Shown: positions 1 through 64,000, counted from the first letter of the stretch. The stretch is DNA of 64,000 nt from Bacteroidota bacterium (GCA_021825585.1 JAKAGT010000009.1:90915-154914), one strand, 5' to 3'. The notes: a model not told the origin generated them from the letters alone. A program made the numbers and translations.

Positions 1-1232
1 TAACCCAGGCTCTTCCTGGCCCTCGAAAGTGCATCCCTATGCCGGGCGTTTGTCACGACCACCGAACTCTCGTTCAGATTCTCACCCAGCACCAGATTAA
101 ATAACCCATTCTTCAGTGAATCAATTCCATCTCCATGAAGTGCTGATACATAAAAAATATACCCGTTCTGGGGTACCCTCGGTGCCTCAGTCCTATACAG
201 GTCGACCTTGTTCCAAACCCTGACAAGCTTGACACCTTCTCTGGCGCAGACATCTTCAAGCTCCGAATACAGCGGCTCGGTGCCGTTATAATCATGCTCC
301 GACAGATCCATAACCAAAAGGAGGATATCCGCTTCCTTTGCCTCCTTTTTCGCCCGCTCAACACCCTCTCGCTCTATCTTGTCCACCGTCTCCCTCAAAC
401 CCGCAGTATCGGTCAGTCTGAACAGGACGCCTTTGATGGAAACCCTCTCAGATATAGTATCGCGGGTAGTGCCGGGGATCTCGCTGACTATCGCCCGGTT
501 ATCTCCCAAAATCGCATTCAGCAGGCTGGACTTGCCGGCATTCGGCTTCCCCGCAATCGTGACGCGCACCCCTTCACGATACACCCTGCCCACTGAATAA
601 CTCGCCAGCAGCTCATCCACTGTCATAATTGCATCTTCAAGGCGGGTTTGAAGCGCCTTCCTGTTGGCAAATTCCACATCCTCTTCGGAGAAGTCCAACT
701 CCAACTCGAGGAGCGATGCCAGATTCAGCAGCTCATCCCGTACACCCTTTATCTTGCGTGAAAGCTCGCCTGACAATTGTCTCACGGAGCTTCGGTAAGC
801 CGCATCGCTCTGTGATTGTATCAGATCGGCCACCGCTTCGGCCTGCGACAAATCGAGCCTGCCGTTCAAGAAGGCCCGTTTTGTAAATTCGCCCGGCTCG
901 GCCAGGCGTGCACCGGCGGAAAGCGACCTTTCAAGCACCCTCTGTGTCACAAGATACCCCCCGTGGCAGCTGATCTCGACCACGTCCTCACAGGTATAGC
1001 TACCGGGTGCACGGAACGTAACGACAACAACTTCATCGACAAGGCCGCCTTGCTCATCGACAATCTTCCCAAAATGAGCGGTATGCGAAGGTGCCTCGCA
1101 CAGCTTCGTTCTCCCGAGAAAGACGTGGTCTGCAACTGCGAACGCATTCGCTCCGGAAATTCTAATTACGCTAATCCCCCCTTCACCCGGCGGAGTGGAG
1201 ATAGCGGCTATAGTGTCGTTATTGTCCAACAT
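1..1232 (-). CDS. mnmE: tRNA modification GTPase MnmE (TrmE), C-terminus cut by window edge
   Basis: Absent from the ORF track because it has no stop codon in the window. My reverse-strand translation from ATG at 1232-1230 gives MLDNNDTIAAISTPPGEGG..., VTIAGKPNAGKSSLLNAILGDNRAIVSEIPGTTRDTISERV (checked codon by codon at 441-570) and ...VVTNARHRDAL at the window edge. These are the MnmE N-domain and G1/G2 GTPase motifs. Confidence 0.9.
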   Translation of the reverse strand, partial: MLDNNDTIAAISTPPGEGGISVIRISGANAFAVADHVFLGRTKLCEAPSHTAHFGKIVDEQGGLVDEVVVVTFRAPGSYTCEDVVEISCHGGYLVTQRVLERSLSAGARLAEPGEFTKRAFLNGRLDLSQAEAVADLIQSQSDAAYRSSVRQLSGELSRKIKGVRDELLNLASLLELELDFSEEDVEFANRKALQTRLEDAIMTVDELLASYSVGRVYREGVRVTIAGKPNAGKSSLLNAILGDNRAIVSEIPGTTRDTISERVSIKGVLFRLTDTAGLRETVDKIEREGVERAKKEAKEADILLLVMDLSEHDYNGTEPLYSELEDVCAREGVKLVRVWNKVDLYRTEAPRVPQNGYIFYVSALHGDGIDSLKNGLFNLVLGENLNESSVVVTNARHRDALSRARKSLG

Positions 1233-1584
1233 GTTATAGACGTGCAAAACCAGATTTACTTGGAAGAGTGGGAGTGCCTTAGTTCTTCGAAATCAAATAT
1301 CCTGATCATGTCAATCGGTCCAAACGCATCGTCACTTCTCGTAATAAATATAATTCTTATTCGTCACATGTTCCCACCTCAGCACCACTCCTGACGTGAG
1401 GGAAGCATGTTGTCAATCTTCAGGATTCAAGAGATATCTCGTCCTTTCATCATTAAGCTGTCAGGTACGGAACGATATTCCGAAAAACAGCAGTGCAGCC
1501 AATCGCCAATCTCTTTCGTCGTGACCTGGAATTCCCATTTTTTATCATTTCCTTTATGAAATCACGCCTAAACGTTTTTATCTT

Positions 1585-3021
1585 GTGATAAATGGAGAAC
1601 GCATAGTGGCTGTCCCCTCGCCGTCTATTTGGGCCTTGCTGCCATTCGTTGTGTTGCTGGCGGCCATCGCAATCGGCCCGCTGGCGAATGACCGCTGGTG
1701 GCAGAAATACTACCCGGCAGTCTCTATAGGTATGGCGATCATTACCGCCGCATATTACCTGTTTTTCCTGCACGCATCCGCGCCGCTTCTCGAATCGGGC
1801 CACGATTACATAAGCTTCATTGCTCTGATCGGGTCGCTTTACATAATATCAGGGGGGATACACATACGGCTGCGGGGCGAATCCCGCCCGATAGCAAACG
1901 TAATTCTCCTCGCCATCGGAGCGGTGCTTGCAAACTTTATCGGCACCACCGGCGCATCGATGATACTTATACGCCCCTACATCCGCGTGAATCGTTACCG
2001 GATCAAGCCGTTCCACATAGTATTCTTCATCTTCATCGTAAGCAACGTGGGAGGCGCCCTGACCCCCATAGGCGACCCGCCGTTGTTTCTCGGCTATTTG
2101 AAGGGGATCCCGTTCTTCTGGCCGGTTGAGAACCTCTGGCATATCTGGTTGCCCGCGGTAGCAATAATTCTAATCGTCTTCTACTTCTTTGACCGCAGGG
2201 ACTTCTTGACTCTGCCGCGAACGGAGCAAGCGCTTGCCGAGAAGTTGAGCGAGAGCGGAGAAGTCACGGGACTGCACAACATTATTTTTCTCGCTGTCGT
2301 ACTCGGTGCGATCTTCATCACCCATCCGGCCTTTTTGCGCGAGCTGCTGATGGTCCTCGCCGCGGCAGCATCCTACATCACGACGAAAAGCGAGACTCAC
2401 GAGAAGAACGATTTCGACCTCACCCCTATCAAGGAGGTCACCATCCTGTTCCTCGGCATATTCATAACTATGGTTCCTGCGCTCGAGTATGTCGCGCAGA
2501 ATGCCGCCCACTTCGGTCTTCAGGCGCCCGGTGACTTCTATTGGAGTGTGGGAGCGCTCTCTTCCGTGCTGGACAACACTCCGACCTACATCAACTTCCT
2601 TAGTGCCGCGCTCGGACGATTTGTCGACTACGGCGCAGTACAACAGATTCATAACCTGATCCAGACACATGGTATTGCTCTTCCGTTTGTCCCCGGCAGC
2701 TACTCTCCGGATCTGAGGAGCACAATCGCAATGTTGGTTCATTACCATCCTGCAGAAGTCATGTCGGGAAGCGTGACGGGCGGACAAATTGCAACTGCGT
2801 ACCTCCTTGCTCATAACGGAATCATAGTTCAGGCGATATCGATCGGTGCGGTCTTCTTCGGCGCGATGACTTACATAGGCAACGGGCCGAACTTCATGGT
2901 TAAGAGCATTGCCGAGCAGTCGGGCGTCCGCTGCCCGTCGTTCGTGTCGTACGTCCTTCGTTATGCACTGCCGGTGCTCGTGCCGACGCTCATCATAATC
3001 TGGCTCGCATTTTTCCGGTGA
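1585..3021 (+). CDS. Polytopic membrane permease, ArsB/NhaD (citrate-transporter-like) ion-transporter superfamily
   Basis: 478-aa ORF that is hydrophobic throughout with many TM-like stretches (ALLPFVVLLAAIAIGPL, FHIVFFIFIVSNVGGALTPIGDPPLFLGY). The family assignment rests on general resemblance only. The start is uncertain (GTG 1585 or GTG 1606). Confidence 0.6.
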   Translation: MINGERIVAVPSPSIWALLPFVVLLAAIAIGPLANDRWWQKYYPAVSIGMAIITAAYYLFFLHASAPLLESGHDYISFIALIGSLYIISGGIHIRLRGESRPIANVILLAIGAVLANFIGTTGASMILIRPYIRVNRYRIKPFHIVFFIFIVSNVGGALTPIGDPPLFLGYLKGIPFFWPVENLWHIWLPAVAIILIVFYFFDRRDFLTLPRTEQALAEKLSESGEVTGLHNIIFLAVVLGAIFITHPAFLRELLMVLAAAASYITTKSETHEKNDFDLTPIKEVTILFLGIFITMVPALEYVAQNAAHFGLQAPGDFYWSVGALSSVLDNTPTYINFLSAALGRFVDYGAVQQIHNLIQTHGIALPFVPGSYSPDLRSTIAMLVHYHPAEVMSGSVTGGQIATAYLLAHNGIIVQAISIGAVFFGAMTYIGNGPNFMVKSIAEQSGVRCPSFVSYVLRYALPVLVPTLIIIWLAFFR

Positions 3022-3141
3022 AGATATTTCTCCGGCCATAGGCATGACCTGATTCTATCCTGATTGTCCACGCCATAGAAATTAGTCTTCCGTTCTTGTT
3101 TATTTCTCGGTTTGAATCGATCTTCAAAACAAAAAGAACAA

Positions 3142-4365
3142 ATGAATATCCTGAATAAATCATCGAAGTTAGACAAGGTCTGTTACGATATCCGCGGCCC
3201 GGTGCTCGACGAAGCGAAACGGATGGAAGACAACGGCCGGAAGATACTCAAACTCAATATCGGCAACCCAGCGCCATTCGGATTCGAGGCGCCCGACGAA
3301 GTCGTACAGGAAGTTGCTGCCAACCTGAGGAAATCTGAAGGGTACATTGATTCGAAAGGGCTTGTGCAGGCAAGAGATGCGGTCGTCGATTACTCGACCC
3401 GAAACGGAATACGCGGCGCGAGCACAGACAACGTATTCATCGGAAACGGGGTCAGCGAACTCATCGTCATGGCGATGCAGGGATTACTGAATAGCGGAGA
3501 TGAGATTCTCATACCGGCTCCGGATTATCCGCTCTGGACCGCGGCGGTTGTGTTGAGCGGCGGGACCCCTGTCCACTATGTCTGCGACGAGAGCTCCGAC
3601 TGGTGCCCGGACCTTTCCGATATGGTTGGAAAAATCACTTCCCGAACCAGGGGTATCGTCGTCATAAATCCAAACAACCCGACGGGCGCGGTATATCCGA
3701 AAGAAATACTGACCGGAATAGTGGAGATAGCAGAGAGGCACGGGCTCGTCATATTCAGCGACGAGATATACGACAGGATCCTGTATGACGGCGCACAACA
3801 CATCTCCATCGCTTCATTGACGGACGGCGTGACTTGTGTAACCCTGAACGGACTTTCCAAGTCTCACCTGATCACCGGTTATCGCGTCGGCTGGATGGTT
3901 TTCAGCGGGAACCTAGCGGCCGCGAGAGGCTACATCGAGGGAGTCAACATGCTGGCATCAATGAGACTTTGCAGTAACGTTCCGGCTCAATACGCGGTGC
4001 ACGTCGCGTTAAGACAAGAGAACACCATAAGGGCTCACACAGCTTCCGGCGGGAGGCTGAAGGAACAACGCGATCTCGGTTACGAACGGCTCGTGAACAT
4101 TCCCGGCCTTTCGTGCACAAAGCCGAGAGGAGCCTTCTATTTCTTTCCCAAGATAGACACTAAGAAGTTCAACATTGAGGATGACGAGCGGTTTGTCCTC
4201 GATTTGCTGAAAGAAGAGAATGTGCTGGTGGTCCAGGGGACCGGGTTCAACTGGTTCCATCCCGACCACTTCAGGATAGTATTCCTGCCGGATGTGTCGT
4301 CGCTTAAGAAGGCGTTCGATTCGCTCGACAATTTCCTGGCTCATTACAAGCAGCGGCCAGCGTAG
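3142..4365 (+). CDS. alaA: PLP-dependent class I/II aminotransferase, AlaA (glutamate-pyruvate aminotransferase)-like
   Basis: The N-terminus MNILNKSSKLDKVCYDIRGPVLDEAKRMEDNGRKILKLNIGNPAPFGFEAPDEV closely parallels my recollection of E. coli AlaA (SSKLENVCYDIRGPV...LKLNIGNPAPFGF). A SKS...GYRVGW region (PLP-lysine neighbourhood) is present. I moved the start to ATG 3142 inside the 3112 ORF. Confidence 0.85.
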   Translation: MNILNKSSKLDKVCYDIRGPVLDEAKRMEDNGRKILKLNIGNPAPFGFEAPDEVVQEVAANLRKSEGYIDSKGLVQARDAVVDYSTRNGIRGASTDNVFIGNGVSELIVMAMQGLLNSGDEILIPAPDYPLWTAAVVLSGGTPVHYVCDESSDWCPDLSDMVGKITSRTRGIVVINPNNPTGAVYPKEILTGIVEIAERHGLVIFSDEIYDRILYDGAQHISIASLTDGVTCVTLNGLSKSHLITGYRVGWMVFSGNLAAARGYIEGVNMLASMRLCSNVPAQYAVHVALRQENTIRAHTASGGRLKEQRDLGYERLVNIPGLSCTKPRGAFYFFPKIDTKKFNIEDDERFVLDLLKEENVLVVQGTGFNWFHPDHFRIVFLPDVSSLKKAFDSLDNFLAHYKQRPA

Positions 4366-4519
4366 ATACAGGCCCCAGAAGAAATCTGACCCCATAAGGG
4401 AACCTCAGCGGCGTTTTCATCAAGCCGCTTTGACTGAACAGAGACGTCTTCTGCTGTCTTGCAACCCTTACCTCTTCCGATTAAAATTGCTACGACACAG
4501 AAGCGGAGGTTTAAGGAAC

Positions 4520-5104
4520 ATGTATCCGGCAAAACACGCTATCTTCCTTCTAAACGTATTCCTGATTGTGAATTGCGGCAGTACGCAGAAACAAGATCTC
4601 TCCGCAGGCAAAAACATGGAGGATGAAATGTCGACTGCAACCGCAGCAAAGTTCTCGCTGGCGAGCACGGCCTTTAAAGAAGGCGAAATGATCCCGAAGA
4701 AGTACACTTGCGACGGCCCGGACATTTCCCCGCCTTTGGAATGGCACGGCGTTCCCGCAGAGGCAAAGAGTCTCGCACTCATAGTCGAAGACCCTGACGC
4801 ACCGATGGGCACCTGGATACACTGGGTTATCTTCAACATTCCGCCGGGGACTTCCGGACTTCCCGAGCATGTCTCAGCCGGGAAGACGCTTCCAGACGGC
4901 GCCGTCCAGGGACGGAACGACTTCAGGAAAATCGGGTATGGCGGACCGTGCCCCCCCGGAGGAACGCACCGCTATTTCTTCCTCCTGTATGGTCTCGACA
5001 CGATGCTGAAGCTTCCCGCAGGCAGCACGAAGGCCGACCTGGTTAGAGCGATGGAGGGACATATCGTGGGCAAGGCACAGCTGATGGGAAAGTACTCGCA
5101 CTGA
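4520..5104 (+). CDS. YbhB/YbcL-family PEBP (Raf-kinase-inhibitor-like) lipoprotein
   Basis: Motifs DGPDISPPLEW, IVEDPDAP, WIHWVIFNIP and GYGGPCPPGGTHRYFF are PEBP hallmarks. ATG 4520 is preceded by GGAGGT (4506-4511) and gives a lipoprotein-like leader MYPAKHAIFLLNVFLIVNCGS. The upstream part of ORF 4292 is Arg-rich junk. Confidence 0.85.
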   Translation: MYPAKHAIFLLNVFLIVNCGSTQKQDLSAGKNMEDEMSTATAAKFSLASTAFKEGEMIPKKYTCDGPDISPPLEWHGVPAEAKSLALIVEDPDAPMGTWIHWVIFNIPPGTSGLPEHVSAGKTLPDGAVQGRNDFRKIGYGGPCPPGGTHRYFFLLYGLDTMLKLPAGSTKADLVRAMEGHIVGKAQLMGKYSH

Positions 5105-5540
5105 ATCCGGGACGATAGTCTTGTTTTCCGCTTGCACGATTCAGGGCATGTGAATCCTGCAACGAAAAAGAGTGCCCCTGCCGGTGCTTACCCGCAGTCG
5201 TGCATGTTGTCTCACACGACTCGGCCGGGACGACCGGAATACCTCTGTCGATAACCCACCTCGTACTCAAATCCATATTGCATTTCCGAATCACGCCGGT
5301 TAAACTAATGCATTCTAGGGCGATCATGTGTGCTGGGGTGAGATCATTTAAGCGGCAAATTTCTGAGTTGACTTACCGGTCCCGGAATCGACCTCAAGAA
5401 GGCGGAAGATACTGGTAATCAATGTTCTCACCAGCGCTCAATTCAAAAAGTATGTCAAACGCTAAAACCGGAAAGTAAGCCAATAAATGATCCTTGAATA
5501 CCGCCAAAATCTAACTGCATCCCGATTCATACTCTTTTTA

Positions 5541-7757
5541 ATGCCAAACCCTCTTTATTGCACGCTCCTATTTGTTCTTTCTTTCGCGACCGTGAATCCC
5601 GTTTTCGCGGCCGGGCCGGGCAGCAGCGGCGGGAAAGCGCAGGCGGGCCCAGCAACCATAACTGTCAAAGGATTTCTATTATCGGGAGGGCTGACGAATA
5701 ATTTCTCCGCGGTCCTTTATGATTCCAACGGGGTCGCGATAGATTCGCAAATGGCGGTCGGAAATCAGCTGGCATTCAACAACGTCGCGACCAACTCTGC
5801 TCCCTCCCCACTTCCGACCGGATACGAGCTTTCGCAAAACTACCCTAACCCGTTCAACCCGTCGACCATGATAAGAGTCCAGATCGGACAACCGGGCGAG
5901 GTCAGTTTGCAGATCTTCGACGTTCTCGGAAGATTGGTCTCCAGTTACACTGGAAGCCTTCGGCCGGGCATCTACAATTTTGAATGGGAAGCAGGCGTCG
6001 CAAGCGGCGTATACTTCTACAGGGTGATCGCGGGGAATTTCATCGAGACGAAGAAGATGGTGAAGCTCGACGGCGGCGGATTCGGCAGCACGGCACTGAC
6101 GCTTGTGAGTTCGAGCCCAGGGAGCTACGGTCAATCGCAGGCTCCGGCATTTCAGGAGACCGGGTTCCCGAATTGGCCCAACAGCATCCAGTCCAGCGGC
6201 TATACGATAAAGCTCTACAGCCTGCTCCAGACGTATCCGCAGGTTGTCGACACGGTCATACAGGTTCCGACGCTCGGACAGGACACAACCCTGACCGTAT
6301 ATTTCCGGGGTGCCCCGAGGGATATCGTCATTCCCATGCCCGATAGCATGAAGATGAGTAACGGATCGTTCGTGCTCGGACCGTCCGCAACGATATTCGT
6401 CAAACCAGGATCGGCAGACCTCGTGAACATCGGCCGGTATTTTTCCAACCTGTTGAAGCCCGCCACCGGATACGATATCCCGGTCGCGGCCACGACGGGC
6501 ATCCCCAGTACGGGTAACATTTATCTCTCGACCGATGCATCCGATTCATCACTGGGAGACGAGGGATATATACTCACTATCACGCCAGACTCCGTTGCGC
6601 TTGTCGCCTACCAGCCAGCCGGGATATTCCACGGCATTCAAACCATCAGACAGCTTCTTCCGCCGGGAATTGAGAGCCCGAGCCTCCTGCCCATCCCGTG
6701 GACAATGGAGACCGGACGGATTGCTGACCGCCCTCGATTCGCATGGCGGGGCGCGATGCTGGACGTCGCGAGGCACTTCTTCGGGGTGCAGGATGTGGAG
6801 GAATATATCGATCTCCTTTCATACTACAAGATTAATCAGTTTCATCTCCACCTCTCAGACGATGAGGGATGGCGGATACAAATTAACTCCTGGCCAAACC
6901 TTGCCCTGATCGGAGGGAGGGGATTCTATAAGTACTACAGCTCCGGGTATTATACTCAGGCGCAGTATTCACAGCTCGTTGCGTACGCTCAAAGCCGTTA
7001 CATGACGATAATTCCCGAAATTGACGTTCCGGGCCACTTTGGGGCCGCACGGGCGTCTTATCTGAAGCTTAATTCGACTTCCCAATATTGGACCGACACC
7101 CTTTTCTACGACATTGTCGACAGTGTAATCAAAGAACTCTCGGCGATGACTCCCGGCCCGTACATCCACATCGGCGGCGACGAAGCAACGTACTACGGCG
7201 TTTCGGATCCGGCTTACGTCACCGTCATCGACAGCGTGCAGTCCATCGTCCATGATTACGGAAAGAAGATGATCGGCTGGGCGCAGAATATCGGCGAGGC
7301 AAAACTGTCCCGGAGTACGCTGGCTCAGAATTGGGACTGGCGGGAACCGGGGTTTGTAGACTCGGCGGTTTCTCAGGGTGACAGGATCATCATGTCGCCA
7401 GCCGACAAGGTGTATCTCGATCAGAAGTACAACTCATCGACGCTGCTCGGGCTGAATTGGGCTGGCTATGTCGGCGTAGAGACTTCATACGATTGGGATC
7501 CCGCGACCCAGGTTCCGGGAGTCGGAGAAAGCGATATCATCGGGGTGGAGGCGCCGCTCTGGTCCGAGACGCTCCACACTCTCGCAGATATCGAATACAT
7601 GGCTTTCCCACGCATTATCGGCGTAGCCGAGATCGGCTGGTCGCCAGCCGCAGGAAGAAACTGGAATGAATACAAGGTCCGACTCGGTTACGACGGGATG
7701 AGACTTGATGCGATGGGTGTCAACTTCTATCGGTCTCCTAGTGTGCCCTGGAGATGA
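5541..7757 (+). CDS. GH20 beta-N-acetylhexosaminidase with an N-terminal extension containing an internal T9SS-CTD-like domain
   Basis: GH20 catalytic-region motifs are present: RGAMLDVARHF, NQFHLHLSDDEGWRIQI, IPEIDVPGH, HIGGDE. Signal peptide runs from ATG 5541 (MPNPLYCTLLFVLSFATVNPVFA). The CTD-like segment YELSQNYPNPFNPST...GVYFYRVIAG...KKMVKL lies at nt 5823-6068. Confidence 0.85.
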   Translation: MPNPLYCTLLFVLSFATVNPVFAAGPGSSGGKAQAGPATITVKGFLLSGGLTNNFSAVLYDSNGVAIDSQMAVGNQLAFNNVATNSAPSPLPTGYELSQNYPNPFNPSTMIRVQIGQPGEVSLQIFDVLGRLVSSYTGSLRPGIYNFEWEAGVASGVYFYRVIAGNFIETKKMVKLDGGGFGSTALTLVSSSPGSYGQSQAPAFQETGFPNWPNSIQSSGYTIKLYSLLQTYPQVVDTVIQVPTLGQDTTLTVYFRGAPRDIVIPMPDSMKMSNGSFVLGPSATIFVKPGSADLVNIGRYFSNLLKPATGYDIPVAATTGIPSTGNIYLSTDASDSSLGDEGYILTITPDSVALVAYQPAGIFHGIQTIRQLLPPGIESPSLLPIPWTMETGRIADRPRFAWRGAMLDVARHFFGVQDVEEYIDLLSYYKINQFHLHLSDDEGWRIQINSWPNLALIGGRGFYKYYSSGYYTQAQYSQLVAYAQSRYMTIIPEIDVPGHFGAARASYLKLNSTSQYWTDTLFYDIVDSVIKELSAMTPGPYIHIGGDEATYYGVSDPAYVTVIDSVQSIVHDYGKKMIGWAQNIGEAKLSRSTLAQNWDWREPGFVDSAVSQGDRIIMSPADKVYLDQKYNSSTLLGLNWAGYVGVETSYDWDPATQVPGVGESDIIGVEAPLWSETLHTLADIEYMAFPRIIGVAEIGWSPAAGRNWNEYKVRLGYDGMRLDAMGVNFYRSPSVPWR

Positions 7758-8200
7758 GCCGGCTGCGTGTTTCATTATTCCGGGTTGGATTTTTCTTGAC
7801 ATCTCCGGTTATTGTTCGTAATCGCTCACTGAAAGGGTTGGCTCTCGACCCTCTGCTTCTTCTGCGCTCAGATGAATTGCTCGCAAAAATACCTTTCATT
7901 CATCTTTCAGCCCGGCTGTTCTCACAAAGGAACTCACTGGTTTTCAGGTCCTTTGAAAGCTTGAAAATCCCCCTCTTTCCCCATTTTGTAAAGGGGGAGG
8001 GGTCAGGCTTCGCTTTTGCCAACACCCCCTCTTTGAAAAAGAGGGGAATGGGGAGATTTATTATGCTTAACTGTACCACTATATTTAGAAACCCCTCTTC
8101 ACCCTCCCATAACGGAGGCATTGCTATTGTTCGATGTTTTCACTTGCATCGACGAGAGTAACAGACTAAATTTTATTTGCGTTCTTTCATAACAGTGAAG

Positions 8201-8418
8201 CACTGGTGTCCCGACGGAAACGTCGGGGTGAAAAGGGAATCCCGTTCCCCGAACAAGACGTTCGGGAAGCCGAACTCACAGGATGTGAAAACGTTCGGCT
8301 GAATCCGGGAGCTGCCCCGCAACTGTATTCGGCACCTGCATGGGTTCGCCACTGATCTCAGCAAATGGGATTGGGAAGGCAATACCAACAACTGCCGTGA
8401 GCCAGGAGACCTGCCAGT
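8201..8418 (+). promoter_or_regulatory. Cobalamin (B12) riboswitch aptamer
   Basis: Conserved core strings are read directly: GGTGAAAAGGGAA (8227-8239), GCTGCCCCGCAACTGTA, GCCACTG, GGGAAGGC and the B12 box AGCCAGGAGACCTGCC (8400-8415). P1-like pairing is ACTGG(8202-8206)/CCAGT(8414-8418). It sits upstream of a TonB-dependent receptor. Confidence 0.85.
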
Positions 8419-8495
8419 CTTTTTTTGAATAAAGAACCTTCGAGGGAGAGGTCAAATCAATTCCGCCGCAAGCGCGGAAGAGTTTATCTTGCGTT

Positions 8496-8532
8496 ACCCC
8501 AATCTCAGAAAAGGTTGGGGTTTTTTATTTTT
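8496..8532 (+). terminator. Intrinsic terminator-like hairpin (probable riboswitch expression platform)
   Basis: CCCCAA(8497-8502)...TTGGGG(8515-8520) stem followed by TTTTTTATTTTT. It lies between the aptamer and ATG 8549. A second small hairpin TTCCGC/GCGGAA at 8461-8479 could be the alternative structure. Confidence 0.6.
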
Positions 8533-8548
8533 CACCATCGAGAGTAGG

Positions 8549-10444
8549 ATGCTTGCTTTAGTTCTGACATTGCTGCTGCACCCGGGCGCCGATTCGCTGA
8601 AGATATTCACTGCGCCCGACGTCGTCGTTTCGGCAACCCGCACGCGTATTAATTCACAGGATTCGCCGACGAAGGTTGTCGACATCAATGTGAAAGAAAT
8701 GGCCGATCTGGGATTCTCCAGCATTTCGGGCATTCTCTCTTCAACGTCAGGGCTATTCGTAAAAAACTACGGCCCCTCTCAACTCTCTACCATCAGCACC
8801 CGCGGCACCGGGGCAGAAGAGACACTTTTCATGATTGACGGGGTCAGATTGAACAACGTGCAAAATGGTCTGGTCGACCTCTTCCTTATACCTGTCTCGC
8901 AAATCGGACATATCGAGATTGCGGAAGGAGGTTTTTCCTCGCTCTACGGCGCAGATGCCGTCGGAGGAGTGGTCAACCTCAGGACTATAACCGACAGCCA
9001 CCCCTCAATCGGAGTGACCCTCGGTGCCGGTTCGTACGGCTACCAACAGAGCTCGATTGACGTTAACCGTAAGACCGGCGGCATGTTTGTGAACGCCATC
9101 ATTCAACAGACGCGCTCCGCCGACAACTTTCGTTTCAATTACACCAATGGTCCGATCTCTTTCCCGATGAAACGCAGCGGTGCCGACTATGTCTGCAACA
9201 ACCAGCTCGTCAAGCTCACCATGCCGGGAAAAGAGAGCACAACTTCCGTGATCGTAAGCAACGTAAGCGCGGACCGGGGAACACCAGGCGCGGTGACGGG
9301 TCCCTACTTCATCGGCACGCAGCGCGAGTACGACAACGATTTACTTGCATTGGTCGACCATAAGAGGCGGATCGGGGAAATGACACTCTCCGCTTCAGCC
9401 GGCTTTACGTATGGTTATCTCCGATACGTCGATCCGCCGCTGGTGGCCGGAGGTTACGGGATCGATTCCTATTACAAAATGGTCTCGGTGCAGCCGAGCG
9501 TACAGCTCAATTATGCTTCTACCGCTTTCGAAGCTGCCGTTGGCGCCGACGCGGAAGGCGACCGCGGTGCAAGTTCGGAAATGAACGGGATCAAGGATCG
9601 AACCAGGACGGGAGTCTTCGCAAGCGGAGTAATAAACATACGAGGCCCGTTTGCATCCGAAGTCCACATCTCGCCGAGCGCCAGGGCCGACTGGTATTCC
9701 GACTTCGGCGGGACCTTTAACCCGAAACTCGGGCTGAACATCAGGCCGGTCAAGTCACTCCCGATTAACATCCGCGGTAGCGTCGGGACCAGCTTCAGGG
9801 CGCCGACATTCAACGAGCTCTATTACGCCGGCGCAGGCAACCCCGACATTAAGCCCGAACAATCAATAAGTTACGACGCAGGCCTCGTCTTTCGAATCCC
9901 TTCGCCGCTCGCGGTCGAAGGAGATGTCGACTTCTATTCCACAAACATCACCGACGGAATCGTCTGGCAGCCTTCGAACGACGGCATCTGGCGACCACAA
10001 AATTACCAGAAGATCCTGTCACAGGGAGTCGAACTCAGCCTGCAGGCAAATTACAACAGCCTCGCGGTGCTGAGTGCAAATTACTCATTCGGAAAATCTC
10101 TTGATGTCTCCGATCCGAAGTCGTCGTCATACGATAAGCAGCTCATTTACCTTCCGCAGGAGCAGGCTTCCCTCGTCGCCGCTGCCTCCCCCGGGATAAT
10201 GATATTCTCCATGACGATCCAGTACACCGGATTCAGGTTTGTGACGCCGCAGAACGACGAGTTCCTCCCCCAGTTCACTACCGTGGATGCGGCGGCAGGC
10301 GTAAAGGTTCCGGTCGGCCATCTTGTTATCTCGCCTTTGCTCTCGGTGAAGAACATCTTCAATACAAATTACCAGGTAGTGCCACAATACCCGATGCCGC
10401 TTCGGACGTTTTACCTTAATCTCGGCATCAAATACAACCAATAA
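8549..10444 (+). CDS. btuB: TonB-dependent outer-membrane receptor, BtuB-like (riboswitch-controlled)
   Basis: TonB-box-like DVVVSATR, plug-domain motifs (ISTRGTGAEETLFMIDGVRLN, GADAVGGVVNL) and beta-barrel repeats. About 630 aa, as for BtuB. I placed the start at ATG 8549 because the 8489 ORF start would include the terminator hairpin. Confidence 0.75.
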   Translation: MLALVLTLLLHPGADSLKIFTAPDVVVSATRTRINSQDSPTKVVDINVKEMADLGFSSISGILSSTSGLFVKNYGPSQLSTISTRGTGAEETLFMIDGVRLNNVQNGLVDLFLIPVSQIGHIEIAEGGFSSLYGADAVGGVVNLRTITDSHPSIGVTLGAGSYGYQQSSIDVNRKTGGMFVNAIIQQTRSADNFRFNYTNGPISFPMKRSGADYVCNNQLVKLTMPGKESTTSVIVSNVSADRGTPGAVTGPYFIGTQREYDNDLLALVDHKRRIGEMTLSASAGFTYGYLRYVDPPLVAGGYGIDSYYKMVSVQPSVQLNYASTAFEAAVGADAEGDRGASSEMNGIKDRTRTGVFASGVINIRGPFASEVHISPSARADWYSDFGGTFNPKLGLNIRPVKSLPINIRGSVGTSFRAPTFNELYYAGAGNPDIKPEQSISYDAGLVFRIPSPLAVEGDVDFYSTNITDGIVWQPSNDGIWRPQNYQKILSQGVELSLQANYNSLAVLSANYSFGKSLDVSDPKSSSYDKQLIYLPQEQASLVAAASPGIMIFSMTIQYTGFRFVTPQNDEFLPQFTTVDAAAGVKVPVGHLVISPLLSVKNIFNTNYQVVPQYPMPLRTFYLNLGIKYNQ

Positions 10445-10452
10445 GGAAATCG

Positions 10453-11502
10453 ATGAAAAAATTACTACTCCTAATTTCAGCCTCAGTTATGCTGGCATCT
10501 TGCGCAAAGAGCCCGCTGCAGCCGTCGAGCACCGCATTACAAAACGTCTCAACCGTTTACGTGCTCAACCAGGGAATATACGGTCAGGGAAACTCTTCGC
10601 TCACTGCCTATTACCCGGATTCCAACATAGTTGCTGCCGACGTATTCAAGGCGGTCAACGGCAGGGGCCTTGGAGACACCGGCAACGACATGACGATCTA
10701 TAACGGCAACGCATACATGGTCATCAACAACTCGGACAAAATTGAAGTGATGGATGCTTCCACGGCAAAGTCGGTCGGGACGATCTATTTCAACAGTGGA
10801 ACGAGTCCTTACAGGATTGCGGTTTACCCGGACCAAAGCACCGGTTTTGTAACCGACCTGTACACTAATACCGTATCCGTTGTCGACCTGCTCACGAACT
10901 CGCTTGTCCCGGCCGACACGATACCCGTCGGCGCCAACCCCTATGGGATTGCCTACACTTCCGGAGAAGTCTTCGTCACTAATTCAGGTTACGGTTCCGG
11001 AAATACGGTTACGGTTATCGATGCCGCCACCAGGAAGGTCGTCAAGACTATCACCGTCGGTGCGGGCCCGACCGAAGCAGAGCCGGACGGAAACGGAAAT
11101 GTCTGGGTTTCCTGCCCGGGGAGTTACGGTGACATAGGCAAGATTTTCATAATCAGCGCTTCGACGAACGCGGTGACAGACTCGATAAGCGCCGGCGTCG
11201 CGCTTCCCTCTTTCAACGGAGAAGCACTTGCGATCGATCCGCAAAGAAATGCGGCTTACTTGATTGCAGATAGCTCCGTTATTAAGTTAGACACGAAAAC
11301 CGAGCAGATATCGGACGCAAACTTCATCAGCGGGAGTTTTTACGCAATATCCGTAGATGAGGCGACTGGAGATATATACGCCGCAGACGCCAAGGACTAC
11401 AAGTCAGACGGAGAAGTGTACATTTATTCTCCCGACGGACAATTCACGAACCGCTCATTTACTACAGGCATAAACCCCGGTGCGATTGCGTTTGAACGGT
11501 AA
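10453..11502 (+). CDS. Surface lipoprotein, YVTN/YncE-like beta-propeller (DUF5074-like)
   Basis: Lipobox leader MKKLLLLISASVMLASCAK. Repeated blades read YVLNQG, AYMVINNSDKIEVMD, GFVTDLYTNTVSVVD, VFVTNSGYGSGNTVTVID, GDIYAADAKDY. It begins 9 nt after the receptor stop, so it is in the same operon. Confidence 0.7.
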   Translation: MKKLLLLISASVMLASCAKSPLQPSSTALQNVSTVYVLNQGIYGQGNSSLTAYYPDSNIVAADVFKAVNGRGLGDTGNDMTIYNGNAYMVINNSDKIEVMDASTAKSVGTIYFNSGTSPYRIAVYPDQSTGFVTDLYTNTVSVVDLLTNSLVPADTIPVGANPYGIAYTSGEVFVTNSGYGSGNTVTVIDAATRKVVKTITVGAGPTEAEPDGNGNVWVSCPGSYGDIGKIFIISASTNAVTDSISAGVALPSFNGEALAIDPQRNAAYLIADSSVIKLDTKTEQISDANFISGSFYAISVDEATGDIYAADAKDYKSDGEVYIYSPDGQFTNRSFTTGINPGAIAFER

Positions 11503-11596
11503 GCCTCCTGCTGCCGTCTGGATGGCTGAGACGCAGGATTTTTGATATAGAAGATTACATATTTAACTAAAACTATAGAATACGTTGGAGGTAACA

Positions 11597-12109
11597 ATGA
11601 ACATCCTATTCGTGCTTGTCCTGGTTCTCTTTGCAGCGTTTTCCAGGCTCGTACCGCACGCGCCGAATTTCACGCCTGTGATTTCGATCGCGCTTTTCGC
11701 GGGAGCGTATCTGAAGAAACGCTTTGCTTTCCTGGTTCCGGTTGCCGCTCTGCTGCTTAGCGACGCCATAATCGGTTTCTACGGCTTCGGCTGGATGGTG
11801 TCCGTTTACGGGACGACTCTACTCATCGTCGCGATGGGCCTGATGCTTGAGAAGAAGATTTCAGCGGGAAGAATACTCGGCCTTTCTTTAGCCGGCGCGA
11901 CAGTCTTCTTCATAATTACGAATTTTGCGGTATGGGCCCTGCCCGGCTCGATGTATCCGACCACCCTCGCCGGGCTGGGTGAATGCTACGTCATGGCAAT
12001 ACCCTTCTTCGGCAACACGGTCCTCAGCACTATCATCTACAGCGCGGTGATGTTCGGAGCTTACGAGCTTGGAACACGCCATGTCCTGAAGCCAAAAGAG
12101 GCAAAGTAA
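11597..12109 (+). CDS. Small polytopic inner-membrane protein of unknown function (last gene of the B12-regulated operon)
   Basis: 170 aa with about 5 hydrophobic helices. The N-terminal motif is LVPHAPNFTPVISIALFAGAYL. GGAGG (11587-11591) lies 5 nt before ATG 11597. Confidence 0.65.
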   Translation: MNILFVLVLVLFAAFSRLVPHAPNFTPVISIALFAGAYLKKRFAFLVPVAALLLSDAIIGFYGFGWMVSVYGTTLLIVAMGLMLEKKISAGRILGLSLAGATVFFIITNFAVWALPGSMYPTTLAGLGECYVMAIPFFGNTVLSTIIYSAVMFGAYELGTRHVLKPKEAK

Positions 12110-12123
12110 GACTCTCAACGGGT

Positions 12124-12148
12124 GGCCGTCACTCCGACAGTGACGGTC
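12124..12148. terminator. Stem-loop between convergent genes (possible bidirectional terminator)
   Basis: CCGTCACT(12126-12133)/AGTGACGG(12139-12146) is a perfect 8-bp stem. No clear U-tract on either strand. Confidence 0.35.
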
Positions 12149-12169
12149 ACTCCTGATTACTAACTGCGC

Positions 12170-12751
12170 TCACGCCTCGATTCTCGAGCCAAGGACCTCA
12201 AGGAACTGTCTCATCCACTCCGGATGTGCGGGCCACGCTGGCGCCGTAACCAGGTTTCCGTCGGTAACGGCATTATCCGCGCCCGGACTGACCTCGCCAT
12301 ATTTTGCTCCGGCGATTACGCATTCCGGTCCCACTGCCGGGTAAGAGATCATATGCTTCCCTTTCAGCATGCCTGCGGCGGCGAGTATCTGCGGACCATG
12401 ACAGATGGCCGCAATCGGCTTCCCCTCGAAGGCTTTGGCCATTTCTATAACTTTCATGTCCAGTCTCAAATACTCCGGGGCACGCCCGCCGGGTATGACG
12501 AGCGCGTCGTAATTAGCCGGTTTGACGCTGTCGAAATTTGCGGTGATCTTGAACCGGTGTCCCTGCAGCTCGACATAAGTCTGATCGCCGACGAAGTCGT
12601 GCACTGCCGTCTTCACTGTATCCCCGGCTTTCTTTCCGGGACACACCACGTCGACCTCGTGGCCGACCATTGTCAGGATCTGGTACGGGACCATCGCTTC
12701 GTAATCTTCGACGAAGTCGCCTACAATCATAAGAATTTTCTTAGCAGCCAT
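12170..12751 (-). CDS. DJ-1/PfpI family protein (class I glutamine-amidotransferase-like)
   Basis: KILMIVGDFVEDYEAMVPYQ, PGGRAPEYL and the nucleophile-elbow AAICHGPQILAAAG are typical of DJ-1/PfpI. Confidence 0.9.
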   Translation of the reverse strand: MAAKKILMIVGDFVEDYEAMVPYQILTMVGHEVDVVCPGKKAGDTVKTAVHDFVGDQTYVELQGHRFKITANFDSVKPANYDALVIPGGRAPEYLRLDMKVIEMAKAFEGKPIAAICHGPQILAAAGMLKGKHMISYPAVGPECVIAGAKYGEVSPGADNAVTDGNLVTAPAWPAHPEWMRQFLEVLGSRIEA

Positions 12752-12955
12752 AGCTACCTCCCTGTGTTAGTTTGTTGACGGATGCAGAAGTGACGACACA
12801 TCTGAATGGGCGCTGAGAGCCTGATGCGAGTCTCAGAACTGGAACAGTGCTCAGCGGGAACATACGAAGTATCTGGCAAATGCACGACCATCTTCCTCAG
12901 GCATATTTAGCCAACTCGTCGAATAAAGTCAACTTCAGACACGGCAGCAAGGCTT

Positions 12956-12985
12956 ACAAAAAGCGGGAGGTTCATTGCCTCCCGC
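12956..12985 (-). terminator. Intrinsic terminator downstream of the 13079 gene
   Basis: GCGGGAGG(12963-12970)/CCTCCCGC(12978-12985) is an 8-bp GC stem. On the minus strand it is followed by TTTTT. Confidence 0.6.
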
Positions 12986-13078
12986 AAAATATTTGGGTTC
13001 TCTGACGTTAGTCGGACTATGTTACTTCATCAGAATTCCCGCCAGATGAAGGCGGGATTAATGAACACATATTCTGAA

Positions 13079-14919
13079 TCATTTGATCATTAACATCTTC
13101 TTGACCTGATCTATGCCGGGTGCGGTTAAGCGATAGAGGTATACCCCGCTTGTCAGGTTCTGACCGTTGAACTGTGCGCTGTGTGGGCCCGCAGCCTGTT
13201 GGGCATCAACGAGCGTCATGACTTCCCTTCCAAGGACGTCATAGACTCTCAGCATGACATGGCCGGCCGTTTTAAGACGGTAAGAGATGACAGTCGTCGG
13301 ATTGAACGGGTTAGGATAGTTCTGCAAGAGAGATGACGACTTCGGTATCCCCGAACCTGTGTTTGCATCCCTAACCCCATCCAGGCTCACTCCCCCATGA
13401 AGGGCAACCGCCTCCTCAGCATCCCAGAGCTCCATCGGGGTTGTCAGGCTGGCCTGAGCCTTGATATTGGCAAGGAGCGCTTCTGCGCCCCGGATGTCGT
13501 TCTTATCATAAAGATCGATCAACATGTTGTTTATTTCCGCCTTCACTTCAAGGGGTGTGTTGGGATATGCCGCAATTATGCCATTGTTCACGTTTTCCGC
13601 CACAACCGGCTCGCGGTCGATCTGATAAAGGTTTGCAAGAAGGAGCCTTGCCATCGAAGGGGCCTGCGGAGGAATGGCATTAAAGAATCTAATTAAGTCA
13701 GGAAGAGTCCACTTGTTGGCACAACTATACAACCCCACATATCCGGCAGCGTCGCCGGGGTGGTTTTGTATGAAGGACATGGAAAAGTCCTTCGCCGCGG
13801 ATACGTTGTTCTCCTCCCTCAACCGTATGCCGCTTAGCGGTGAATCGAGCGAAGCCAGCCCGCGAGGGGAAGCCGGTATTCCGGAACTAGGATCGCCCGA
13901 GCGTGAAGCAGCCGAGGTAACATTTACGGGGCTCTTGGCAACGGACCGTGATGCCGATGGTAGTGGAGTGCCGCTCCAAGGGTCGCTCGAAAGAGGACTA
14001 CCGAAATACCCATAGCACACCGAGCTCACGTAGAATAGCGCCGAATCCGGCGGGTAGCTTCCCCACCAGTTGTAATAGGCGTAAAGACCGCTCGCAACTG
14101 ATGGGTAACAGTAGCCCACGGCAGCGTTGTACGATTTGTTTCCGGCTATGCTGTTCAGCTGTAGTTCCCGGAAGCACCGCCAACTCCGAAATCACAGTAA
14201 CTATTGTAGTAAACGTTGAGACCCAGTTGGCAGCTATCGACCCGGTTGTTCTTGGTCGATGGGTACTCGTCCGCATTTGGCGAGGCTCCCCAGATCGCGG
14301 CGATCCCCCAGTTGTAATAGTCTACGTCATTTCCTCCCACCGTCCCGCTGGAACCGGAATAGAGTATTCCCGCCCCTTGCTGGTTTTTGTTCGTCTTGTA
14401 GGTGACATTCCAGTAGCAGTTGTTGCTCGAACCACCGGTTATGATTATGCCGTGGTAGACATTCGAGTTTGCTATCGAGTCGCTTTGTGCCACGAAGTCC
14501 GAGGAGAAGTACACGTAAATGCCGTAGCTCGAGCTGTTCATGATGCTGGAGTTCTCGATCGTGACGTTATTTGCGTAACTGAGTTCGATCTCGGTACCGT
14601 AATAAACGTTGCAGTAATCCATGATGGAGTTGTCTGCGCCGGAATCGCTGAAGACTATCGATCCCCAGCTGCCCGTCGACGTGAAGCTGATCCTCTGGGA
14701 AGCCGTGCCGACGGCCTTCATGACTCCGTCTGCTGTTATCGAAACACCGCTTGCGAGCTGAACCCACGTACCAGGGTCTATTGTAAGCGTGTCGCCAGCG
14801 GGAATCGTGTAACTCGAGTCAAGGGTTACCGTGCCGCTCCAGACGGTGTTTTGTGCAAAACCGAGTGAAGCGGTTAACAGAATGATCGGAACCGCAAGGT
14901 ACCTTAGAATCATTTTCAT
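13079..14919 (-). pseudogene. T9SS-sorted right-handed parallel beta-helix (PbH1-repeat) protein, split by a frameshift near 14150-14160
   Basis: ORF 14155-14919 carries a signal peptide (MKMILRYLAVPIILLTASLGFAQ) plus NxIxxN-type beta-helix repeats and stops at ...GGASGNYS*. The other frame continues directly as LNSIAGNKSYNAAVGYCYPS...YAYYNWWGS. It ends in a canonical CTD (LLQNYPNPFNPTTVISYRL...GVYLYRL...KKMLMIK). The frames differ (14919 mod 3 = 0 versus 14119 mod 3 = 1). Confidence 0.6.
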
Positions 14920-14996
14920 GATCTTTTCCTTTCACTTTTTGATTAAGGATTGGTTGGTTACATACAGCAGGTGAAGGAGACGCACGACGCTTTAGT

Positions 14997-15845
14997 TTAT
15001 CTGGCTACCGTCCAGATTGTATCCTTCTTGTTGTAGCTGTACTTAACTTGTCTATCCGCTATCTTCAAAATTTTCACCCCTTGCAGCGTGTCCCTTTCCG
15101 AGACGAAGAAAGGTGTCCTTTTTTCTGCGAACGAAGATGCTGGCAGTCCCGAAGGGACTCGTTCGAGCAATCCGAGAAAAACCCCTCGTTTGTGCGTAGC
15201 CATGGAACATGGCGCATTGAGACAAAGAGGCGTACAACGAAACTTTCAGCAGATGGACGGGGTGAATCCCAATCTTATCGGGAGAGGGAGATTATTTCTC
15301 GGACCAAAACCATTCCGGCATTGATATCCCCGTTTTGGACGTTTGCCTTGAGATCACCTACAATGCCTGTCGCATTAACCGTACCGTTGACCGTCTAAAC
15401 ATTGGCATCATTCCTGATGTTTGTCACTGTAGCTGCACCGTTCACGATGGCGATCATTACGCTCAGGGAACTCGGATTTCGTAGTCTACCTCGTAGCTTC
15501 TATCCCCCGCGTTGTTCGGTTGCCGCGTGATTATCGAGAAAGTGTTTCCCGTAGAATCAATTTCGATGCTGATGTCGCCTATGTGGTCTTCTGCTTAGGC
15601 GGTGGTTACATCTTTAATTTTCTTTACCGCCGTCAGCTGGATGCTGTTCAAAGAGTCAACGCCGACAATTTCGACCGTCCCATTAAGATTGTTGACGGAT
15701 CCTTGAATGATGAATCGGATTGGGAGTATTGGAAGCTTTCGCTGTATTCTGCTGACGGACTGCTGTTATCAACGGTAATGCTGCAACCTCCAAGAAACAG
15801 GCAAGCTAAGATCAGAACGGTGTGATGTCTAATTCCTTCTTCCAT
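14997..15845 (-). pseudogene. Decayed lipoprotein gene (DUF4097 / putative-adhesin-like repeats)
   Basis: Lipobox start MEEGIRHHTVLILACLFLGGCS. The readable protein then hops frames: ...FIIQGSVNNLNGTVEIVGVD...KDVTTA*AEDHIGDISIEIDSTGNTFSIITRQPNNAGDRSYEVDYEIRVP*, then SLSVMIAIVNGAATVTNIRNDANV*TVNGTVNATGIVGDLKANVQNGDINAG. That is at least 2 frameshifts and at least 2 in-frame stops (TAA, TAG). Confidence 0.55.
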
Positions 15846-15923
15846 GATTTCATCTTCCTATCTTGAGCCGAGTATGGCTCCAACATCTTGATAGATTAAT
15901 CGATTGTGAAGCACACAAACCAT

Positions 15924-17687
15924 TCAAGATAAGCTTCCCTCATAAAGGTCCGTGTATTGTTTGTTGAAGTTATACAATTCATCATGCTTTCCGCTAACTA
16001 TGATCTTTCCGTTGTCCATTAATACCATCTTGTCAACACTCGTTATGGACGATAGTCGGTGACTGATAATTATTGTGGTTTTGTTCTCCATGATTTTTTC
16101 TGTGGCATCCCTGATCAGGCTTTCAGACTGGAGATCAATTGATGATGTAGCTTCATCCAGTACAAGTATCTTCGGATCGAGCAAAAAAACCCTCGCAATC
16201 GAAATCATTTGTTTCTGTCCGCCAGACAGTTGAAAGCCTCTCTCGCCCACTATGGTGTTATAGCCATCGGGCAGGTTGCGGATAAAATTGTCTGCATATG
16301 ACGCTCTGGCAGCTTCGCGCATTTCTTCGTCGCTGGCTTCAAGATTCGCATACCTGATGTTTTCAGCTATAGTTCCACTGAAAACATACGTCTCCTGGGG
16401 CACTATCCCTATTAACCTCCTAAGATCAGTGAGAGAATATTCCCGTATATCTTTACCATCAAGACAGATCCTCCCGCCTTGTGGCTCGTACAACCTCAAT
16501 AGCAGGTAGCCCAAAGTCGTCTTGCCAGACCCGGTTCTGCCAACTATCCCGATTCTGTCGCCGGGCCCAATGTGCAGGCTGAGATGTGCTATTCGAAAGT
16601 TGGCATCTTCTCCTCGATAGCAGAAACTAACATCCTGAAAGAGTACGTCCCCTTTGAACTTATCAGTTGCGCCTACAGTCAGAAGATGGCCTGGGTCGCC
16701 CTCAGCTTGTTGATCCAGTATGTCATATATTCTATCAATCGAGACGATGGCTGACTGAAGATTAGTCAGATATCCAAAGAGCTGAGTCGAAGGGCTGTAC
16801 AGCAGACTTAAGTATCCCACGAATCCGACCAATTGACCGGTTGTCATCCTTCCCGTGATTATGAAATACCCCGCGATTGAAAGAATCGCTATCGGTGCGA
16901 GGCTTTGAACAAATCCGTTGGCTGAACCAGCATAAGTGGATAGGAGCCAATTCTTCTTCGTAAGTTCAATCGCAGCAATTGACTTATCATTGAATCTTGT
17001 GATTTCGTAGTCCTCTTTTCGATAGGCCTTGATGCTCATAACCCCGCTGAGCATTTCTTGTAAGAATCCGCCTACCTTTGACCATTCCTCTTTCCTTGCA
17101 TTATTCACTTTCCTTATTTTGTAGTTAAACAATTTCTGGCTGACCAGGTAGAACGGAATGATTGCAAGAGCGATTGCGGCCAGCGTTCCATTGATCAGGA
17201 AAATCAGAGTTATCCCGAAAATCAAACTCAATAAGCTCTGTACCACGTTCAACGATGAAGTCCCCAATATTGAAACTGCGTCTTCGACGTCTTGAGAAAC
17301 TCGAGAAATGAGGTACCCAGTTTGCTTATCCGAGTAGTAACTAAGTGGAACATGCAACAAATGATTGAACATTCTGGCGCGGAGGGATAGCACTGAATAC
17401 AATTGGAAATTGTTAAGGAAGAAATTCTGGATAAAGCTCGAGAAGGTCTTAAGGAGGATAATTGCTGCCCAAGCAGCGATCAAAACGAAGAACAACTTAG
17501 CATCTCTAGCGGCTAGTGCTTTGTCCACAACCAACATGCTTAGCCATGGCATTGGAAGAGTGAGCAATAGGGAAAAGAGCATAAAGAAACCAGCCAGAAG
17601 AAAGTCTCTTTTCCTGTCCTTAAGAAATTTGACGAAGTTTCTGATTTTTCCCAGCTGTTTACCGTCCAATACATATTCAAAAAACAT
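15924..17687 (-). CDS. ABC exporter, fused permease + ATPase (MsbA/peptide-exporter type, no C39 peptidase domain)
   Basis: Six-TM N-half. Walker A GRTGSGKTT, signature LSGGQKQMISIARV, Walker B ILVLDEATSSID, H-loop IIISHRL. It starts 9 nt after the TonB-receptor stop. Confidence 0.9.
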   Translation of the reverse strand: MFFEYVLDGKQLGKIRNFVKFLKDRKRDFLLAGFFMLFSLLLTLPMPWLSMLVVDKALAARDAKLFFVLIAAWAAIILLKTFSSFIQNFFLNNFQLYSVLSLRARMFNHLLHVPLSYYSDKQTGYLISRVSQDVEDAVSILGTSSLNVVQSLLSLIFGITLIFLINGTLAAIALAIIPFYLVSQKLFNYKIRKVNNARKEEWSKVGGFLQEMLSGVMSIKAYRKEDYEITRFNDKSIAAIELTKKNWLLSTYAGSANGFVQSLAPIAILSIAGYFIITGRMTTGQLVGFVGYLSLLYSPSTQLFGYLTNLQSAIVSIDRIYDILDQQAEGDPGHLLTVGATDKFKGDVLFQDVSFCYRGEDANFRIAHLSLHIGPGDRIGIVGRTGSGKTTLGYLLLRLYEPQGGRICLDGKDIREYSLTDLRRLIGIVPQETYVFSGTIAENIRYANLEASDEEMREAARASYADNFIRNLPDGYNTIVGERGFQLSGGQKQMISIARVFLLDPKILVLDEATSSIDLQSESLIRDATEKIMENKTTIIISHRLSSITSVDKMVLMDNGKIIVSGKHDELYNFNKQYTDLYEGSLS

Positions 17688-17696
17688 TATCCACTC

Positions 17697-20234
17697 CTAG
17701 AAGGAATAACTCACACCTAGCGTAGGAATTAGGCCGTAAAGCAAGTTAGCCCTTCTCATTGGCCTCCCGTTGGCGTCATAGGTGTAAGTGTACGACAGAA
17801 CGTTGCGCCTGTTGAACAGGTTCATCACATCAAGATAGATTTGTAGCGGCTTATGGAACAGAGAATAGCCTTTTGCAATTTTTAAATCAACTCTTTCATA
17901 CGGGGGGTAATGGCTGGCATTTTTATTCCCCGCAACCCACAAGTACATCATTGCAGTTGAATCATAATGGCTCACATAGGGAGTGTATGCATAGCCGCTT
18001 CCATAGAAGAATCTAACGTCCAAAGACCATTTGTTTCCCAAATCAGAAATCACGGCAAGGGAAAGAGTGTGTGTTTGATCTGTGTACCGCGGATAATAAC
18101 CTTCTTTGCTGTCGAGCAATTTTTCTCGCGCAACCAAATAACTGTAGCTCAACAACAAATCTGTGTTGCCCAATGTTTCGTTGTACATTAGATCCATACC
18201 TGTCGCATATCCCTTGGCGTCATTTTGCCTCGTGCCGTATGCCAATTCACCGTCCGAAAGTCTGATCGTTGGAATCATGCTCGAATAATCTTTATAGTAG
18301 AACTCGCATCTGAGATCCATACCTCCTTCAATTTTCTTTTCAAATCCCAGGATGTACTGCACTGCTTTTTCGAAGGCCGTGTTAGTATCAGAGGCGACTG
18401 AGGACCTTAGTTGTTTGTATGTGGGAGGTTCATAATAGATCCCCCACGCAGCACGGATTGTAACTCCGAATGGCCCGGCGTACGACAAACTTGTTCGCGG
18501 CGCAAACCTAGTTTCTTTGTCCATGTCGAAGTAATCTAACCTTATTCCTGCATTAAACATTAGATTGCTTCCTATCTGCGACGTTTGTTGAAAGTACGCT
18601 GCTAAACTGTATGTCGAAGCATTTGTTATCACGGTGTCGTTATATGTCGGATCGGGAGGATAAAGCATGGTTGTTGTATCGGGGAAAAGCGTCACGTTTG
18701 TGGCCAGTATCTGGACTCCGTGCATATTCGGCGCGTCGTCATACAGTATTTTCTTTAGGGTGAATCCCCCGTCGAAATCGAGAAATTGTGACGATTGGAA
18801 ATTCAAGTCCTGGTCAAGACAGATCGTTTTTATCGAGAGGTCATCGATCAAGTTTCTATTATTTGATTGGTATGACCAAAATTGGGGGAATCCGCTGTAT
18901 GTGAGGCTGGTGCTATCCATCAGAATCGCGTGCTCATGTTCGACTTCATTGTAATATGAGGCCGTAGTCAGGGAAAGCAATTTGTCCGACAGCATATTGC
19001 TGGACCTGATCGACACCAAAGAATTCGTATAATTTGCAAGGAAGCTGGAATTGTGTACGGTGGTCTGAGATACGAGCGTCTGCTGTCCATAATAGTTCCA
19101 GTAGTACCCCAACCGGCTATAGCTATTTGAAGGAGATTGGTTAGCGTTGTCTCTTGAGAAAATCACATCTACCTTCAGCTTGTTTAAGTCGCTCAGATTG
19201 TAGTCCATCTGTCCTTGAACATCGTAGTAGTCCAAACTTATAGCAGAAGAGACGCTTAACATTCGCATCAGATAGTCAAGGTAACTTTGCCTAACACCTA
19301 TGATAAACGAACCGTTGCGGCTAACAGGTCCCTCAACCAAAACCGAGAAATCTATTAAGCTCAGATCGACCTTACCTTGGTAATTGTTCCTGTCACCGTC
19401 TTTGTAATCAATCTTCATCATGGAGCTCAGAGCATCTCCGTATTTGACGCTGAACCCTCCCGAACTGAAATCGATACTCTTAACCATGTCAATGTTAAAA
19501 ATCGACATGCTCCCACCTGCCAGTTCTTTTAAATGATCCGGGTTATAAACCTCGACTCCGTTTATCAAAATCAGGTTCTCGTCGGATGTCCCTCCGCGCA
19601 CATTTATCTTATTGCTTACTTCGTTGTCAACGCTTACCCCGGGCAATAACTGCACTGCACGTAGAGGATCTTTCGTCAAACCTGCTAGATCTCTAATCTG
19701 TTGGTTTTTGATTTCAGCCGAGCTTATTCTTCTGGGGTTTGCTTGCTCTGCATAAACGCTTACCTCCTGAAGCAAGAACCCAACAGGGGTCAGTTTAACA
19801 ACTACGGTAGAATCGTTTTTGTGAACGTCGAGCCTTTCTGTCCGGTAGCCGATATACGAGACCAACAGTGTAACTTCTTCATCAGGTAAGGAAATTCTAA
19901 ACTCACCTCTCTCATTTGTTTGAATCACTTTCTTGAAATTCTGAACTGTAACGGTTGCATAGACCAAACTCTGATTTGTCGTGGCATCGATCACTCTACC
20001 ACTGAGAACATGACTTGCTCCTTTACATAACCCTGGATTCAGAAAAAACAAAATGGAAACGACGAACATTCCGCCGCTAAAGAGATATGAAAAGAGCAAT
20101 CCGAGAATTCTGTATTCCTCCGTGGTCTTATAAGATATTGAGGGGTTGATCACGTGTATTACGCGTTTCACAGTAGAACCCGTAAGATCCTGCATACACC
20201 TTTGAAGTTCATTTTTGAATAAGCAGATCCGCAA
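17697..20234 (-). CDS. TonB-dependent receptor with N-terminal carboxypeptidase-regulatory-like domain
   Basis: GRVIDATTNQSLVYATVTVQN...GEFRISLPDEEVTLLVSYIGYRTERLDV (CarbopepD_reg-like). Plug motifs are LLPGVSVDNEVSNKINVRGGTSDENLILINGVEVYNP, followed by a long beta-barrel with a C-terminal ...LGVSYSF. The true start is uncertain; an internal Met giving MFVVSILFFLNPGLCKGAS is possible. Confidence 0.85.
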   Translation of the reverse strand: MRICLFKNELQRCMQDLTGSTVKRVIHVINPSISYKTTEEYRILGLLFSYLFSGGMFVVSILFFLNPGLCKGASHVLSGRVIDATTNQSLVYATVTVQNFKKVIQTNERGEFRISLPDEEVTLLVSYIGYRTERLDVHKNDSTVVVKLTPVGFLLQEVSVYAEQANPRRISSAEIKNQQIRDLAGLTKDPLRAVQLLPGVSVDNEVSNKINVRGGTSDENLILINGVEVYNPDHLKELAGGSMSIFNIDMVKSIDFSSGGFSVKYGDALSSMMKIDYKDGDRNNYQGKVDLSLIDFSVLVEGPVSRNGSFIIGVRQSYLDYLMRMLSVSSAISLDYYDVQGQMDYNLSDLNKLKVDVIFSRDNANQSPSNSYSRLGYYWNYYGQQTLVSQTTVHNSSFLANYTNSLVSIRSSNMLSDKLLSLTTASYYNEVEHEHAILMDSTSLTYSGFPQFWSYQSNNRNLIDDLSIKTICLDQDLNFQSSQFLDFDGGFTLKKILYDDAPNMHGVQILATNVTLFPDTTTMLYPPDPTYNDTVITNASTYSLAAYFQQTSQIGSNLMFNAGIRLDYFDMDKETRFAPRTSLSYAGPFGVTIRAAWGIYYEPPTYKQLRSSVASDTNTAFEKAVQYILGFEKKIEGGMDLRCEFYYKDYSSMIPTIRLSDGELAYGTRQNDAKGYATGMDLMYNETLGNTDLLLSYSYLVAREKLLDSKEGYYPRYTDQTHTLSLAVISDLGNKWSLDVRFFYGSGYAYTPYVSHYDSTAMMYLWVAGNKNASHYPPYERVDLKIAKGYSLFHKPLQIYLDVMNLFNRRNVLSYTYTYDANGRPMRRANLLYGLIPTLGVSYSF

Positions 20235-20257
20235 GGTTGGATTCGAATGTCGTTACT

Positions 20258-20488
20258 TTATCCGAAATTGATATAGCCGCATTCGCATCCCTGGCATATG
20301 TTGCATGTGTCGCATGCTAAGCCAACGTTACCGCAGCTGCAGGAAACGTTAGCAGCTCCACAGACGTACGTTTGGCATGTGCAACCGCCGCCACCACCAG
20401 TATCACTATTACAAGTGTTGCAGCACGGTGTCGTTGTGAATGTCTCAAGATAACTTACGTCATCATTTAACAATTCAATGCGTTTCAT
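20258..20488 (-). CDS. Cys-rich precursor-like peptide (76 aa, 13 Cys)
   Basis: MKRIELLNDDVSYLETFTTTP-CCNTCNSDTGGGGGCTCQTYVCGAANVSCSCGNVGLACDTCNICQGCECGYINFG. A strong RBS AAGGAGGTGA lies upstream of the ATG (read from the rc of 20489-20510). It sits between the rSAM maturase and the TBDR/ABC genes on the same strand. Confidence 0.75.
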   Translation of the reverse strand: MKRIELLNDDVSYLETFTTTPCCNTCNSDTGGGGGCTCQTYVCGAANVSCSCGNVGLACDTCNICQGCECGYINFG

Positions 20489-20765
20489 ACCTTCACCTCC
20501 TTTCGTAACCCAACTTTTTTGTTGGTCATTTTTGGATAGTGGTTCATCCCTGCGGATCTACAACATGATTAATAAACGGAAACCGAAAACGAAACCTGCA
20601 CACTTCATGAATCCCTGACGGTGTCACCACCAACACAAGCGTGGGCCGGATATAAATGGTTACTGCAATTGCACGTGGCCCTCGACACTCAGTGCCACGG
20701 ACCTTTCGAGATATCTTGTCGGTGTGTTTCATTATTCAATCGTCCTCTCACACAATTTTCATTTG

Positions 20766-22208
20766 TCATATTTGGCGCTCAGTTGGTATTTCCTTTCTTC
20801 CCCTTTTGTAAAAATGATAAAGGTTTTCGATTTCCGGTTTACTTGACTTAGCGATACTTGAATACACCATGATTGCTGTTTCAATAACGTGCTTAATCAA
20901 TTCACATCTCATGGGATTAGGAGTAGTCACGTCTTTGTAATAATCTTCGCTCACTGCGATGCAATCCCCGCCACAAAGAAACCTTGCCCAACACGAATTG
21001 CAAGGAACCCGAGAAAACACGTTTGTATTCACGTGTATTTCTTTTTCCCACCGTCGGTCGAAGGTTCCCGCCATAACATTTCCCATCCTGTAAGTACTAT
21101 TGACAAAGCGATGACAGGGGAAAATGTCACCGTTCGCTCCCACCGCTACATAGCCCCTTCCCGCTGCGCAGGAATAGAAATTCTTCCCATTCGCGTTCAG
21201 ATGCTTCAGGAACTTGATGATGTTACTATAACCAAAAAACTCATTTCGGGAAATCTTCCTCATCAGCTCATCTGCGATCAAGTCAATCCTATTTTCGAGG
21301 GCGCGATAATCCTCCGAGGATAGGAACCCTCTACCTGTTGTGCCTTCGGCAGTTTCAGTGTGGACAGAATAAAAACCCATAGCGAGAATATGCAGGATAT
21401 TATCAAAAGCCCTTTCAACTGAATTCGAGGTGATCGTCGTTCTCGCTGATGTTTGATCCTGCTTTGTCTTCCCGAGAAACAGAATGCTTTTCCCCTCAAC
21501 AGTCGGATACGATGGCCTTTTGTTCTTCAAGGGTCTGTTGACATTTTGCGTATCAGCGTCTCCATCTATACTGATTTGTATATTTATTCTCTCACGGTTA
21601 AAGTATTCAATTAGTTCTTCGTTAAGCAGGGTTCCATTTGTGGAAACTGAATAGCGGACCTCCTTATCTGCAGCTTTAGCTTTCTCATTTCCGTACAATA
21701 CCAACGCCTTCAAACCAACCATGTTTAACAATGGCTCTCCGCCGAAGAAGACCACGCCAACCCTTTTCGACTTTCCTGATTTTTCAATCAAGAAATCAAT
21801 GGTTTTCCTCCCCACTTCCGGTCTCATAAACCCTCTTTTCCCTCGGAAAGCACCCTGATCCGCGAAACAGTAGACGCATCGCATATTGCAATCTTGAGAT
21901 AAGATCAGGTCCATATTTCTTATTTCATATTCTGAATACTCAAAGGTGGGATCCTCAAACTCAAAAGGCTTTTCTGCGATAAGCCGTGATTCTTTCAGTT
22001 CAGTATAAGCGACCTCGATATCTTCCGCAGGGTAAGAATTTCTCAGCGCTGACAAGACTTCTTCCCTCTTTTTCAAGTTACTGGCGCCGAGGATTTGGAA
22101 GGCTAGTTCATCGACCCGAAATACTCGACACGTTTGCACGTCCAATAGCAGGTTCTTCCCGTTCTTCTTGAATAGGTGTAACTCCGGCAGGCAAGTTAGC
22201 TCATCCAC
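20766..22208 (-). CDS. Radical SAM / SPASM-domain peptide maturase (anSME-like) with N-terminal RRE-like segment
   Basis: CxxxCxxC at SQDCNMRCVYCF. Also GGEPLL, STNGTLL and ISIDG. The 7-Cys SPASM reads CAAGRGYVAVGANGDIFPCH...CNSCWARFLCGGDC...RCE. GTG start 22208 is preceded by AAGGAGG. It overlaps the upstream gene by 13 nt. Confidence 0.9.
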   Translation of the reverse strand: MDELTCLPELHLFKKNGKNLLLDVQTCRVFRVDELAFQILGASNLKKREEVLSALRNSYPAEDIEVAYTELKESRLIAEKPFEFEDPTFEYSEYEIRNMDLILSQDCNMRCVYCFADQGAFRGKRGFMRPEVGRKTIDFLIEKSGKSKRVGVVFFGGEPLLNMVGLKALVLYGNEKAKAADKEVRYSVSTNGTLLNEELIEYFNRERINIQISIDGDADTQNVNRPLKNKRPSYPTVEGKSILFLGKTKQDQTSARTTITSNSVERAFDNILHILAMGFYSVHTETAEGTTGRGFLSSEDYRALENRIDLIADELMRKISRNEFFGYSNIIKFLKHLNANGKNFYSCAAGRGYVAVGANGDIFPCHRFVNSTYRMGNVMAGTFDRRWEKEIHVNTNVFSRVPCNSCWARFLCGGDCIAVSEDYYKDVTTPNPMRCELIKHVIETAIMVYSSIAKSSKPEIENLYHFYKRGRKEIPTERQI

Positions 22209-24028
22209 AATACCTCCTTTAATTTTAAGGTCAGTAAGAGCAAATAATTGATTACCCTGACTGGAAAATTGAGAACAATTAAGAAGTGTTGCGAATTTAG
22301 TTCAAACTTTTGTGCCATAGCGAAATTCTTAACCGCATCCGAGAAGCTAAAATGATGCCTGGCCAGTTGCCGAACAAAGCTGAATCCATATTTTATGAGA
22401 AAGCTCAAACCCCAGGCCAAAATTGTATAGAGTGCGATAATCTTGGCGGCCGATTTTACCGGAAGACTTTTGGTCGGGATGAAATTCACCATGCTGTGAT
22501 TCTTAAAATGTGTTATCCTGCCAATTATTTCACTTGGCATAACCTCTTGGAAAAAGCCGTTGTCACCCTTTTCGTATATGAAACTGTTTCCCAGAAGCTT
22601 GATTCTTATGATCAGCCGGTGAGTTATGATCCTGTTGTTTCGTATGTAGGAAAAAATGTCGCCAGTTTTTAACTGGTTAGGATGCAAAAACTCGATTTTC
22701 AACTCTGTGCTCGATATAAACAAAGGAAACATGCTCTTGCCAACAGTAGACAAGACAACCGCATCTTTCGAGAGAGTATCCCCTTCATACTGAAACTGTG
22801 GGCTATGTCTTTTCAGAAAATCTATGTTCTTTTGCATAAGCGACCTAATTGCAGCATCCCTATCCGCGGATAGCAGCGCTGCTGCTTTAATGTTCCCTCT
22901 TATGTTGTCGCATCTTGTCTCAGGAATGCTTGCCGGACGGTGAAGATCATCCTCCCACTGAAGAATGCACCCACCACCACATATGGATATAGCCCAACAA
23001 GTCGTGCATTCTTTTCTGTCGTAAACCGCTGCTTTTGCAAATTGGTTCTGAATCGGCTTGTCATGGTCTGATTTTTCAATTGTCCCAGCCAGGTGCCTGG
23101 ACGACCTGATCAATCGGTGACACGGGAATATTTCCCCCTCTTTAGAAACAGCCCAGTACCATCTCCCTGCCCCGCAAGTAAAAGTCTTAGGAATGGAGGA
23201 GTTCAATGTTTCCGCATGACTTAGTATCTCAGTAATACTAAGTCCTAAACCGATACAATGGCCGTCATTCAAAATCTCGTTAAATAAATTACATTCCCCA
23301 TAACCAAACTGGATGAGCCTTATCCCTACCCGTCTTAATATATTGATGGTCTCCATTACCAAATTCTTTTGCATCCCCACATCTTCAATTCTGACACTAA
23401 CTACACGGTTAGAGGTTAATCGTCGCACAGCATCCGGTATTCTTCCCAATGCACCACGCAGATCGTCTCCGTACCTGAACAAGAGTTTCACTTCGTAGTT
23501 GTTCGACACAATAAAATCGGCCAATTGCCGGTCAACAAGTTCGATCGGGACTTGAAACAAAAACCGGTAGGAATGTTTTCTACTTCCTATCAATTCTTCA
23601 CAGAGGCGGTTCATTGAAGAAAGGATTGCCGGGTTCCTTAGGTTAAGAGTCAGATGAACCGCACGGCCAAATTGCGGCTCAAAGAAACCAACTGCTTTTT
23701 TGACAAGAGCAGTTGCACTTAAATCATTCTCAGGCAAATCCACATAAAGCGCGCTGACGAATAGAGGCTTCCATCTTATTTCGTCTTTCTTATTGATCCC
23801 GCCGAGGAACTCTTTGAGTTCATCTATGGCATCGTGCAACTCGCCAATATTGAATCTGCCTTCGAGGGTTGAGATTGCTCTATCTATATCCAAGGCCCCG
23901 CCTTCACTTAGATCCAGTAGTTCTTTAATTGCAGGGCTGAAACGAATCGTTGCAGGAAAGTCCGTCAGTATACCAACATTAACTTCTCTTGAGCCCGCGA
24001 TCTCGATATTGGGAATCTTAATCTTCAT
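22196..24028 (-). CDS. Pseudo-radical-SAM/SPASM protein fused to S26 (SipW/archaeal-type) signal-peptidase-like domain and C-terminal TM helices
   Basis: No CxxxCxxC anywhere in the 610 aa. The SPASM is intact: CGAGRWYWAVSKEGEIFPCH...CTTCWAISICGGGC...RCD (nt 22910-23176). The S26B-like block is VGKSMFPLF...LKTGDIFSY...RIITHRLI...IYEKGDNG (nt 22505-22759), followed by hydrophobic AAKIIALYTILAWGLSFLIKYGF and HFLIVLNFPVRVINYLLLLTL. Confidence 0.75.
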   Translation of the reverse strand: MKIKIPNIEIAGSREVNVGILTDFPATIRFSPAIKELLDLSEGGALDIDRAISTLEGRFNIGELHDAIDELKEFLGGINKKDEIRWKPLFVSALYVDLPENDLSATALVKKAVGFFEPQFGRAVHLTLNLRNPAILSSMNRLCEELIGSRKHSYRFLFQVPIELVDRQLADFIVSNNYEVKLLFRYGDDLRGALGRIPDAVRRLTSNRVVSVRIEDVGMQKNLVMETINILRRVGIRLIQFGYGECNLFNEILNDGHCIGLGLSITEILSHAETLNSSIPKTFTCGAGRWYWAVSKEGEIFPCHRLIRSSRHLAGTIEKSDHDKPIQNQFAKAAVYDRKECTTCWAISICGGGCILQWEDDLHRPASIPETRCDNIRGNIKAAALLSADRDAAIRSLMQKNIDFLKRHSPQFQYEGDTLSKDAVVLSTVGKSMFPLFISSTELKIEFLHPNQLKTGDIFSYIRNNRIITHRLIIRIKLLGNSFIYEKGDNGFFQEVMPSEIIGRITHFKNHSMVNFIPTKSLPVKSAAKIIALYTILAWGLSFLIKYGFSFVRQLARHHFSFSDAVKNFAMAQKFELNSQHFLIVLNFPVRVINYLLLLTLKLKEVLWMS

Positions 24029-24034
24029 TGTCTC

Positions 24035-26233
24035 TCAGAAATTGTCACACGGCTGGATGTAAGGGGTCTGCCTTACGTCCTGGTTTACGACACCAATTTT
24101 CCCAAACCGGCCTGCCACTGCCTCCTCAGCAAGCGTGCGGTAACGATCACAAAAGGATCTTTCGAATGTGCTTCTGCCGCTATCCAGGACCCTTTCCATG
24201 AAAAGACACCCGCCTGCACAGAGATTTATTAGCCAGCAATTACCGCACCGTGGTTTGCTCTTTACATCGTTCTCAACATATTCAATTTGCGATTTCAGCA
24301 ACCCGTCATCATTGCTTCCCATTGGGCTGATTCCCGCCTTTGCAAATAAGTGACAAGGATAGTATTTGCCGTCGGGAGAAATAACGACGTAGGATTTACC
24401 CGCATTGCAAAAATAATTGTACGGTTTATGGTCCATCAGCCTCCATTCAATTCCTCGAACAATGCCAATGTCCTTTCTGGGTGATTCGGCCGGAAGCAAC
24501 TCTTTGCCGAAGGGCTCTTCTGAACAAAACGGTTGAGTACATATTTGGAAATGATTAGATTGGGCCTCTCCAAAAGCTGGTGCCAAGTCTTTCAATAGTG
24601 CCTGATTTTCTGTCTGTGGAACAAGAAGGTTGATGACAAAACGTTTTTCATCTTCGCCCTCGAAATGGCTTCTAATTGATCTGAGGAGTTTTCCATAATC
24701 TCCATCTTTTGAAGTAAGCCCCGCACACAACGAGGCTGCATCAATATTTATACTGATACTTACGGTCTTAAATAACTTCCCTGAGAGTTTTTTTATGTAA
24801 TCACGGATCTTCACCAACAACTCTATTATCGATTCGTCTATAACATCTCCCAAATACAAATGGATAAACAAATCAGTTATGTAACCGGACCTTATAAACA
24901 AAAGATCAATCGCTTGCTTTGCTATCTCGAGCTGAATGACATCTGCATTACCGTTTCTATTATTCGATATTAGAATCCCTAGGCTTACCAGTACTTCTCC
25001 CCGGTTCTTGTCTTTTTCCCTTACAGATATCTCGTTCATCGATTTACCCGCTGATGACTGAACTTCTTTCAAAACCCCGATTCTTGTCAATTCGTTAAAC
25101 ATTTCAGTGATTTCATCAACACTCAATCCTAACTCTCTCTCCATGATATGAGAATCTTCCAAGGCTCTATGTCTTTCAAGAAATCGGACAAAATCGTACA
25201 TCCTCTGGTCTATCCTAGTCGCCAATTTGTGGTCGATTTGATAAAGAAAGAATTCAGCCCCCCTCTGAAACATGTGTATTTGCGAAAGGACTAAGCCCGG
25301 GTCAAATGTCTTTTCGATTGGAGAGAGTTGTGCTGACACGGAGCTTGTCAAAGGTTGCCTGCGATCTGTTTCAAGGAAATTTTCATTCTCTTTGATTTTC
25401 TTTTGAATGAAATTCTTTAATGCAAAACACTTAAGCTCCTCTGCCATGAGCACTGCCTTACTGTAATATTCGATGCTCTCGGAAAGGTGCTGTTCGATCA
25501 GGTCGCTTGCCTTCAGGTAGTTTTCAATCTGCTCCTGATCATCAGCTAAACCTAACCGGTCGTAAATCTTAAAAAGGAAATATGTATAGTTTTTGTTCGA
25601 AAAGTCTTCTCTCCAGTCCACCACATCGTCATACAGCTGGTATCCAATATGGTAATTACCCACCAACTCAGAGAAGGCCTCAATTTTTCCTTCTTCTTCT
25701 CCCGCGAGACATGCGCCTGCAGCAGAGATTTTCAATAAAGAAAACTTATGCCCGCAATTAATTAGATCCCTGTTTTCAAACCTTGCTACTTTCCCAAAGT
25801 GTAGTCGTTTTTCCCACAACGTCGCGACAACAAACTCGTTCAAGTATTTTTCGAAAAGAGCCCAGAAATAATCATTAGAGCGGAAAGCTCTCTGGTACTC
25901 TTTCATCCATTTATAATAGATGATGTTTGACACGAGGAGAGTTTCTGAAATTCTGGTCGGATCGCTTTCTTGCTGGTCTATGATCTTATCCTGCGCTAAT
26001 ATGTAGAGGGCTCCAAATAAATTGCCGAGAGAAAGTGCCCTTAGGATATTTAGGTCTATTTGTTTGGCAAACGACTCTGCGACCCAATAGGGGAAATCGA
26101 TTATTATATCCGGTTTAAGGGATATGAGTTTTCCTGAAGCGGTTGCGAAAACTCCGTCAAAGGCTAGCCTGTTCATTTCAATTCTGTACCGATCGCCAAC
26201 CAGTTTATTTTCATCACGAAGATTTATCATCAT
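24035..26233 (-). CDS. Three-part fusion: polyprenyl-synthase-like domain + RRE-like winged-helix segment + pseudo-radical-SAM/SPASM domain
   Basis: The N-domain pattern HKFSLLKISAAGACLAGEEEGKIEAFSELVGNYHIGYQLYDDVVDWRED matches the trans-IPPS KT...G.aFQ..DDxxD region, and the first motif is degenerate (ILAQDKIID). The middle segment RIDQRMYDFVRFLERHRALEDSHIMERELGLSVDEITEMFNELTRIGVLKE is PqqD/RRE-like. The C-terminal SPASM is CNAGKSYVVISPDGKYYPCH...CGNCWLINLCAGGC...FCD. There is no CxxxCxxC. I prefer start ATG 26233 (an ATGA overlap with the upstream stop) over the track start 26284. Confidence 0.7.
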   Translation of the reverse strand: MMINLRDENKLVGDRYRIEMNRLAFDGVFATASGKLISLKPDIIIDFPYWVAESFAKQIDLNILRALSLGNLFGALYILAQDKIIDQQESDPTRISETLLVSNIIYYKWMKEYQRAFRSNDYFWALFEKYLNEFVVATLWEKRLHFGKVARFENRDLINCGHKFSLLKISAAGACLAGEEEGKIEAFSELVGNYHIGYQLYDDVVDWREDFSNKNYTYFLFKIYDRLGLADDQEQIENYLKASDLIEQHLSESIEYYSKAVLMAEELKCFALKNFIQKKIKENENFLETDRRQPLTSSVSAQLSPIEKTFDPGLVLSQIHMFQRGAEFFLYQIDHKLATRIDQRMYDFVRFLERHRALEDSHIMERELGLSVDEITEMFNELTRIGVLKEVQSSAGKSMNEISVREKDKNRGEVLVSLGILISNNRNGNADVIQLEIAKQAIDLLFIRSGYITDLFIHLYLGDVIDESIIELLVKIRDYIKKLSGKLFKTVSISINIDAASLCAGLTSKDGDYGKLLRSIRSHFEGEDEKRFVINLLVPQTENQALLKDLAPAFGEAQSNHFQICTQPFCSEEPFGKELLPAESPRKDIGIVRGIEWRLMDHKPYNYFCNAGKSYVVISPDGKYYPCHLFAKAGISPMGSNDDGLLKSQIEYVENDVKSKPRCGNCWLINLCAGGCLFMERVLDSGRSTFERSFCDRYRTLAEEAVAGRFGKIGVVNQDVRQTPYIQPCDNF

Positions 26234-27195
26234 ATCAGATCCGTGGCAATATGCTTCTTGTACTTCTGCAGAGCTTCCAGACAAACTGCGGTGGTTATTT
26301 CCTCGGAACCGTCACCTCCAAAGGGATACAGTATTTCCATGGGCCAACATCCTCTGTCTCTGTCGCAACGGTCCATCAAATATTCTATCCCTCTTTCGAC
26401 ACATGTGCCGAATGCGGCACAGTCCATTAATGCTACAAGTGCAAATGCTGTCTCCAGGGTATTCCCCCACCCTCCGTTTTCATCCTGGACAAATCTTAAG
26501 TAGCGAACAATTGAGCCTCGTGCCTCTTGAAGCTCATCCGCTCTATCGACGGCGAATGCCCTGGAAACAAAACACGAAAATATTTGAGGTGAAAAGTACC
26601 ATCTTTGCGAGTTCTGCGTTTGAAGATCGTGAGACTCTCTGTTCAACCAATCGATCACTTCTTTTGTCAGAAAAGATTTATGCATCAAACTAAACAGCCA
26701 AAGGATATTGGCATTGACGGCCGCGTCGAAATCATTCTCCGAGATTGGTGAACCACCAACCCAGGTGCGGAATAGTTTTGTCACTTCATCCCTCTGGCCA
26801 AGTAGCTTTTCAGGGACCGCGAGATCGTTCATGACCCCTAGCTCATAAAGCACGGAAAGACAACACGACGTTGTATCCAGATCCAATGGCAGCTCTGAAC
26901 CGATTCCAAAGTACCTCCAATAGCTCTCTTCTTTGTTCTGAATAATAAACTCGATCGCTTTCTGCTTTATGCCGTTCAACCTGTTGGAATCGTCCAAGAA
27001 GGAAATTGAGTGGAGGACAAGAGCAGTTGGAAAAACTGTGCTACGGTAAGTTTTCATTAATTGGGAATTACTGACGAAAGAATAGTTTGCAATTTCCCCC
27101 CATGGCAGTTGATTGTCATAGATGAAATCTATCCCCTGATCAATCAATGCTTGGACGGTCTCAATCGATGCGCAACGATCACTGTTCCCAAACAC
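26230..27195 (-). CDS. Prenyltransferase / squalene-hopene-cyclase-repeat (alpha/alpha-toroid) protein
   Basis: QW-like repeat FVQDENGGWGNTLETAFALVALMD. LPLDLDTTSCCLSVL resembles the class II cyclase DxDDTA region, here as DxDT. GTG start 27195 is preceded by AGGAGA. Confidence 0.7.
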   Translation of the reverse strand: MFGNSDRCASIETVQALIDQGIDFIYDNQLPWGEIANYSFVSNSQLMKTYRSTVFPTALVLHSISFLDDSNRLNGIKQKAIEFIIQNKEESYWRYFGIGSELPLDLDTTSCCLSVLYELGVMNDLAVPEKLLGQRDEVTKLFRTWVGGSPISENDFDAAVNANILWLFSLMHKSFLTKEVIDWLNRESHDLQTQNSQRWYFSPQIFSCFVSRAFAVDRADELQEARGSIVRYLRFVQDENGGWGNTLETAFALVALMDCAAFGTCVERGIEYLMDRCDRDRGCWPMEILYPFGGDGSEEITTAVCLEALQKYKKHIATDLI

Positions 27196-27337
27196 CTATG
27201 ATCTCCTGTCTCTCGCTTGTTCAACCCGTTCAGAGGAAAACGGGATAATCCCTTTTGATCACCGCCAATGACACGAGATTATAGCGCGGAAAGGAGCGAA
27301 TCAACAGGTATTTGTACGTAACCTTTGCGTGGCTACT

Positions 27338-27973
27338 TCAAGCCGTGAAAGTGTCACGAAAATAAATCGCAAATCTTATCAGTTCAGACAGCCCGCTCAA
27401 GTGCGTTTTTTCTATTATGTTTGTTCGATGACAGTCAACCGTTCTCTTGCTGATATAAAGTCGCAAACCTATTTCTTTACTTGAGTATCCTAAGCCAATA
27501 AGTCCAAGGATTTCCTTTTCTCTAGCTGACAAAGTCTGAATTTTATCATTCCATGGCCTATTCTTACCCGTTTCATCAGTCTTAGATTCATCGCATCGTT
27601 GGTTGCAGAGTGCCCATATCGGTCTCGGTATTGATTCTGGTCGCCCGCTAATCCGAAGTCCTCTTCTACAGAGAACAGTTACCCGTTTGTCGTCAACTTC
27701 AGGACAGCCTCCATAAAGACACAATTCAGATAAGACTAAGAGCTGAGCGAAATCGTATGGGAGGATCCTATTGATGGTGTTCACGATACTCTGATAATTC
27801 CGGTCGTATGATAAATTCAGGAAAACAACTTCATTCCGGTCTTTGTTAAGGTCGCTGACAGAGCGTAGAACTTTTATTACACGATATCCGTTTGCCACCA
27901 AGTATCCCCTTATTGCCTCCGCAACTATTTCATTCTCATCGATAAGAATTATGCTTATGTTTTTCCTCGACAC
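27338..27973 (-). CDS. LuxR/FixJ-type transcription regulator with atypical receiver-like N-domain
   Basis: C-terminal HTH LSAREKEILGLIGLGYSSKEIGLRLYISKRTVDCHRTNIIEKTHL. The N-terminal ISIILIDENEIVAEAIRGYL is receiver-like. The expected phospho-Asp position after beta-3 reads VVFLNLS. Confidence 0.8.
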   Translation of the reverse strand: MSRKNISIILIDENEIVAEAIRGYLVANGYRVIKVLRSVSDLNKDRNEVVFLNLSYDRNYQSIVNTINRILPYDFAQLLVLSELCLYGGCPEVDDKRVTVLCRRGLRISGRPESIPRPIWALCNQRCDESKTDETGKNRPWNDKIQTLSAREKEILGLIGLGYSSKEIGLRLYISKRTVDCHRTNIIEKTHLSGLSELIRFAIYFRDTFTA

Positions 27974-28055
27974 TATCCCGCCTCACACCATTCCAAACGA
28001 AGGTGATGGCTCTTTCGTCGCATACGTAATTGTGGCATCCTTTTGATCATCACCT

Positions 28056-28691
28056 TTACCCAGTGCAAAAGGTCTTGAGTTCACAACTCGCAAACCGGTA
28101 AATGTATATCTTTGCAATTGTGGGAGCACTATGCAGCCCGGTCACAAGGAAAAGAGTCGGTCCCATGGCACCACGAGAAAATGTGGAGGGGTTCGGAAAC
28201 ATGGTTCGCCCGCAGCAATTCTTGTTTCTGGATTTTTGGCCCACCATGTTGCACAAGGAGGGAACAAAGAGAGAGATAACAGAGCACGACGCCGCGACCT
28301 GCAGTGGAGGGCCTCTCCTCATCACTGTGTCATTCGTGCTGACGTTTGTTGCCAGGAACCCATACCCCGTCACTTCGTCAACATTGTGAAGGCCAATGAG
28401 ACCATTCCCATCTACGACACCCCCTGAAGGATCCGGGTTCAACTTAGGAGGATGACGGAGTGCAGGAAGCAAGATATCTCTCCATACTTCTCCGTTAGGG
28501 GGTAAAGGATTAGGAGTCCATGTTGGGGATAGGATAATAATCACCTTGGCTAGGCTCCGGCACGGAAGTGCCTCAGCTTGAGAAAATTCCCCACAAACGG
28601 TTAAGCCCAATATTAGAAACAACAGAACATGAGAGAAGACGCCTCGTTTTCCCAGTCCAATTTCCCTTTCGATCAGCATCTCTTTGTGCAC
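28056..28691 (-). CDS. Hypothetical protein with N-terminal hydrophobic segment (weak call)
   Basis: 211-aa ORF with the signal-like stretch VFSHVLLFLILGLTVCGEFSQAEA. No recognisable motif, and it may be non-coding. Confidence 0.3.
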   Translation of the reverse strand: MHKEMLIEREIGLGKRGVFSHVLLFLILGLTVCGEFSQAEALPCRSLAKVIIILSPTWTPNPLPPNGEVWRDILLPALRHPPKLNPDPSGGVVDGNGLIGLHNVDEVTGYGFLATNVSTNDTVMRRGPPLQVAASCSVISLFVPSLCNMVGQKSRNKNCCGRTMFPNPSTFSRGAMGPTLFLVTGLHSAPTIAKIYIYRFASCELKTFCTG

Positions 28692-28941
28692 CGCTCTTCG
28701 TGTTTGACAAGGTCGACCACATAATCAGGGAACATGCACCCCTGTGCCCCGACTTTCCGCACCATGATACGGCTACGTTTGTTTTGTTGTTTGCATCCGG
28801 ATCGTACTGTGCCACAGTATACAATCGGACTTTTAAAATGTCAACGTTTTTTACGGTTTCCGGTTTCTTACTGTCTGAATGGCACTGTCACTAATGGTGA
28901 GCAAGTTTTGCGCCCAAACACAATCCTTCGAATTGAGATAG

Positions 28942-29013
28942 AAAGCGAGCTTTAGAAACCAATTTTCCAGAAAGTTGGAAAATGCTCGCTTTTACTTTCC
29001 AGTTTTCTGGAAA
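28942..29013. repeat. Compound palindrome / nested inverted repeats upstream of integrase remnant
   Basis: Outer arms AAAGCGAGC(28942-28950)/GCTCGCTTT(28984-28992) enclose ATTTTCCA(28962-28969)/TGGAAAAT(28976-28983). Next comes a second IR, TTTCCAG(28996-29002)/CTGGAAA(29007-29013). All share a TTCCA/TGGAA core. Confidence 0.5.
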
Positions 29014-29364
29014 ATCCGGCGATCAGGCTGTGGAAGTGAGTTACGCACCAAGCGAAGGGATATGCCCGCAAGACCATCTACTGCAACAGCTGATTAATCC
29101 CAAAAATTGAGCGAGAAACTCCGATGATGCCGGTTATCGCTCCCTTCTTACCGGCAGGAATCACAAGGGATCCAGCATTTCCTTTAAGACATGAGAAGAC
29201 CGCCGGATCCCTTTTGACCATTTCACGAAGGGGCAAATCCTTCTAATAGATAATCGTCAAATTGGTCAAATAAAACTGTTGATTCCCGGTTTTCAATTTA
29301 TGCTTTTATGGAAGTAACTTGATTTTCCCTAACTGAATTTAAATTCCAACTAATTGGGAGAAAA

Positions 29365-29955
29365 ATGGTTACCAGCGATTGGAAGCTTCTCGACTCGTAT
29401 CTGCAGCATTGCGGTTACGAGAGACACCTTGGTGCCTTAAGCCTTAAAGCCTACGGGATTGATCTCAGGCAATTCCTCCTCTTCATAAGCGGAAGATCGG
29501 ATTTCCATCAGGTTGACAAAGAGACACTCAAGGCTTACTTGAAACACCTGTTCGGCGTTCCACTCAGAGAGTCAAGCGTAAAAAGGAAGATTACCTGCCT
29601 CAAGGGTTTCTTCGCATTCCTCGAAGCTGAGCAAGTCATTGAGGAAAGTCCCTTCCACAAAATGAAATTCTCGATCAAGATCCCGAGGAGATTGCCTGAA
29701 GTCATGAACATAAGGGATGTGACAGAGCTTATCACCCTTGCGAAGCAGAACCTTGAAAAGAGGAAATCTACGACTCGCGAAAAGATTGATCTATCATCCT
29801 GCGTTGAACACGGAGATCTTGTGGCTTTTCAGGATCTCATCATTATTGAGCTTCTTTTTGCAACCGGCATGAGGGTGAAAGAACTATCAAGCCTCAATGT
29901 GGGCGACATAGACCTCGTCAGAAGATTAAACGATATAGGCTCCTGCACGGGATGA
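29365..29955 (+). pseudogene. Tyrosine recombinase (XerC/D-like integrase), 3'-truncated
   Basis: N-terminal SAM-like core-binding domain (LSLKAYGIDLRQFLLFI..., VKRKITCLKGFFAFLEAEQVI). The catalytic domain begins (ELLFATGMRVKELSSLNVGDIDL, containing the first catalytic Arg) and then ends after about 20 more codons. The H-R-Y part is missing. Confidence 0.7.
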
Positions 29956-30083
29956 CGCGAAAGCATCTGGCGATCCAACTAGGAGTAGACGAAACAACAC
30001 TTCATCGATTGGAGGCTGGAACAGGGAAACATTCTGCAGGGACCTTGAAAAAGATATCTGACCTTATCGAGTCATCCACATGA
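29952..30083 (+). pseudogene. XRE-family HTH fragment abutting the integrase remnant
   Basis: (KIKRYRLLHG)MTRKHLAIQLGVDETTLHRLEAGTGKHSAGTLKKISDLIESST is a Cro/C1-type HTH. The reading frame is open back into the integrase ORF in a different frame, so this is a fusion junction. Confidence 0.5.
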
Positions 30084-30179
30084 TTTGTGAACGGCCAATT
30101 GGGACGCTGTCTTCGTCTTCATCACGTTTTGGGGTGATCCTGTGTGCCCGGAAAGACACAAAGGGAAATAGGTTAATGA

Positions 30180-30208
30180 GAGGCCCGATTTCTCAGAAAT
30201 CGGGCCTC
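30180..30208. terminator. Perfect 13-bp stem-loop
   Basis: GAGGCCCGATTTC-tca-GAAATCGGGCCTC. No U-tract on either strand. It may be the original terminator of the 32459 gene, displaced by the intron, and/or the terminator of the plus-strand remnants. Confidence 0.4.
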
Positions 30209-30390
30209 AAATATTTCCTTCTCGATGAAAGTTGCGTTGTGGGATCACTGTAGAGTAGGACAATAGTGCAGTGATGTACAGACTCTGTGAGCCCTTGCTG
30301 TTTCTCTCCTTTCGGGTAAGTGTCCCGCTCAAGTGAGCGCCCTGCGCCATGCCGCATACCATTATCAATAATTGAGCGGCACAAGTCATC

Positions 30391-32458
30391 ATCCTGTTAG
30401 CCTATTGAACCCTCGTCAATCCCGACTCCTGCCGGCAGGAGTCGGGAGAGGTTTTCCCTCATACGGCTTTCCTGATACACATCATATGCTGGCGAAAGCC
30501 GACATGTCCGATAGTCAGAGTATAAACCGAGAGTGCCATAGATATAATCCGAGGAGATTCTTCCTCCCCAGCCATATCCACGTCTCCCACGATGCCTTTG
30601 GATCACCCGTCTCACACGCTTGTTCACAAAGTTCCGGACATCTTTCAGTGTGTCACTACTGTGCCCAAGTCGGAAGTATCCAACCCAACCACGGAGAAAC
30701 CGATTGACATCCTGCACTTGGTCTTTCACTCGCTTTGCTCTCGCGTGGTGTACCAATTGACGGATTCTCTCCCGGCACCGTTGCTGACTTTTCGGACTCG
30801 GCGACACAAGTATCAACCGCGTCCCTGTTTTCCTGCTCCTCACATTCGAGAACCGGAAGCCAAGAAACTCCACGTTTGCTCCCTCTTCCAAACGAAGCCT
30901 CCGTGTCTTCTCTTTGTTCAGCGTCAGCCCTAAGCGTTCGAGGTAGTGTTCAAGTAGGGCTATCCCTGTATCCAGTTCTCTTTGTGCAAGTAGTATCATA
31001 TCGTCCGCGTAGCGTACCAAGTGGATTGACCCTTTGCTTATCGCTCCGAGTCCGCTCCGCTTGAATATCTGGTCGATAGGATTCAGGTATATGTTTGCCA
31101 ATAATGGACTTATTACTCCTCCCTGTGGTGTCCCTCGCTTGCTCTGCTTGTGCTGTCCATCTTCGATATATCCAGAGCTCAGCCAGAGCTTGATTACGTG
31201 GAGTATCTGCTTATCCACTATTCTCCGCGCTATCAGCTTCATCAGCTTATGGTGTTCGACCGTGTCAAAGTACTTCTCAAGGTCTACATCATAAACTTCA
31301 GCACATCCCCAGTTCAGGTACTTGCCCGTCTCTGACGAGGTCTCGCCTAAAGGCGGATATATTTCCCGTACCGCATCGTGCGCACCCTCGTTCGGTCTGA
31401 ACCCGTGACTACTTTCGGCAAAGTCTGCCTCAAATATAGGTTCGAGTATTAACAAGAATGTAGTCTGCACTATGCGATCCCGAACAATAGGAATCCCCAA
31501 TGGTCGTTTCTTGCCATTGGCTTTCGGGATATATACTCGCCTTACTGGCTGCGGTTTGTACCGCCGTTGCTTCATCTCAAGCTGGAGTCCGGCAAGATAT
31601 TCCTCAAGACCTCGTTCCTCTATCATCGCGCAGGTCTCTCCGTCTATCCCGCTCGTTCCACCGTTGGCTTTCACCTTGTCGTAGACTCCGTCTGAGTCTA
31701 CGGACTCTGACGAGCGGTAGGCTTCTGCCAGCACATCCGTGCGATATGTTTTGTCGTACAGACTGTAGAATCTGAACTTCGGCTCTGCTTTCGCCTTCTC
31801 ATACAGCTTCCTCTGTAACTCCTGGAGATTTCCGGTACTTGTTAGCTCTCGCAATGTACTCTCCTTCTGCGCCATAGGCGCATCAGCTTCTGGCTGAGTT
31901 CCTTTGGTTGCTGTGTATCAGTAGAGACCCTTCCCTCCGCTCTGCTTTCACAGAACATCCTAAGTACTACGGTCTCATCCGCCATTGCCGCTCCAACATT
32001 ATATCTGTTATATGATGCGGCATGCCGTGAACGGCACCTGCCGGCTTCCTCCGCTTTCGTTTCCTTATACGGAAGCTCTTCTCTCACCTTCTCGGTGGGG
32101 CCGGCGAGGACTTCCCGAGTTCCCTTCCTCACTTTCTGACCATGTCGCCGCTCACACCCCGGAGACGCCGTGTACCGCTCATCCTCTGTACTTGGAACAC
32201 AGTTCTGACTTCGCCTATAAAATAGAGGCTCGTCCATCTCTGTCATCTTTACGAGGCTACCTTCGCGTTCACTCACGTTGCAACCTGGTCATTCGCGTTG
32301 CGTCCTTTCAGACTACGTTGTCGAGTCGCTTAGTATGAGTCCGTTTCCAAACTCATACCGACCCCTCGCTATGGCGCCAAAGGCGCCATCCGGAACCTTG
32401 CAGGGAGATCGCCTCTCCCTCCTCATCCAGATAGTTAAGGAACAGTTTAGCTCGGCAC
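30391..32458 (-). mobile_element. Group II intron (ribozyme + IEP); boundaries approximate
   Basis: On the minus strand, GTGCCGAGC begins at 32458, immediately after the TGA (32461-32459) of the upstream gene. About 583 nt of structured, ORF-poor sequence precedes the RT ORF. The candidate 3' end ...GGCTAACAGGAT (AY terminus) is at about 30391, with a 10-11-bp hairpin CCCGACTCCTG/CAGGAGTCGGG just upstream. Total length is about 2.07 kb. Confidence 0.7.
30397..31875 (-). CDS. Group II intron reverse transcriptase/maturase (no endonuclease domain)
   Basis: RT motifs RVYIPKANGKKRPLGIPIVRDRIVQ, DLEKYFDTVEH, GTPQGGVISPLLANIYL, VRYADDMILL, LTLNKEKT and FLGFRF. Domain X is RFLRGWVGYFRLGHS. There is no HNH/En region. 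Confidence 0.9.
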   Translation of the reverse strand: MAQKESTLRELTSTGNLQELQRKLYEKAKAEPKFRFYSLYDKTYRTDVLAEAYRSSESVDSDGVYDKVKANGGTSGIDGETCAMIEERGLEEYLAGLQLEMKQRRYKPQPVRRVYIPKANGKKRPLGIPIVRDRIVQTTFLLILEPIFEADFAESSHGFRPNEGAHDAVREIYPPLGETSSETGKYLNWGCAEVYDVDLEKYFDTVEHHKLMKLIARRIVDKQILHVIKLWLSSGYIEDGQHKQSKRGTPQGGVISPLLANIYLNPIDQIFKRSGLGAISKGSIHLVRYADDMILLAQRELDTGIALLEHYLERLGLTLNKEKTRRLRLEEGANVEFLGFRFSNVRSRKTGTRLILVSPSPKSQQRCRERIRQLVHHARAKRVKDQVQDVNRFLRGWVGYFRLGHSSDTLKDVRNFVNKRVRRVIQRHRGRRGYGWGGRISSDYIYGTLGLYSDYRTCRLSPAYDVYQESRMRENLSRLLPAGVGIDEGSIG

Positions 32459-35400
32459 TCATTTCGTCAGGATCATCTTCTTCACCTGAACCACGCCAGG
32501 TGCTGTCAAACGGTAGAAGTACACACCGCTCGCAAACCGGCTGCCATTGAACTGCACCCAGTGAGCACCTGCAGACTCGTACCCGTCGACCAGTGTGGCC
32601 ACTTCTCTGCCGAGCACATCATACACTCTCAAACTGACGAACCCCGAACTTCGAACATTGAACCCGATAGAAGTTGTCGGGTTGAACGGATTAGGATAAT
32701 TCTGATCGAGTCCCAATGTCACCGGAATCCCATTGCCGGCTCTCTCGATCCCGAGTATGATATCTTCACTGCCTCCCGCCTCGACATACCGTGCCTTGAA
32801 TTCCTGCATGTAGAGGTTCGCTATCCTGTTGCTATGAATTATGAGTGTGTTCTCGTTGTTGGAAGTCTCCGCCGCGCTCGTCCAGTTGTGCGATCCGGTT
32901 ATTACGGCCTGATCTGCCGACGGCATCTCGCCGTCGATGATCGCGTACTTGTGATGCAGGTACCCTGTAATGGCGGCTCCCTTCAAGTGCACATCCACCC
33001 CGGCGTCCACGAGGCTCTTGAACTCATTCCCGATATCAGTATTGTTGTCCAAAATGACCCGCACTTTCTTGCCAGACGATTTCTTATTTATTAGAATTTG
33101 TGCGAGATCGTCGCGAGTAAAAGTAAGCATTGAAATGGAAATGGACCGCACGGCCGAGCTGAGCTCCGCGCCGATGTGCGTAGTTGTACGGTCAGACGGG
33201 CTGAAGTAAAGTTCTACCGGAGAGCCGTCAATCATAAAACGATGGGGTGTATTGTCGGTCTTCCGTGCGCCGAAATGGGACGCCGAAGCATCGGGAGTGT
33301 CCGAACCGCTTCCCCACATCTCGTTGAACTCCATTGTGTATGCGTTTGCAAGAGCCTTGTCCTGAATCTCAATGGCGTTCTGCGCATCGCTGTTTGTACC
33401 GGGGTCGGTCGCGTTCCACGAACCTGTCCAGACCCAGTCGTCGGCGGCCGAAGTAGTGTCACGGAAATCAAATACCGCAAACTTGTTGTGCATCAGTCCG
33501 GCTCCGGCGTTGATCTGGTCGAACGCGTCGGTGATAAAGGAGACATTGCTTCTCAACATATTCATCGCGCTTGTTCCGGAGTTGTCGTTCTCGACGATGA
33601 CCCGCACTTTTACTCCGTGGCTCTTCGCGTTGATGAGCGCGTCGGCGATGCTTGACCCGACAGTGCCGCTGAGGCTGTAAAGCGCGACGTCTATGGAGTA
33701 CTTCGCGGAATTTATCCTGTCGATAAATTTCTGAGAGATGTCGGTGGATGTCGCCCTTTCACCGACCGCGACGCTGCTGTCGGTGGGATAGTTGAAATAG
33801 GCATTCATGCTGTCGGTCGAGCCCTCAGGAGAGGCCGTTGAGAAGATTCCGTCGCCGGAATAGTTGGTCCCCGTTCCGTCGGTCACGCCGACGCGGTAGT
33901 GATAGACTGTAGCCGGCCATAGGCCCGGGAGCACAACGATGTGGCTCGTGTCTTCAACGGATACGATTACCGAGTCGCTGTAATCGGAGGTGCGACCGTA
34001 CCTTACGACCGCCTTCGACGGAGTAGCGGTGGTGAAATAGATCGTAACGGAATTCCGGAGGATATCTTCCTCAAACGGCTGAACGACGAATGCCGGACCG
34101 GAGCTGACAATGATGTCAGCCTGGCTACGGGGATCGATCTCGTAGCCGCTCGTGTAAGGAGCGCTAGTCCTGTGCTGCTTCACTATACCGACAATGTCGA
34201 ACGATCCCGTTGGGTAAGAATAAGCACTCTTCGAGTAGACTATGGCGGTACCTGTTGCGTCTGTAATCGTGCCGCCGTTCACGCTGGACGACACGAAGCT
34301 GACATGGTTGACCCTGACCAGCCGCCCTTCGTTGGGTTCGCTGAAGTTATCCGTCTCGAAAGACGCGTTCACTTCCGCCGCGGTCAGAGTCAACGGTTCG
34401 GGCGCGAAATTGCCGTTTGATAATATCCTCACAGAATCCGGATCGATCTCCGTGAGTCCCGCGTATTGAGATATTTTTCCCGATACAGCGACGCTGTCCC
34501 CAACTTCGTAGTCGGCGAAGCGTATGGATTTGTAGACTTCAATTCCTGCAGTCCCATCCTGAATGCATATATCGGTACGAGAGGGGTCGAAGTCCGCCGT
34601 AATTATCCCGCTTACTTTAACCGGCGCACCAACCTGGTACGGTTCAGCAGGCACACCTTTGGAATCGTTGACGTGGACGGTGATTATCGGCGCGTACTTC
34701 GTGACAGAGACGGTGAGGTTATCCTGGATTGCCGAAGGCTCCGCTCCCGCCACGGCAGTCTTGAGTATGAAGCTGGCGTGCGTGACTGAATCAGGCGCAG
34801 TCAGTGAGCTTAACCCGATAACGGCGGTATCCGCGGAGGCAACCGCGGCACCCGTGATAATCACGCTATCCTGCGAGACCGTGCATGTCGCAGCCGACAG
34901 GCTCCTGCCGCCGAGCGATACGGACGAGCTGTTCGTTTGCCATGTGAAACACGACGGCACGATTACCACGATGACGGCTATGGTGTCCGTACCCTTACTC
35001 TCGATCTTTATGGTATACGGCAGAGTGCTGCCGGCGGATACTATAGTTGGAGAAATTTGAGCCGAGCCGATTCCGCTTCCCGGAGTCGAGAACGGGTTTA
35101 CTTCAACCGGGCTTGCCGAGTTGTGAGCGATCTTCCGGGGGGCCGTCTGTTCGAAGAAATCTTTCGAATTATCGCCCGTATCCCACGCGTTCCCGAGGTT
35201 GTCGTCGAAGGCGGCATCCTCGCCGCTCTTCCGCTGGAAGGATTTGCCGTCAGCCGTTACAGTCAATGGCAGATATGCAATGCCCTCCGGTGAAAGGATG
35301 GTACCGGATGGATCCCAACCGAACGCGTCGATAACGGTCGAACCGTCCCTGAGCTGCACGCACGACCTGACGTTGGAGTTCGACAAGTTCCTGGAAGCGG

Positions 35401-35734
35401 GGAACGATGCGTCGCATGCCACCGCGACCCCGCCATCCCCGATGAGGAAGAAACCGAATTCCTTGATCGTCTTTCCACCCAACGGGAGCTGCCATTCGGC
35501 GGCATTCGTACCGGAAGTATTCCCCGAAACAATCTGGACGTTTTGCCCGAACGTGACATCCGCCGGGAGTGGATTGTAAAGTTCGATGAACTCGCCCGTA
35601 TTGAACTGTGTGGAATTTCCGCCCATCGGGGCGACCTGAGAAATCACCACATGCCTGGCCCCCTGCGCGAGGAGCAAACCGCTCAGGAAACACTCGACTA
35701 ATAATGCAACGTATAGTTTCTTTGCCAATCCCAT
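32459..35734 (-). CDS. Large T9SS-sorted extracellular protein: lamin-tail domain + Ig/FN3-like modules + two PLD-type HKD domains
   Basis: Signal peptide MGLAKKLYVALLVECFLSGLLLAQG. LTD signature is VISQVAPMGG...GEFIELYNP. An FN3/PAP-N-like segment reads AVVRYGRTSDYSDS...TVYHYRV. HKD motifs are LMHNKFAVFD and YLHHKYAIIDGE...GSHNWT. The CTD is LDQNYPNPFNPTTSIGF...GVYFYRL...KKMILTK. Confidence 0.8.
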   Translation of the reverse strand: MGLAKKLYVALLVECFLSGLLLAQGARHVVISQVAPMGGNSTQFNTGEFIELYNPLPADVTFGQNVQIVSGNTSGTNAAEWQLPLGGKTIKEFGFFLIGDGGVAVACDASFPASRNLSNSNVRSCVQLRDGSTVIDAFGWDPSGTILSPEGIAYLPLTVTADGKSFQRKSGEDAAFDDNLGNAWDTGDNSKDFFEQTAPRKIAHNSASPVEVNPFSTPGSGIGSAQISPTIVSAGSTLPYTIKIESKGTDTIAVIVVIVPSCFTWQTNSSSVSLGGRSLSAATCTVSQDSVIITGAAVASADTAVIGLSSLTAPDSVTHASFILKTAVAGAEPSAIQDNLTVSVTKYAPIITVHVNDSKGVPAEPYQVGAPVKVSGIITADFDPSRTDICIQDGTAGIEVYKSIRFADYEVGDSVAVSGKISQYAGLTEIDPDSVRILSNGNFAPEPLTLTAAEVNASFETDNFSEPNEGRLVRVNHVSFVSSSVNGGTITDATGTAIVYSKSAYSYPTGSFDIVGIVKQHRTSAPYTSGYEIDPRSQADIIVSSGPAFVVQPFEEDILRNSVTIYFTTATPSKAVVRYGRTSDYSDSVIVSVEDTSHIVVLPGLWPATVYHYRVGVTDGTGTNYSGDGIFSTASPEGSTDSMNAYFNYPTDSSVAVGERATSTDISQKFIDRINSAKYSIDVALYSLSGTVGSSIADALINAKSHGVKVRVIVENDNSGTSAMNMLRSNVSFITDAFDQINAGAGLMHNKFAVFDFRDTTSAADDWVWTGSWNATDPGTNSDAQNAIEIQDKALANAYTMEFNEMWGSGSDTPDASASHFGARKTDNTPHRFMIDGSPVELYFSPSDRTTTHIGAELSSAVRSISISMLTFTRDDLAQILINKKSSGKKVRVILDNNTDIGNEFKSLVDAGVDVHLKGAAITGYLHHKYAIIDGEMPSADQAVITGSHNWTSAAETSNNENTLIIHSNRIANLYMQEFKARYVEAGGSEDIILGIERAGNGIPVTLGLDQNYPNPFNPTTSIGFNVRSSGFVSLRVYDVLGREVATLVDGYESAGAHWVQFNGSRFASGVYFYRLTAPGVVQVKKMILTK

Positions 35735-35871
35735 TATGCTGCTCCAATACCGCGGTCGACGCAGACCCGCAATTGTGTTTTAATGTACATTTCGATTGTG
35801 TTCAGCCGTCCCAGCGGCGCCACAAAATCTTTTTCACGACTCTGCTTCAAATATAACCGGCGAGAAGAAAC

Positions 35872-35907
35872 CGGAAAACTGCGGCTCGATGCGAAGACGA
35901 GCCGCAG
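35872..35907 (-). terminator. Intrinsic terminator downstream of the 35916 gene
   Basis: CTGCGGCTCG(35879-35888)/CGAGCCGCAG(35898-35907) is a 10-bp stem. On the minus strand it is followed by TTTT. Confidence 0.6.
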
Positions 35908-35915
35908 ACTAAGAA

Positions 35916-37148
35916 CTATTTCATCAAGACCATCTTCTTCGTGTCGACGTAACTGCTCCCGGATCTCCCGACGGCGGACATCATGTAATAATAAACGCCG
36001 CTCGGCATGCCGGTCATGTCGATGTCGGTTTCGAAGGAGCCCGCATCGCGCTCCAGGATAACATCTCTGACAACCCTTCCGAGTGGGTCAAATACACGTA
36101 TTATCACACGGGACGGTTCCTGTAGATCATACCTTACTGTGGTGGCCGGATTGAACGGATTGGGGTAGTTCTGATATAGAACAAATTCCTTCGGAACCGT
36201 GACAGTCACGGCGAGTATCTCGCCCATCTGCTCAATCCTCCCGGACCCATCGACGGCATCCACCTTATAGTAGTAAGTCTTCCCGCTTGAAACCCTGTGG
36301 TCGACATACGAATACGATCCGCCGTTCTGCGCTCCGCCCGCAGCTCTCAGGGATACGTTGGACGTGTAGCTTGAAATAATCTCGAACGGTCCATCCTTCA
36401 CGCATGCACGGGAGACGTTGAAGCCAGCGAGATCGAGTTCAGTTGCAGTCGAGAAGTCGACATAAACTCTCCCTCCCTCGCTCGTGGCCCTCATTTTCCT
36501 CATCGCAACTGCAAGAGAAACGTCGACCAGCGTCCCGCTGACGGTCAAGTCATATCCAGTTATAGGACCATAAACATACCATTTTCCAGTGGAGGGGTCG
36601 CTCGCACCATACGGAATTATCCGGAAGTTGACAATGGTGCCGGCCGGAAGATCCTGCAAATCCATCAGGCCAGACAGATCGATAGGAGTAATACTGCTTC
36701 CGTCGGTAGAGACCGACGAGAACTGGCTCGCAAAGTCGCCGATGCTTGTCCAGGTACCACCGTTGAGTTGGTAATCCCAAGCTCCATTCGGTGGACCCGT
36801 TGCGGACCGTCTATAGTTCAGATTGATCCTGCTCAGCGAAGTGGAATACGATGTGTTGACGGTCAGTCCAAATGTGACATATACGTTAGCAGCCACTGCC
36901 TCTGCCGCCGTCGCATAATTCCATCGGGTTCCGCCCCAGGCGTTCGCGGCTGCTGTGCCGCTCGTAGTGACACCGCTGCCTCGTGTTAGCCCCGTGCTGT
37001 TAGTTATCCCCGTCGCCACAACCGAAGCGGTCAAGCCGTCAATGCCATAGTTAGTCTGTCCTGTAACCTCCCATGCGACGAGTGTCGTCTGTCCCCTTGC
37101 ACCCGCTGTGACAAGCGTTGCCAGAATCATTGCAATTAAATACCTCAC
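35916..37148 (-). CDS. T9SS-sorted secreted protein of unknown function
   Basis: Signal peptide MRYLIAMILATLVTAGARGQ. The CTD is LYQNYPNPFNPATTVRYDL...GVYYYMM...KKMVLMK. The body has beta-rich Ig-like character and no catalytic motif was recognised. Confidence 0.75.
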   Translation of the reverse strand: MRYLIAMILATLVTAGARGQTTLVAWEVTGQTNYGIDGLTASVVATGITNSTGLTRGSGVTTSGTAAANAWGGTRWNYATAAEAVAANVYVTFGLTVNTSYSTSLSRINLNYRRSATGPPNGAWDYQLNGGTWTSIGDFASQFSSVSTDGSSITPIDLSGLMDLQDLPAGTIVNFRIIPYGASDPSTGKWYVYGPITGYDLTVSGTLVDVSLAVAMRKMRATSEGGRVYVDFSTATELDLAGFNVSRACVKDGPFEIISSYTSNVSLRAAGGAQNGGSYSYVDHRVSSGKTYYYKVDAVDGSGRIEQMGEILAVTVTVPKEFVLYQNYPNPFNPATTVRYDLQEPSRVIIRVFDPLGRVVRDVILERDAGSFETDIDMTGMPSGVYYYMMSAVGRSGSSYVDTKKMVLMK

Positions 37149-37907
37149 GGCCTTCTCCTTCTTCCGATGTTTTAACAGAAGTTCGGAGGTACGTTTGCGT
37201 TTGCCGGGAGGAGCTACTCAAGATAAAGACGATTCATCGGGCATCGTACCGCGACTTGAGTCCGCAAACATGCCGCCATCTTTAACCTTGATATTTATTA
37301 TCTATAGAACGTCTATCGCGCGATGTTAGCCGGAGTCCGCAGCGAAGAAGGAACGGCAGCCGCGGAAACGAGTCTGAAATATCCGGTCTCAGGCACATCC
37401 CGGATACATACCGCGCATCTCTTCGGCTTGCCGAAATTCGGGTCGTGGATCACCCCTGTTTGCCCCCAGGCGGTCAATGAAAAGAATAGAAAGTAAAACG
37501 AAGCCGTAAACACCCGCATTTTTCCCTCCGATTTATGCCAAAACGCCAGGAAGGCGGAGGGGTCTGTTACGAATTGACGGACTCAGGATGAGAGGATTTG
37601 CCCGGTGTGGTGCTGCTGCAGCGGTCGTAAACACGCCCGCCATCATGGCACGCTCGCCCAACGCAACAAATTTGCTGAATGCCGGGAATATTGTCAAGTG
37701 CCCGGGGGGAAAAACTTACGACGCCTGTTTATGGACCATCGCCAGTGGTTATATTACGTGGCGAGAGGCTGGACTCAGTGTTAGAATTGCTGGCGGCTCC
37801 CTGCGTCGGGACGGGATTAAGTGGCCCCACACCTCCGCGGCTTTTGTCTACTATACGGCACTGAGCTTGTGCCTCCCTATTCAGTCATACATTTTGCGAG
37901 CATAACT

Positions 37908-38360
37908 ATGGCACTCGATCAGATTCTTCACGACCGGATGAACGAAATCCTTGCCGATGCCGAGAAATCATTGTGCGGCGCCCGGCTGACTCACTATGAA
38001 AAAGCAGGTGAAGAACATAACCGTCAGAAGCTGAAAGCCCTCTGCACATTGACGGTGCGGGCCATTTCCGAAAAGAACCTCGGCCCTATGCTGGCACACG
38101 CGGAGGAAATCGCACGGGAAAGATTCGAAGCTGGTTTCGACCTGTCGGAGGTTCAAACTGCATTCAACGTCCTCGAAGAGGCGCTGTGGAAATTCATCAT
38201 CAAAAACCTTCCCCCTGTCGAGTTCGGAGACGCGATCGGGCTCGTGAGTACGGTTCTCGGTGCGGGCAAAGACATCCTCGCCACAACATACGTTGCGCTT
38301 GCCAGCAAGGCGAAAGTCCCCTCTCTGGACCTGCGGTCGTTATTTGTGGGCACCTATTGA
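37908..38360 (+). CDS. RsbRD-N-terminal-like (non-haem globin-type sensor) domain protein
   Basis: About 150 aa, all-helical: ...HAEEIARERFEAGFDLSEVQTAFNVLEEALWKFI... resembles the RsbR N-domain pattern. I chose ATG 37908 inside the 37821 ORF. It lies upstream of a hybrid kinase. Confidence 0.55.
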   Translation: MALDQILHDRMNEILADAEKSLCGARLTHYEKAGEEHNRQKLKALCTLTVRAISEKNLGPMLAHAEEIARERFEAGFDLSEVQTAFNVLEEALWKFIIKNLPPVEFGDAIGLVSTVLGAGKDILATTYVALASKAKVPSLDLRSLFVGTY

Positions 38361-38589
38361 CAGGCTTCGAATCACCTGATCCCTGGAGATGTCATAAGCA
38401 CACAACCGACAATTTTGAGAAGGCTTCAAAAGGGAAGTAGCTTTTTGCGACCGGTCGGTTCACTGGCGTCGCTCGTGCATTCAACTTAGATTGACTGCCG
38501 GCAGATTCCGGGAGGCCGCCTCAATCTGCTCCTCATAATTTGATATTGAACCGTTAACATGGCATTTTCTATGGAATTGAATATAAACA

Positions 38590-41500
38590 ATGAGTGATCC
38601 AGCTGCCGCTTACCAACCAAGTTCGAATTCAAACTCTCAGCGGAAACACAAGGCCGCGAGCACGCGGCTACTAAGTCGTGCACTGAACCTGATCGCGGCT
38701 CACCCCAACCGCGCAATCATCGGGATAACAATTCTGGTCATCGCGGTGATGGTAGGAGGTTCCTTCCTGGAAACAAGAGAGCTCGAACAGAGGTTGACAA
38801 CGACCGTCTTCAGGACCAATGCGGTCACAGCCTACTCCACCGCGTCTCATATCAAAGACTATCTTGAAAGCAGAGCCGAAGACCTCCGGCAACTCTCGGG
38901 AGAATTGAACGGGAATAAGTCTCTCGTTAACAGGATTCAGGATATCGATTCCTTCTCGCGGTTCATGAACAAGCAGCATGTGGCAGCGGTGCTCCTCTTC
39001 TCGCCCTCAGGCATTGTGAAGTACTCGACGGCAAAGAAGTTCGCGGGTATGAATTATTCCAAGACGCACTTTTGGAACTACATTGAGAATGAAACTGTCG
39101 GCGAAGTCACGCAATTGAAACCGGCAACCTCCCGAGAGAATATCCTCCCGACCTTTAAACCGTACTCCGGCGGGGCCGATACCACGAATCTAATCATAGT
39201 CGGACTGCCCATCGTGTCGGAAACTCCGGCAGGTGAAATGAAGCTGGAGGGAGCAGTAGCTCTTCTCATAGATCAGTTCGGCGTAATTCCTCCGCCAATT
39301 GGAACACTACCGGGAGTTCACGATACGACATCGAAGATCGGAATCGGATTCTTCACGCGATCAGGGTATCCATTCATACATTTGTGGTCTAATGTTCCGA
39401 GTTGGAACACTGTAAGTGTATCCAATTTGCAGGCAGGCGGAAGAGAGTCGTGTCAATCATGCCATCGAGAAGGAGAAATATCCACTATATTAGGCGGGTC
39501 GTATCAACTCGGGACAGGGTTCGTCAAGCCGAATTCGCCCGGACCTACAAATGGAGAATTCCTGTGGACATCCGCGAAGGTGACTTCTTCCAGCTTAGTC
39601 TTGCAGGACAGCATCTGGTACGTCGTCGTGAGCGTGGACAAGGCTCCGGTAGCGGCGTCGATCGACTCATTCATCAGGGAGTCAGCTGCCCTGACGATTG
39701 CGATCATCATACTCCTCGTCCTAATTCTAAGCCTCGGATTCTACGCGCACCGACAACGGGTGTTAGACCAGCAAAAGACGGAGCATCTCGAGCAGGTCGC
39801 TAAAGTGCGTGAGCAGTATGAGGTCCTGTTGGAAAAGTCAAATGATGGCATATACATCTTATTCAAAGACCATTTCGTTTTTGCAAACAAGAAGTTCGAG
39901 GAGTTGGTAGGGTACAGGCTGGAAGAACTGGCCAATATTGACTTTATGCAGCTTGTCGCACCTGAGAGCAAGCCTTTATTGCAGGATCGAGTTGAAAGGA
40001 TGAACCGCGGCAAAATCCTCGAACCCAGGTACTCATTCACGGCGCTGACCAAAGACGGCAGGGCGGTTCCTGTTGAGATCAGCGTCACACACGTCAGACA
40101 TGAAGGGGAAATAAGAACCATCGGTATCGTCCGCGACCTTAGCGAGTTGACTGCGCAGAAGCAGCTTTACGAGGATCTGTTCAATCATGCCCCGATCGGA
40201 CTGGCGATTTATAAAAACTTCAAGGCCGTGAAGGTGAATAACGAAGCCGCCGAACTGCTCAATTACGACAGGCCTGACGACCTGATCGGCGCACATGTAT
40301 TACAGTTCGTACACCCCGACGATTTGTCCATGGTCAGGGAAATGGTCAAGAAGGCAATGGAAGATCGCGTTCCGGCGGCCCCCTATGAAGAGAGGTTCAT
40401 CAGAAGAGACGGCTCCTCCTTCCACGCCCTCGTTCTTTCCCAACCGGTAGTCTATGAAAGTGAGGACGCGGTGCAGGTCGCGTTCGTTTCTATCGAAGAC
40501 AGGAAAACACTCGAAGAAAACCTGGAGCGCGAGGCGGCGCTGCAGGAACTTGAAAAGCTGAGACTCAACACGCTTCTACAGAACCTTAACGAAGGCATAC
40601 TCTTCCAGGGAGGGAATGGGACGATTGAATTTGCCAATGCGGAATTCTGTCGGATAGTGGGCATTGCAGAGAGTGCATCGATTATCGGGAAAAAGTCCGA
40701 CGAGGTTCTCGCCGACGCCGCCCGGATGACGGACTATCCTGAGGAATTCGTCAGCCGCGTTTCCAGGGACGTCGAACAGCGGCGAGTCGTGGAGGATGAA
40801 AGACACGAGTTCAAAAACGGCGTGATAGTGGAGAGAAGCGCACTGCCGCTCTACGACTCTGCCGACAACTACATCGGAAGGCTCACAATCTTCAGAGACG
40901 TGACTACGAGGGAGAGGAATGCGGAGACGATCAAAAGGCTTCAACGGACGGAATTGCTGGGCAGACTCGCCGGCGGCATAGCTCACGACTTCAACAATGT
41001 CCTTGCTATCATCATCGGGAGCCTCCAGATGATATTGAGAAAGATCGACAACCAGGCCAGCGTGCGTGACAATACCCAGCGAGCCCTTTCGAGTGCATTC
41101 CGCGGTTCCGAGATTTCGAAACGTCTCCTTCAGTTCGTTCGCTATTCGCCTCGCGGGTTCGAAGTATTCTCATTAAAACAGATCGTGGAAGAAACGGCTT
41201 CAATTCTCAGACACACGTTCGAGGAAAACATCGCAATCCATATTGAATTTCCGATCGGGGACGCCAACGTTTACGGATCCCCAGGAGACATGCAGCAGGT
41301 ACTGATCAATCTCGCAAATAACGCGCGCGACGCTATGCCGGGCGGCGGCACGCTAACGATATCCCTGACCGCGGCCAGCCGGAAGCAAATCGAGAAGAGA
41401 CTTGGAAACTCTGCGGCAAATAGGTATGTCCTGTTGAAGGTCCAGGATACCGGCGAGGGAATCGATGCAGACAAGATCGACAAAATATATGACCCGTTCT

Positions 41501-42090
41501 TCACGACGAGAGATATCGGCAAAGGCACCGGTCTCGGACTTTCCATCGTTCAGACAATTATTTCCGCGCATGCCGGCTTCGTAGAAGTGGAAAGCAAGCC
41601 GGGAGCCGGAACGACTTTCTACCTGTTCCTTCCAACGACAGACGACAGACCCGCATTGGAAGAAACGGCCCCGCGAAATGAAGGAACTAGAACTGGTGAG
41701 GTCACCGGCAAGCCGACCATACTTGTTGTAGAAGATGAGACCGGCCTTCGTGAACTTCTCTATGAGTTTCTTTCAGACAAGAATTTCAATGTTATCACGG
41801 CCAAAGACGGGGAAGAAGGATTGCGTTTCTTCGAGACCAATCCGGAAATCTCGCTAGTACTCTCCGACCTCGGGCTGCCTAAACTCGCAGGAGACGAGAT
41901 GCTCGCAAGAATGAAGACAAAGAGACCCGAGGTTAAATGCATACTGGCAACCGGCTACCTGACTCCCAACGCCGGTGGAGTACTGGATCATCTTAACGTC
42001 AAGATGATAATGAAACCTTATAATCTATCGGCAGTTTACACCTGCCTCGTGGAGACCCTGGCCAGCCGACCTTCGCGTGAGATGCCGTAA
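38590..42090 (+). CDS. Hybrid sensor histidine kinase: periplasmic sensor with CxxCH, multiple PAS domains, HisKA, HATPase_c, receiver
   Basis: TM1 is [19 protein letters not shown] periplasmic region of about 300 aa contains CQSCH (nt 39451-39465). TM2 is [21 protein letters not shown]-like repeats follow, then the H-box [13 protein letters not shown] boxes [10 protein letters not shown] and DTGEGI...GTGLGLS, and the receiver ILVVEDE...[15 protein letters not shown]. Confidence 0.85.
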
Positions 42091-42293
42091 CCGGGCTGAC
42101 CGGCGTATCGGACAAGGCTTCGACTGTCGGCAGCGGATCAGATCTCTTTCATACCTCGAATCGTTGAGTGTTTCAACCCTCCTGTAATTTATTTCATCGC
42201 TCCACACAATCGTCACCCCGAAATTTCCCTCCATTCTCCAATCTTTGCGGGGGAACAATAGTTGCAATTCTTTGGGTATTCAGGAGGCTAACA

Positions 42294-42725
42294 ATGATGA
42301 ATCCGGATTTCGAGGCTGGCCAGGGAATGCTCCGGCTGGCATTGTCGTGCAGACGTTTCCAGAGGAACCTCGCGAGGGGAACCGGCATGACTACCAATGA
42401 GATTCTCTGCCTCCTTGTACTGTACTCCGAAGAACCAAGATCTATCGGTGAACTCAGCCGCATCCTCGACCTATCTCTTGCATCGACTTCCAAACTCCTC
42501 TCTTCGTTACAGGGAAAGATGTACATAAGTAGGAATCTTGATGAGGTCGACCGACGAAAAGAGATAGTCGTCCTGACTCAGCTCGGCAAAGGGATGGCAG
42601 AAAGGCTCCTAGCTCTATCGAGAGAACTCGCACTCGACGTCCTGAAGAACTTGCCCGACAGCATGAGGATGGATTTCGCAAGATGGATCCAATGGTACTC
42701 TGTTGAAAATACCGTCGGCGTTTGA
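42294..42725 (+). CDS. MarR-family transcriptional regulator
   Basis: Winged-helix pattern MTTNEILCLLVLYSEEPRSIGELSRILDLSLASTSKLLSSLQGKMYISRNLDEVDRRKEIVVLTQLG. AGGAGG lies 6 nt before ATG 42294. Confidence 0.85.
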   Translation: MMNPDFEAGQGMLRLALSCRRFQRNLARGTGMTTNEILCLLVLYSEEPRSIGELSRILDLSLASTSKLLSSLQGKMYISRNLDEVDRRKEIVVLTQLGKGMAERLLALSRELALDVLKNLPDSMRMDFARWIQWYSVENTVGV

Positions 42726-42765
42726 TCAAGGAATGCCGGCAAAAAAAAGGTTCAGGAGGTAAGTT

Positions 42766-43887
42766 ATGAGCAACCGGCTAACACGTAAACAGTTTCTGAC
42801 CAGGTCCGCTCAATACGCCGCCGGTGTCGCGGTTGGAGGAGCGGGACTGGATTTGCTCTTCCGGGAGAACGGCGCCGCGAAGAGCGCTGTCACTACATGG
42901 CCATGGCCTTACCAGGAGATTGATCCCGAAAAAGTGCGGATACTCGGTCACGACTCTTATTATGGTACACCCGGAGGATGCTGTTACGGCGCGTTTAATT
43001 CAATCATGCAAGCACTTCGAGACACCGTAGGAGATCCGTTTACAACCCTTCCGTCAGAATTGATGTACTTCGGGGCCGGCGGTGCAGCCGGTTGGGGAAC
43101 GCTCTGCGGGGCGATAAACGGCTCAGGCGCGGCAATCTCGCTGGTCTCCACGAAGGCCAACACCAGTACGCTCGTTGGTGAGCTGCTTGGGTGGTACACT
43201 CAAACAGAATTTCCAACGGATACCAGCAACCAATACGCACAGGAGTCGAAATATACGGTGAACAAGGTCACCTCGGCACTCCCGCAGAATATGAGCGGCT
43301 CGCCCCTCTGTCACATCTCGGTTTCGGAATGGTGCAAAACCTCGGATATGACGAGCGGATCTGCGGAGCGTCTCGACCGGTGCGCCCGGCTGACGGGTGA
43401 TGTCGCAGCGTATGCGGTGAAGATTCTGAACGACATGGCTAAGGGGTCATTTTCGCCCCTCTACGTCGCGCCGAGCAGCATAGCAGACTGCAAAGCCTGT
43501 CATGCCACCGGAGCGATGGCAACGGTTGTCTCCAACATGGAATGCACGCAGTGCCATGGTGACCCTCATGTTCAGCAAAGTGTGTCCGCGACAGAAGGGG
43601 TCGCCGCCGGTTATACTTTGACCCAGAATTATCCGAATCCGTTCAACCCCACAACACAGATCCGGTTTTCTGTCCCCTCCCGAGAGATTGTGACTCTTTC
43701 GATCTATGACGTGCATGGAAGGCTCGTGAAGAGGATTGTCGACCACGCCGCGTATTCTCCCGGGAATTACCTTGCCAATTGGGATGGCACAAACGGTGCC
43801 GGACAAAGAGTTGCCAGTGGAACCTACTTTGCAAGAATTACGGCTGGTGCGTATCAAAAGGCAGTCAGGATGAGCCTGGTAAAATAG
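42766..43887 (+). CDS. C_GCAxxG_C_C-family redox protein with Tat-like signal, two CxxCH motifs and a T9SS CTD
   Basis: N-terminus TRKQFLTRSAQYAAGVAVGGAG (twin-Arg-like RK). Family motifs are GGCCYGAFNSIMQAL, WGTLCGAINGSGAAISL, LCHISVSEWC and RCARLTGD. CKACH is at 43489-43503 and CTQCH at 43543-43557. The CTD is LTQNYPNPFNPTTQIRF...GTYFARI...RMSLVK. Confidence 0.75.
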   Translation: MSNRLTRKQFLTRSAQYAAGVAVGGAGLDLLFRENGAAKSAVTTWPWPYQEIDPEKVRILGHDSYYGTPGGCCYGAFNSIMQALRDTVGDPFTTLPSELMYFGAGGAAGWGTLCGAINGSGAAISLVSTKANTSTLVGELLGWYTQTEFPTDTSNQYAQESKYTVNKVTSALPQNMSGSPLCHISVSEWCKTSDMTSGSAERLDRCARLTGDVAAYAVKILNDMAKGSFSPLYVAPSSIADCKACHATGAMATVVSNMECTQCHGDPHVQQSVSATEGVAAGYTLTQNYPNPFNPTTQIRFSVPSREIVTLSIYDVHGRLVKRIVDHAAYSPGNYLANWDGTNGAGQRVASGTYFARITAGAYQKAVRMSLVK

Positions 43888-44180
43888 CTCCTTCGTGCTT
43901 CTCCAATTTCCGACGCGGTCCGGTCTTGTTCCGGGCCGCGTTCCGTCTTGAGCAACCGACCGTCGTTCGGCCTTCGACCAGAAACCTACATCGGCGAAAT
44001 TTGGGTGTAACCCGGTTTGCGCGATTCATTCTGCCGAACTTGATTCAGCATCCGGTTTTCGGACCCGGAACAAGTTCGGGGTGACAACAGAAATTGAAAA
44101 CGAGTCGCTACCGAAGTTCGACTTTCTTATGAATTGTCCATAATTTATGGCGTCAGGACAGGAAACCGTCGGAGGGTAAG

Positions 44181-47100
44181 ATGGTGTTCACGGATATCGC
44201 CAAAAGTGCGCTCGTTTTCGCAGTTGCCGCATCAGCCGAATCTGCATATCCACAGGTCAAGATCAACGAGATATTGTATGCTCCTTCGGGAGGTGCACCG
44301 GAGTGGGTCGAACTGTTCAACCCTTCATCCGACAGCATGAACGTCAGGAACTGGAGTATCAAAAACAAGAACGATAAACCATATACGCTCACGGAATCAG
44401 ATTTCTACATTCTGCCCAAAGATTTTCTTGTGATAACAAAGTCCGACACGATTTTCAGGTTTCATCCTGCGATTCCATCACGCGTTCTCATTTGCCCCTC
44501 GCTTCCGGTTGCCTTCATGGCAAATAGCGGAGACACAATTTCCGTTTCCGATTCCTCAGGAATTATGGTCGACTCGGTTTTTTACAAACCAGCGTGGGGT
44601 GGCTCAGGCGGAAAGTCGCTTGAGAGAATCTCTGTGGGTGATTCTCCTTTCACGAGCACAAACTGGGGCACGTGCAGGGACTCGTCGGGCAGCACTCCGG
44701 GAGAAAAGAACAGCATCGCTGCGAAGCAGCACGACCTGGGGATAAAACTTTTTTCCGCCGCCATCAGCGCGGAGGAGTCGGAATGCAGATTCAAACTGAC
44801 GGTCGGGAATTCCGGGAAGAACAACGCGGTCGATTATGCTGTCCGCGTTTTTGTCGACTACAACGCGGACCATGTCCCGCAGGCAGGCGAACTCGCGGCT
44901 TCATTGATTAATCCTCCGGAACTCTCACCAGGAGACTCGGCAGAACTGGTGCTGGTGTCGGTTCTCACAGCGCACCGCAGAGTGGATGCCTGTGCCGAAG
45001 CGAAATACGATTCCGACGAAGACATGACGAACAATATCATGTGGACAAAGCTGGACATCTCGTATCCGCATCATTCTCTCGTCGTAAATGAGATTATGTA
45101 TGCCCCGGTCTATCCTATGCCTGAGTGGGTAGAACTTCTTAACCAGTCGCGTGATTCTGTCGACCTGTGCGGCTTTACTATTGGCGACAATTCAAACGCG
45201 AAAGCCGCAATATCCGGGAACGGCTATATGCTGGCCCCGGGTGAGTTCGTCGTGGTCGCCGACGATTCTGCCTTCATCGGTCTGTATCCTCAGCTCAGCG
45301 GAAAGGTTCTGGTTGCGAAGATTCCATCACTCAACAATTCCGGGGACGCAGCTGTCATCCGTGATTGCTCCGGCGGAGTCATCGACAGCGTCTACTACTA
45401 CTCATCATGGGGCGGCAACATCGGCGGAAAATCGCTCGAGAGAATCCTTCCCGGCGGCAGGTCCGACGATCCGCAAAACTTCGAAACATGTACCGATCCT
45501 TCCGGATCAACTCCGTGCTTCATAAACAGTGTCACGCCGCGCGACAACGATATTGCTATTGGAAATATCGCGGTCTCCCCTCTTTCGATTCAATCCGGCA
45601 ACAGCGCCAAAGTGCAGGTCAACGTTCTAAATGTGGGACTGAATGCAGCGGAGGATTTCTCGGTCCTATTGTTCAATGATCTAAACATCAACGGTTCATG
45701 CGAGCCGAATGAATTGTTGGATTCGGTGCGGGTGGACGTACTAGGCACCGGTGATTCCACCGGTGTAACCTTACACACGGGGGCTTTGAATTACGGGACT
45801 TACCACCTCTGTACGCTTGCAAAATACCCGGGGGACCAACGGCCAAATAATAACGTCCGCACACTTCTCCTCAACGTCGGCCTCCCTCCGGAGTCGGTCG
45901 TCATAAATGAAATTATGTATGCGCCGAAGCCGCCGGAGTATGAATGGATAGAGTTATACAACACCGGGAGTTCCACCGTGGATCTCTCGGATTTCAGAAT
46001 CGTCACCCGTGGCGGATCTTCCGCAATCTCGGACGGGTCACTCCTGGGTCCGCACGATTTCGCCGTCCTCTGCAGAGATTCATCGGTCTCTCTGGCCCAC
46101 AAGCCTGTCAGGAATCTCATTATCCAGCCGATTCCGTCACTGAGCAACAACGGCGACGGCGCGGGATTGCGCGATAACCTCGGCAACCTGCTGGACACGA
46201 TGAGTTACCGGCCCTCTTTCGGCGGCTCGGGTGGAAAGTCTCTGGAACGGGTGGATTACCTCGCTGTCGGCGATTCAACAAATTGGCACGAAACCTACGA
46301 CTCGACTGGAGCTACGCCCGGCGCCGAGAACAGCGTGGCGATCCTTTCGTACGACGTTGCAGTGAAAAGAATAGAATCGCCGTTGACCGATCCCGGCGTT
46401 TCTGAGGCCCGAACCGTCGCGGTGACCGTACACAATGCGGGCAGGAATCAGATTGATGGGGTGGCAGCGTCCGTGCAAATTTCAAGTACGCTCGACGAGT
46501 CCGTCGCCTTCTCGGAAACCCGCGGCATCAGTCAGCCGTTGTCACCTGAAGACACCGCTCGAGTCGAGTTTGTTTTCGTACCGGCTCGTCCAGGTACATA
46601 TCTGGTTCTTGCAAGGGCATCGCAGCGGCTCGACAGCCGCTCAAGGAACGATACGCTCTCGGCACTCATTAACGTGAGATATCAGCCGACGGCACTCGTG
46701 ATCAACGAAATCATGTACAGTAGCGGGTCGATGGGTGAGTACTTTGAGATTTTCAACGCGTCGGAAAGCACCGTCGATCTTCGTGAGTGGACCTGGCATA
46801 CGAACCAATCAAAACGTTTCCTGGTTTCTGCGGGTGCCAGGCCTATCACCCCGGGCGGATTTTACACAATCGGCAGCGACTCGTCAATTCTGGAATTCAT
46901 AAGTGATACCGGATGCGTGACTATGTCAGGATCGCTTAAACTGCGTGACGAAGGCGACTGCGTCGTTATTTCGGATCCGTCGGGAAATCAGGTCGACAGC
47001 GTCTACTATTTGCCATCATGGCACAACGCGGACATAGCAAAGACGTCAGGCAGATCACTGGAGAGAATCAATCCGCGACTTCCCTCCAACGACAGGACGA

Positions 47101-47501
47101 GCTGGTCGACTTCCGTTTCACAGACAGGCGGCACTCCCGGAAGCAGGAACAGCCTGTTTGTTTCCGGTGAAACTGCCGCCGGAGGAATTACCGTCGAGCC
47201 AAACCCGTTTTCACCTGACGGAGATGGACATGACGATTTCACATTCATTAATTATTCCTTTCAGACTTCATCAGTCAGGACGCGTGTACGAATATTCGAC
47301 TCGGTCGGGAGGCTCATCGCGACGCCTTTCGACAACCTGGTTCTCCCTTCTAAGGGAAGGCTGGTTTGGGACGGAAGAGACGCTTCCGGGAAGATTGTCA
47401 GGTTTGGTTTGTATATTATGTTTGTGGAAGTAACAGGACCGGATGGAAATAATCTGATGACATACAAGAGGCCGATCGTGATCGCGAAGCGGATGAGGTG
47501 A
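44181..47501 (+). CDS. Giant secreted protein with four lamin-tail domains and a FlgD-Ig / type-B-like C-terminal domain
   Basis: Four repeats of (I/V)NEI(L/M)Y(A/S)...(E/Y)(W/F)(V/I/E)E(L/I)(F/L/Y)N...GGSGGKSLER, spaced by CARDB-like modules. The C-terminus is VEPNPFSPDGDGHDDFTFINY...FGLYIMFVEV. GGAGGG precedes ATG 44181. Confidence 0.8.
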   Translation: MVFTDIAKSALVFAVAASAESAYPQVKINEILYAPSGGAPEWVELFNPSSDSMNVRNWSIKNKNDKPYTLTESDFYILPKDFLVITKSDTIFRFHPAIPSRVLICPSLPVAFMANSGDTISVSDSSGIMVDSVFYKPAWGGSGGKSLERISVGDSPFTSTNWGTCRDSSGSTPGEKNSIAAKQHDLGIKLFSAAISAEESECRFKLTVGNSGKNNAVDYAVRVFVDYNADHVPQAGELAASLINPPELSPGDSAELVLVSVLTAHRRVDACAEAKYDSDEDMTNNIMWTKLDISYPHHSLVVNEIMYAPVYPMPEWVELLNQSRDSVDLCGFTIGDNSNAKAAISGNGYMLAPGEFVVVADDSAFIGLYPQLSGKVLVAKIPSLNNSGDAAVIRDCSGGVIDSVYYYSSWGGNIGGKSLERILPGGRSDDPQNFETCTDPSGSTPCFINSVTPRDNDIAIGNIAVSPLSIQSGNSAKVQVNVLNVGLNAAEDFSVLLFNDLNINGSCEPNELLDSVRVDVLGTGDSTGVTLHTGALNYGTYHLCTLAKYPGDQRPNNNVRTLLLNVGLPPESVVINEIMYAPKPPEYEWIELYNTGSSTVDLSDFRIVTRGGSSAISDGSLLGPHDFAVLCRDSSVSLAHKPVRNLIIQPIPSLSNNGDGAGLRDNLGNLLDTMSYRPSFGGSGGKSLERVDYLAVGDSTNWHETYDSTGATPGAENSVAILSYDVAVKRIESPLTDPGVSEARTVAVTVHNAGRNQIDGVAASVQISSTLDESVAFSETRGISQPLSPEDTARVEFVFVPARPGTYLVLARASQRLDSRSRNDTLSALINVRYQPTALVINEIMYSSGSMGEYFEIFNASESTVDLREWTWHTNQSKRFLVSAGARPITPGGFYTIGSDSSILEFISDTGCVTMSGSLKLRDEGDCVVISDPSGNQVDSVYYLPSWHNADIAKTSGRSLERINPRLPSNDRTSWSTSVSQTGGTPGSRNSLFVSGETAAGGITVEPNPFSPDGDGHDDFTFINYSFQTSSVRTRVRIFDSVGRLIATPFDNLVLPSKGRLVWDGRDASGKIVRFGLYIMFVEVTGPDGNNLMTYKRPIVIAKRMR

Positions 47502-47574
47502 AGATGGCGAAAGCGAAGTCTCGACACTCTGTGGCTCATTCCGGAAGTCTCTCACCCGAACCGGAGGATCTGTT

Positions 47575-48120
47575 ATGAAGGCTAGTGAGAGCATGATTTC
47601 TCGTGAGGTCATTGAGGACAGAATATTCGTGATCCGAGGACGGCGCGTTATGTTGGATTTTCATCTTGCAGAATTGTACGGTGTACCCACAAAGTCTCTG
47701 AACCTGGCCGTGAAACGGAATCGGAGCCGTTTCCCCGAAGACTTCATGTTCCGGCTGGATTCGTCAGAAAGCGGAGAAGTCGAGAAGGTTTTGAGGTTTC
47801 AAATTGAAACCTCAAACAACAGAAGCCGCGGCGGCAGGCGCTACCTCCCGTACGCATTCACCGAGCAGGGGGTCGCAATGCTGTCCGGCGTACTGCGAAG
47901 TGAAAGAGCTATTCAGGCAAATATCGCCATAATGCGGGCATTTGTAAGACTGAGGGAGATGATTTCGACCCACAAAGAACTCGCTGCCGAATTGAAGCAG
48001 CTTGAAATGAAGCTTGAAAAACACGACGAAGAGATACAGGCAATCTTCCAGGCGATCGCGGAACTGATGGCTCCCCCGCCGGAAAAGCCGAAACATCCAA
48101 TCGGATTCTTCAGGGAGTAA
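47575..48120 (+). CDS. ORF6N (KilA-N-related) DNA-binding domain protein
   Basis: IRGRRVMLDFHLAELYGVPTKSLNLAVKRNRSRFPEDFMFRL...RGGRRYLPYAFTEQGVAMLSGVLRSERAIQANIAIMRAFVRLR is the ORF6N signature. Confidence 0.8.
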   Translation: MKASESMISREVIEDRIFVIRGRRVMLDFHLAELYGVPTKSLNLAVKRNRSRFPEDFMFRLDSSESGEVEKVLRFQIETSNNRSRGGRRYLPYAFTEQGVAMLSGVLRSERAIQANIAIMRAFVRLREMISTHKELAAELKQLEMKLEKHDEEIQAIFQAIAELMAPPPEKPKHPIGFFRE

Positions 48121-48129
48121 AAGCCGACG

Positions 48130-50700
48130 ATGAATCTAACAGAAGAGCATTCCGCACTACAGGAAAGAATTTCTTTATACATTACCGCACTTCAGAATGA
48201 GATCGAGGCATTGCGGAACTACTCCTCGCGCAATTATTCCCTGTCGACGGGAAAATTCTTGGGCAATGCAGAGACGGAGTTTCTCTATGAGTTCCGACTT
48301 GAAGATGAAACCAGAATCATCGAGGACACGCCTGTCGAGATTGAAGTCTCTGACGACACGACGCGCGGCACCGTCATTGCCATCGAGGGGGATCGGATCG
48401 TGTTCCTGCTGCAGAATCATATCGGCGACTCTGTCGAACAGGCAATACTCCGGACGGCGCCTTTCTTCCTCCTCGAACAGCTGATCGAACGGCTCGAAGG
48501 ACTTGAGGACAAAGATGTCGGAATCGTAGAAACGCTTTTCGGCGATGACGGCGACCAGGAGGGCGAGGCGGATCTGTCGCTCGACCCGAAGCAGCTGAAC
48601 GAGTTCCAGGTCAATGCGGCACGCTCCGTCTTAAGACGCCCCGTTTCTTTCGTATGGGGACCTCCCGGCACCGGCAAGACTCAGACTCTCGCGTTCGCGG
48701 CGGCGAACCTCGTCGCGAGCGGCGAGAAAGTGCTCATCATATCCAACACCAACATTGCGGTCGATATCGCGCTCGAAAAAACGCTCGAGTATCTGCAGGA
48801 ACAGAACGAGTACTTCGAGGGAAAATTTGTCAGGTTCGGAATCCCCAGACTCCCCGAGCTTGCGGACTTCCCGTGGTCTCTGCCACAATATGTCGCACGT
48901 GACAAAAACCCGGGGCTGTACGCCACGATCGGAAAAATCGAAACCGACATCCAGGCAGTAATGACCAGGATGAGAAACCCGCGTTCCCGGCGCGGAACAA
49001 ACCAGGAGAAGCTCGGAAACCTTCGCGAGCAGCTATACTCGTTGCGTGAGGAGGCCTACGGCAAGGAGAGTAAGATAGTCCAGCAGGCAAACCTGGTCGG
49101 CTGCACAGCTGCCAAGGCGGCAATCTCATCACAAGTGTTCTCTCGCAGATTCGACGCAGTTCTAATCGACGAGGCGAGTATGTTATACCTGCCGTACGTC
49201 GTCTATGCCGCCGCCCTTGCAAAAAACCGCGTGGCCATCTTCGGCGATTTCATGCAAATTCCGCCAATTACACAGTCTTCGACGCGGGTGCTGAACGTGC
49301 TCGCGAAAGATATCTTCCGTGAGACAAAGATGCACAAGTACATGTCGAAACCGCATCCGCGCATGAGCGTCCTTGAAATCCAGTACCGCATGCAGCTTCC
49401 GATTATGGAGCTGGTCAACGACAGAATTTATGCGGGAAGGCTGAAGGCAAGTCAGCAGATAAAAGCGTCAGAGCAAAAGCAAGAACCTGTCGTCTTTTAT
49501 GATACGTCGGCCCTTCGGTCGCACACATTTCGTGAGGCAACTTCGAACAGCAGAGTCAACATACTTTCCGGGATCGCAGCAATCGATCTCGGAGTCGAGT
49601 CGCTCAAGCGCGGAGCGAAAACGGTGGGCTTAATCACTCCCTACAGAGCGCAGGCACGATTCCTCCGCAGCGTCCTGAACAGTATGAACCTCGACAGCGC
49701 CGTCATCTCCGCCGCAACTGTGCACACATTTCAGGGAAACGAGCGCGACGTAATCGTTTTCGATTTCGTGGACGACAACCCCCTCCCGCTTGGGGTGCTC
49801 CTGTCGACTTACGACAGAGAACACGATGATATCTCGGAAGGAGAGCGTCTCCTGAACGTTGCAATGACACGGGCAAAGAAACGTCTTCTCTTCGTCGGCA
49901 ATCACGAGTACCTCCTGTCGAAATCGAGCGAGGATTCCCTGCTCAGGTTCGTTCTGAGGTCGCTGCAGCGCGATAAATCGATATCGACACTTCAGATGGA
50001 TGACAAAAGCGGAAAGTACTATATCGGCAAGAACCTGACCGCGCTTTCAGTACATCACGGGTTCGTGGACAGCACGATACCTCTTCTGAGGGACATACAG
50101 GGATCGTCCGAAGAGCTGAAACTCGTTCAGCCTGTGAAGGCAAAACTGCAATTTTTCAAATATGTCCTCAACAAGGAAGTGGAGACGTCAAAAGAATTCG
50201 CCTCGCTCGAAATGAGCGTCCTGCAGCAGAAGCTTAAGAACACGAATCTCATCACCTCAGACAAGTCGGATCTTTTCTTCTGGCTGATCGACGGGAAGAT
50301 ACTCCACGTATTCGATATCCTCGGGCGCGACAAGCTTTTCAGCCTGCGGTTAGCCGTACCTGAGATTGCGAAGGTGTTCAACTACGTACTCCCGAGAAGG
50401 AGTTCCAAGCTGACGGGCACCGGCAACAAGGCAGTCGACGCCCACTGCGCCGTCTGCGGCGGCAAGATGGAGCTGAAGGAAATGCGGGGGATGATCGTGG
50501 CGCAGTGCGCAGACAGCCAGTGCGTCACAGTGCCTGCGGACGGTAAGATTATCGAAGCGGTGCTCGAGGTGAACGGCGAGAGTTGCCCGGTCTGCGCGGG
50601 CAAGATTCGCGTAAAGAAAGGACGGCGGGGATTTTTCGCCGGTTGCGCGAACTACCCCGGCTGCGCATGGACGGCCGAGCTGGGAGAAATATTGAAATGA
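48130..50700 (+). CDS. Superfamily-1 (Upf1/DNA2-like, AAA_11/AAA_12) helicase with C-terminal topoisomerase-type zinc ribbons
   Basis: Walker A VWGPPGTGKTQTL, motif II VLIDEASM, QYRM, TVHTFQGNERDVIVFDF and NVAMTRAKKRL. The C-terminus is CAVCGGKMELK...AQCADSQC and CPVCAGKIRVKKGRRGFFAGCANYPGC (zf-C4_Topoisom-like). It starts 10 nt after the ORF6N stop. Confidence 0.85.
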   Translation: MNLTEEHSALQERISLYITALQNEIEALRNYSSRNYSLSTGKFLGNAETEFLYEFRLEDETRIIEDTPVEIEVSDDTTRGTVIAIEGDRIVFLLQNHIGDSVEQAILRTAPFFLLEQLIERLEGLEDKDVGIVETLFGDDGDQEGEADLSLDPKQLNEFQVNAARSVLRRPVSFVWGPPGTGKTQTLAFAAANLVASGEKVLIISNTNIAVDIALEKTLEYLQEQNEYFEGKFVRFGIPRLPELADFPWSLPQYVARDKNPGLYATIGKIETDIQAVMTRMRNPRSRRGTNQEKLGNLREQLYSLREEAYGKESKIVQQANLVGCTAAKAAISSQVFSRRFDAVLIDEASMLYLPYVVYAAALAKNRVAIFGDFMQIPPITQSSTRVLNVLAKDIFRETKMHKYMSKPHPRMSVLEIQYRMQLPIMELVNDRIYAGRLKASQQIKASEQKQEPVVFYDTSALRSHTFREATSNSRVNILSGIAAIDLGVESLKRGAKTVGLITPYRAQARFLRSVLNSMNLDSAVISAATVHTFQGNERDVIVFDFVDDNPLPLGVLLSTYDREHDDISEGERLLNVAMTRAKKRLLFVGNHEYLLSKSSEDSLLRFVLRSLQRDKSISTLQMDDKSGKYYIGKNLTALSVHHGFVDSTIPLLRDIQGSSEELKLVQPVKAKLQFFKYVLNKEVETSKEFASLEMSVLQQKLKNTNLITSDKSDLFFWLIDGKILHVFDILGRDKLFSLRLAVPEIAKVFNYVLPRRSSKLTGTGNKAVDAHCAVCGGKMELKEMRGMIVAQCADSQCVTVPADGKIIEAVLEVNGESCPVCAGKIRVKKGRRGFFAGCANYPGCAWTAELGEILK

Positions 50701-50733
50701 CGCAGTCATGAAACAAATTCCGGAGGATTCGAT

Positions 50734-51505
50734 GTGAAGGCTCAAATGTCGTTGATCCCCTTTGGAATATCAAGATGGGGCGGCACAAGGAAACTGCCTT
50801 ACGCGTTTCGAGTAACCGACATCTACGGTCACGTTCTTGTCGAGAGCACCGGCGCGCGTTTCCGTCGGCAATCGATACGACGCTACAGCCGTATACGGTC
50901 AGAGTTCCGGATAACTACATCTCCACCAGGAAATATCCGCTGCTCGTAATGCTCCACGGCAGCGGGTCCGACGATCGGGCATGCTCGGCGGAACGGAGCT
51001 GACGGAAGGCGACTTCGTCGAAATTGCTCCCTACGACCGGGGCACTTCAAACTGCTTCACAACCGATGGCGCCGAAATCGATGTCAGGGAAGCCATCGAT
51101 GATGCGATTCGGAATTATGCCGTCGATACGGCCAGAATTGTCATCGCCGGATTTTCTATGGGCGGGTACGGTGCATACAGAATTTTCTACGAGTATCCCC
51201 GGTTATTCAAAGGAGTCGCCGTCTTTTCGGGGAATCCAAGCCTCGCAACAAGGTGGATCGGGGAAGGATTTCCCGACTTTCTCTACGAGAAATACTTGAA
51301 GCCATTCAACGGCGTCCCGGCATTCATTTGCCACAGCAAAAACGACCTGAATTGTCCGTACGAGCTTGCCAAGCGACTCGTCGGAAAGCTGGAGGCAGCC
51401 GGGGCAAAAGCCGAATTCGTCACAAGCAAAGAAGGCGGTCACGGAATCATCGATGCGGCAAACATATCTAAGTACTGCGAGTGGCTCAGGGGTGTAATCA
51501 AATAG
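50734..51505 (+). pseudogene. Alpha/beta-hydrolase (esterase / prolyl-oligopeptidase-type), at least two frameshifts
   Basis: The readable protein hops across three frames. 50734 frame: KLPYAFRVTDIYGHVLVESTGA. 50775 frame: FPSAIDTTLQPYTVRVPDNYISTRKYPLLVMLHGSGSDDR. 50981 frame: LGGTELTEGDFVEIAPYDRG...IAGFSMGGYGAY (nucleophile elbow)...GGHG. Confidence 0.6.
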
Positions 51506-51630
51506 AAGGCGGCGAGCCGGCAGGCTCGAAGGAAATCCTGAGAACGGGGGATCTGCAAGGAACATTTTGCGCGTGATAATCCGTTAACGAATTATCAGGA
51601 TGATCAACATCGAGTACGACAATTCGGCTC

Positions 51631-52875
51631 TTGCGGGCACCACATGTGAGTAACAAACCACACTCATGGCCCGCACCATGGGCGTTCGGCATTCTTATTC
51701 TTCCGGTCGCTGTTTATGTCGGCTTCACCGCGACGCCACTTCCGTTTCTCCTGAGCAAAGCCGGCGTTTCGGTCTATGAGATAGGAACTATCGGTTCACT
51801 TCTCCAGCTCCCGAACATTCTCGTTTTCCTCTGGGCACCTCTTGTCGACGTCAGGCTCCGCCGCAGGACGTGGCTGGTGATCTCCGCCGTTACAACCGCG
51901 GTACTCTTGTGGATAGCTCTGCCGTTGGTGGGTTCGGCAAGTCTGCATGTGCTAACGGCACTTCTGTTGATCGGCGGTATGACCATTTCGCTTGTACTGG
52001 CTTCATCCGGCGGACTCATGGTGACAACGCTATCTCCGGTTGAGCAATCAAAAGCCGCGGCCTGGAACCAGGCCGGTTACCTGGCCGGAGGTGCACTTGG
52101 TGGCGCACTTGTTTTATGGTTTGTGACCCGCCTCCCGGTCTTCTTCACAGGCATGATACTGGCGTTAGTACTTTGTCTTCCCGGACTGATCGCACTCACT
52201 CTTCCGGAGAAGGTACCGGCTGCATCGCACTGGTTTAAGGGACGGCTCTCTGCAATCAGCCGTGAGATCGGGGGGGTCTTCAAGGTCCCGGTGCGAAGAT
52301 GGAGCACTCTTCTCCTCATGGCACCCGCAGGCACGGGCGCAGCTCAACTTCTGCTGCCTGCGATCGCATCACATTATGGAGTCGGTGCATCGGGAGTCAT
52401 CTGGATAAACGGACTCGGTGGTGGGATCGCGCTCGCGGTCGGCTCGCTCATCGGTGCGCTGGTCCCCGGTGACTGGGACAGGCGGATTGTTTATGCGGCA
52501 GCCGGGCTCGCAAACGGCATTGCGGGAATCGTACTCATGGCGGTGAGCGGATCGACGGGTTACCTCATCGGCACGATTTTCTATCTCATCACTCAAGGAC
52601 TTTGCTGGGCGAGATTCACGGCACTCATTGTTGAGATCGTCGGACCTGACGCGCAGGATGTAAGCACGCTTTACAGCGCGTTGTCAGCAGCCGGAAGCAT
52701 TCCACTCGCATACATGACATGGCTCGACGGATTCGGATATTCACAGTTCGGTACTTCCGGACTTCTGCTCGCCGACGCAGCAGGAAACTTCCTCGTGTTC
52801 GCTGTAGTCATGGCGATATTCATTGCTCAAGGGCTGAAGTTCCGGCACGCTCCTGAAGCGGCGGCGGATAAATAG
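51631..52875 (+). CDS. MFS-type transporter (AmpG/PAT-like)
   Basis: About 12 hydrophobic helices and a loop motif PLVDVRLRRRTW after TM2 (the MFS D-R/K-x-G-R-R/K position). The start codon is uncertain. Confidence 0.7.
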   Translation: MRAPHVSNKPHSWPAPWAFGILILPVAVYVGFTATPLPFLLSKAGVSVYEIGTIGSLLQLPNILVFLWAPLVDVRLRRRTWLVISAVTTAVLLWIALPLVGSASLHVLTALLLIGGMTISLVLASSGGLMVTTLSPVEQSKAAAWNQAGYLAGGALGGALVLWFVTRLPVFFTGMILALVLCLPGLIALTLPEKVPAASHWFKGRLSAISREIGGVFKVPVRRWSTLLLMAPAGTGAAQLLLPAIASHYGVGASGVIWINGLGGGIALAVGSLIGALVPGDWDRRIVYAAAGLANGIAGIVLMAVSGSTGYLIGTIFYLITQGLCWARFTALIVEIVGPDAQDVSTLYSALSAAGSIPLAYMTWLDGFGYSQFGTSGLLLADAAGNFLVFAVVMAIFIAQGLKFRHAPEAAADK

Positions 52876-52974
52876 CGCCACGATCATTCACAGCGGAGGA
52901 AATCCGATGAATCAGCTGGCCGAGGTGAGGAGCTACTTCAGAAACCAGAATGAGCACCACCGAAGGAGATCGTT

Positions 52975-53155
52975 CTACCAAGAATGCACCGCTATTTGTG
53001 CCGGCATACCAGCCGTAGTTCCAAATCACGTTGTAGCTCATCTTCCTGTAAAGTGCGATTGCTTTGGGTTGTCTTTTCCCGATTTCCAATATGCACCCGT
53101 CGTATGACAATTCAGCGGCCCATTTCCCCCATTCCGTCCCGGCGGTGATGGGCAC
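52975..53155 (-). pseudogene. GNAT acetyltransferase C-terminal remnant
   Basis: ...CILEIGKRQPKAIALYRKMSYNVIWNYGWYAGTNSGAFLVERS mirrors the usual GNAT C-terminal pattern LETG..Q..A..LY...GY..I..YG.Y. There is no N-terminal half. The ORF reads on antisense into the MFS gene. Confidence 0.35.
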
Positions 53156-53158
53156 GTG

Positions 53159-53410
53159 TCAAAAGATGCGGATGAATCCCTGGTGCGCGCCATTCCCAAA
53201 AATGATCCCGGCGCCGATGCAGAAACCAAAGTCGTACCAACGTCCATTGTTTGTGGCTTCGTAAATACGAACGTCCTGTGTGAATAAACTGATGATGAAA
53301 GTTATTGGTGAGATCATGCCGTGCCATAATCCTCCCAGGAAACCAGCCGGCTTGGCACCTTCGAGCTTGTACTTCGATTTTGCTCCTGCTACCGACAGTA
53401 TGTTCGCCAC
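53159..53410 (-). CDS. Small membrane protein, unknown function
   Basis: 83 aa with two hydrophobic segments (GMISPITFIISLF, FGFCIGAGIIFG). No motif recognised. Confidence 0.4.
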   Translation of the reverse strand: MANILSVAGAKSKYKLEGAKPAGFLGGLWHGMISPITFIISLFTQDVRIYEATNNGRWYDFGFCIGAGIIFGNGAHQGFIRIF

Positions 53411-53648
53411 AGTTCCACCTCCTTATGATGGTTGATAATCTAAAGCCGTCTATGCCCGATCAGATCCAAGCACATAACCATAACCCTCGCGGCGGAAAGA
53501 TCGAAATGGTCCAGCCGGATGAGCATCGGATTTCGGCTCAATTTATGCGGATGTCCACGAAGAAACAATCTTCGACCTGGCTCGTCTGTCAGATATCCCT
53601 GTCAATTTTTCGGTTGCGCGCGAATGTGAAACTCGACTAGATTAGGAC

Positions 53649-54716
53649 ATGAAAGCAGACAACGAAACGACGCTCTGGTCGGAAGACACGATGTACGACG
53701 CCTTCATGAGACGCGACAGCTCGTATGAAGGCATTTTCTTCGTGGCGGTAAAAACGACCGGGATATTCTGCCGGCCGACCTGCACGGCGAGGCGAGCGAA
53801 AAGAGAAAACATAGAGTTTTTTCATTCTGCGAAAGACGCGCTCCTCAACGGCTACCGGCCATGTAGGGTCTGTAAACCGCTCGAACCGCTCGGCGCTACT
53901 CCCGACTACATCCAAAAGCTGATCGACACAATTACGGCCAATCCGTCGAAGAAGATAACCGACTACGATCTTGTCGGGATGAACATCGAGCCGAACAAGG
54001 TGCGCCGCTGGTTCAAGACAAATCATGGATTGAGCTTTCAGGGATATCAGAGAATGCTCAGGATCAACGGTGCCTTGCACCAGATCAAGAATGGCGGGGA
54101 GGTCACGCAAGCAGCCTTCGAAAACGGCTACGACTCGCTCAGCGGTTTCTCGGACGCCTTCAAGAAGATAATGGGCACAACTCCGGCGAACGGGAAGTTC
54201 GCCAACGTGATATACATGCATCGCATCGCGACTCCGCTCGGCCCGATGATCGCCTGCGCCACAGATGACGGGTTATGCCTGCTGGAGTTCACAGACAGAC
54301 GGATGTTTCCGCTCGAGCTGAAAGACCTGAGGCGGCTCCTGAAAGCCAACTTCTTGTACGGCACAAACGAGCACATCCTGAATCTCGAGAAGCAACTGGA
54401 CGAATACTTCGATGGTAAAAGAAAGGCATTCGAGGTTCCGCTTGTGACTCCGGGCTCCGAATTTCAAAAATCCGTATGGCGGCAGCTCACCACCATACCC
54501 TACGGGAAGACCAGGTCTTATGAAGAACAGGCGATCGCGATCAACAACCTCAAGGCAATCAGGGCCGTCGCGAGTGCAAACGGTGCCAACCGAATCGCCC
54601 TTGTAATTCCGTGTCACCGCGTAATCGGCAAAGATGGAAGTCTGACAGGCTACGGCGGCGGACTCTGGCGCAAGAAATGGCTCCTGGACTTCGAAAAGAA
54701 GAATACGGAGCCGTAA
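53649..54716 (+). CDS. ada: Bifunctional Ada: Zn-finger methylphosphotriester acceptor + AraC HTH + O6-methylguanine-DNA methyltransferase
   Basis: Ada_Zn_binding FFVAVKTTGIFCRPTCTARRAK...GYRPCRVCKP. AraC-type HTH ...FENGYDSLSGFSDAFKKIMGTTP. MGMT active site IPCHRVIGKDGSLTGYGGG. Confidence 0.85.
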   Translation: MKADNETTLWSEDTMYDAFMRRDSSYEGIFFVAVKTTGIFCRPTCTARRAKRENIEFFHSAKDALLNGYRPCRVCKPLEPLGATPDYIQKLIDTITANPSKKITDYDLVGMNIEPNKVRRWFKTNHGLSFQGYQRMLRINGALHQIKNGGEVTQAAFENGYDSLSGFSDAFKKIMGTTPANGKFANVIYMHRIATPLGPMIACATDDGLCLLEFTDRRMFPLELKDLRRLLKANFLYGTNEHILNLEKQLDEYFDGKRKAFEVPLVTPGSEFQKSVWRQLTTIPYGKTRSYEEQAIAINNLKAIRAVASANGANRIALVIPCHRVIGKDGSLTGYGGGLWRKKWLLDFEKKNTEP

Positions 54717-54852
54717 CCTTCATCTGGCGGGAATTATCGAGACCGCATCGGTAAATCAGAAAACCGGGTAATTCTTATTATGCGCCCTGTGTGTTTCAGT
54801 CCTTCCCTTCAGTCGTGCGAGCCAAGAGATTTGAATTTTCGGTCACCCTCGT

Positions 54853-55677
54853 TTAGTTTCTTACAGATGAACACCCGTCGGTTCTGGCCGGTTCTTGGCA
54901 TCCTCCTTTTCGTCCCAATCGTTTCATTATCACAAACGTTTTCCACACCCGGAGAAGCCCACGCAAGCTATTTCGAAGAAATAAAAGCCGCGGAAGCGCA
55001 GCATGCCGATCTCTGGGACATGAACATGTACGGCCCGATCCTCCTCGTGAACCCATCGACCAGACAAATCTTCTCGAATTTTCCCGACGCGGGCGGGACC
55101 CTAAGATGGATACAAAGTCGTGAAAGACCCTTACGATCAAAACTACTCGATCGAGAAACTGACTTCGGGAAATTGAGACGCCCCCACGTGGAACAGTTTG
55201 GGCGTTCTTCTCGTAACAACCGCGTTTGCTCCCGCTCAGCCACCAGTAGTACCAGTTCATGCCGATATCGAAACTTGTACCCGCCGGAAACCCTGTCGTG
55301 TCCCAGGTGAAACCGTGATGGGCGTTGGCGTTCCTGACAAGGACTTTGTAGAACGGAGAGCGAATGACGAGGTCCAAGCTGGCCCCTGCGTTTCCGTCTA
55401 CCACGGTGACAGTTATTCCACCGCCTTCCGGCAAACTAATTGAAGCATCGATGCTCTTACCCGGCCTGACTGAACTTATCTCACGCACAGCCTCTCCGGG
55501 CGGCCCCTTCACGCCGGTTGATTTCAGCGGGGACCTTGCGCCAATCCCGCTTGTCGTGTCCATCATGGTTGAAATCGATACGCTGTCTCTGATGTCGACC
55601 TGTCCCTGCGCGGTGTAGACCGATGTCAGAATCATCAGACAAATTGCCGGAAACAAAAATGTGATTCTTGTGTTCAT
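54853..55677 (-). CDS. Hypothetical secreted protein; 3' end uncertain
   Basis: Signal peptide MNTRITFLFPAICLMILTSVYTAQG. The first approximately 170 aa look protein-like. The remaining approximately 100 codons are Arg/Ser-rich and antisense to the 54867 gene, so the real stop was probably lost or lies near 55.2 kb. Confidence 0.4.
   Translation of the reverse strand: MNTRITFLFPAICLMILTSVYTAQGQVDIRDSVSISTMMDTTSGIGARSPLKSTGVKGPPGEAVREISSVRPGKSIDASISLPEGGGITVTVVDGNAGASLDLVIRSPFYKVLVRNANAHHGFTWDTTGFPAGTSFDIGMNWYYWWLSGSKRGCYEKNAQTVPRGGVSISRSQFLDRVVLIVRVFHDFVSILGSRPRRENSRRFVWSMGSRGGSGRTCSCPRDRHAALPRLLFLRNSLRGLLRVWKTFVIMKRLGRKGGCQEPARTDGCSSVRN
54867..55176 (+). pseudogene. Hypothetical secreted protein, probably frameshifted (weak call)
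   Basis: Signal peptide MNTRRFWPVLGILLFVPIVSLSQ. A plausible sequence runs to ...FPDAGGTL. A second frame then continues DGYKVVKDPYDQNYSIEKLTSGN* (stop at 55174-55176), followed by the hairpin ACGCCC...GGGCGT. Confidence 0.3.
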
Positions 55678-55685
55678 GGCTCACC

Positions 55686-56303
55686 TCACTTCAGCATTAG
55701 AATTTTGGAGGTGAACAGTTTCACTCCGGCTTTGTCCTCGACAACCATGCGTACGAAGTAGACGCCGCTCGCCGCCGATATCCCGCGGTCGTCCATTCCG
55801 TTCCACACGACACTGTGCCGGCCCGGACCCGCCGCTCCGTTCACGAGGGTGCGCACCCGCCGCCCGAGAACATCATAGATGGCCAAGCTTACACGAGCGC
55901 CGCTCTGCAGGGAATATCGTATCGTGGTCGAGGGGTTGGACGGATTTGGATATGCCGCGTCCAGCCCTGTCGCAACTCAGGAAAACGCCGTGCCGAATCG
56001 AAGCGTGCGAAAATCGAAGCCGTATCCAAACTTGTCTGTAATGAGCAGTTTCAGTGAGTCCGTGAGCCCCGGCTGGACGTCCATTATGCTGAAGTTGAAC
56101 ACCGCCTCCTGACAATTCCGTTTGCGAGCCCTACCCCGACGAAGGATTGTAACACACCCCACAGTGAATGTCAAGTGGTTTCGGCAAGAAGGTAAATATG
56201 AGCCCGGAATGATCCATGACGTGCGGGAAAGCAAGATATTCACGCGGATCGCCGCGGGAGGAAAGACAATGCATAAGAGCAGTTTTTTGTCTAATTTGTT
56301 CAA
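55686..56303 (-). pseudogene. Remnant of a T9SS substrate: orphan CTD preceded by an in-frame TGA
   Basis: Reading one frame: ...FRTLRFGTAFS-TGA(55979-55977)-VATGLDAAYPNPSNPSTTIRYSLQSGARVSLAIYDVLGRRVRTLVNG...GVYFVRMVV...KILMLK. The part 5' of the stop (ORF 55977-56303) does not look like a folded protein. Confidence 0.5.
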
Positions 56304-56332
56304 ATTGAATTCTCAGATATCATGGTGAAAAT

Positions 56333-57487
56333 GTGATCCGCACGATCGTTTTCGCTGCCGTCGTCTTCTTAATCTTTTCAATCTACGGTTTAGTGAACTA
56401 CTACATCTTTATCCGCGGACTTCATGCCCTGCGCCCGGTCGGCGCTTTGCGAACCGCCTATATTATCGCGTTTATATTCCTCGCCGTTTCGTTCATCGCG
56501 GCGATGCTCCTTGAACGCGCGGACATAATCTCGATAGGCAAACCGCTGACATGGATAGGATCTTTCTGGCTCGGAGCATTCGTGTACTTCCTCCTGACCG
56601 CCGCGGCAATCGATCTGCTCAGGCTGGTCAACCATTCTGTGCACTTCTTCCCTTCGTTCATTACCGGTGACCCGGTTCATTCTGCAAGAGTTGCCGCCTA
56701 CTGCGTCATCTCGCTCGTCGCGGCCGCTGTGATTTACGGCTTCATTAACGCCCACATCATACGCGTGCGGACGTTCGACATAAATGTGGACAAGGCTGCA
56801 GGCGGCCGGAAGAGCCTCAACATCGTGATGGCATCAGACATACACCTCAGCTCGATCATAAACAACGGCCGCATCGGCGCAATCGTGAGAAAGATCAACT
56901 CCCTCTCTCCCGACATCGTACTTCTCCCGGGCGACATCCTGGACGGCGACCTCAACCCGGTCATACACCAGAACCTCGGTGAGGCGCTCCGGCAAATCAA
57001 GGCTCCGCTCGGCGTCTACGCCATCACGGGAAATCACGAATACATCGGAGGTGTCGAGAAAGCATGCAAGTATATAACCGAACACGGCGTTAAGATGCTC
57101 AGGGACTCGACCGTGTTTGTGGGCAACAGTTTCTATGTCATCGGCCGGGAGGACAGGTCCGCCCGAAAGAGGAAATCGCTTAGTGAACTGATGGCAAACG
57201 TGGATAAGAAATATCCGGTCATATTCATGGACCACCAGCCATTCCGTCTCGAGGAGGCGGCGGAGAACGGGGTCGACCTGCAGCTTTCCGGTCACACACA
57301 CTACGGGCAGATGTGGCCGTTCAACTACATAACAGACTTGGTTTACGAGCTGGCCTACGGTTACCTCGTAAAACGCAAGACGCATATATATGTCTCCTCG
57401 GGCGTTGGAACGTGGGGGCCGCCACTCAGGATCGTGGCCGACCCCGAAATCGCGGATTTCCGGCTGAATTTCAAGACGCACGAATAG
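56333..57487 (+). CDS. Membrane-anchored metallophosphoesterase (calcineurin-like, YkuE/YaeI type)
   Basis: Four N-terminal TM helices, followed by MASDIHL, LLPGDILDG, ITGNHEY and LSGHTHYGQ. Confidence 0.85.
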   Translation: MIRTIVFAAVVFLIFSIYGLVNYYIFIRGLHALRPVGALRTAYIIAFIFLAVSFIAAMLLERADIISIGKPLTWIGSFWLGAFVYFLLTAAAIDLLRLVNHSVHFFPSFITGDPVHSARVAAYCVISLVAAAVIYGFINAHIIRVRTFDINVDKAAGGRKSLNIVMASDIHLSSIINNGRIGAIVRKINSLSPDIVLLPGDILDGDLNPVIHQNLGEALRQIKAPLGVYAITGNHEYIGGVEKACKYITEHGVKMLRDSTVFVGNSFYVIGREDRSARKRKSLSELMANVDKKYPVIFMDHQPFRLEEAAENGVDLQLSGHTHYGQMWPFNYITDLVYELAYGYLVKRKTHIYVSSGVGTWGPPLRIVADPEIADFRLNFKTHE

Positions 57488-57536
57488 TTTTTCTTTTAAC
57501 GGCTCCTCTTAAATTAGCGGCAAGGAGGCTGTAGCT

Positions 57537-57749
57537 ATGAATGCTGCTGATATAATCAAAGAAATTGAGAAACTCCCTCTCTCAGAGCGAATTTCCGTCA
57601 TTGAAAAAGCGGTTCGGGCGCTGAGACAGGAAGAGGACTCCCGCCAGATGAGCCGGGCAGCACGCGAACTGCAAGAGGATTACAATAGCGACAAAGAGCT
57701 CACCGCTTTCACAGACCTCGACATGGAAGACTTCTATGAACCAAGGTGA
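57537..57749 (+). CDS. Type II antitoxin-like small protein (addiction-module component)
   Basis: 70 aa, starting IIKEIEKLPLSERISVIEKAVRAL, with an acidic C-terminus. It overlaps the downstream MazF/PemK-like gene by 14 nt. Confidence 0.6.
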   Translation: MNAADIIKEIEKLPLSERISVIEKAVRALRQEEDSRQMSRAARELQEDYNSDKELTAFTDLDMEDFYEPR

Positions 57750-58080
57750 GATCTGGCTTATCGACCTCGATCCGACTGTCGGGACTGAAATGAAGAAGAC
57801 GAGGCCGGGTGTCATCGTGAACGACGACGCTCTTGGAAAGCTCCCGCTCAAAGTGGTGGTCCCTCTAACCGATTGGAAGGACAAGTACAAGGCCGCATCA
57901 TGGATCGTCAAGGTTGAAGTATCGGAAGATAACAATCTGTTGAAACCGTCGGCCGCGGATTGCTTCCAGGTCCGCTCCATCTCTGAACGTAGGTTCGAGA
58001 AACGGATCGGGAAAATATCGGAGTCATCCCTCGGTCAAATCCTGGCTGCTCTGTCGAGAGTACTGACGATAGGAGTTTAA
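57736..58080 (+). CDS. mazF: PemK/MazF-family type II toxin (endoribonuclease)
   Basis: GEIWLIDLDPTVGTEMKKTRPGVIVNDD...VVVPLT is the MazF/PemK signature. Confidence 0.85.
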   Translation: MNQGEIWLIDLDPTVGTEMKKTRPGVIVNDDALGKLPLKVVVPLTDWKDKYKAASWIVKVEVSEDNNLLKPSAADCFQVRSISERRFEKRIGKISESSLGQILAALSRVLTIGV

Positions 58081-58230
58081 AGGAGACTCCGGACTCTCAT
58101 GTGCAATCAGAAGCGCATGAAGTGTGAAAACGGTGACGGAGACGCTTACAGAGACTGCGTCGTTTCAACTGTCCCCCACTCACAGATGATGTCCCTTGGA
58201 ACGCAAAAGACGCAGCGCTGGTTGAGTTAA

Positions 58231-59409
58231 TCAAATGTATGCCTCACAACTGATCCTGGAAGAGAGCTGCCTGTATGCTACATACATCCGAAAGGCATTT
58301 ACCCTTGGAAATTTCCGGTCGCCCGCACCTGTGGAAATCACAATCCTCCAGTTGTGCATTACCGTTGATGTCAGTGAGAACTTGTATGCTTCGGTGCCGC
58401 GTCCCATGTCAACCATCGAGTAGCCCCGGTCGATCGCATCGCTTATCTGCAGAAACGTAAGCGCCTTCCCGGCCCCGCTGAGGCCCGCGGCAGAAAGCCC
58501 CTCCCGGTCGAACCCGCTGACGTATGTATGCAGTCGGCCGTTGAATCTGAGGCAGAGATTGCTCGCCGCGATTCTTCCATTCCAGCGGAGGGTCTTGAAC
58601 CACAGCCTCTCTTTCTGCATAAGTTCCTTTGAGACCGCGAATATGAAGGAGCCGAACCGGCGGTCGGAAAACATGCCGGGATATCCGATTTCATTCCATC
58701 GCTTCTGATGGATATCCTCCAGGGTCCGCAATGCACCGTCTATGTCTCTCGGGCCGGTATTGTCCTCGATCTCGCACCCCGGATTCTGCAGAAAGCCCTT
58801 TAGGGCGTGCCTCAGATTACGCCTCTCGTTTCCGCTGACCGATGCAAGGAAATCGTCCAATGTCTGAGGGAGCATTAATACCGGGCAGGTATCCTCGATT
58901 GCCTTCGTGACAAGAACGCGGCTCTTTTCAAAGAGAGGGACGAGATGGGAGTACAGGAAACCGTTCTCCGGAACGTTTTGTAGCTCGATCTCGTCCCAGA
59001 GATCGGAATCCTGAACGAGCACCGAATGCAGAGAAATGGTGACCTTTTCTTCGAACCCGGGTTCGACAATCGCATCCGGATAGTCGGAAGGTCCCTGCCT
59101 CTCCAAGGGCAGAAGAGGAGAGTAAGCGTTATTCAGTCCGGACCCCAATAGCATGAGCCGCCTGAAGACTCTAAGATGAAGTATCTCGTAAGCTTGAACA
59201 AGGAAGGGTGCAATCCCGACTAATCTGTCCTCCGTCCTGAAAACCGCGACGTACAATTCCCGCCCCTCTTTCATGCCGAAATGTCTCCACCACAAATACT
59301 GCCACTCAAAAGTCTGGAAGACTGTGGCAGATGATTTCAAAGCGAGTTCGTCCCGCTCCGCAGACAAATACCTCATCTGCCGTTGTCGGCATAGTCTCAG
59401 CTTCTTCAT
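58231..59409 (-). CDS. GNAT-fold acetyltransferase, CelD/BcsL (FemAB-like) family
   Basis: TVFQTFEWQYLWWRHFG near the N-terminus, and in the C-terminal half GRIAASNLCLRFNGRLHTYVSGFD...GAGKALTFLQISDAIDRGYSMVDMGRG. These are typical of CelD-like proteins. Confidence 0.7.
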   Translation of the reverse strand: MKKLRLCRQRQMRYLSAERDELALKSSATVFQTFEWQYLWWRHFGMKEGRELYVAVFRTEDRLVGIAPFLVQAYEILHLRVFRRLMLLGSGLNNAYSPLLPLERQGPSDYPDAIVEPGFEEKVTISLHSVLVQDSDLWDEIELQNVPENGFLYSHLVPLFEKSRVLVTKAIEDTCPVLMLPQTLDDFLASVSGNERRNLRHALKGFLQNPGCEIEDNTGPRDIDGALRTLEDIHQKRWNEIGYPGMFSDRRFGSFIFAVSKELMQKERLWFKTLRWNGRIAASNLCLRFNGRLHTYVSGFDREGLSAAGLSGAGKALTFLQISDAIDRGYSMVDMGRGTEAYKFSLTSTVMHNWRIVISTGAGDRKFPRVNAFRMYVAYRQLSSRISCEAYI

Positions 59410-59909
59410 AGTAAGAGCCGGGCATGGTCCAGATTTCCCTGGTTCTCTCGTTCATTGCATTCTCCTCCTCGATGGGGATGGAGAGGCTATCGTTTCCGTA
59501 CTGTGTTTGATTTTGTGCGCGTTCATTCCAACCTCATCGTTTTCTTAGAGTGGTTGTTACACTGCAGCAGTCGTCCTTTCGGTCCGGGCACCCGAGTGGC
59601 GGAAGACATTTTCTTTCCTTACGCCTAACCATTGACCCGCTTCCCTCACCAGCGGTTTCAAGACTGCATCCATTTGGGACCTATCCTTTTTGTTGCTCAA
59701 GCCTTTCGCAGCTCGTTGGCTCCAGCTCAACTCTGCAATCCGTTTTCCTTCCCCGAGAGAAGGCTGCTGCGTCACACGAGGTTGCGGTCACTGTATTACG
59801 TCGGCTTTACATTGAGGTGTTTGGACCGTTCGATTATCGGACTCATCGGCGATCCATCTCAGTACTTGTCGCGCATCGGACTCAATCGCTCTTTTACATC
59901 TTGTTCAAA

Positions 59910-60694
59910 GTGCATGCCGCGGGAGCTCGTCGTGAAAGGTGCCCGAATATCGCTTCGCGAATCAAAATTGCACCGTGTGTAGTCAGGACGCTGCATCACT
60001 ATGATCACATCGGACTCCTGAAGCCTGCTTCGCGCAATGCCGCGAGATACAGATTTTACGGCGAAGCCGAGCTGCTCAGACTGCAACAAATCCTTTTTTC
60101 AAGGAGCTTGATTGCAGTCTCGAGGACATCGCGCGGATACTCGACAGTCCGGGCTTCGATCCGGTCGACGCGCTCGAAGCCCACAGGGAAGAATTGAAAC
60201 GCCGCGCCGAGCGCCTCGATTCGCTCCTTGCCACGATCGACAAAACGATAAAGAAATTGAAAGGAGAGAAAATAGAAATGTCTGATGAAGAATTGTACGG
60301 CGGCCTATCGAAGGAGCAGGTAGATGCCTACGCCGAAGAAGCGAGACAACGCTGGGACCCGAAGCTTGTAAACGAGACGAACGCTCGCGTGAAGAAATGG
60401 TCAAGGCAAAAGTGGGCCGAAGTGAACAAGGAGCTCGACGACATCCTGCGACAACTTGCGGCACTGATGGGAACTCCGGTCGAAGACCGAAAGGTGCAGG
60501 CGCTCGTCGCGCACCACCACGCTTACCTGAACAACTTCTACGAGGTAAAGCCGAACATGTACCGCGGGCTTGGGAAATTGTACGTCGAGGACGCGCGGTT
60601 CCGCGCTTACTTCGAGAAGTATCGTGCCGGACTGGCGGAGTATCTCAATGAAGCTATCGATTTTTACGGCGATAATACCTCGAACAGGAAATAG
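59910..60694 (+). pseudogene. MerR-family / TipAL-like regulator split by a -1 frameshift in a T6 run
   Basis: Frame 0 reads ...VVRTLHHYDHIGLLKPASRNAARYRFYGEAELLRLQQILF. After TTTTTT (60094-60099), frame 2 continues FKELDCSLEDIARILDSPGFDPVDALEAHREELKRRAERLDSLL... and the TipAS-like domain (to 60694). A T7 run would restore the frame. The start (GTG 59910?) is uncertain. Confidence 0.65.
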
Positions 60695-61172
60695 CACGCT
60701 GATGAAACGGATGCGACGGATTCTCACGGATGGAGAACAATCAGCTAATCAATCGCGAGACTCTATTCTGTCGAGATTGCATAAAAGATCTTCTTGTCCG
60801 TGGAATCCGCCTTCTAATCCTTTTCCAACACCATCTTCGGTCCTGGCAGCACGCGGTCCCAGAAGCCTTCGGAGTCCTTGCACCTCGCCTCGTCGCCGTT
60901 GAGATGGTCCGTAAACAAGTTCCAAACACCGCAAAATCCTCGACGTGTCCCGCGGACAAGCTCCAAATGCTGCTTTCCGGCATCCCGGTGAGCGCCTTCG
61001 GCGCCATCCCGACATATAAATAATTTTGACGGGACGAATTCCAAAAGGGCAAACAGGGAAACAATAGTGCTCGTTTTGTCTTTATCAATTGAGGTTTTGT
61101 TTTTGTTTGGAGCTTGTGAGCTGGGATTTGGATCTTCGCTACGACAAAACGTCCGCTTCCGTTGTGCTAAGG

Positions 61173-61655
61173 TTAGAGGTTTGTTGAAGGATCGTCCGCG
61201 CTCGGTCCGTATATCGACGGCACCTTCCCTCCGGCCATGCGAACATAGACCGAAAGCTGTCCGCGATGATGGATCATATCAAAGACCATCATAAGCATGA
61301 ATTCACCCGCGGTCGACTTCGCTCCGGCAAACTCGACAGGCTTTATCAGGTCAGTCTCTGAGAGCTTCTCTATTTTTGGAGCCACATTCGAGGTTTCTTT
61401 CTCGAAGTCTGAAATGATTGTTGATAGCTTGTCCGGAGCATAGGTCTGAAAGACGGATCTATCGAAGTCTTCTTTAAACACATAAGACCTTATCAGATAC
61501 ATTTCGAACACAAAGGTCGACATGACCTTCCTGGCATTCGATGAACGCTCGTGCGGCTTAAAGGCGAGCTTATCTTCGGGAAATGCTTGCATCACCTTCA
61601 GGGTGGTCGCAGTTTCTTTCTTAAACATCTGCAACAAATACTGCTTATCGATCAC
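61173..61655 (-). CDS. DinB-family (DinB_2) four-helix-bundle protein
   Basis: FKKETATTLKVMQAFPEDKLAFKPHERS...MMVFDMIHHRGQLSVYVRMAGGKVPSIYGPS shows the DinB His-triad context. Confidence 0.85.
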   Translation of the reverse strand: MIDKQYLLQMFKKETATTLKVMQAFPEDKLAFKPHERSSNARKVMSTFVFEMYLIRSYVFKEDFDRSVFQTYAPDKLSTIISDFEKETSNVAPKIEKLSETDLIKPVEFAGAKSTAGEFMLMMVFDMIHHRGQLSVYVRMAGGKVPSIYGPSADDPSTNL

Positions 61656-61695
61656 AGTTCCTCCTCGATTAGATCAACTCTTACTGAACAATCCA

Positions 61696-62002
61696 CTACG
61701 TGTCTGTGTTCCAGAATTGTAAGAACACGGCACGAGTCATGTTGGGATCATTTCGTACCTCTGCTCCTTCAGCAGTTTGCCAAACCCAGTCGAATCCTTC
61801 TCTTCCGTCAATTTGAATCGGGCACACCCGTATAAATGCCGCCGTAAGTTCATGAGTGGTCCACAGGTACGATTCCTTGTATCCGCATTCTTTAAGAATA
61901 TCCATGTAGAGTTTCATTAACTTCGTGCCAAGGCCGATGCCTCTGCCGGGTTTCTTCCGGATCATCAAAACGTGATCTAATACTCGATGAGCCGCCAGCG
62001 AA
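61696..62002 (-). pseudogene. GNAT acetyltransferase remnant (5'-deleted and frameshifted)
   Basis: The frame is open right from the qor-like stop: ...VLMIRKKPGRGIGLGTKLMKLYMDILKECGYKESYLWTTHELTAA. It then shifts to (R)HLYGCARFKLTEEKDSTGFGKLLKEQRYEMIPT*. The N-terminal half of the fold is absent. Confidence 0.55.
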
Positions 62003-62980
62003 TTACTGCTCGGGTCTGAAAACTATTTTACCGTGCCTGCCGTCTTTATCGTACGCTTCAAGCGCTTCCCGATATTCCCCCAACGAATACCACGCGGATA
62101 CATCGAGCCTGAATTCCCTCCTGCTGATTACCTCTGCCAGAGAAGCTAACATCCTATCCTTCTGTTCACTCGTCCTGCTTTCCAAGCATCCTCTTACCCC
62201 GAATCCTTTCATGGTAACATTTTTATAAAGGAAGACCGAGTTGTGAAATTCCGCCGTCTCCCGGCTGAGAATTCCGTATACGACTATTCTTGCGTCCACG
62301 GCGACCGACCTAAACAGCTCAGTCCCGGTTTTGCCGCCGACGCTGTCAAGTATTCCGTTAACGCCTTTCCCTCCGGTAATCTCCAGAACCCGCTTCGAAA
62401 TCTCTTCGGTAGAACTGTCTATTACTTCCCTGGCGCCGAGCGATTTCAGCTCACCGGAGTTTTCGGAATTCCTTACCACGAGGATGACTTTGACGCCACG
62501 CTTTGCCGAGATCTGCGCCACGATCCTCGATACACTCGAATTCCCGGCGGTCAGCAACAGCCAGTCGTTCTCTTTCACTCCGACTTCCTCGAGTAATCCC
62601 CACGATGTTACCGGGTTCAGGAAGGACTGGACCGCCTTTTCATCCGGGAGATTTTGAGGCAGAAGGAACAAGTCGGAAGCCGGAACCACCACATATTCCG
62701 CCCACACTCTCTTCGCGAAGAAAGACGCCCTGACGCCGACATGCAAGTCTACGTTCTCACCGACAGCATCTATTATTCCGGCTCCTTCTAGCCCGGCAAC
62801 CTCAGGAAATACCGGCTTGAGTCTGTACTGACCTTTTATAAACATCTCGTCTGCCGGGTTGATGGGACTTCCTATAATTTTCAGCCTGACTTCACCGGCG
62901 CCCGGTTCCGGTTTCTCTATCTCCTTCAATAGCAGAACCCGAGACGGTTCTCCTGCCTGTTCAAAACAAATCGCTTTCAA
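62003..62980 (-). CDS. Medium-chain dehydrogenase/reductase, NADPH:quinone-oxidoreductase-like
   Basis: GEVRLKIIGSPINPADEMFIKGQY...EVAGLEGAGIIDAVGENV, and the Rossmann motif LLTAGNSSVSRIVAQISAKRGVKVILVVR. Confidence 0.85.
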   Translation of the reverse strand: MKAICFEQAGEPSRVLLLKEIEKPEPGAGEVRLKIIGSPINPADEMFIKGQYRLKPVFPEVAGLEGAGIIDAVGENVDLHVGVRASFFAKRVWAEYVVVPASDLFLLPQNLPDEKAVQSFLNPVTSWGLLEEVGVKENDWLLLTAGNSSVSRIVAQISAKRGVKVILVVRNSENSGELKSLGAREVIDSSTEEISKRVLEITGGKGVNGILDSVGGKTGTELFRSVAVDARIVVYGILSRETAEFHNSVFLYKNVTMKGFGVRGCLESRTSEQKDRMLASLAEVISRREFRLDVSAWYSLGEYREALEAYDKDGRHGKIVFRPEQ

Positions 62981-63043
62981 TTTGAAATCATCCTTTCTAT
63001 GACCTGATGAATCGAGCTTTCCTATTTTAATCTCTAGTTGAGA

Positions 63044-63292
63044 CTAGACCGCTCTTTTTCTCAATCGTACTAAGTTGAATTGCAGAGCGATCAAGGGCTG
63101 CAGGAATTTTTGGATTGAGACTATGTTCTTGTCGATCTGTGAACTTTTCTGTGCTCCATAATACAATTCCGTCATGCTCACGGCGGATATTGCTATGTCG
63201 CCTAGCCGTTCTCTTCCAAAGCGCTCTTGCGCAACTGGAGGCTTATTCTTGATGATGTAAATGCAGATGTTTGTGTCAAGCAAGTATTTCAT
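63044..63292 (-). pseudogene. vapC: VapC (PIN-domain) toxin, 3'-truncated
   Basis: MKYLLDTNICIYIIKN...ISAVSMTELYYGAQKS is the PIN N-half. The ORF is only 82 aa and the distal acidic residues are missing. It shares a 4-nt overlap with vapB. Confidence 0.6.
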
Positions 63293-63528
63293 TTGAACAG
63301 GTCGCTTCTCTTTTCCAAGGGAGGCTGAGCGCGGTCAGACATGAAGTCGTCAGAGAATTCCCTCAAGCTTTCGAACAGAGAATCCCATTTTCTCCTTCGG
63401 GGAAGAAGAATGACGGCGTCTCCGACCTTTGTTATACTTACTTCTTTGCCTTTCATTCTGTAAGCTTTAGGCAGCCGAACAGCCCGGCTTCTTCCATTTT
63501 CGAATAATTTTGCGGTGTCCATAACCAA
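63289..63528 (-). CDS. vapB: VapB-type antitoxin (AbrB/SpoVT fold)
   Basis: TAKLFENGRSRAVRLPKAYRMKGKEVSITKVGDAVILLP is the SpoVT/AbrB swapped-hairpin motif. Confidence 0.75.
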   Translation of the reverse strand: MVMDTAKLFENGRSRAVRLPKAYRMKGKEVSITKVGDAVILLPRRRKWDSLFESLREFSDDFMSDRAQPPLEKRSDLFK

Positions 63529-63682
63529 CTCCTTGATATATACCCATCAATATATATATCATTTGCATTCCAGGCGCAAAAAATAAATACGACTTGCCCA
63601 TCTCAACTCCCGAAACGATTCATTTTCCCTGATTGCTTAAATTTAAGTGACACATCAACATTCCAAAACATGAGGCGCAGAC

Positions 63683-64000
63683 ATGAAACCAGATTCTTCC
63701 ATTCCCGACTTCACTGAAATCAAACGATCTTACGTGAAATCAGAACCAGTTCTACGACAGGCACAGCGACTTGTAGAAAATGAAATGTGTACCATGGTCA
63801 GCGAATCAAACGACAAGTTCAATTTCGTTGTCGAGGACAGGTTCGATGATTTCAACGTGACCGTCACGGTGACAGGGAAGAGATTGTCGTCCCATTGCAG
63901 CTGCGGTTCGCGTCTCGATTGCTGTCCCCACTCTGCGGCTGCACTCATTCTCCTCAGACTCAAATATGACGAGGAAAAGAACCGGGTGTCTCCTCAATCC
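63683..64000 (+). CDS. SWIM zinc-finger protein, N-terminal part (runs off window)
   Basis: My translation from ATG 63683: MKPDSSIPDFTEIKRSYV...VTVTGKRLSSHCSCGSRLDCCPHSAAALILL. This gives the CxC..CxH SWIM motif. It is not in the ORF track because there is no stop in the window. Confidence 0.6.
   Translation, partial: MKPDSSIPDFTEIKRSYVKSEPVLRQAQRLVENEMCTMVSESNDKFNFVVEDRFDDFNVTVTVTGKRLSSHCSCGSRLDCCPHSAAALILLRLKYDEEKNRVSPQS

Follow-up and report, generated by a model that had tools for sequence, protein, structure and literature searches.

A predicted stand-alone class II terpene cyclase gene coupled to a prenyltransferase-like fusion in a Bacteroidota ribosomal-peptide cluster

What does a small protein resembling squalene cyclases do among genes for the maturation of a ribosomal peptide? 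The question is raised by a stretch of 64,000 nucleotides from a Bacteroidota bacterium (GCA_021825585.1, JAKAGT010000009.1:90915-154914; hereafter, the window), in which an open reading frame of 321 aa occupies positions 26230..27195 on the minus strand, the strand that also carries every other feature described here. The frame opens with a GTG codon, with an AGGAG 7 nt upstream of it. A first-pass annotation had delimited the same frame and taken its product for a stand-alone alpha/alpha barrel of the squalene-cyclase type, and both points agree with the sequence and fold matches presented below.

When the whole protein was compared to the PDB with phmmer, the best match was the cyclase domain of the drimenol synthase AsDMS (E=2e-6), the alignment running from residues 39-310 of the query to residues 252-523 of AsDMS with the DLDTT motifs in register. 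An AF2 model of the 321-aa protein (pLDDT 83, pTM 0.87) again placed AsDMS at the top of a Foldseek search of the PDB (E 1e-10, TMq 0.73), with 8pak/8paj and the merosterolic acid synthase MstE among the best matches, followed by a beta-gamma drimenyl-PP synthase, other diterpene cyclases and SHC/OSC; class II cyclases fill ranks 1-28 and several later places in the top 50, and the model has the alpha/alpha-barrel fold of the beta domain. Relatives of the protein carry Pfam PF28380 (AstC-like_C). A family profile built from the protein and four relatives gathered 2530 representatives at E<=1e-3, and residue conservation was counted over the best 153 of them: D105 is kept in all 153 and D107 in 147. 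Because the match to AsDMS is full-length and has the DLDTT motif aligned, and because D105 and D107 are conserved family-wide, we consider it more than a chance match. The protein is thus very likely a class II terpene-cyclase beta domain (AstC-like_C/MstE-like), whose expected activity would be a protonation-initiated isoprenoid cyclization.

The catalytic residues support this assignment in detail. The general-acid motif, D105-L-D107-T-T (26869..26883), is aligned to D321-L-D323-T-T of AsDMS and represents the DxDTT variant of DxDD, a form described as characteristic of AstC and the drimenol synthases (PMC9128629, PMC5024094); the annotation, which had noted the resemblance of DxDT here to a class II general-acid region, is supported. 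Most of the family reads canonical DxDDT: among the best 153 representatives, 123 have D and 14 have T at position 108. In AsDMS, the general acid is D323 (D333 in full-length numbering), and the D331A/N and D333N substitutions abolish activity (PMC12232559, PMC12365925). The Q197-R198-W199-Y200 loop (26596..26607) provides a third residue: R198/W199/Y200 pair with R415/Y416/Y417 of AsDMS in the phmmer alignment, which puts Y200 (conserved in 128/153) opposite the Tyr that hydrogen-bonds to the general acid and whose replacement by Phe (Y427F; residue 417 in the other numbering) leaves AsDMS inactive (PMC12365925). By alignment, D331/D333/Y427 of AsDMS are thus D105/D107/Y200 of the cyclase.

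AsDMS (PDB 9mhs, 9m7d), which belongs with fungal AstC (PF28380) to the TC-beta domains of HAD-like terpene cyclases and is the closest known protein in both sequence and fold, shares with the cyclase the DxDTT form of the general acid, the catalytic D/D/Y residues, several pocket aromatics (F55 for F281 and Y92 for F318, full-length AsDMS numbering) and an active site built by a single beta domain. The two proteins differ in that the cyclase lacks the N-terminal HAD phosphatase domain (no HAD match with Pfam or NCBIfam), is only ~20-23% identical to AsDMS and sits in a ribosomal-peptide operon instead of serving drimane biosynthesis. They also differ at the site where AsDMS binds the diphosphate of FPP. 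There, the diphosphate-binding Arg loop is replaced by an acidic loop, E153-N-D-F-D157...V160-N-A-N163 (26707..26739), R368/R370 of AsDMS being aligned to E153/D155. The AsDMS cluster R378, R380, R425, R513, Y373 and Y426 reads E153, D155, R198, F292, W145 and W199 in the cyclase (the assignment of R513 to F292 comes from a residue count along the phmmer alignment), so that of the four Arg residues R425 alone persists, as R198. With the other three lost, the site fits a substrate other than a free prenyl diphosphate held as in AsDMS. The loop belongs to a family-wide (N)DxDxxVNAN signature (D157 in 135/153, N161 in 149/153, N163 in 146/153), and the low pLDDT (<50) of residues 151-153 in the AF2 model is consistent with a mobile loop. 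Alternatively, this acidic NDxD loop could bind a Mg2+-diphosphate, as would be expected if the substrate were a prenyl diphosphate after all.

Closer in architecture are MstE (PDB 6sbb/6sbg) and the monodomain myxobacterial 'squalene-hopene cyclases' 8pak/8paj, stand-alone beta-only proteins of ~340-360 aa that match the cyclase in fold (TMq 0.68-0.72, E 1e-7 to 2e-10) at ~16% identity. MstE, whose general-acid motif is DxD, cyclizes a prenyl chain that has been joined beforehand to a head group other than a diphosphate, the mode that we propose for the cyclase; its acceptor is a dihydroxybenzoate prenylated by another enzyme, and not a peptide. With the squalene-hopene and oxidosqualene cyclases (PF13243/PF13249), the protein has in common the DxDD-type acid, the beta-domain fold and a QW-like repeat. 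The repeat, already noticed by the annotation, spans R226..W243 (RGSIVRYLRFVQDENGGW, 26467..26520) and is picked up by squalene-cyclase models: TIGR01787 (E=1.8e-6) and Pfam SQHop_cyclase_C (E=1e-4), the latter under its gathering score. Unlike these enzymes, the protein lacks the gamma domain and the membrane-binding region and is about half their size. Taking a squalene-hopene cyclase to be a beta-gamma didomain protein of ~630 aa that scores above the family cut-offs, we found scores of 21.9 vs 26.1 bits for PF13243 and 20 vs 431 bits for TIGR01507, with a match of ~40 residues.

The cyclase gene is coupled to the next gene, as the annotation had stated: its TGA stop codon (26232..26230) shares bases with the following ATG (26233..26231), giving an ATGA overlap at 26230..26233 that can be read directly in the sequence (...ATATGATG...). 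The same pair of genes overlaps in relatives (TGATG in L003, TAATG in L004, and ATGA in L067, whose two genes come in the opposite order). Across Bacteroidota and Chloroflexota, 7 independent loci have the two side by side or a short way apart, and the pair is even found as one protein, with the prenyltransferase-like domain first in P0097 and the cyclase first in P0128 and P0152. From the overlap, a stoichiometric production of the two proteins is plausible, and the natural fusions make it more so.

The downstream gene encodes a protein of 732 aa (starting MMINL) made of two parts. The N-terminal part (25205..26233) resembles trans-isoprenyl-diphosphate synthases (IDS), and the annotation's description of the partner as an isoprenoid-synthase-like fusion thus holds for this domain. 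Each of the 50 top Foldseek matches in the PDB is either a trans-IDS enzyme or an IDS-like prenyltransferase, Ord1 and MoeN5 among them, with modest E-values (2e-4 and worse); the AF2 model has a pLDDT of 66 overall, with a better core, and sequence matches to polyprenyl synthases are weak and non-significant (E 0.03-0.5). In the alignment of relatives, the motifs Q81-D82-K-I-I-D86 (25976..25993), K163/K168 and Y-Q199-L-Y-D202-D203-V-V-D206-W-R-E-D210 (25604..25642) stand out, DxxxD, K..K and Q..DDxxDW being invariant. With moderate confidence, the model indicates a trans-IDS-like P-domain fold. Chain-elongating synthases have an Arg-rich stretch after the first motif, and none was seen in this domain by informal comparison. 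The domain shares the IDS alpha-fold with the trans-IDS-like Trp prenyltransferases ComQ, PalQ and Ord1, as well as a Gln before an intact second DDxxD motif; it differs from them by a first motif shrunk to DxxxD, by the protein fused to it and by an acceptor that is likely not Trp.

The fused part, the C-terminal ~400 aa (24035..25240), is a paralogue of a radical SAM (rSAM)/SPASM peptide maturase that covers its full length, N-terminal stretch included, but is without the CxxxCxxC motif of the SAM cluster. Compared to the maturase family with hhalign, it gave a probability of 99.9% (E=3e-31, 375 columns), the alignment opening a gap where CxxxCxxC would be; its SPASM cysteines are kept, and NCBIfam TIGR04085 scores 42.9 bits on the 732-aa protein, above the cut-off of 27. 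A second paralogue without CxxxCxxC (residues 1-413; hhalign probability vs the maturase 99.8%) is found in the 610-aa product of the following gene (22196..24028), joined to a SipW/archaeal-type signal-peptidase-I-like domain with the boxes GKSMFP, THR and GDN and a hydrophobic C-terminal tail (TIGR02228, E=1.6e-6, under cut-off); judging from its sequence, this protein is a candidate leader peptidase.

The operon contains several further genes. A 480-aa SCIFF/PapB/ranthipeptide-like maturase (20766..22208; Pfam Radical_SAM, Fer4_12 and SPASM) has an intact CNMRCVYC motif (21867..21890) and matches TIGR03974 (E=1e-92) and the PapB family (E=9e-75), in both cases under the equivalog cut-offs. 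It is followed by a 76-aa precursor peptide, MKRIELLNDDVSYLETFTTTP-CCNTCNS...GYINFG (20258..20488), containing 13 Cys, 3 Tyr and no Trp. Homologous precursors occur at the matching place in L004 and, as two copies, in L001; in their alignment, the leader is conserved and C36, Y41, C43, C50 and C70 of the core are invariant, and Trp is present in only one of the four homologous precursors. Next come a TonB-dependent receptor (17697..20234; CarboxypepD_reg, Plug and barrel by Pfam), also present in L001 and L004, and an ABC transporter with fused membrane and ATPase domains (15924..17687; Pfam), which follows the receptor in L001 too and is likely the exporter. Directly upstream of the cyclase gene lies a LuxR/GerE-family regulator (27338..27973; Pfam GerE, E=8e-14), again as in L001. 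None of the genes in the cluster encodes a dedicated prenyl-diphosphate synthase, and sampled sequence words were absent from the metatranscriptomes of the same study.

The association with precursors extends to relatives. The cyclase/IDS-like pair adjoins NHLP/Frankia_peptide precursors in L005/L007 and L067, a 70-aa leader-like frame lies between the two genes in L035, L084 and L087, and a relative of the cyclase alone adjoins a Nif11 precursor and a YcaO gene in L009; the pair thus recurs beside ribosomal precursors in two phyla, Bacteroidota and Chloroflexota. Since the protein is a small class II cyclase coupled to a prenyltransferase-like fusion in a Cys-rich-peptide cluster, the cluster probably makes a peptide carrying a cyclized terpene. 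Such a hybrid peptide-terpenoid product had been put forward in the annotation, and it agrees with the comparative evidence and with published precedent. Natural products of this type were first described in 2024, and according to the summary in PMC13290415 of Hubrich et al. 2024, ChrPC (a trans-IDS-like P domain with an MstE-like C domain) and NctPC attach a prenyl group to a ribosomal peptide before cyclizing it.

As far as that summary describes them, the ChrPC/NctPC systems would resemble the present one in that their RiPP pathways pair a class II cyclase of the MstE type with a prenyltransferase for the peptide (trans-IDS-like in ChrPC), and the fused relatives P0097, P0128 and P0152 recall their fused make-up, a comparison made by description only. 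A ribosomal precursor is found here as well, without the Trp acceptor. Unlike in ChrPC/NctPC, the two predicted activities are borne by separate, ATGA-coupled genes, the IDS-like domain is joined to a rSAM/SPASM paralogue without CxxxCxxC, and the precursor is Cys-rich, Trp-free and SCIFF/ranthipeptide-like and has an intact rSAM maturase to itself.

Observed in silico are the fold with its conserved catalytic motif, the coupling of the two genes, the recurrent pairing and the fusion of their domains, and the setting among ribosomal-peptide genes. We infer that the peptide is the prenyl acceptor and that prenylation precedes cyclization; the same holds for the residue that takes up the chain, for the length of that chain and for each reaction in the following scheme. 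The fused maturase module, without its SAM-cluster cysteines, would bring the IDS-like domain to the Cys-rich precursor, and this domain would move a prenyl chain from a prenyl diphosphate to the peptide. The cyclase would then take the pendant chain into its aromatic-lined barrel, where D107, held by D105 and Y200, would protonate the terminal C=C and trigger a cationic cyclization, so that the peptide ends up with a mono- or polycyclic terpene. Cross-links, probably thioethers, would come from the intact rSAM/SPASM enzyme, the SipW-like domain would cut off the leader and the ABC transporter would export the product. We lean towards this pathway as a whole by a little more than an even chance. 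The medium-confidence IDS-like model and the modest matches count against it, as do the acidic NDxD loop, the lack of a prenyl-diphosphate synthase of the cluster's own, the negative result with the metatranscriptomes and, for peptide prenylation, the Trp-free precursor, since the characterized IDS-like peptide prenyltransferases all act on Trp (PMC13290415).

The order of the two reactions could be the reverse: the cyclase would make a drimenyl/copalyl-type cyclic diphosphate from free FPP or GGPP, which the IDS-like alpha domain would ionize and transfer to the peptide, class II chemistry preceding class I chemistry as in labdane-type pathways. AsDMS, the closest solved relative, does work on free FPP, and the acidic E/N-D-x-D loop at its diphosphate site could hold a Mg2+-diphosphate, just as SsDMS binds diphosphate via Mg2+ and class II diterpene cyclases possess an EDxxD-like Mg2+/diphosphate motif. 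Gene order speaks both ways, the cyclase preceding the IDS-like domain here and in P0128/P0152 but following it in the P0097 fusion and in L067. We nevertheless regard this order as unlikely, given that three of the four diphosphate-binding Arg residues of AsDMS are lost with no alternative basic cluster identified, and that prenyl transfer comes first in MstE and, per the summary cited above, in ChrPC/NctPC.

It is a good deal less likely still that the cyclase makes or modifies a free lipid, terpenoid or meroterpenoid, that has nothing to do with the peptide, in which case its place beside the RiPP genes would reflect co-regulation or two products of one island. Distant relatives do occur with UbiA prenyltransferases, glycosyltransferases and ABC transporters (~26-30/80 loci, in Pedobacter and others), where no precursor peptide is apparent among the larger frames, and the family is thus not restricted to peptides. 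But here the coupled partner bears a whole peptide-maturase paralogue, the pair is kept beside precursors in two phyla, and the operon contains no UbiA, glycosyltransferase or other lipid gene detectable with Pfam and NCBIfam. Least probable of all, and very much so, is an alpha/alpha toroid other than a cyclase, whether a Cys-alkylating catalyst akin to LanC or to prenyltransferase beta-subunits or a non-catalytic peptide or lipid binder on a TED- or GH-like scaffold. These families share the fold class, the substrate is Cys-rich, Pfam TED_complement matches weakly (E=0.006) and TED and GH105 structures appear in the fold list; they do so only from rank 29 onward, below 28 ranks of class II cyclases. 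A scaffold would also not need the class II D-x-D and Tyr that the family conserves. Two roles suggested by the annotation find no support: Cys prenylation by a protein prenyltransferase beta-subunit (PF00432), for which we found no match at E<=0.1, no Zn-ligand pattern, no FTase/GGTase structure among the top 50 fold matches and, with Pfam and NCBIfam, no alpha-subunit gene in the operon, and a LanC-like cyclase (PF05147), likewise without a match at E<=0.1 or among the top 50 folds, the motifs GxxHG, WCxG and CHG all being absent from the protein, as the annotation had correctly noted.

A search of the literature found no earlier report of this cluster architecture. On the preferred reading, prenylation of the peptide followed by cyclization of the attached chain, the split genes, the fusion to a rSAM paralogue and the Trp-free, Cys-rich substrate would be new variants on the ChrPC/NctPC scheme.

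The 321-aa protein is encoded on the minus strand by an ORF with a GTG start (26230..27195, -), 7 nt 5' of which lies the sequence AGGAG. On the same strand, the ORF contains the motif D105-L-D107-T-T (26869..26883, -) and a QW-like stretch, R226...Q237DENGGW243 (26467..26520, -). Its TGA stop codon (26232..26230) has three bases in common with the ATG of the next gene (26233..26231), the junction reading ...ATATGATG..., and from the position of this overlap it follows that the product of the next gene has 732 residues and begins with MMINL. The ORF, the DLDTT motif, the QW-like stretch and the ATGA overlap had all been claimed in the first-pass annotation, and direct reading found every one of them.

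We then asked what kind of protein this is. Scans of Pfam and NCBIfam gave squalene-cyclase matches that lie on the QW region and are sub-threshold (PF13243, E=1e-4; TIGR01787, E=1.8e-6), together with a weak TED match; PF00432, PF13249 and PF05147/LanC had no match at E<=0.1. The best match among all PDB sequences was the bacterial drimenol synthase AsDMS (9mhs, E=2e-6), with residues 39-310 aligned to residues 252-523 of its terpene-cyclase beta domain and LPLDLDTTS aligned to FPDDLDTTS. AsDMS also ranked first when the AlphaFold2 model (pLDDT 83, pTM 0.87, from an alignment of five sequences) was submitted to Foldseek (E about 1e-10, TMq 0.73), followed by the monodomain 'squalene-hopene cyclases' of Cystobacter and Archangium (8pak, 8paj), by the stand-alone class II cyclase MstE, and then by a beta-gamma drimenyl-diphosphate synthase, diterpene cyclases and SHC/OSC. 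Complement TED, GH105 and AprG appeared only further down the ranking, and the top 50 matches included no LanC or prenyltransferase beta-subunit structure. Close relatives of the protein carry Pfam PF28380 ('AstC-like_C'). Note that word-indexed homologue searches gave 4 relatives for the cyclase and 1-3 for the isoprenyl-diphosphate-synthase-like (IDS-like) domain discussed below, so that the alignments behind both AlphaFold2 models are shallow.

On the profile scans and the fold search together, we rejected prenyltransferase-beta, LanC and TED/GH as readings. The first-pass annotation had named, as the outcome that would count against its squalene-cyclase/terpene-cyclase-type assignment, best matches to unrelated toroids without a conserved pocket; this was not seen, and the cyclase reading therefore stands. 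An SHC identity was rejected, the PF13243 match being sub-threshold. The TC-beta domain of AstC/AsDMS is the nearest in sequence, but the protein is not a HAD-TC-beta enzyme, since it has no HAD domain and does not retain the diphosphate-binding arginine cluster.

In AsDMS, the general acid (D333 in full-length numbering, D323 in another scheme) is hydrogen-bonded to Y427, and the D331A/N, D333N and Y427F variants are inactive. Four arginines (R378, R380, R425 and R513) and two tyrosines (Y373 and Y426) bind the FPP diphosphate, while F281, F318 and other residues stabilise the cations (PMC12232559, PMC12365925). We mapped these residues through one pairwise HMMER alignment (about 22% identity), counting positions by eye along the printed alignment. 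D331, D333 and Y427 correspond to D105, D107 and Y200, while F281 corresponds to F55 and F318 to Y92. By contrast, R378, R380 and R513 are replaced by E153, D155 and F292, only R425 being retained (R198). The mapping therefore indicates that the catalytic machinery is conserved and that the AsDMS mode of diphosphate holding is not. The low-confidence parts of the model are loops 151-153 and 195-200, the two loops concerned in diphosphate holding, which is consistent with their being mobile loops at the mouth of the predicted pocket.

An exhaustive profile search placed the protein in a large, little-characterised group of beta-only class II cyclases, most of them stand-alone proteins of 300-360 aa: 2530 representatives, clustered at 50% identity, matched at E<=1e-3, and 224 at E<=1e-30. 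In an alignment of the window protein with 152 of the matches (n=153), D105 is kept in all 153 sequences and D107 in 147; position 108 is D in 123 and T in 14. Also kept are W93 (146/153), W145 (141/153), D157 (135/153), N161 (149/153), N163 (146/153), Y200 (128/153) and W284 (136/153). The canonical DxDDT is the dominant form in the family; the window protein falls in a small branch with DxDTT and E-N-D-x-D at these sites. A scan of metagenome contigs gave one locus, a distant one.

In about 26-30 loci, a distant homologue is accompanied by genes for a UbiA prenyltransferase, for glycosyltransferases and for an ABC transporter. In a Rhizobium sp. MAG (L009, 8113..13284), a Nif11-leader precursor ending ...VPMTYTLSACY is encoded upstream of the cyclase homologue, which has a 370-aa unannotated protein on one side and a fused E1-like/YcaO cyclodehydratase on the other; on a short contig (L010), the cyclase is followed by a YcaO similar to that of L009. 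The 370-aa protein, which had no match in Pfam and PDB searches, adjoins the cyclase in six loci, including one from a Methanoregulaceae archaeon (L019). From these contexts, it follows that the family accompanies several types of prenyltransferase, which is what one would expect if the cyclases use already-transferred prenyl chains. The UbiA-type loci (L008, L011, L013, L016-L018, L021-L031 and others, from Pedobacter, Wocania, Hymenobacter and Acidobacteriota) encode, besides the UbiA-family enzyme, a stand-alone DxDDT homologue of about 350 aa, glycosyltransferases of the GT1 and GT2 families, an ABC transporter and, in some cases, a DegT aminotransferase. They also contain an ORF with matches to acyltransferase as well as P450 domains, and seem to specify an uncharacterised pathway to a glycosylated cyclic (mero)terpenoid. 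Some other homologues are fused, on either side, to a sulfotransferase domain (Sulfotransfer_3/4; L006 1163..3019, and P0032).

In the window, the cyclase gene is the second of a co-directional minus-strand set lying inside a low-GC stretch that covers roughly 15-30 kb (about 42-47% vs about 53% in the flanks). The set comprises genes for a LuxR/GerE regulator recognised by profile match (27338..27973, -), the cyclase, the 732-aa protein (24035..26233, -), a 610-aa protein (22196..24028, -), a 480-aa radical SAM (rSAM)/SPASM maturase with an intact CNMRCVYC motif (20766..22208, -), a 76-aa ORF (20258..20488, -), a TonB-dependent receptor (17697..20234, -) and an ABC transporter (15924..17687, -). 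The SCIFF maturase model (E=1e-92) and the PapB family (E=9e-75) both matched the 480-aa maturase, though neither score reached its equivalog cut-off. The 76-aa ORF, MKRIELLNDDVSYLETFTTTPCCNTCNSDTGGGGGCTCQTYVCGAANVSCSCGNVGLACDTCNICQGCECGYINFG, contains 13 Cys, 3 Tyr and no Trp, and has homologues in the equivalent position of related clusters, in which the leader is kept and C36, Y41, C43, C50 and C70 of the core are invariant; it is, as judged from sequence, a RiPP precursor. Proteins with T9SS sorting domains are encoded near the cluster and, with the closest relatives, assign the organism to Bacteroidota. The locus was detected in metagenomes from mine drainage, tailings, sediment and groundwater and was not found in the RNA runs searched; a promoter/terminator scan gave a site count not above that of shuffled sequence.

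Just outside the cluster lies a group II intron (30397..32398, -), with a reverse transcriptase/maturase ORF (RVT_1 and GIIM; 30397..31875, -) and an Rfam group-II-D1D4-6 match (32147..32398, -). The adjoining ORF (29365..29955, +) has a phage-integrase N-terminal domain and looks truncated, since only the first part of the catalytic domain is present. The intron, the integrase ORF and the GC drop (about 44% vs 53%) suggest that the cluster is part of a mobile island or adjoins one. A 211-aa ORF without Pfam match (28056..28691, -), located between the regulator and the integrase fragment, may be spurious.

Residues 1-343 of the 732-aa protein gave polyprenyl- and terpene-synthase matches that were non-significant (E 0.03-0.5; PDB and Pfam, single sequence and profile), the weak polyprenyl synthase similarity being located at two Asp-rich motifs. 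D82xxxD86, K163, K168 and Q199..D203xxD206-W..D210 are invariant in eight homologues. Since the sequence matches are non-significant, the fold assignment relies on an AlphaFold2 model of medium quality (pLDDT 66, the core being better) and Foldseek: the top matches in the PDB, 50 out of 50, were trans-isoprenyl diphosphate synthases or IDS-like prenyltransferases, including Ord1 and MoeN5 (best E-value 2e-4, TMq up to 0.62). We therefore assign this domain to the IDS fold with moderate confidence.

The C-terminal ~400 residues (24035..25240) are an end-to-end paralogue of the cluster's rSAM/SPASM maturase (hhalign probability 99.9%), with a gap at CxxxCxxC, the SPASM cysteines retained and the N-terminal stretch aligned too. 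In such maturases, this stretch is the leader-peptide binder (RRE); no match to an RRE or PqqD profile was obtained. The 610-aa protein is a second paralogue without CxxxCxxC (hhalign probability 99.8%) that likewise retains the N-terminal stretch and the SPASM cysteines; its fusion partners are a SipW-type signal-peptidase-like domain (GKSMFP, THR and GDN boxes) and a hydrophobic tail. Profile-profile comparison was needed to recognise full-length homology because BLASTP of both proteins against the maturase aligned the SPASM region alone.

The pairing of cyclase and IDS-like gene is conserved. An uncultured Bacteroidetes genome (L001/L002; 60-61% identity, the closest relative) and a Bacteroidota MAG (L004, 38% identity) carry the same cluster, and in L003 the two genes overlap. 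In the Anaerolineae loci L005 and L007, the order is rSAM/SPASM maturase, NHLP/'Frankia_peptide' precursor (core ...GCDWICYGYKWG), stand-alone IDS-like protein, B12-rSAM enzyme and cyclase; in other Chloroflexota loci (L035, L067, L084, L087), the cyclase adjoins the IDS-like gene. Stop/start overlaps recur in relatives, as TGATG, TAATG, and ATGA with the gene order reversed. Moreover, P0097 is a fusion (IDS-like 22-302, cyclase 338-644) and the cyclase is N-terminal in the fusions P0128 and P0152, so that both domain orders occur as single polypeptides. These comparisons argue strongly that the cyclase and the IDS-like protein act on the same pathway intermediate, probably in contact.

A conserved leader-like ORF of 70-72 aa lies between the two genes in L035 (about 9750..9960), L084 (5014..5232) and L087 (6871..7083). 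It reads ...ALLAKLKNDTAATLHSFGIDDPHAV...HLLGHLRSGPG and resembles an NHLP/Nif11-type leader whose core is very short and devoid of Cys and Trp; in these loci, a large guanylate-cyclase/AAA_16-type regulator precedes the set. In L001 (Bacteroidetes MAG OY969888), which has two precursor genes (72 and 77 aa) vs one in the window, the IDS-like/SPASM gene (10945..13151) is split into 81-aa and 653/661-aa ORFs overlapping out of frame, either by a frameshift or by an assembly error.

Ribosomal peptides with enzymatically cyclised terpenes were first described in 2024 (Hubrich et al., as summarised in PMC13290415). According to that summary, ChrPC combines a trans-IDS-like P domain with an MstE-like C domain, NctPC an ABBA-type P domain with a C domain of the ChrPC kind, and both enzymes transfer a prenyl group from C10-C20 donors to a Trp of the peptide, after which they cyclise it. 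The best explanation of the window, by analogy, is that it encodes two such activities as separate, coupled genes, the 321-aa protein working like MstE or the ChrPC C domain. The IDS-like domain, placed on the precursor by the fused maturase paralogue, would move a prenyl group to the peptide; D107 of the cyclase would protonate the terminal double bond, leading to cyclisation of the chain; the intact rSAM/SPASM enzyme would form cross-links, probably thioethers; the SipW-like domain would cut off the leader, and the ABC transporter would export the product. The data themselves give the folds, motifs, coupling, co-occurrence and fusions; all five steps are inferred.

In the main rival, the same product would arise in the reverse order, the cyclase acting first on a free prenyl diphosphate and the IDS-like domain then transferring the cyclic terpenyl group. 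The acidic NDxD loop would perhaps bind the prenyl diphosphate through Mg2+; the arginines that play this part in AsDMS are mostly replaced, and we consider this order the less probable one. A terpenoid made independently of the peptide is unlikely, precursor genes accompanying the pair in the related clusters. Cys alkylation by the 321-aa protein itself, in the manner of LanC or FTase-beta, is likewise unlikely in view of the profile and fold searches, as is a role as non-catalytic scaffold, the aspartates of the motif being kept almost throughout the family.

We further put forward, as a tentative reading that may well prove wrong, that the pair installs a cyclised terpene on a non-Trp residue of an rSAM-cross-linked, Cys-rich peptide, a Cys thiol or the invariant Tyr41 being candidates, with the IDS-like prenyltransferase recruited by the CxxxCxxC-less rSAM/SPASM module. 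Trp is the acceptor for all characterised IDS-like peptide prenyltransferases (PMC13290415). Compared with the published RiPP prenyltransferase-cyclases ChrPC and NctPC, known here by description, the window has split genes, a prenyltransferase fused to a maturase paralogue without CxxxCxxC, a predicted active rSAM maturase, and a Cys-rich, SCIFF/ranthipeptide-like precursor without a Trp acceptor. Our literature search found no paper joining terpene cyclase, SPASM and precursor peptide.

If this reading is true, the product would be a terpenoid-ranthipeptide/sactipeptide-type hybrid, in which an IDS-like peptide prenyltransferase would for the first time use an acceptor other than Trp. The operon and its Bacteroidota and Chloroflexota relatives would widen terpene-peptide chemistry to include prenyltransferase/cyclase pairs encoded by separate genes, peptides that radical SAM enzymes cross-link as well and, probably, non-Trp acceptor residues. 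They also offer a concrete case of an rSAM/SPASM maturase paralogue without the SAM-cluster motif, possibly reused as a substrate recruiter for an unrelated enzyme. Finally, the occurrence of beta-only stand-alone class II cyclases in RiPP clusters, in UbiA/glycosyltransferase clusters and in sulfotransferase fusions bears on the evolution of terpene cyclase domains and on genome mining.
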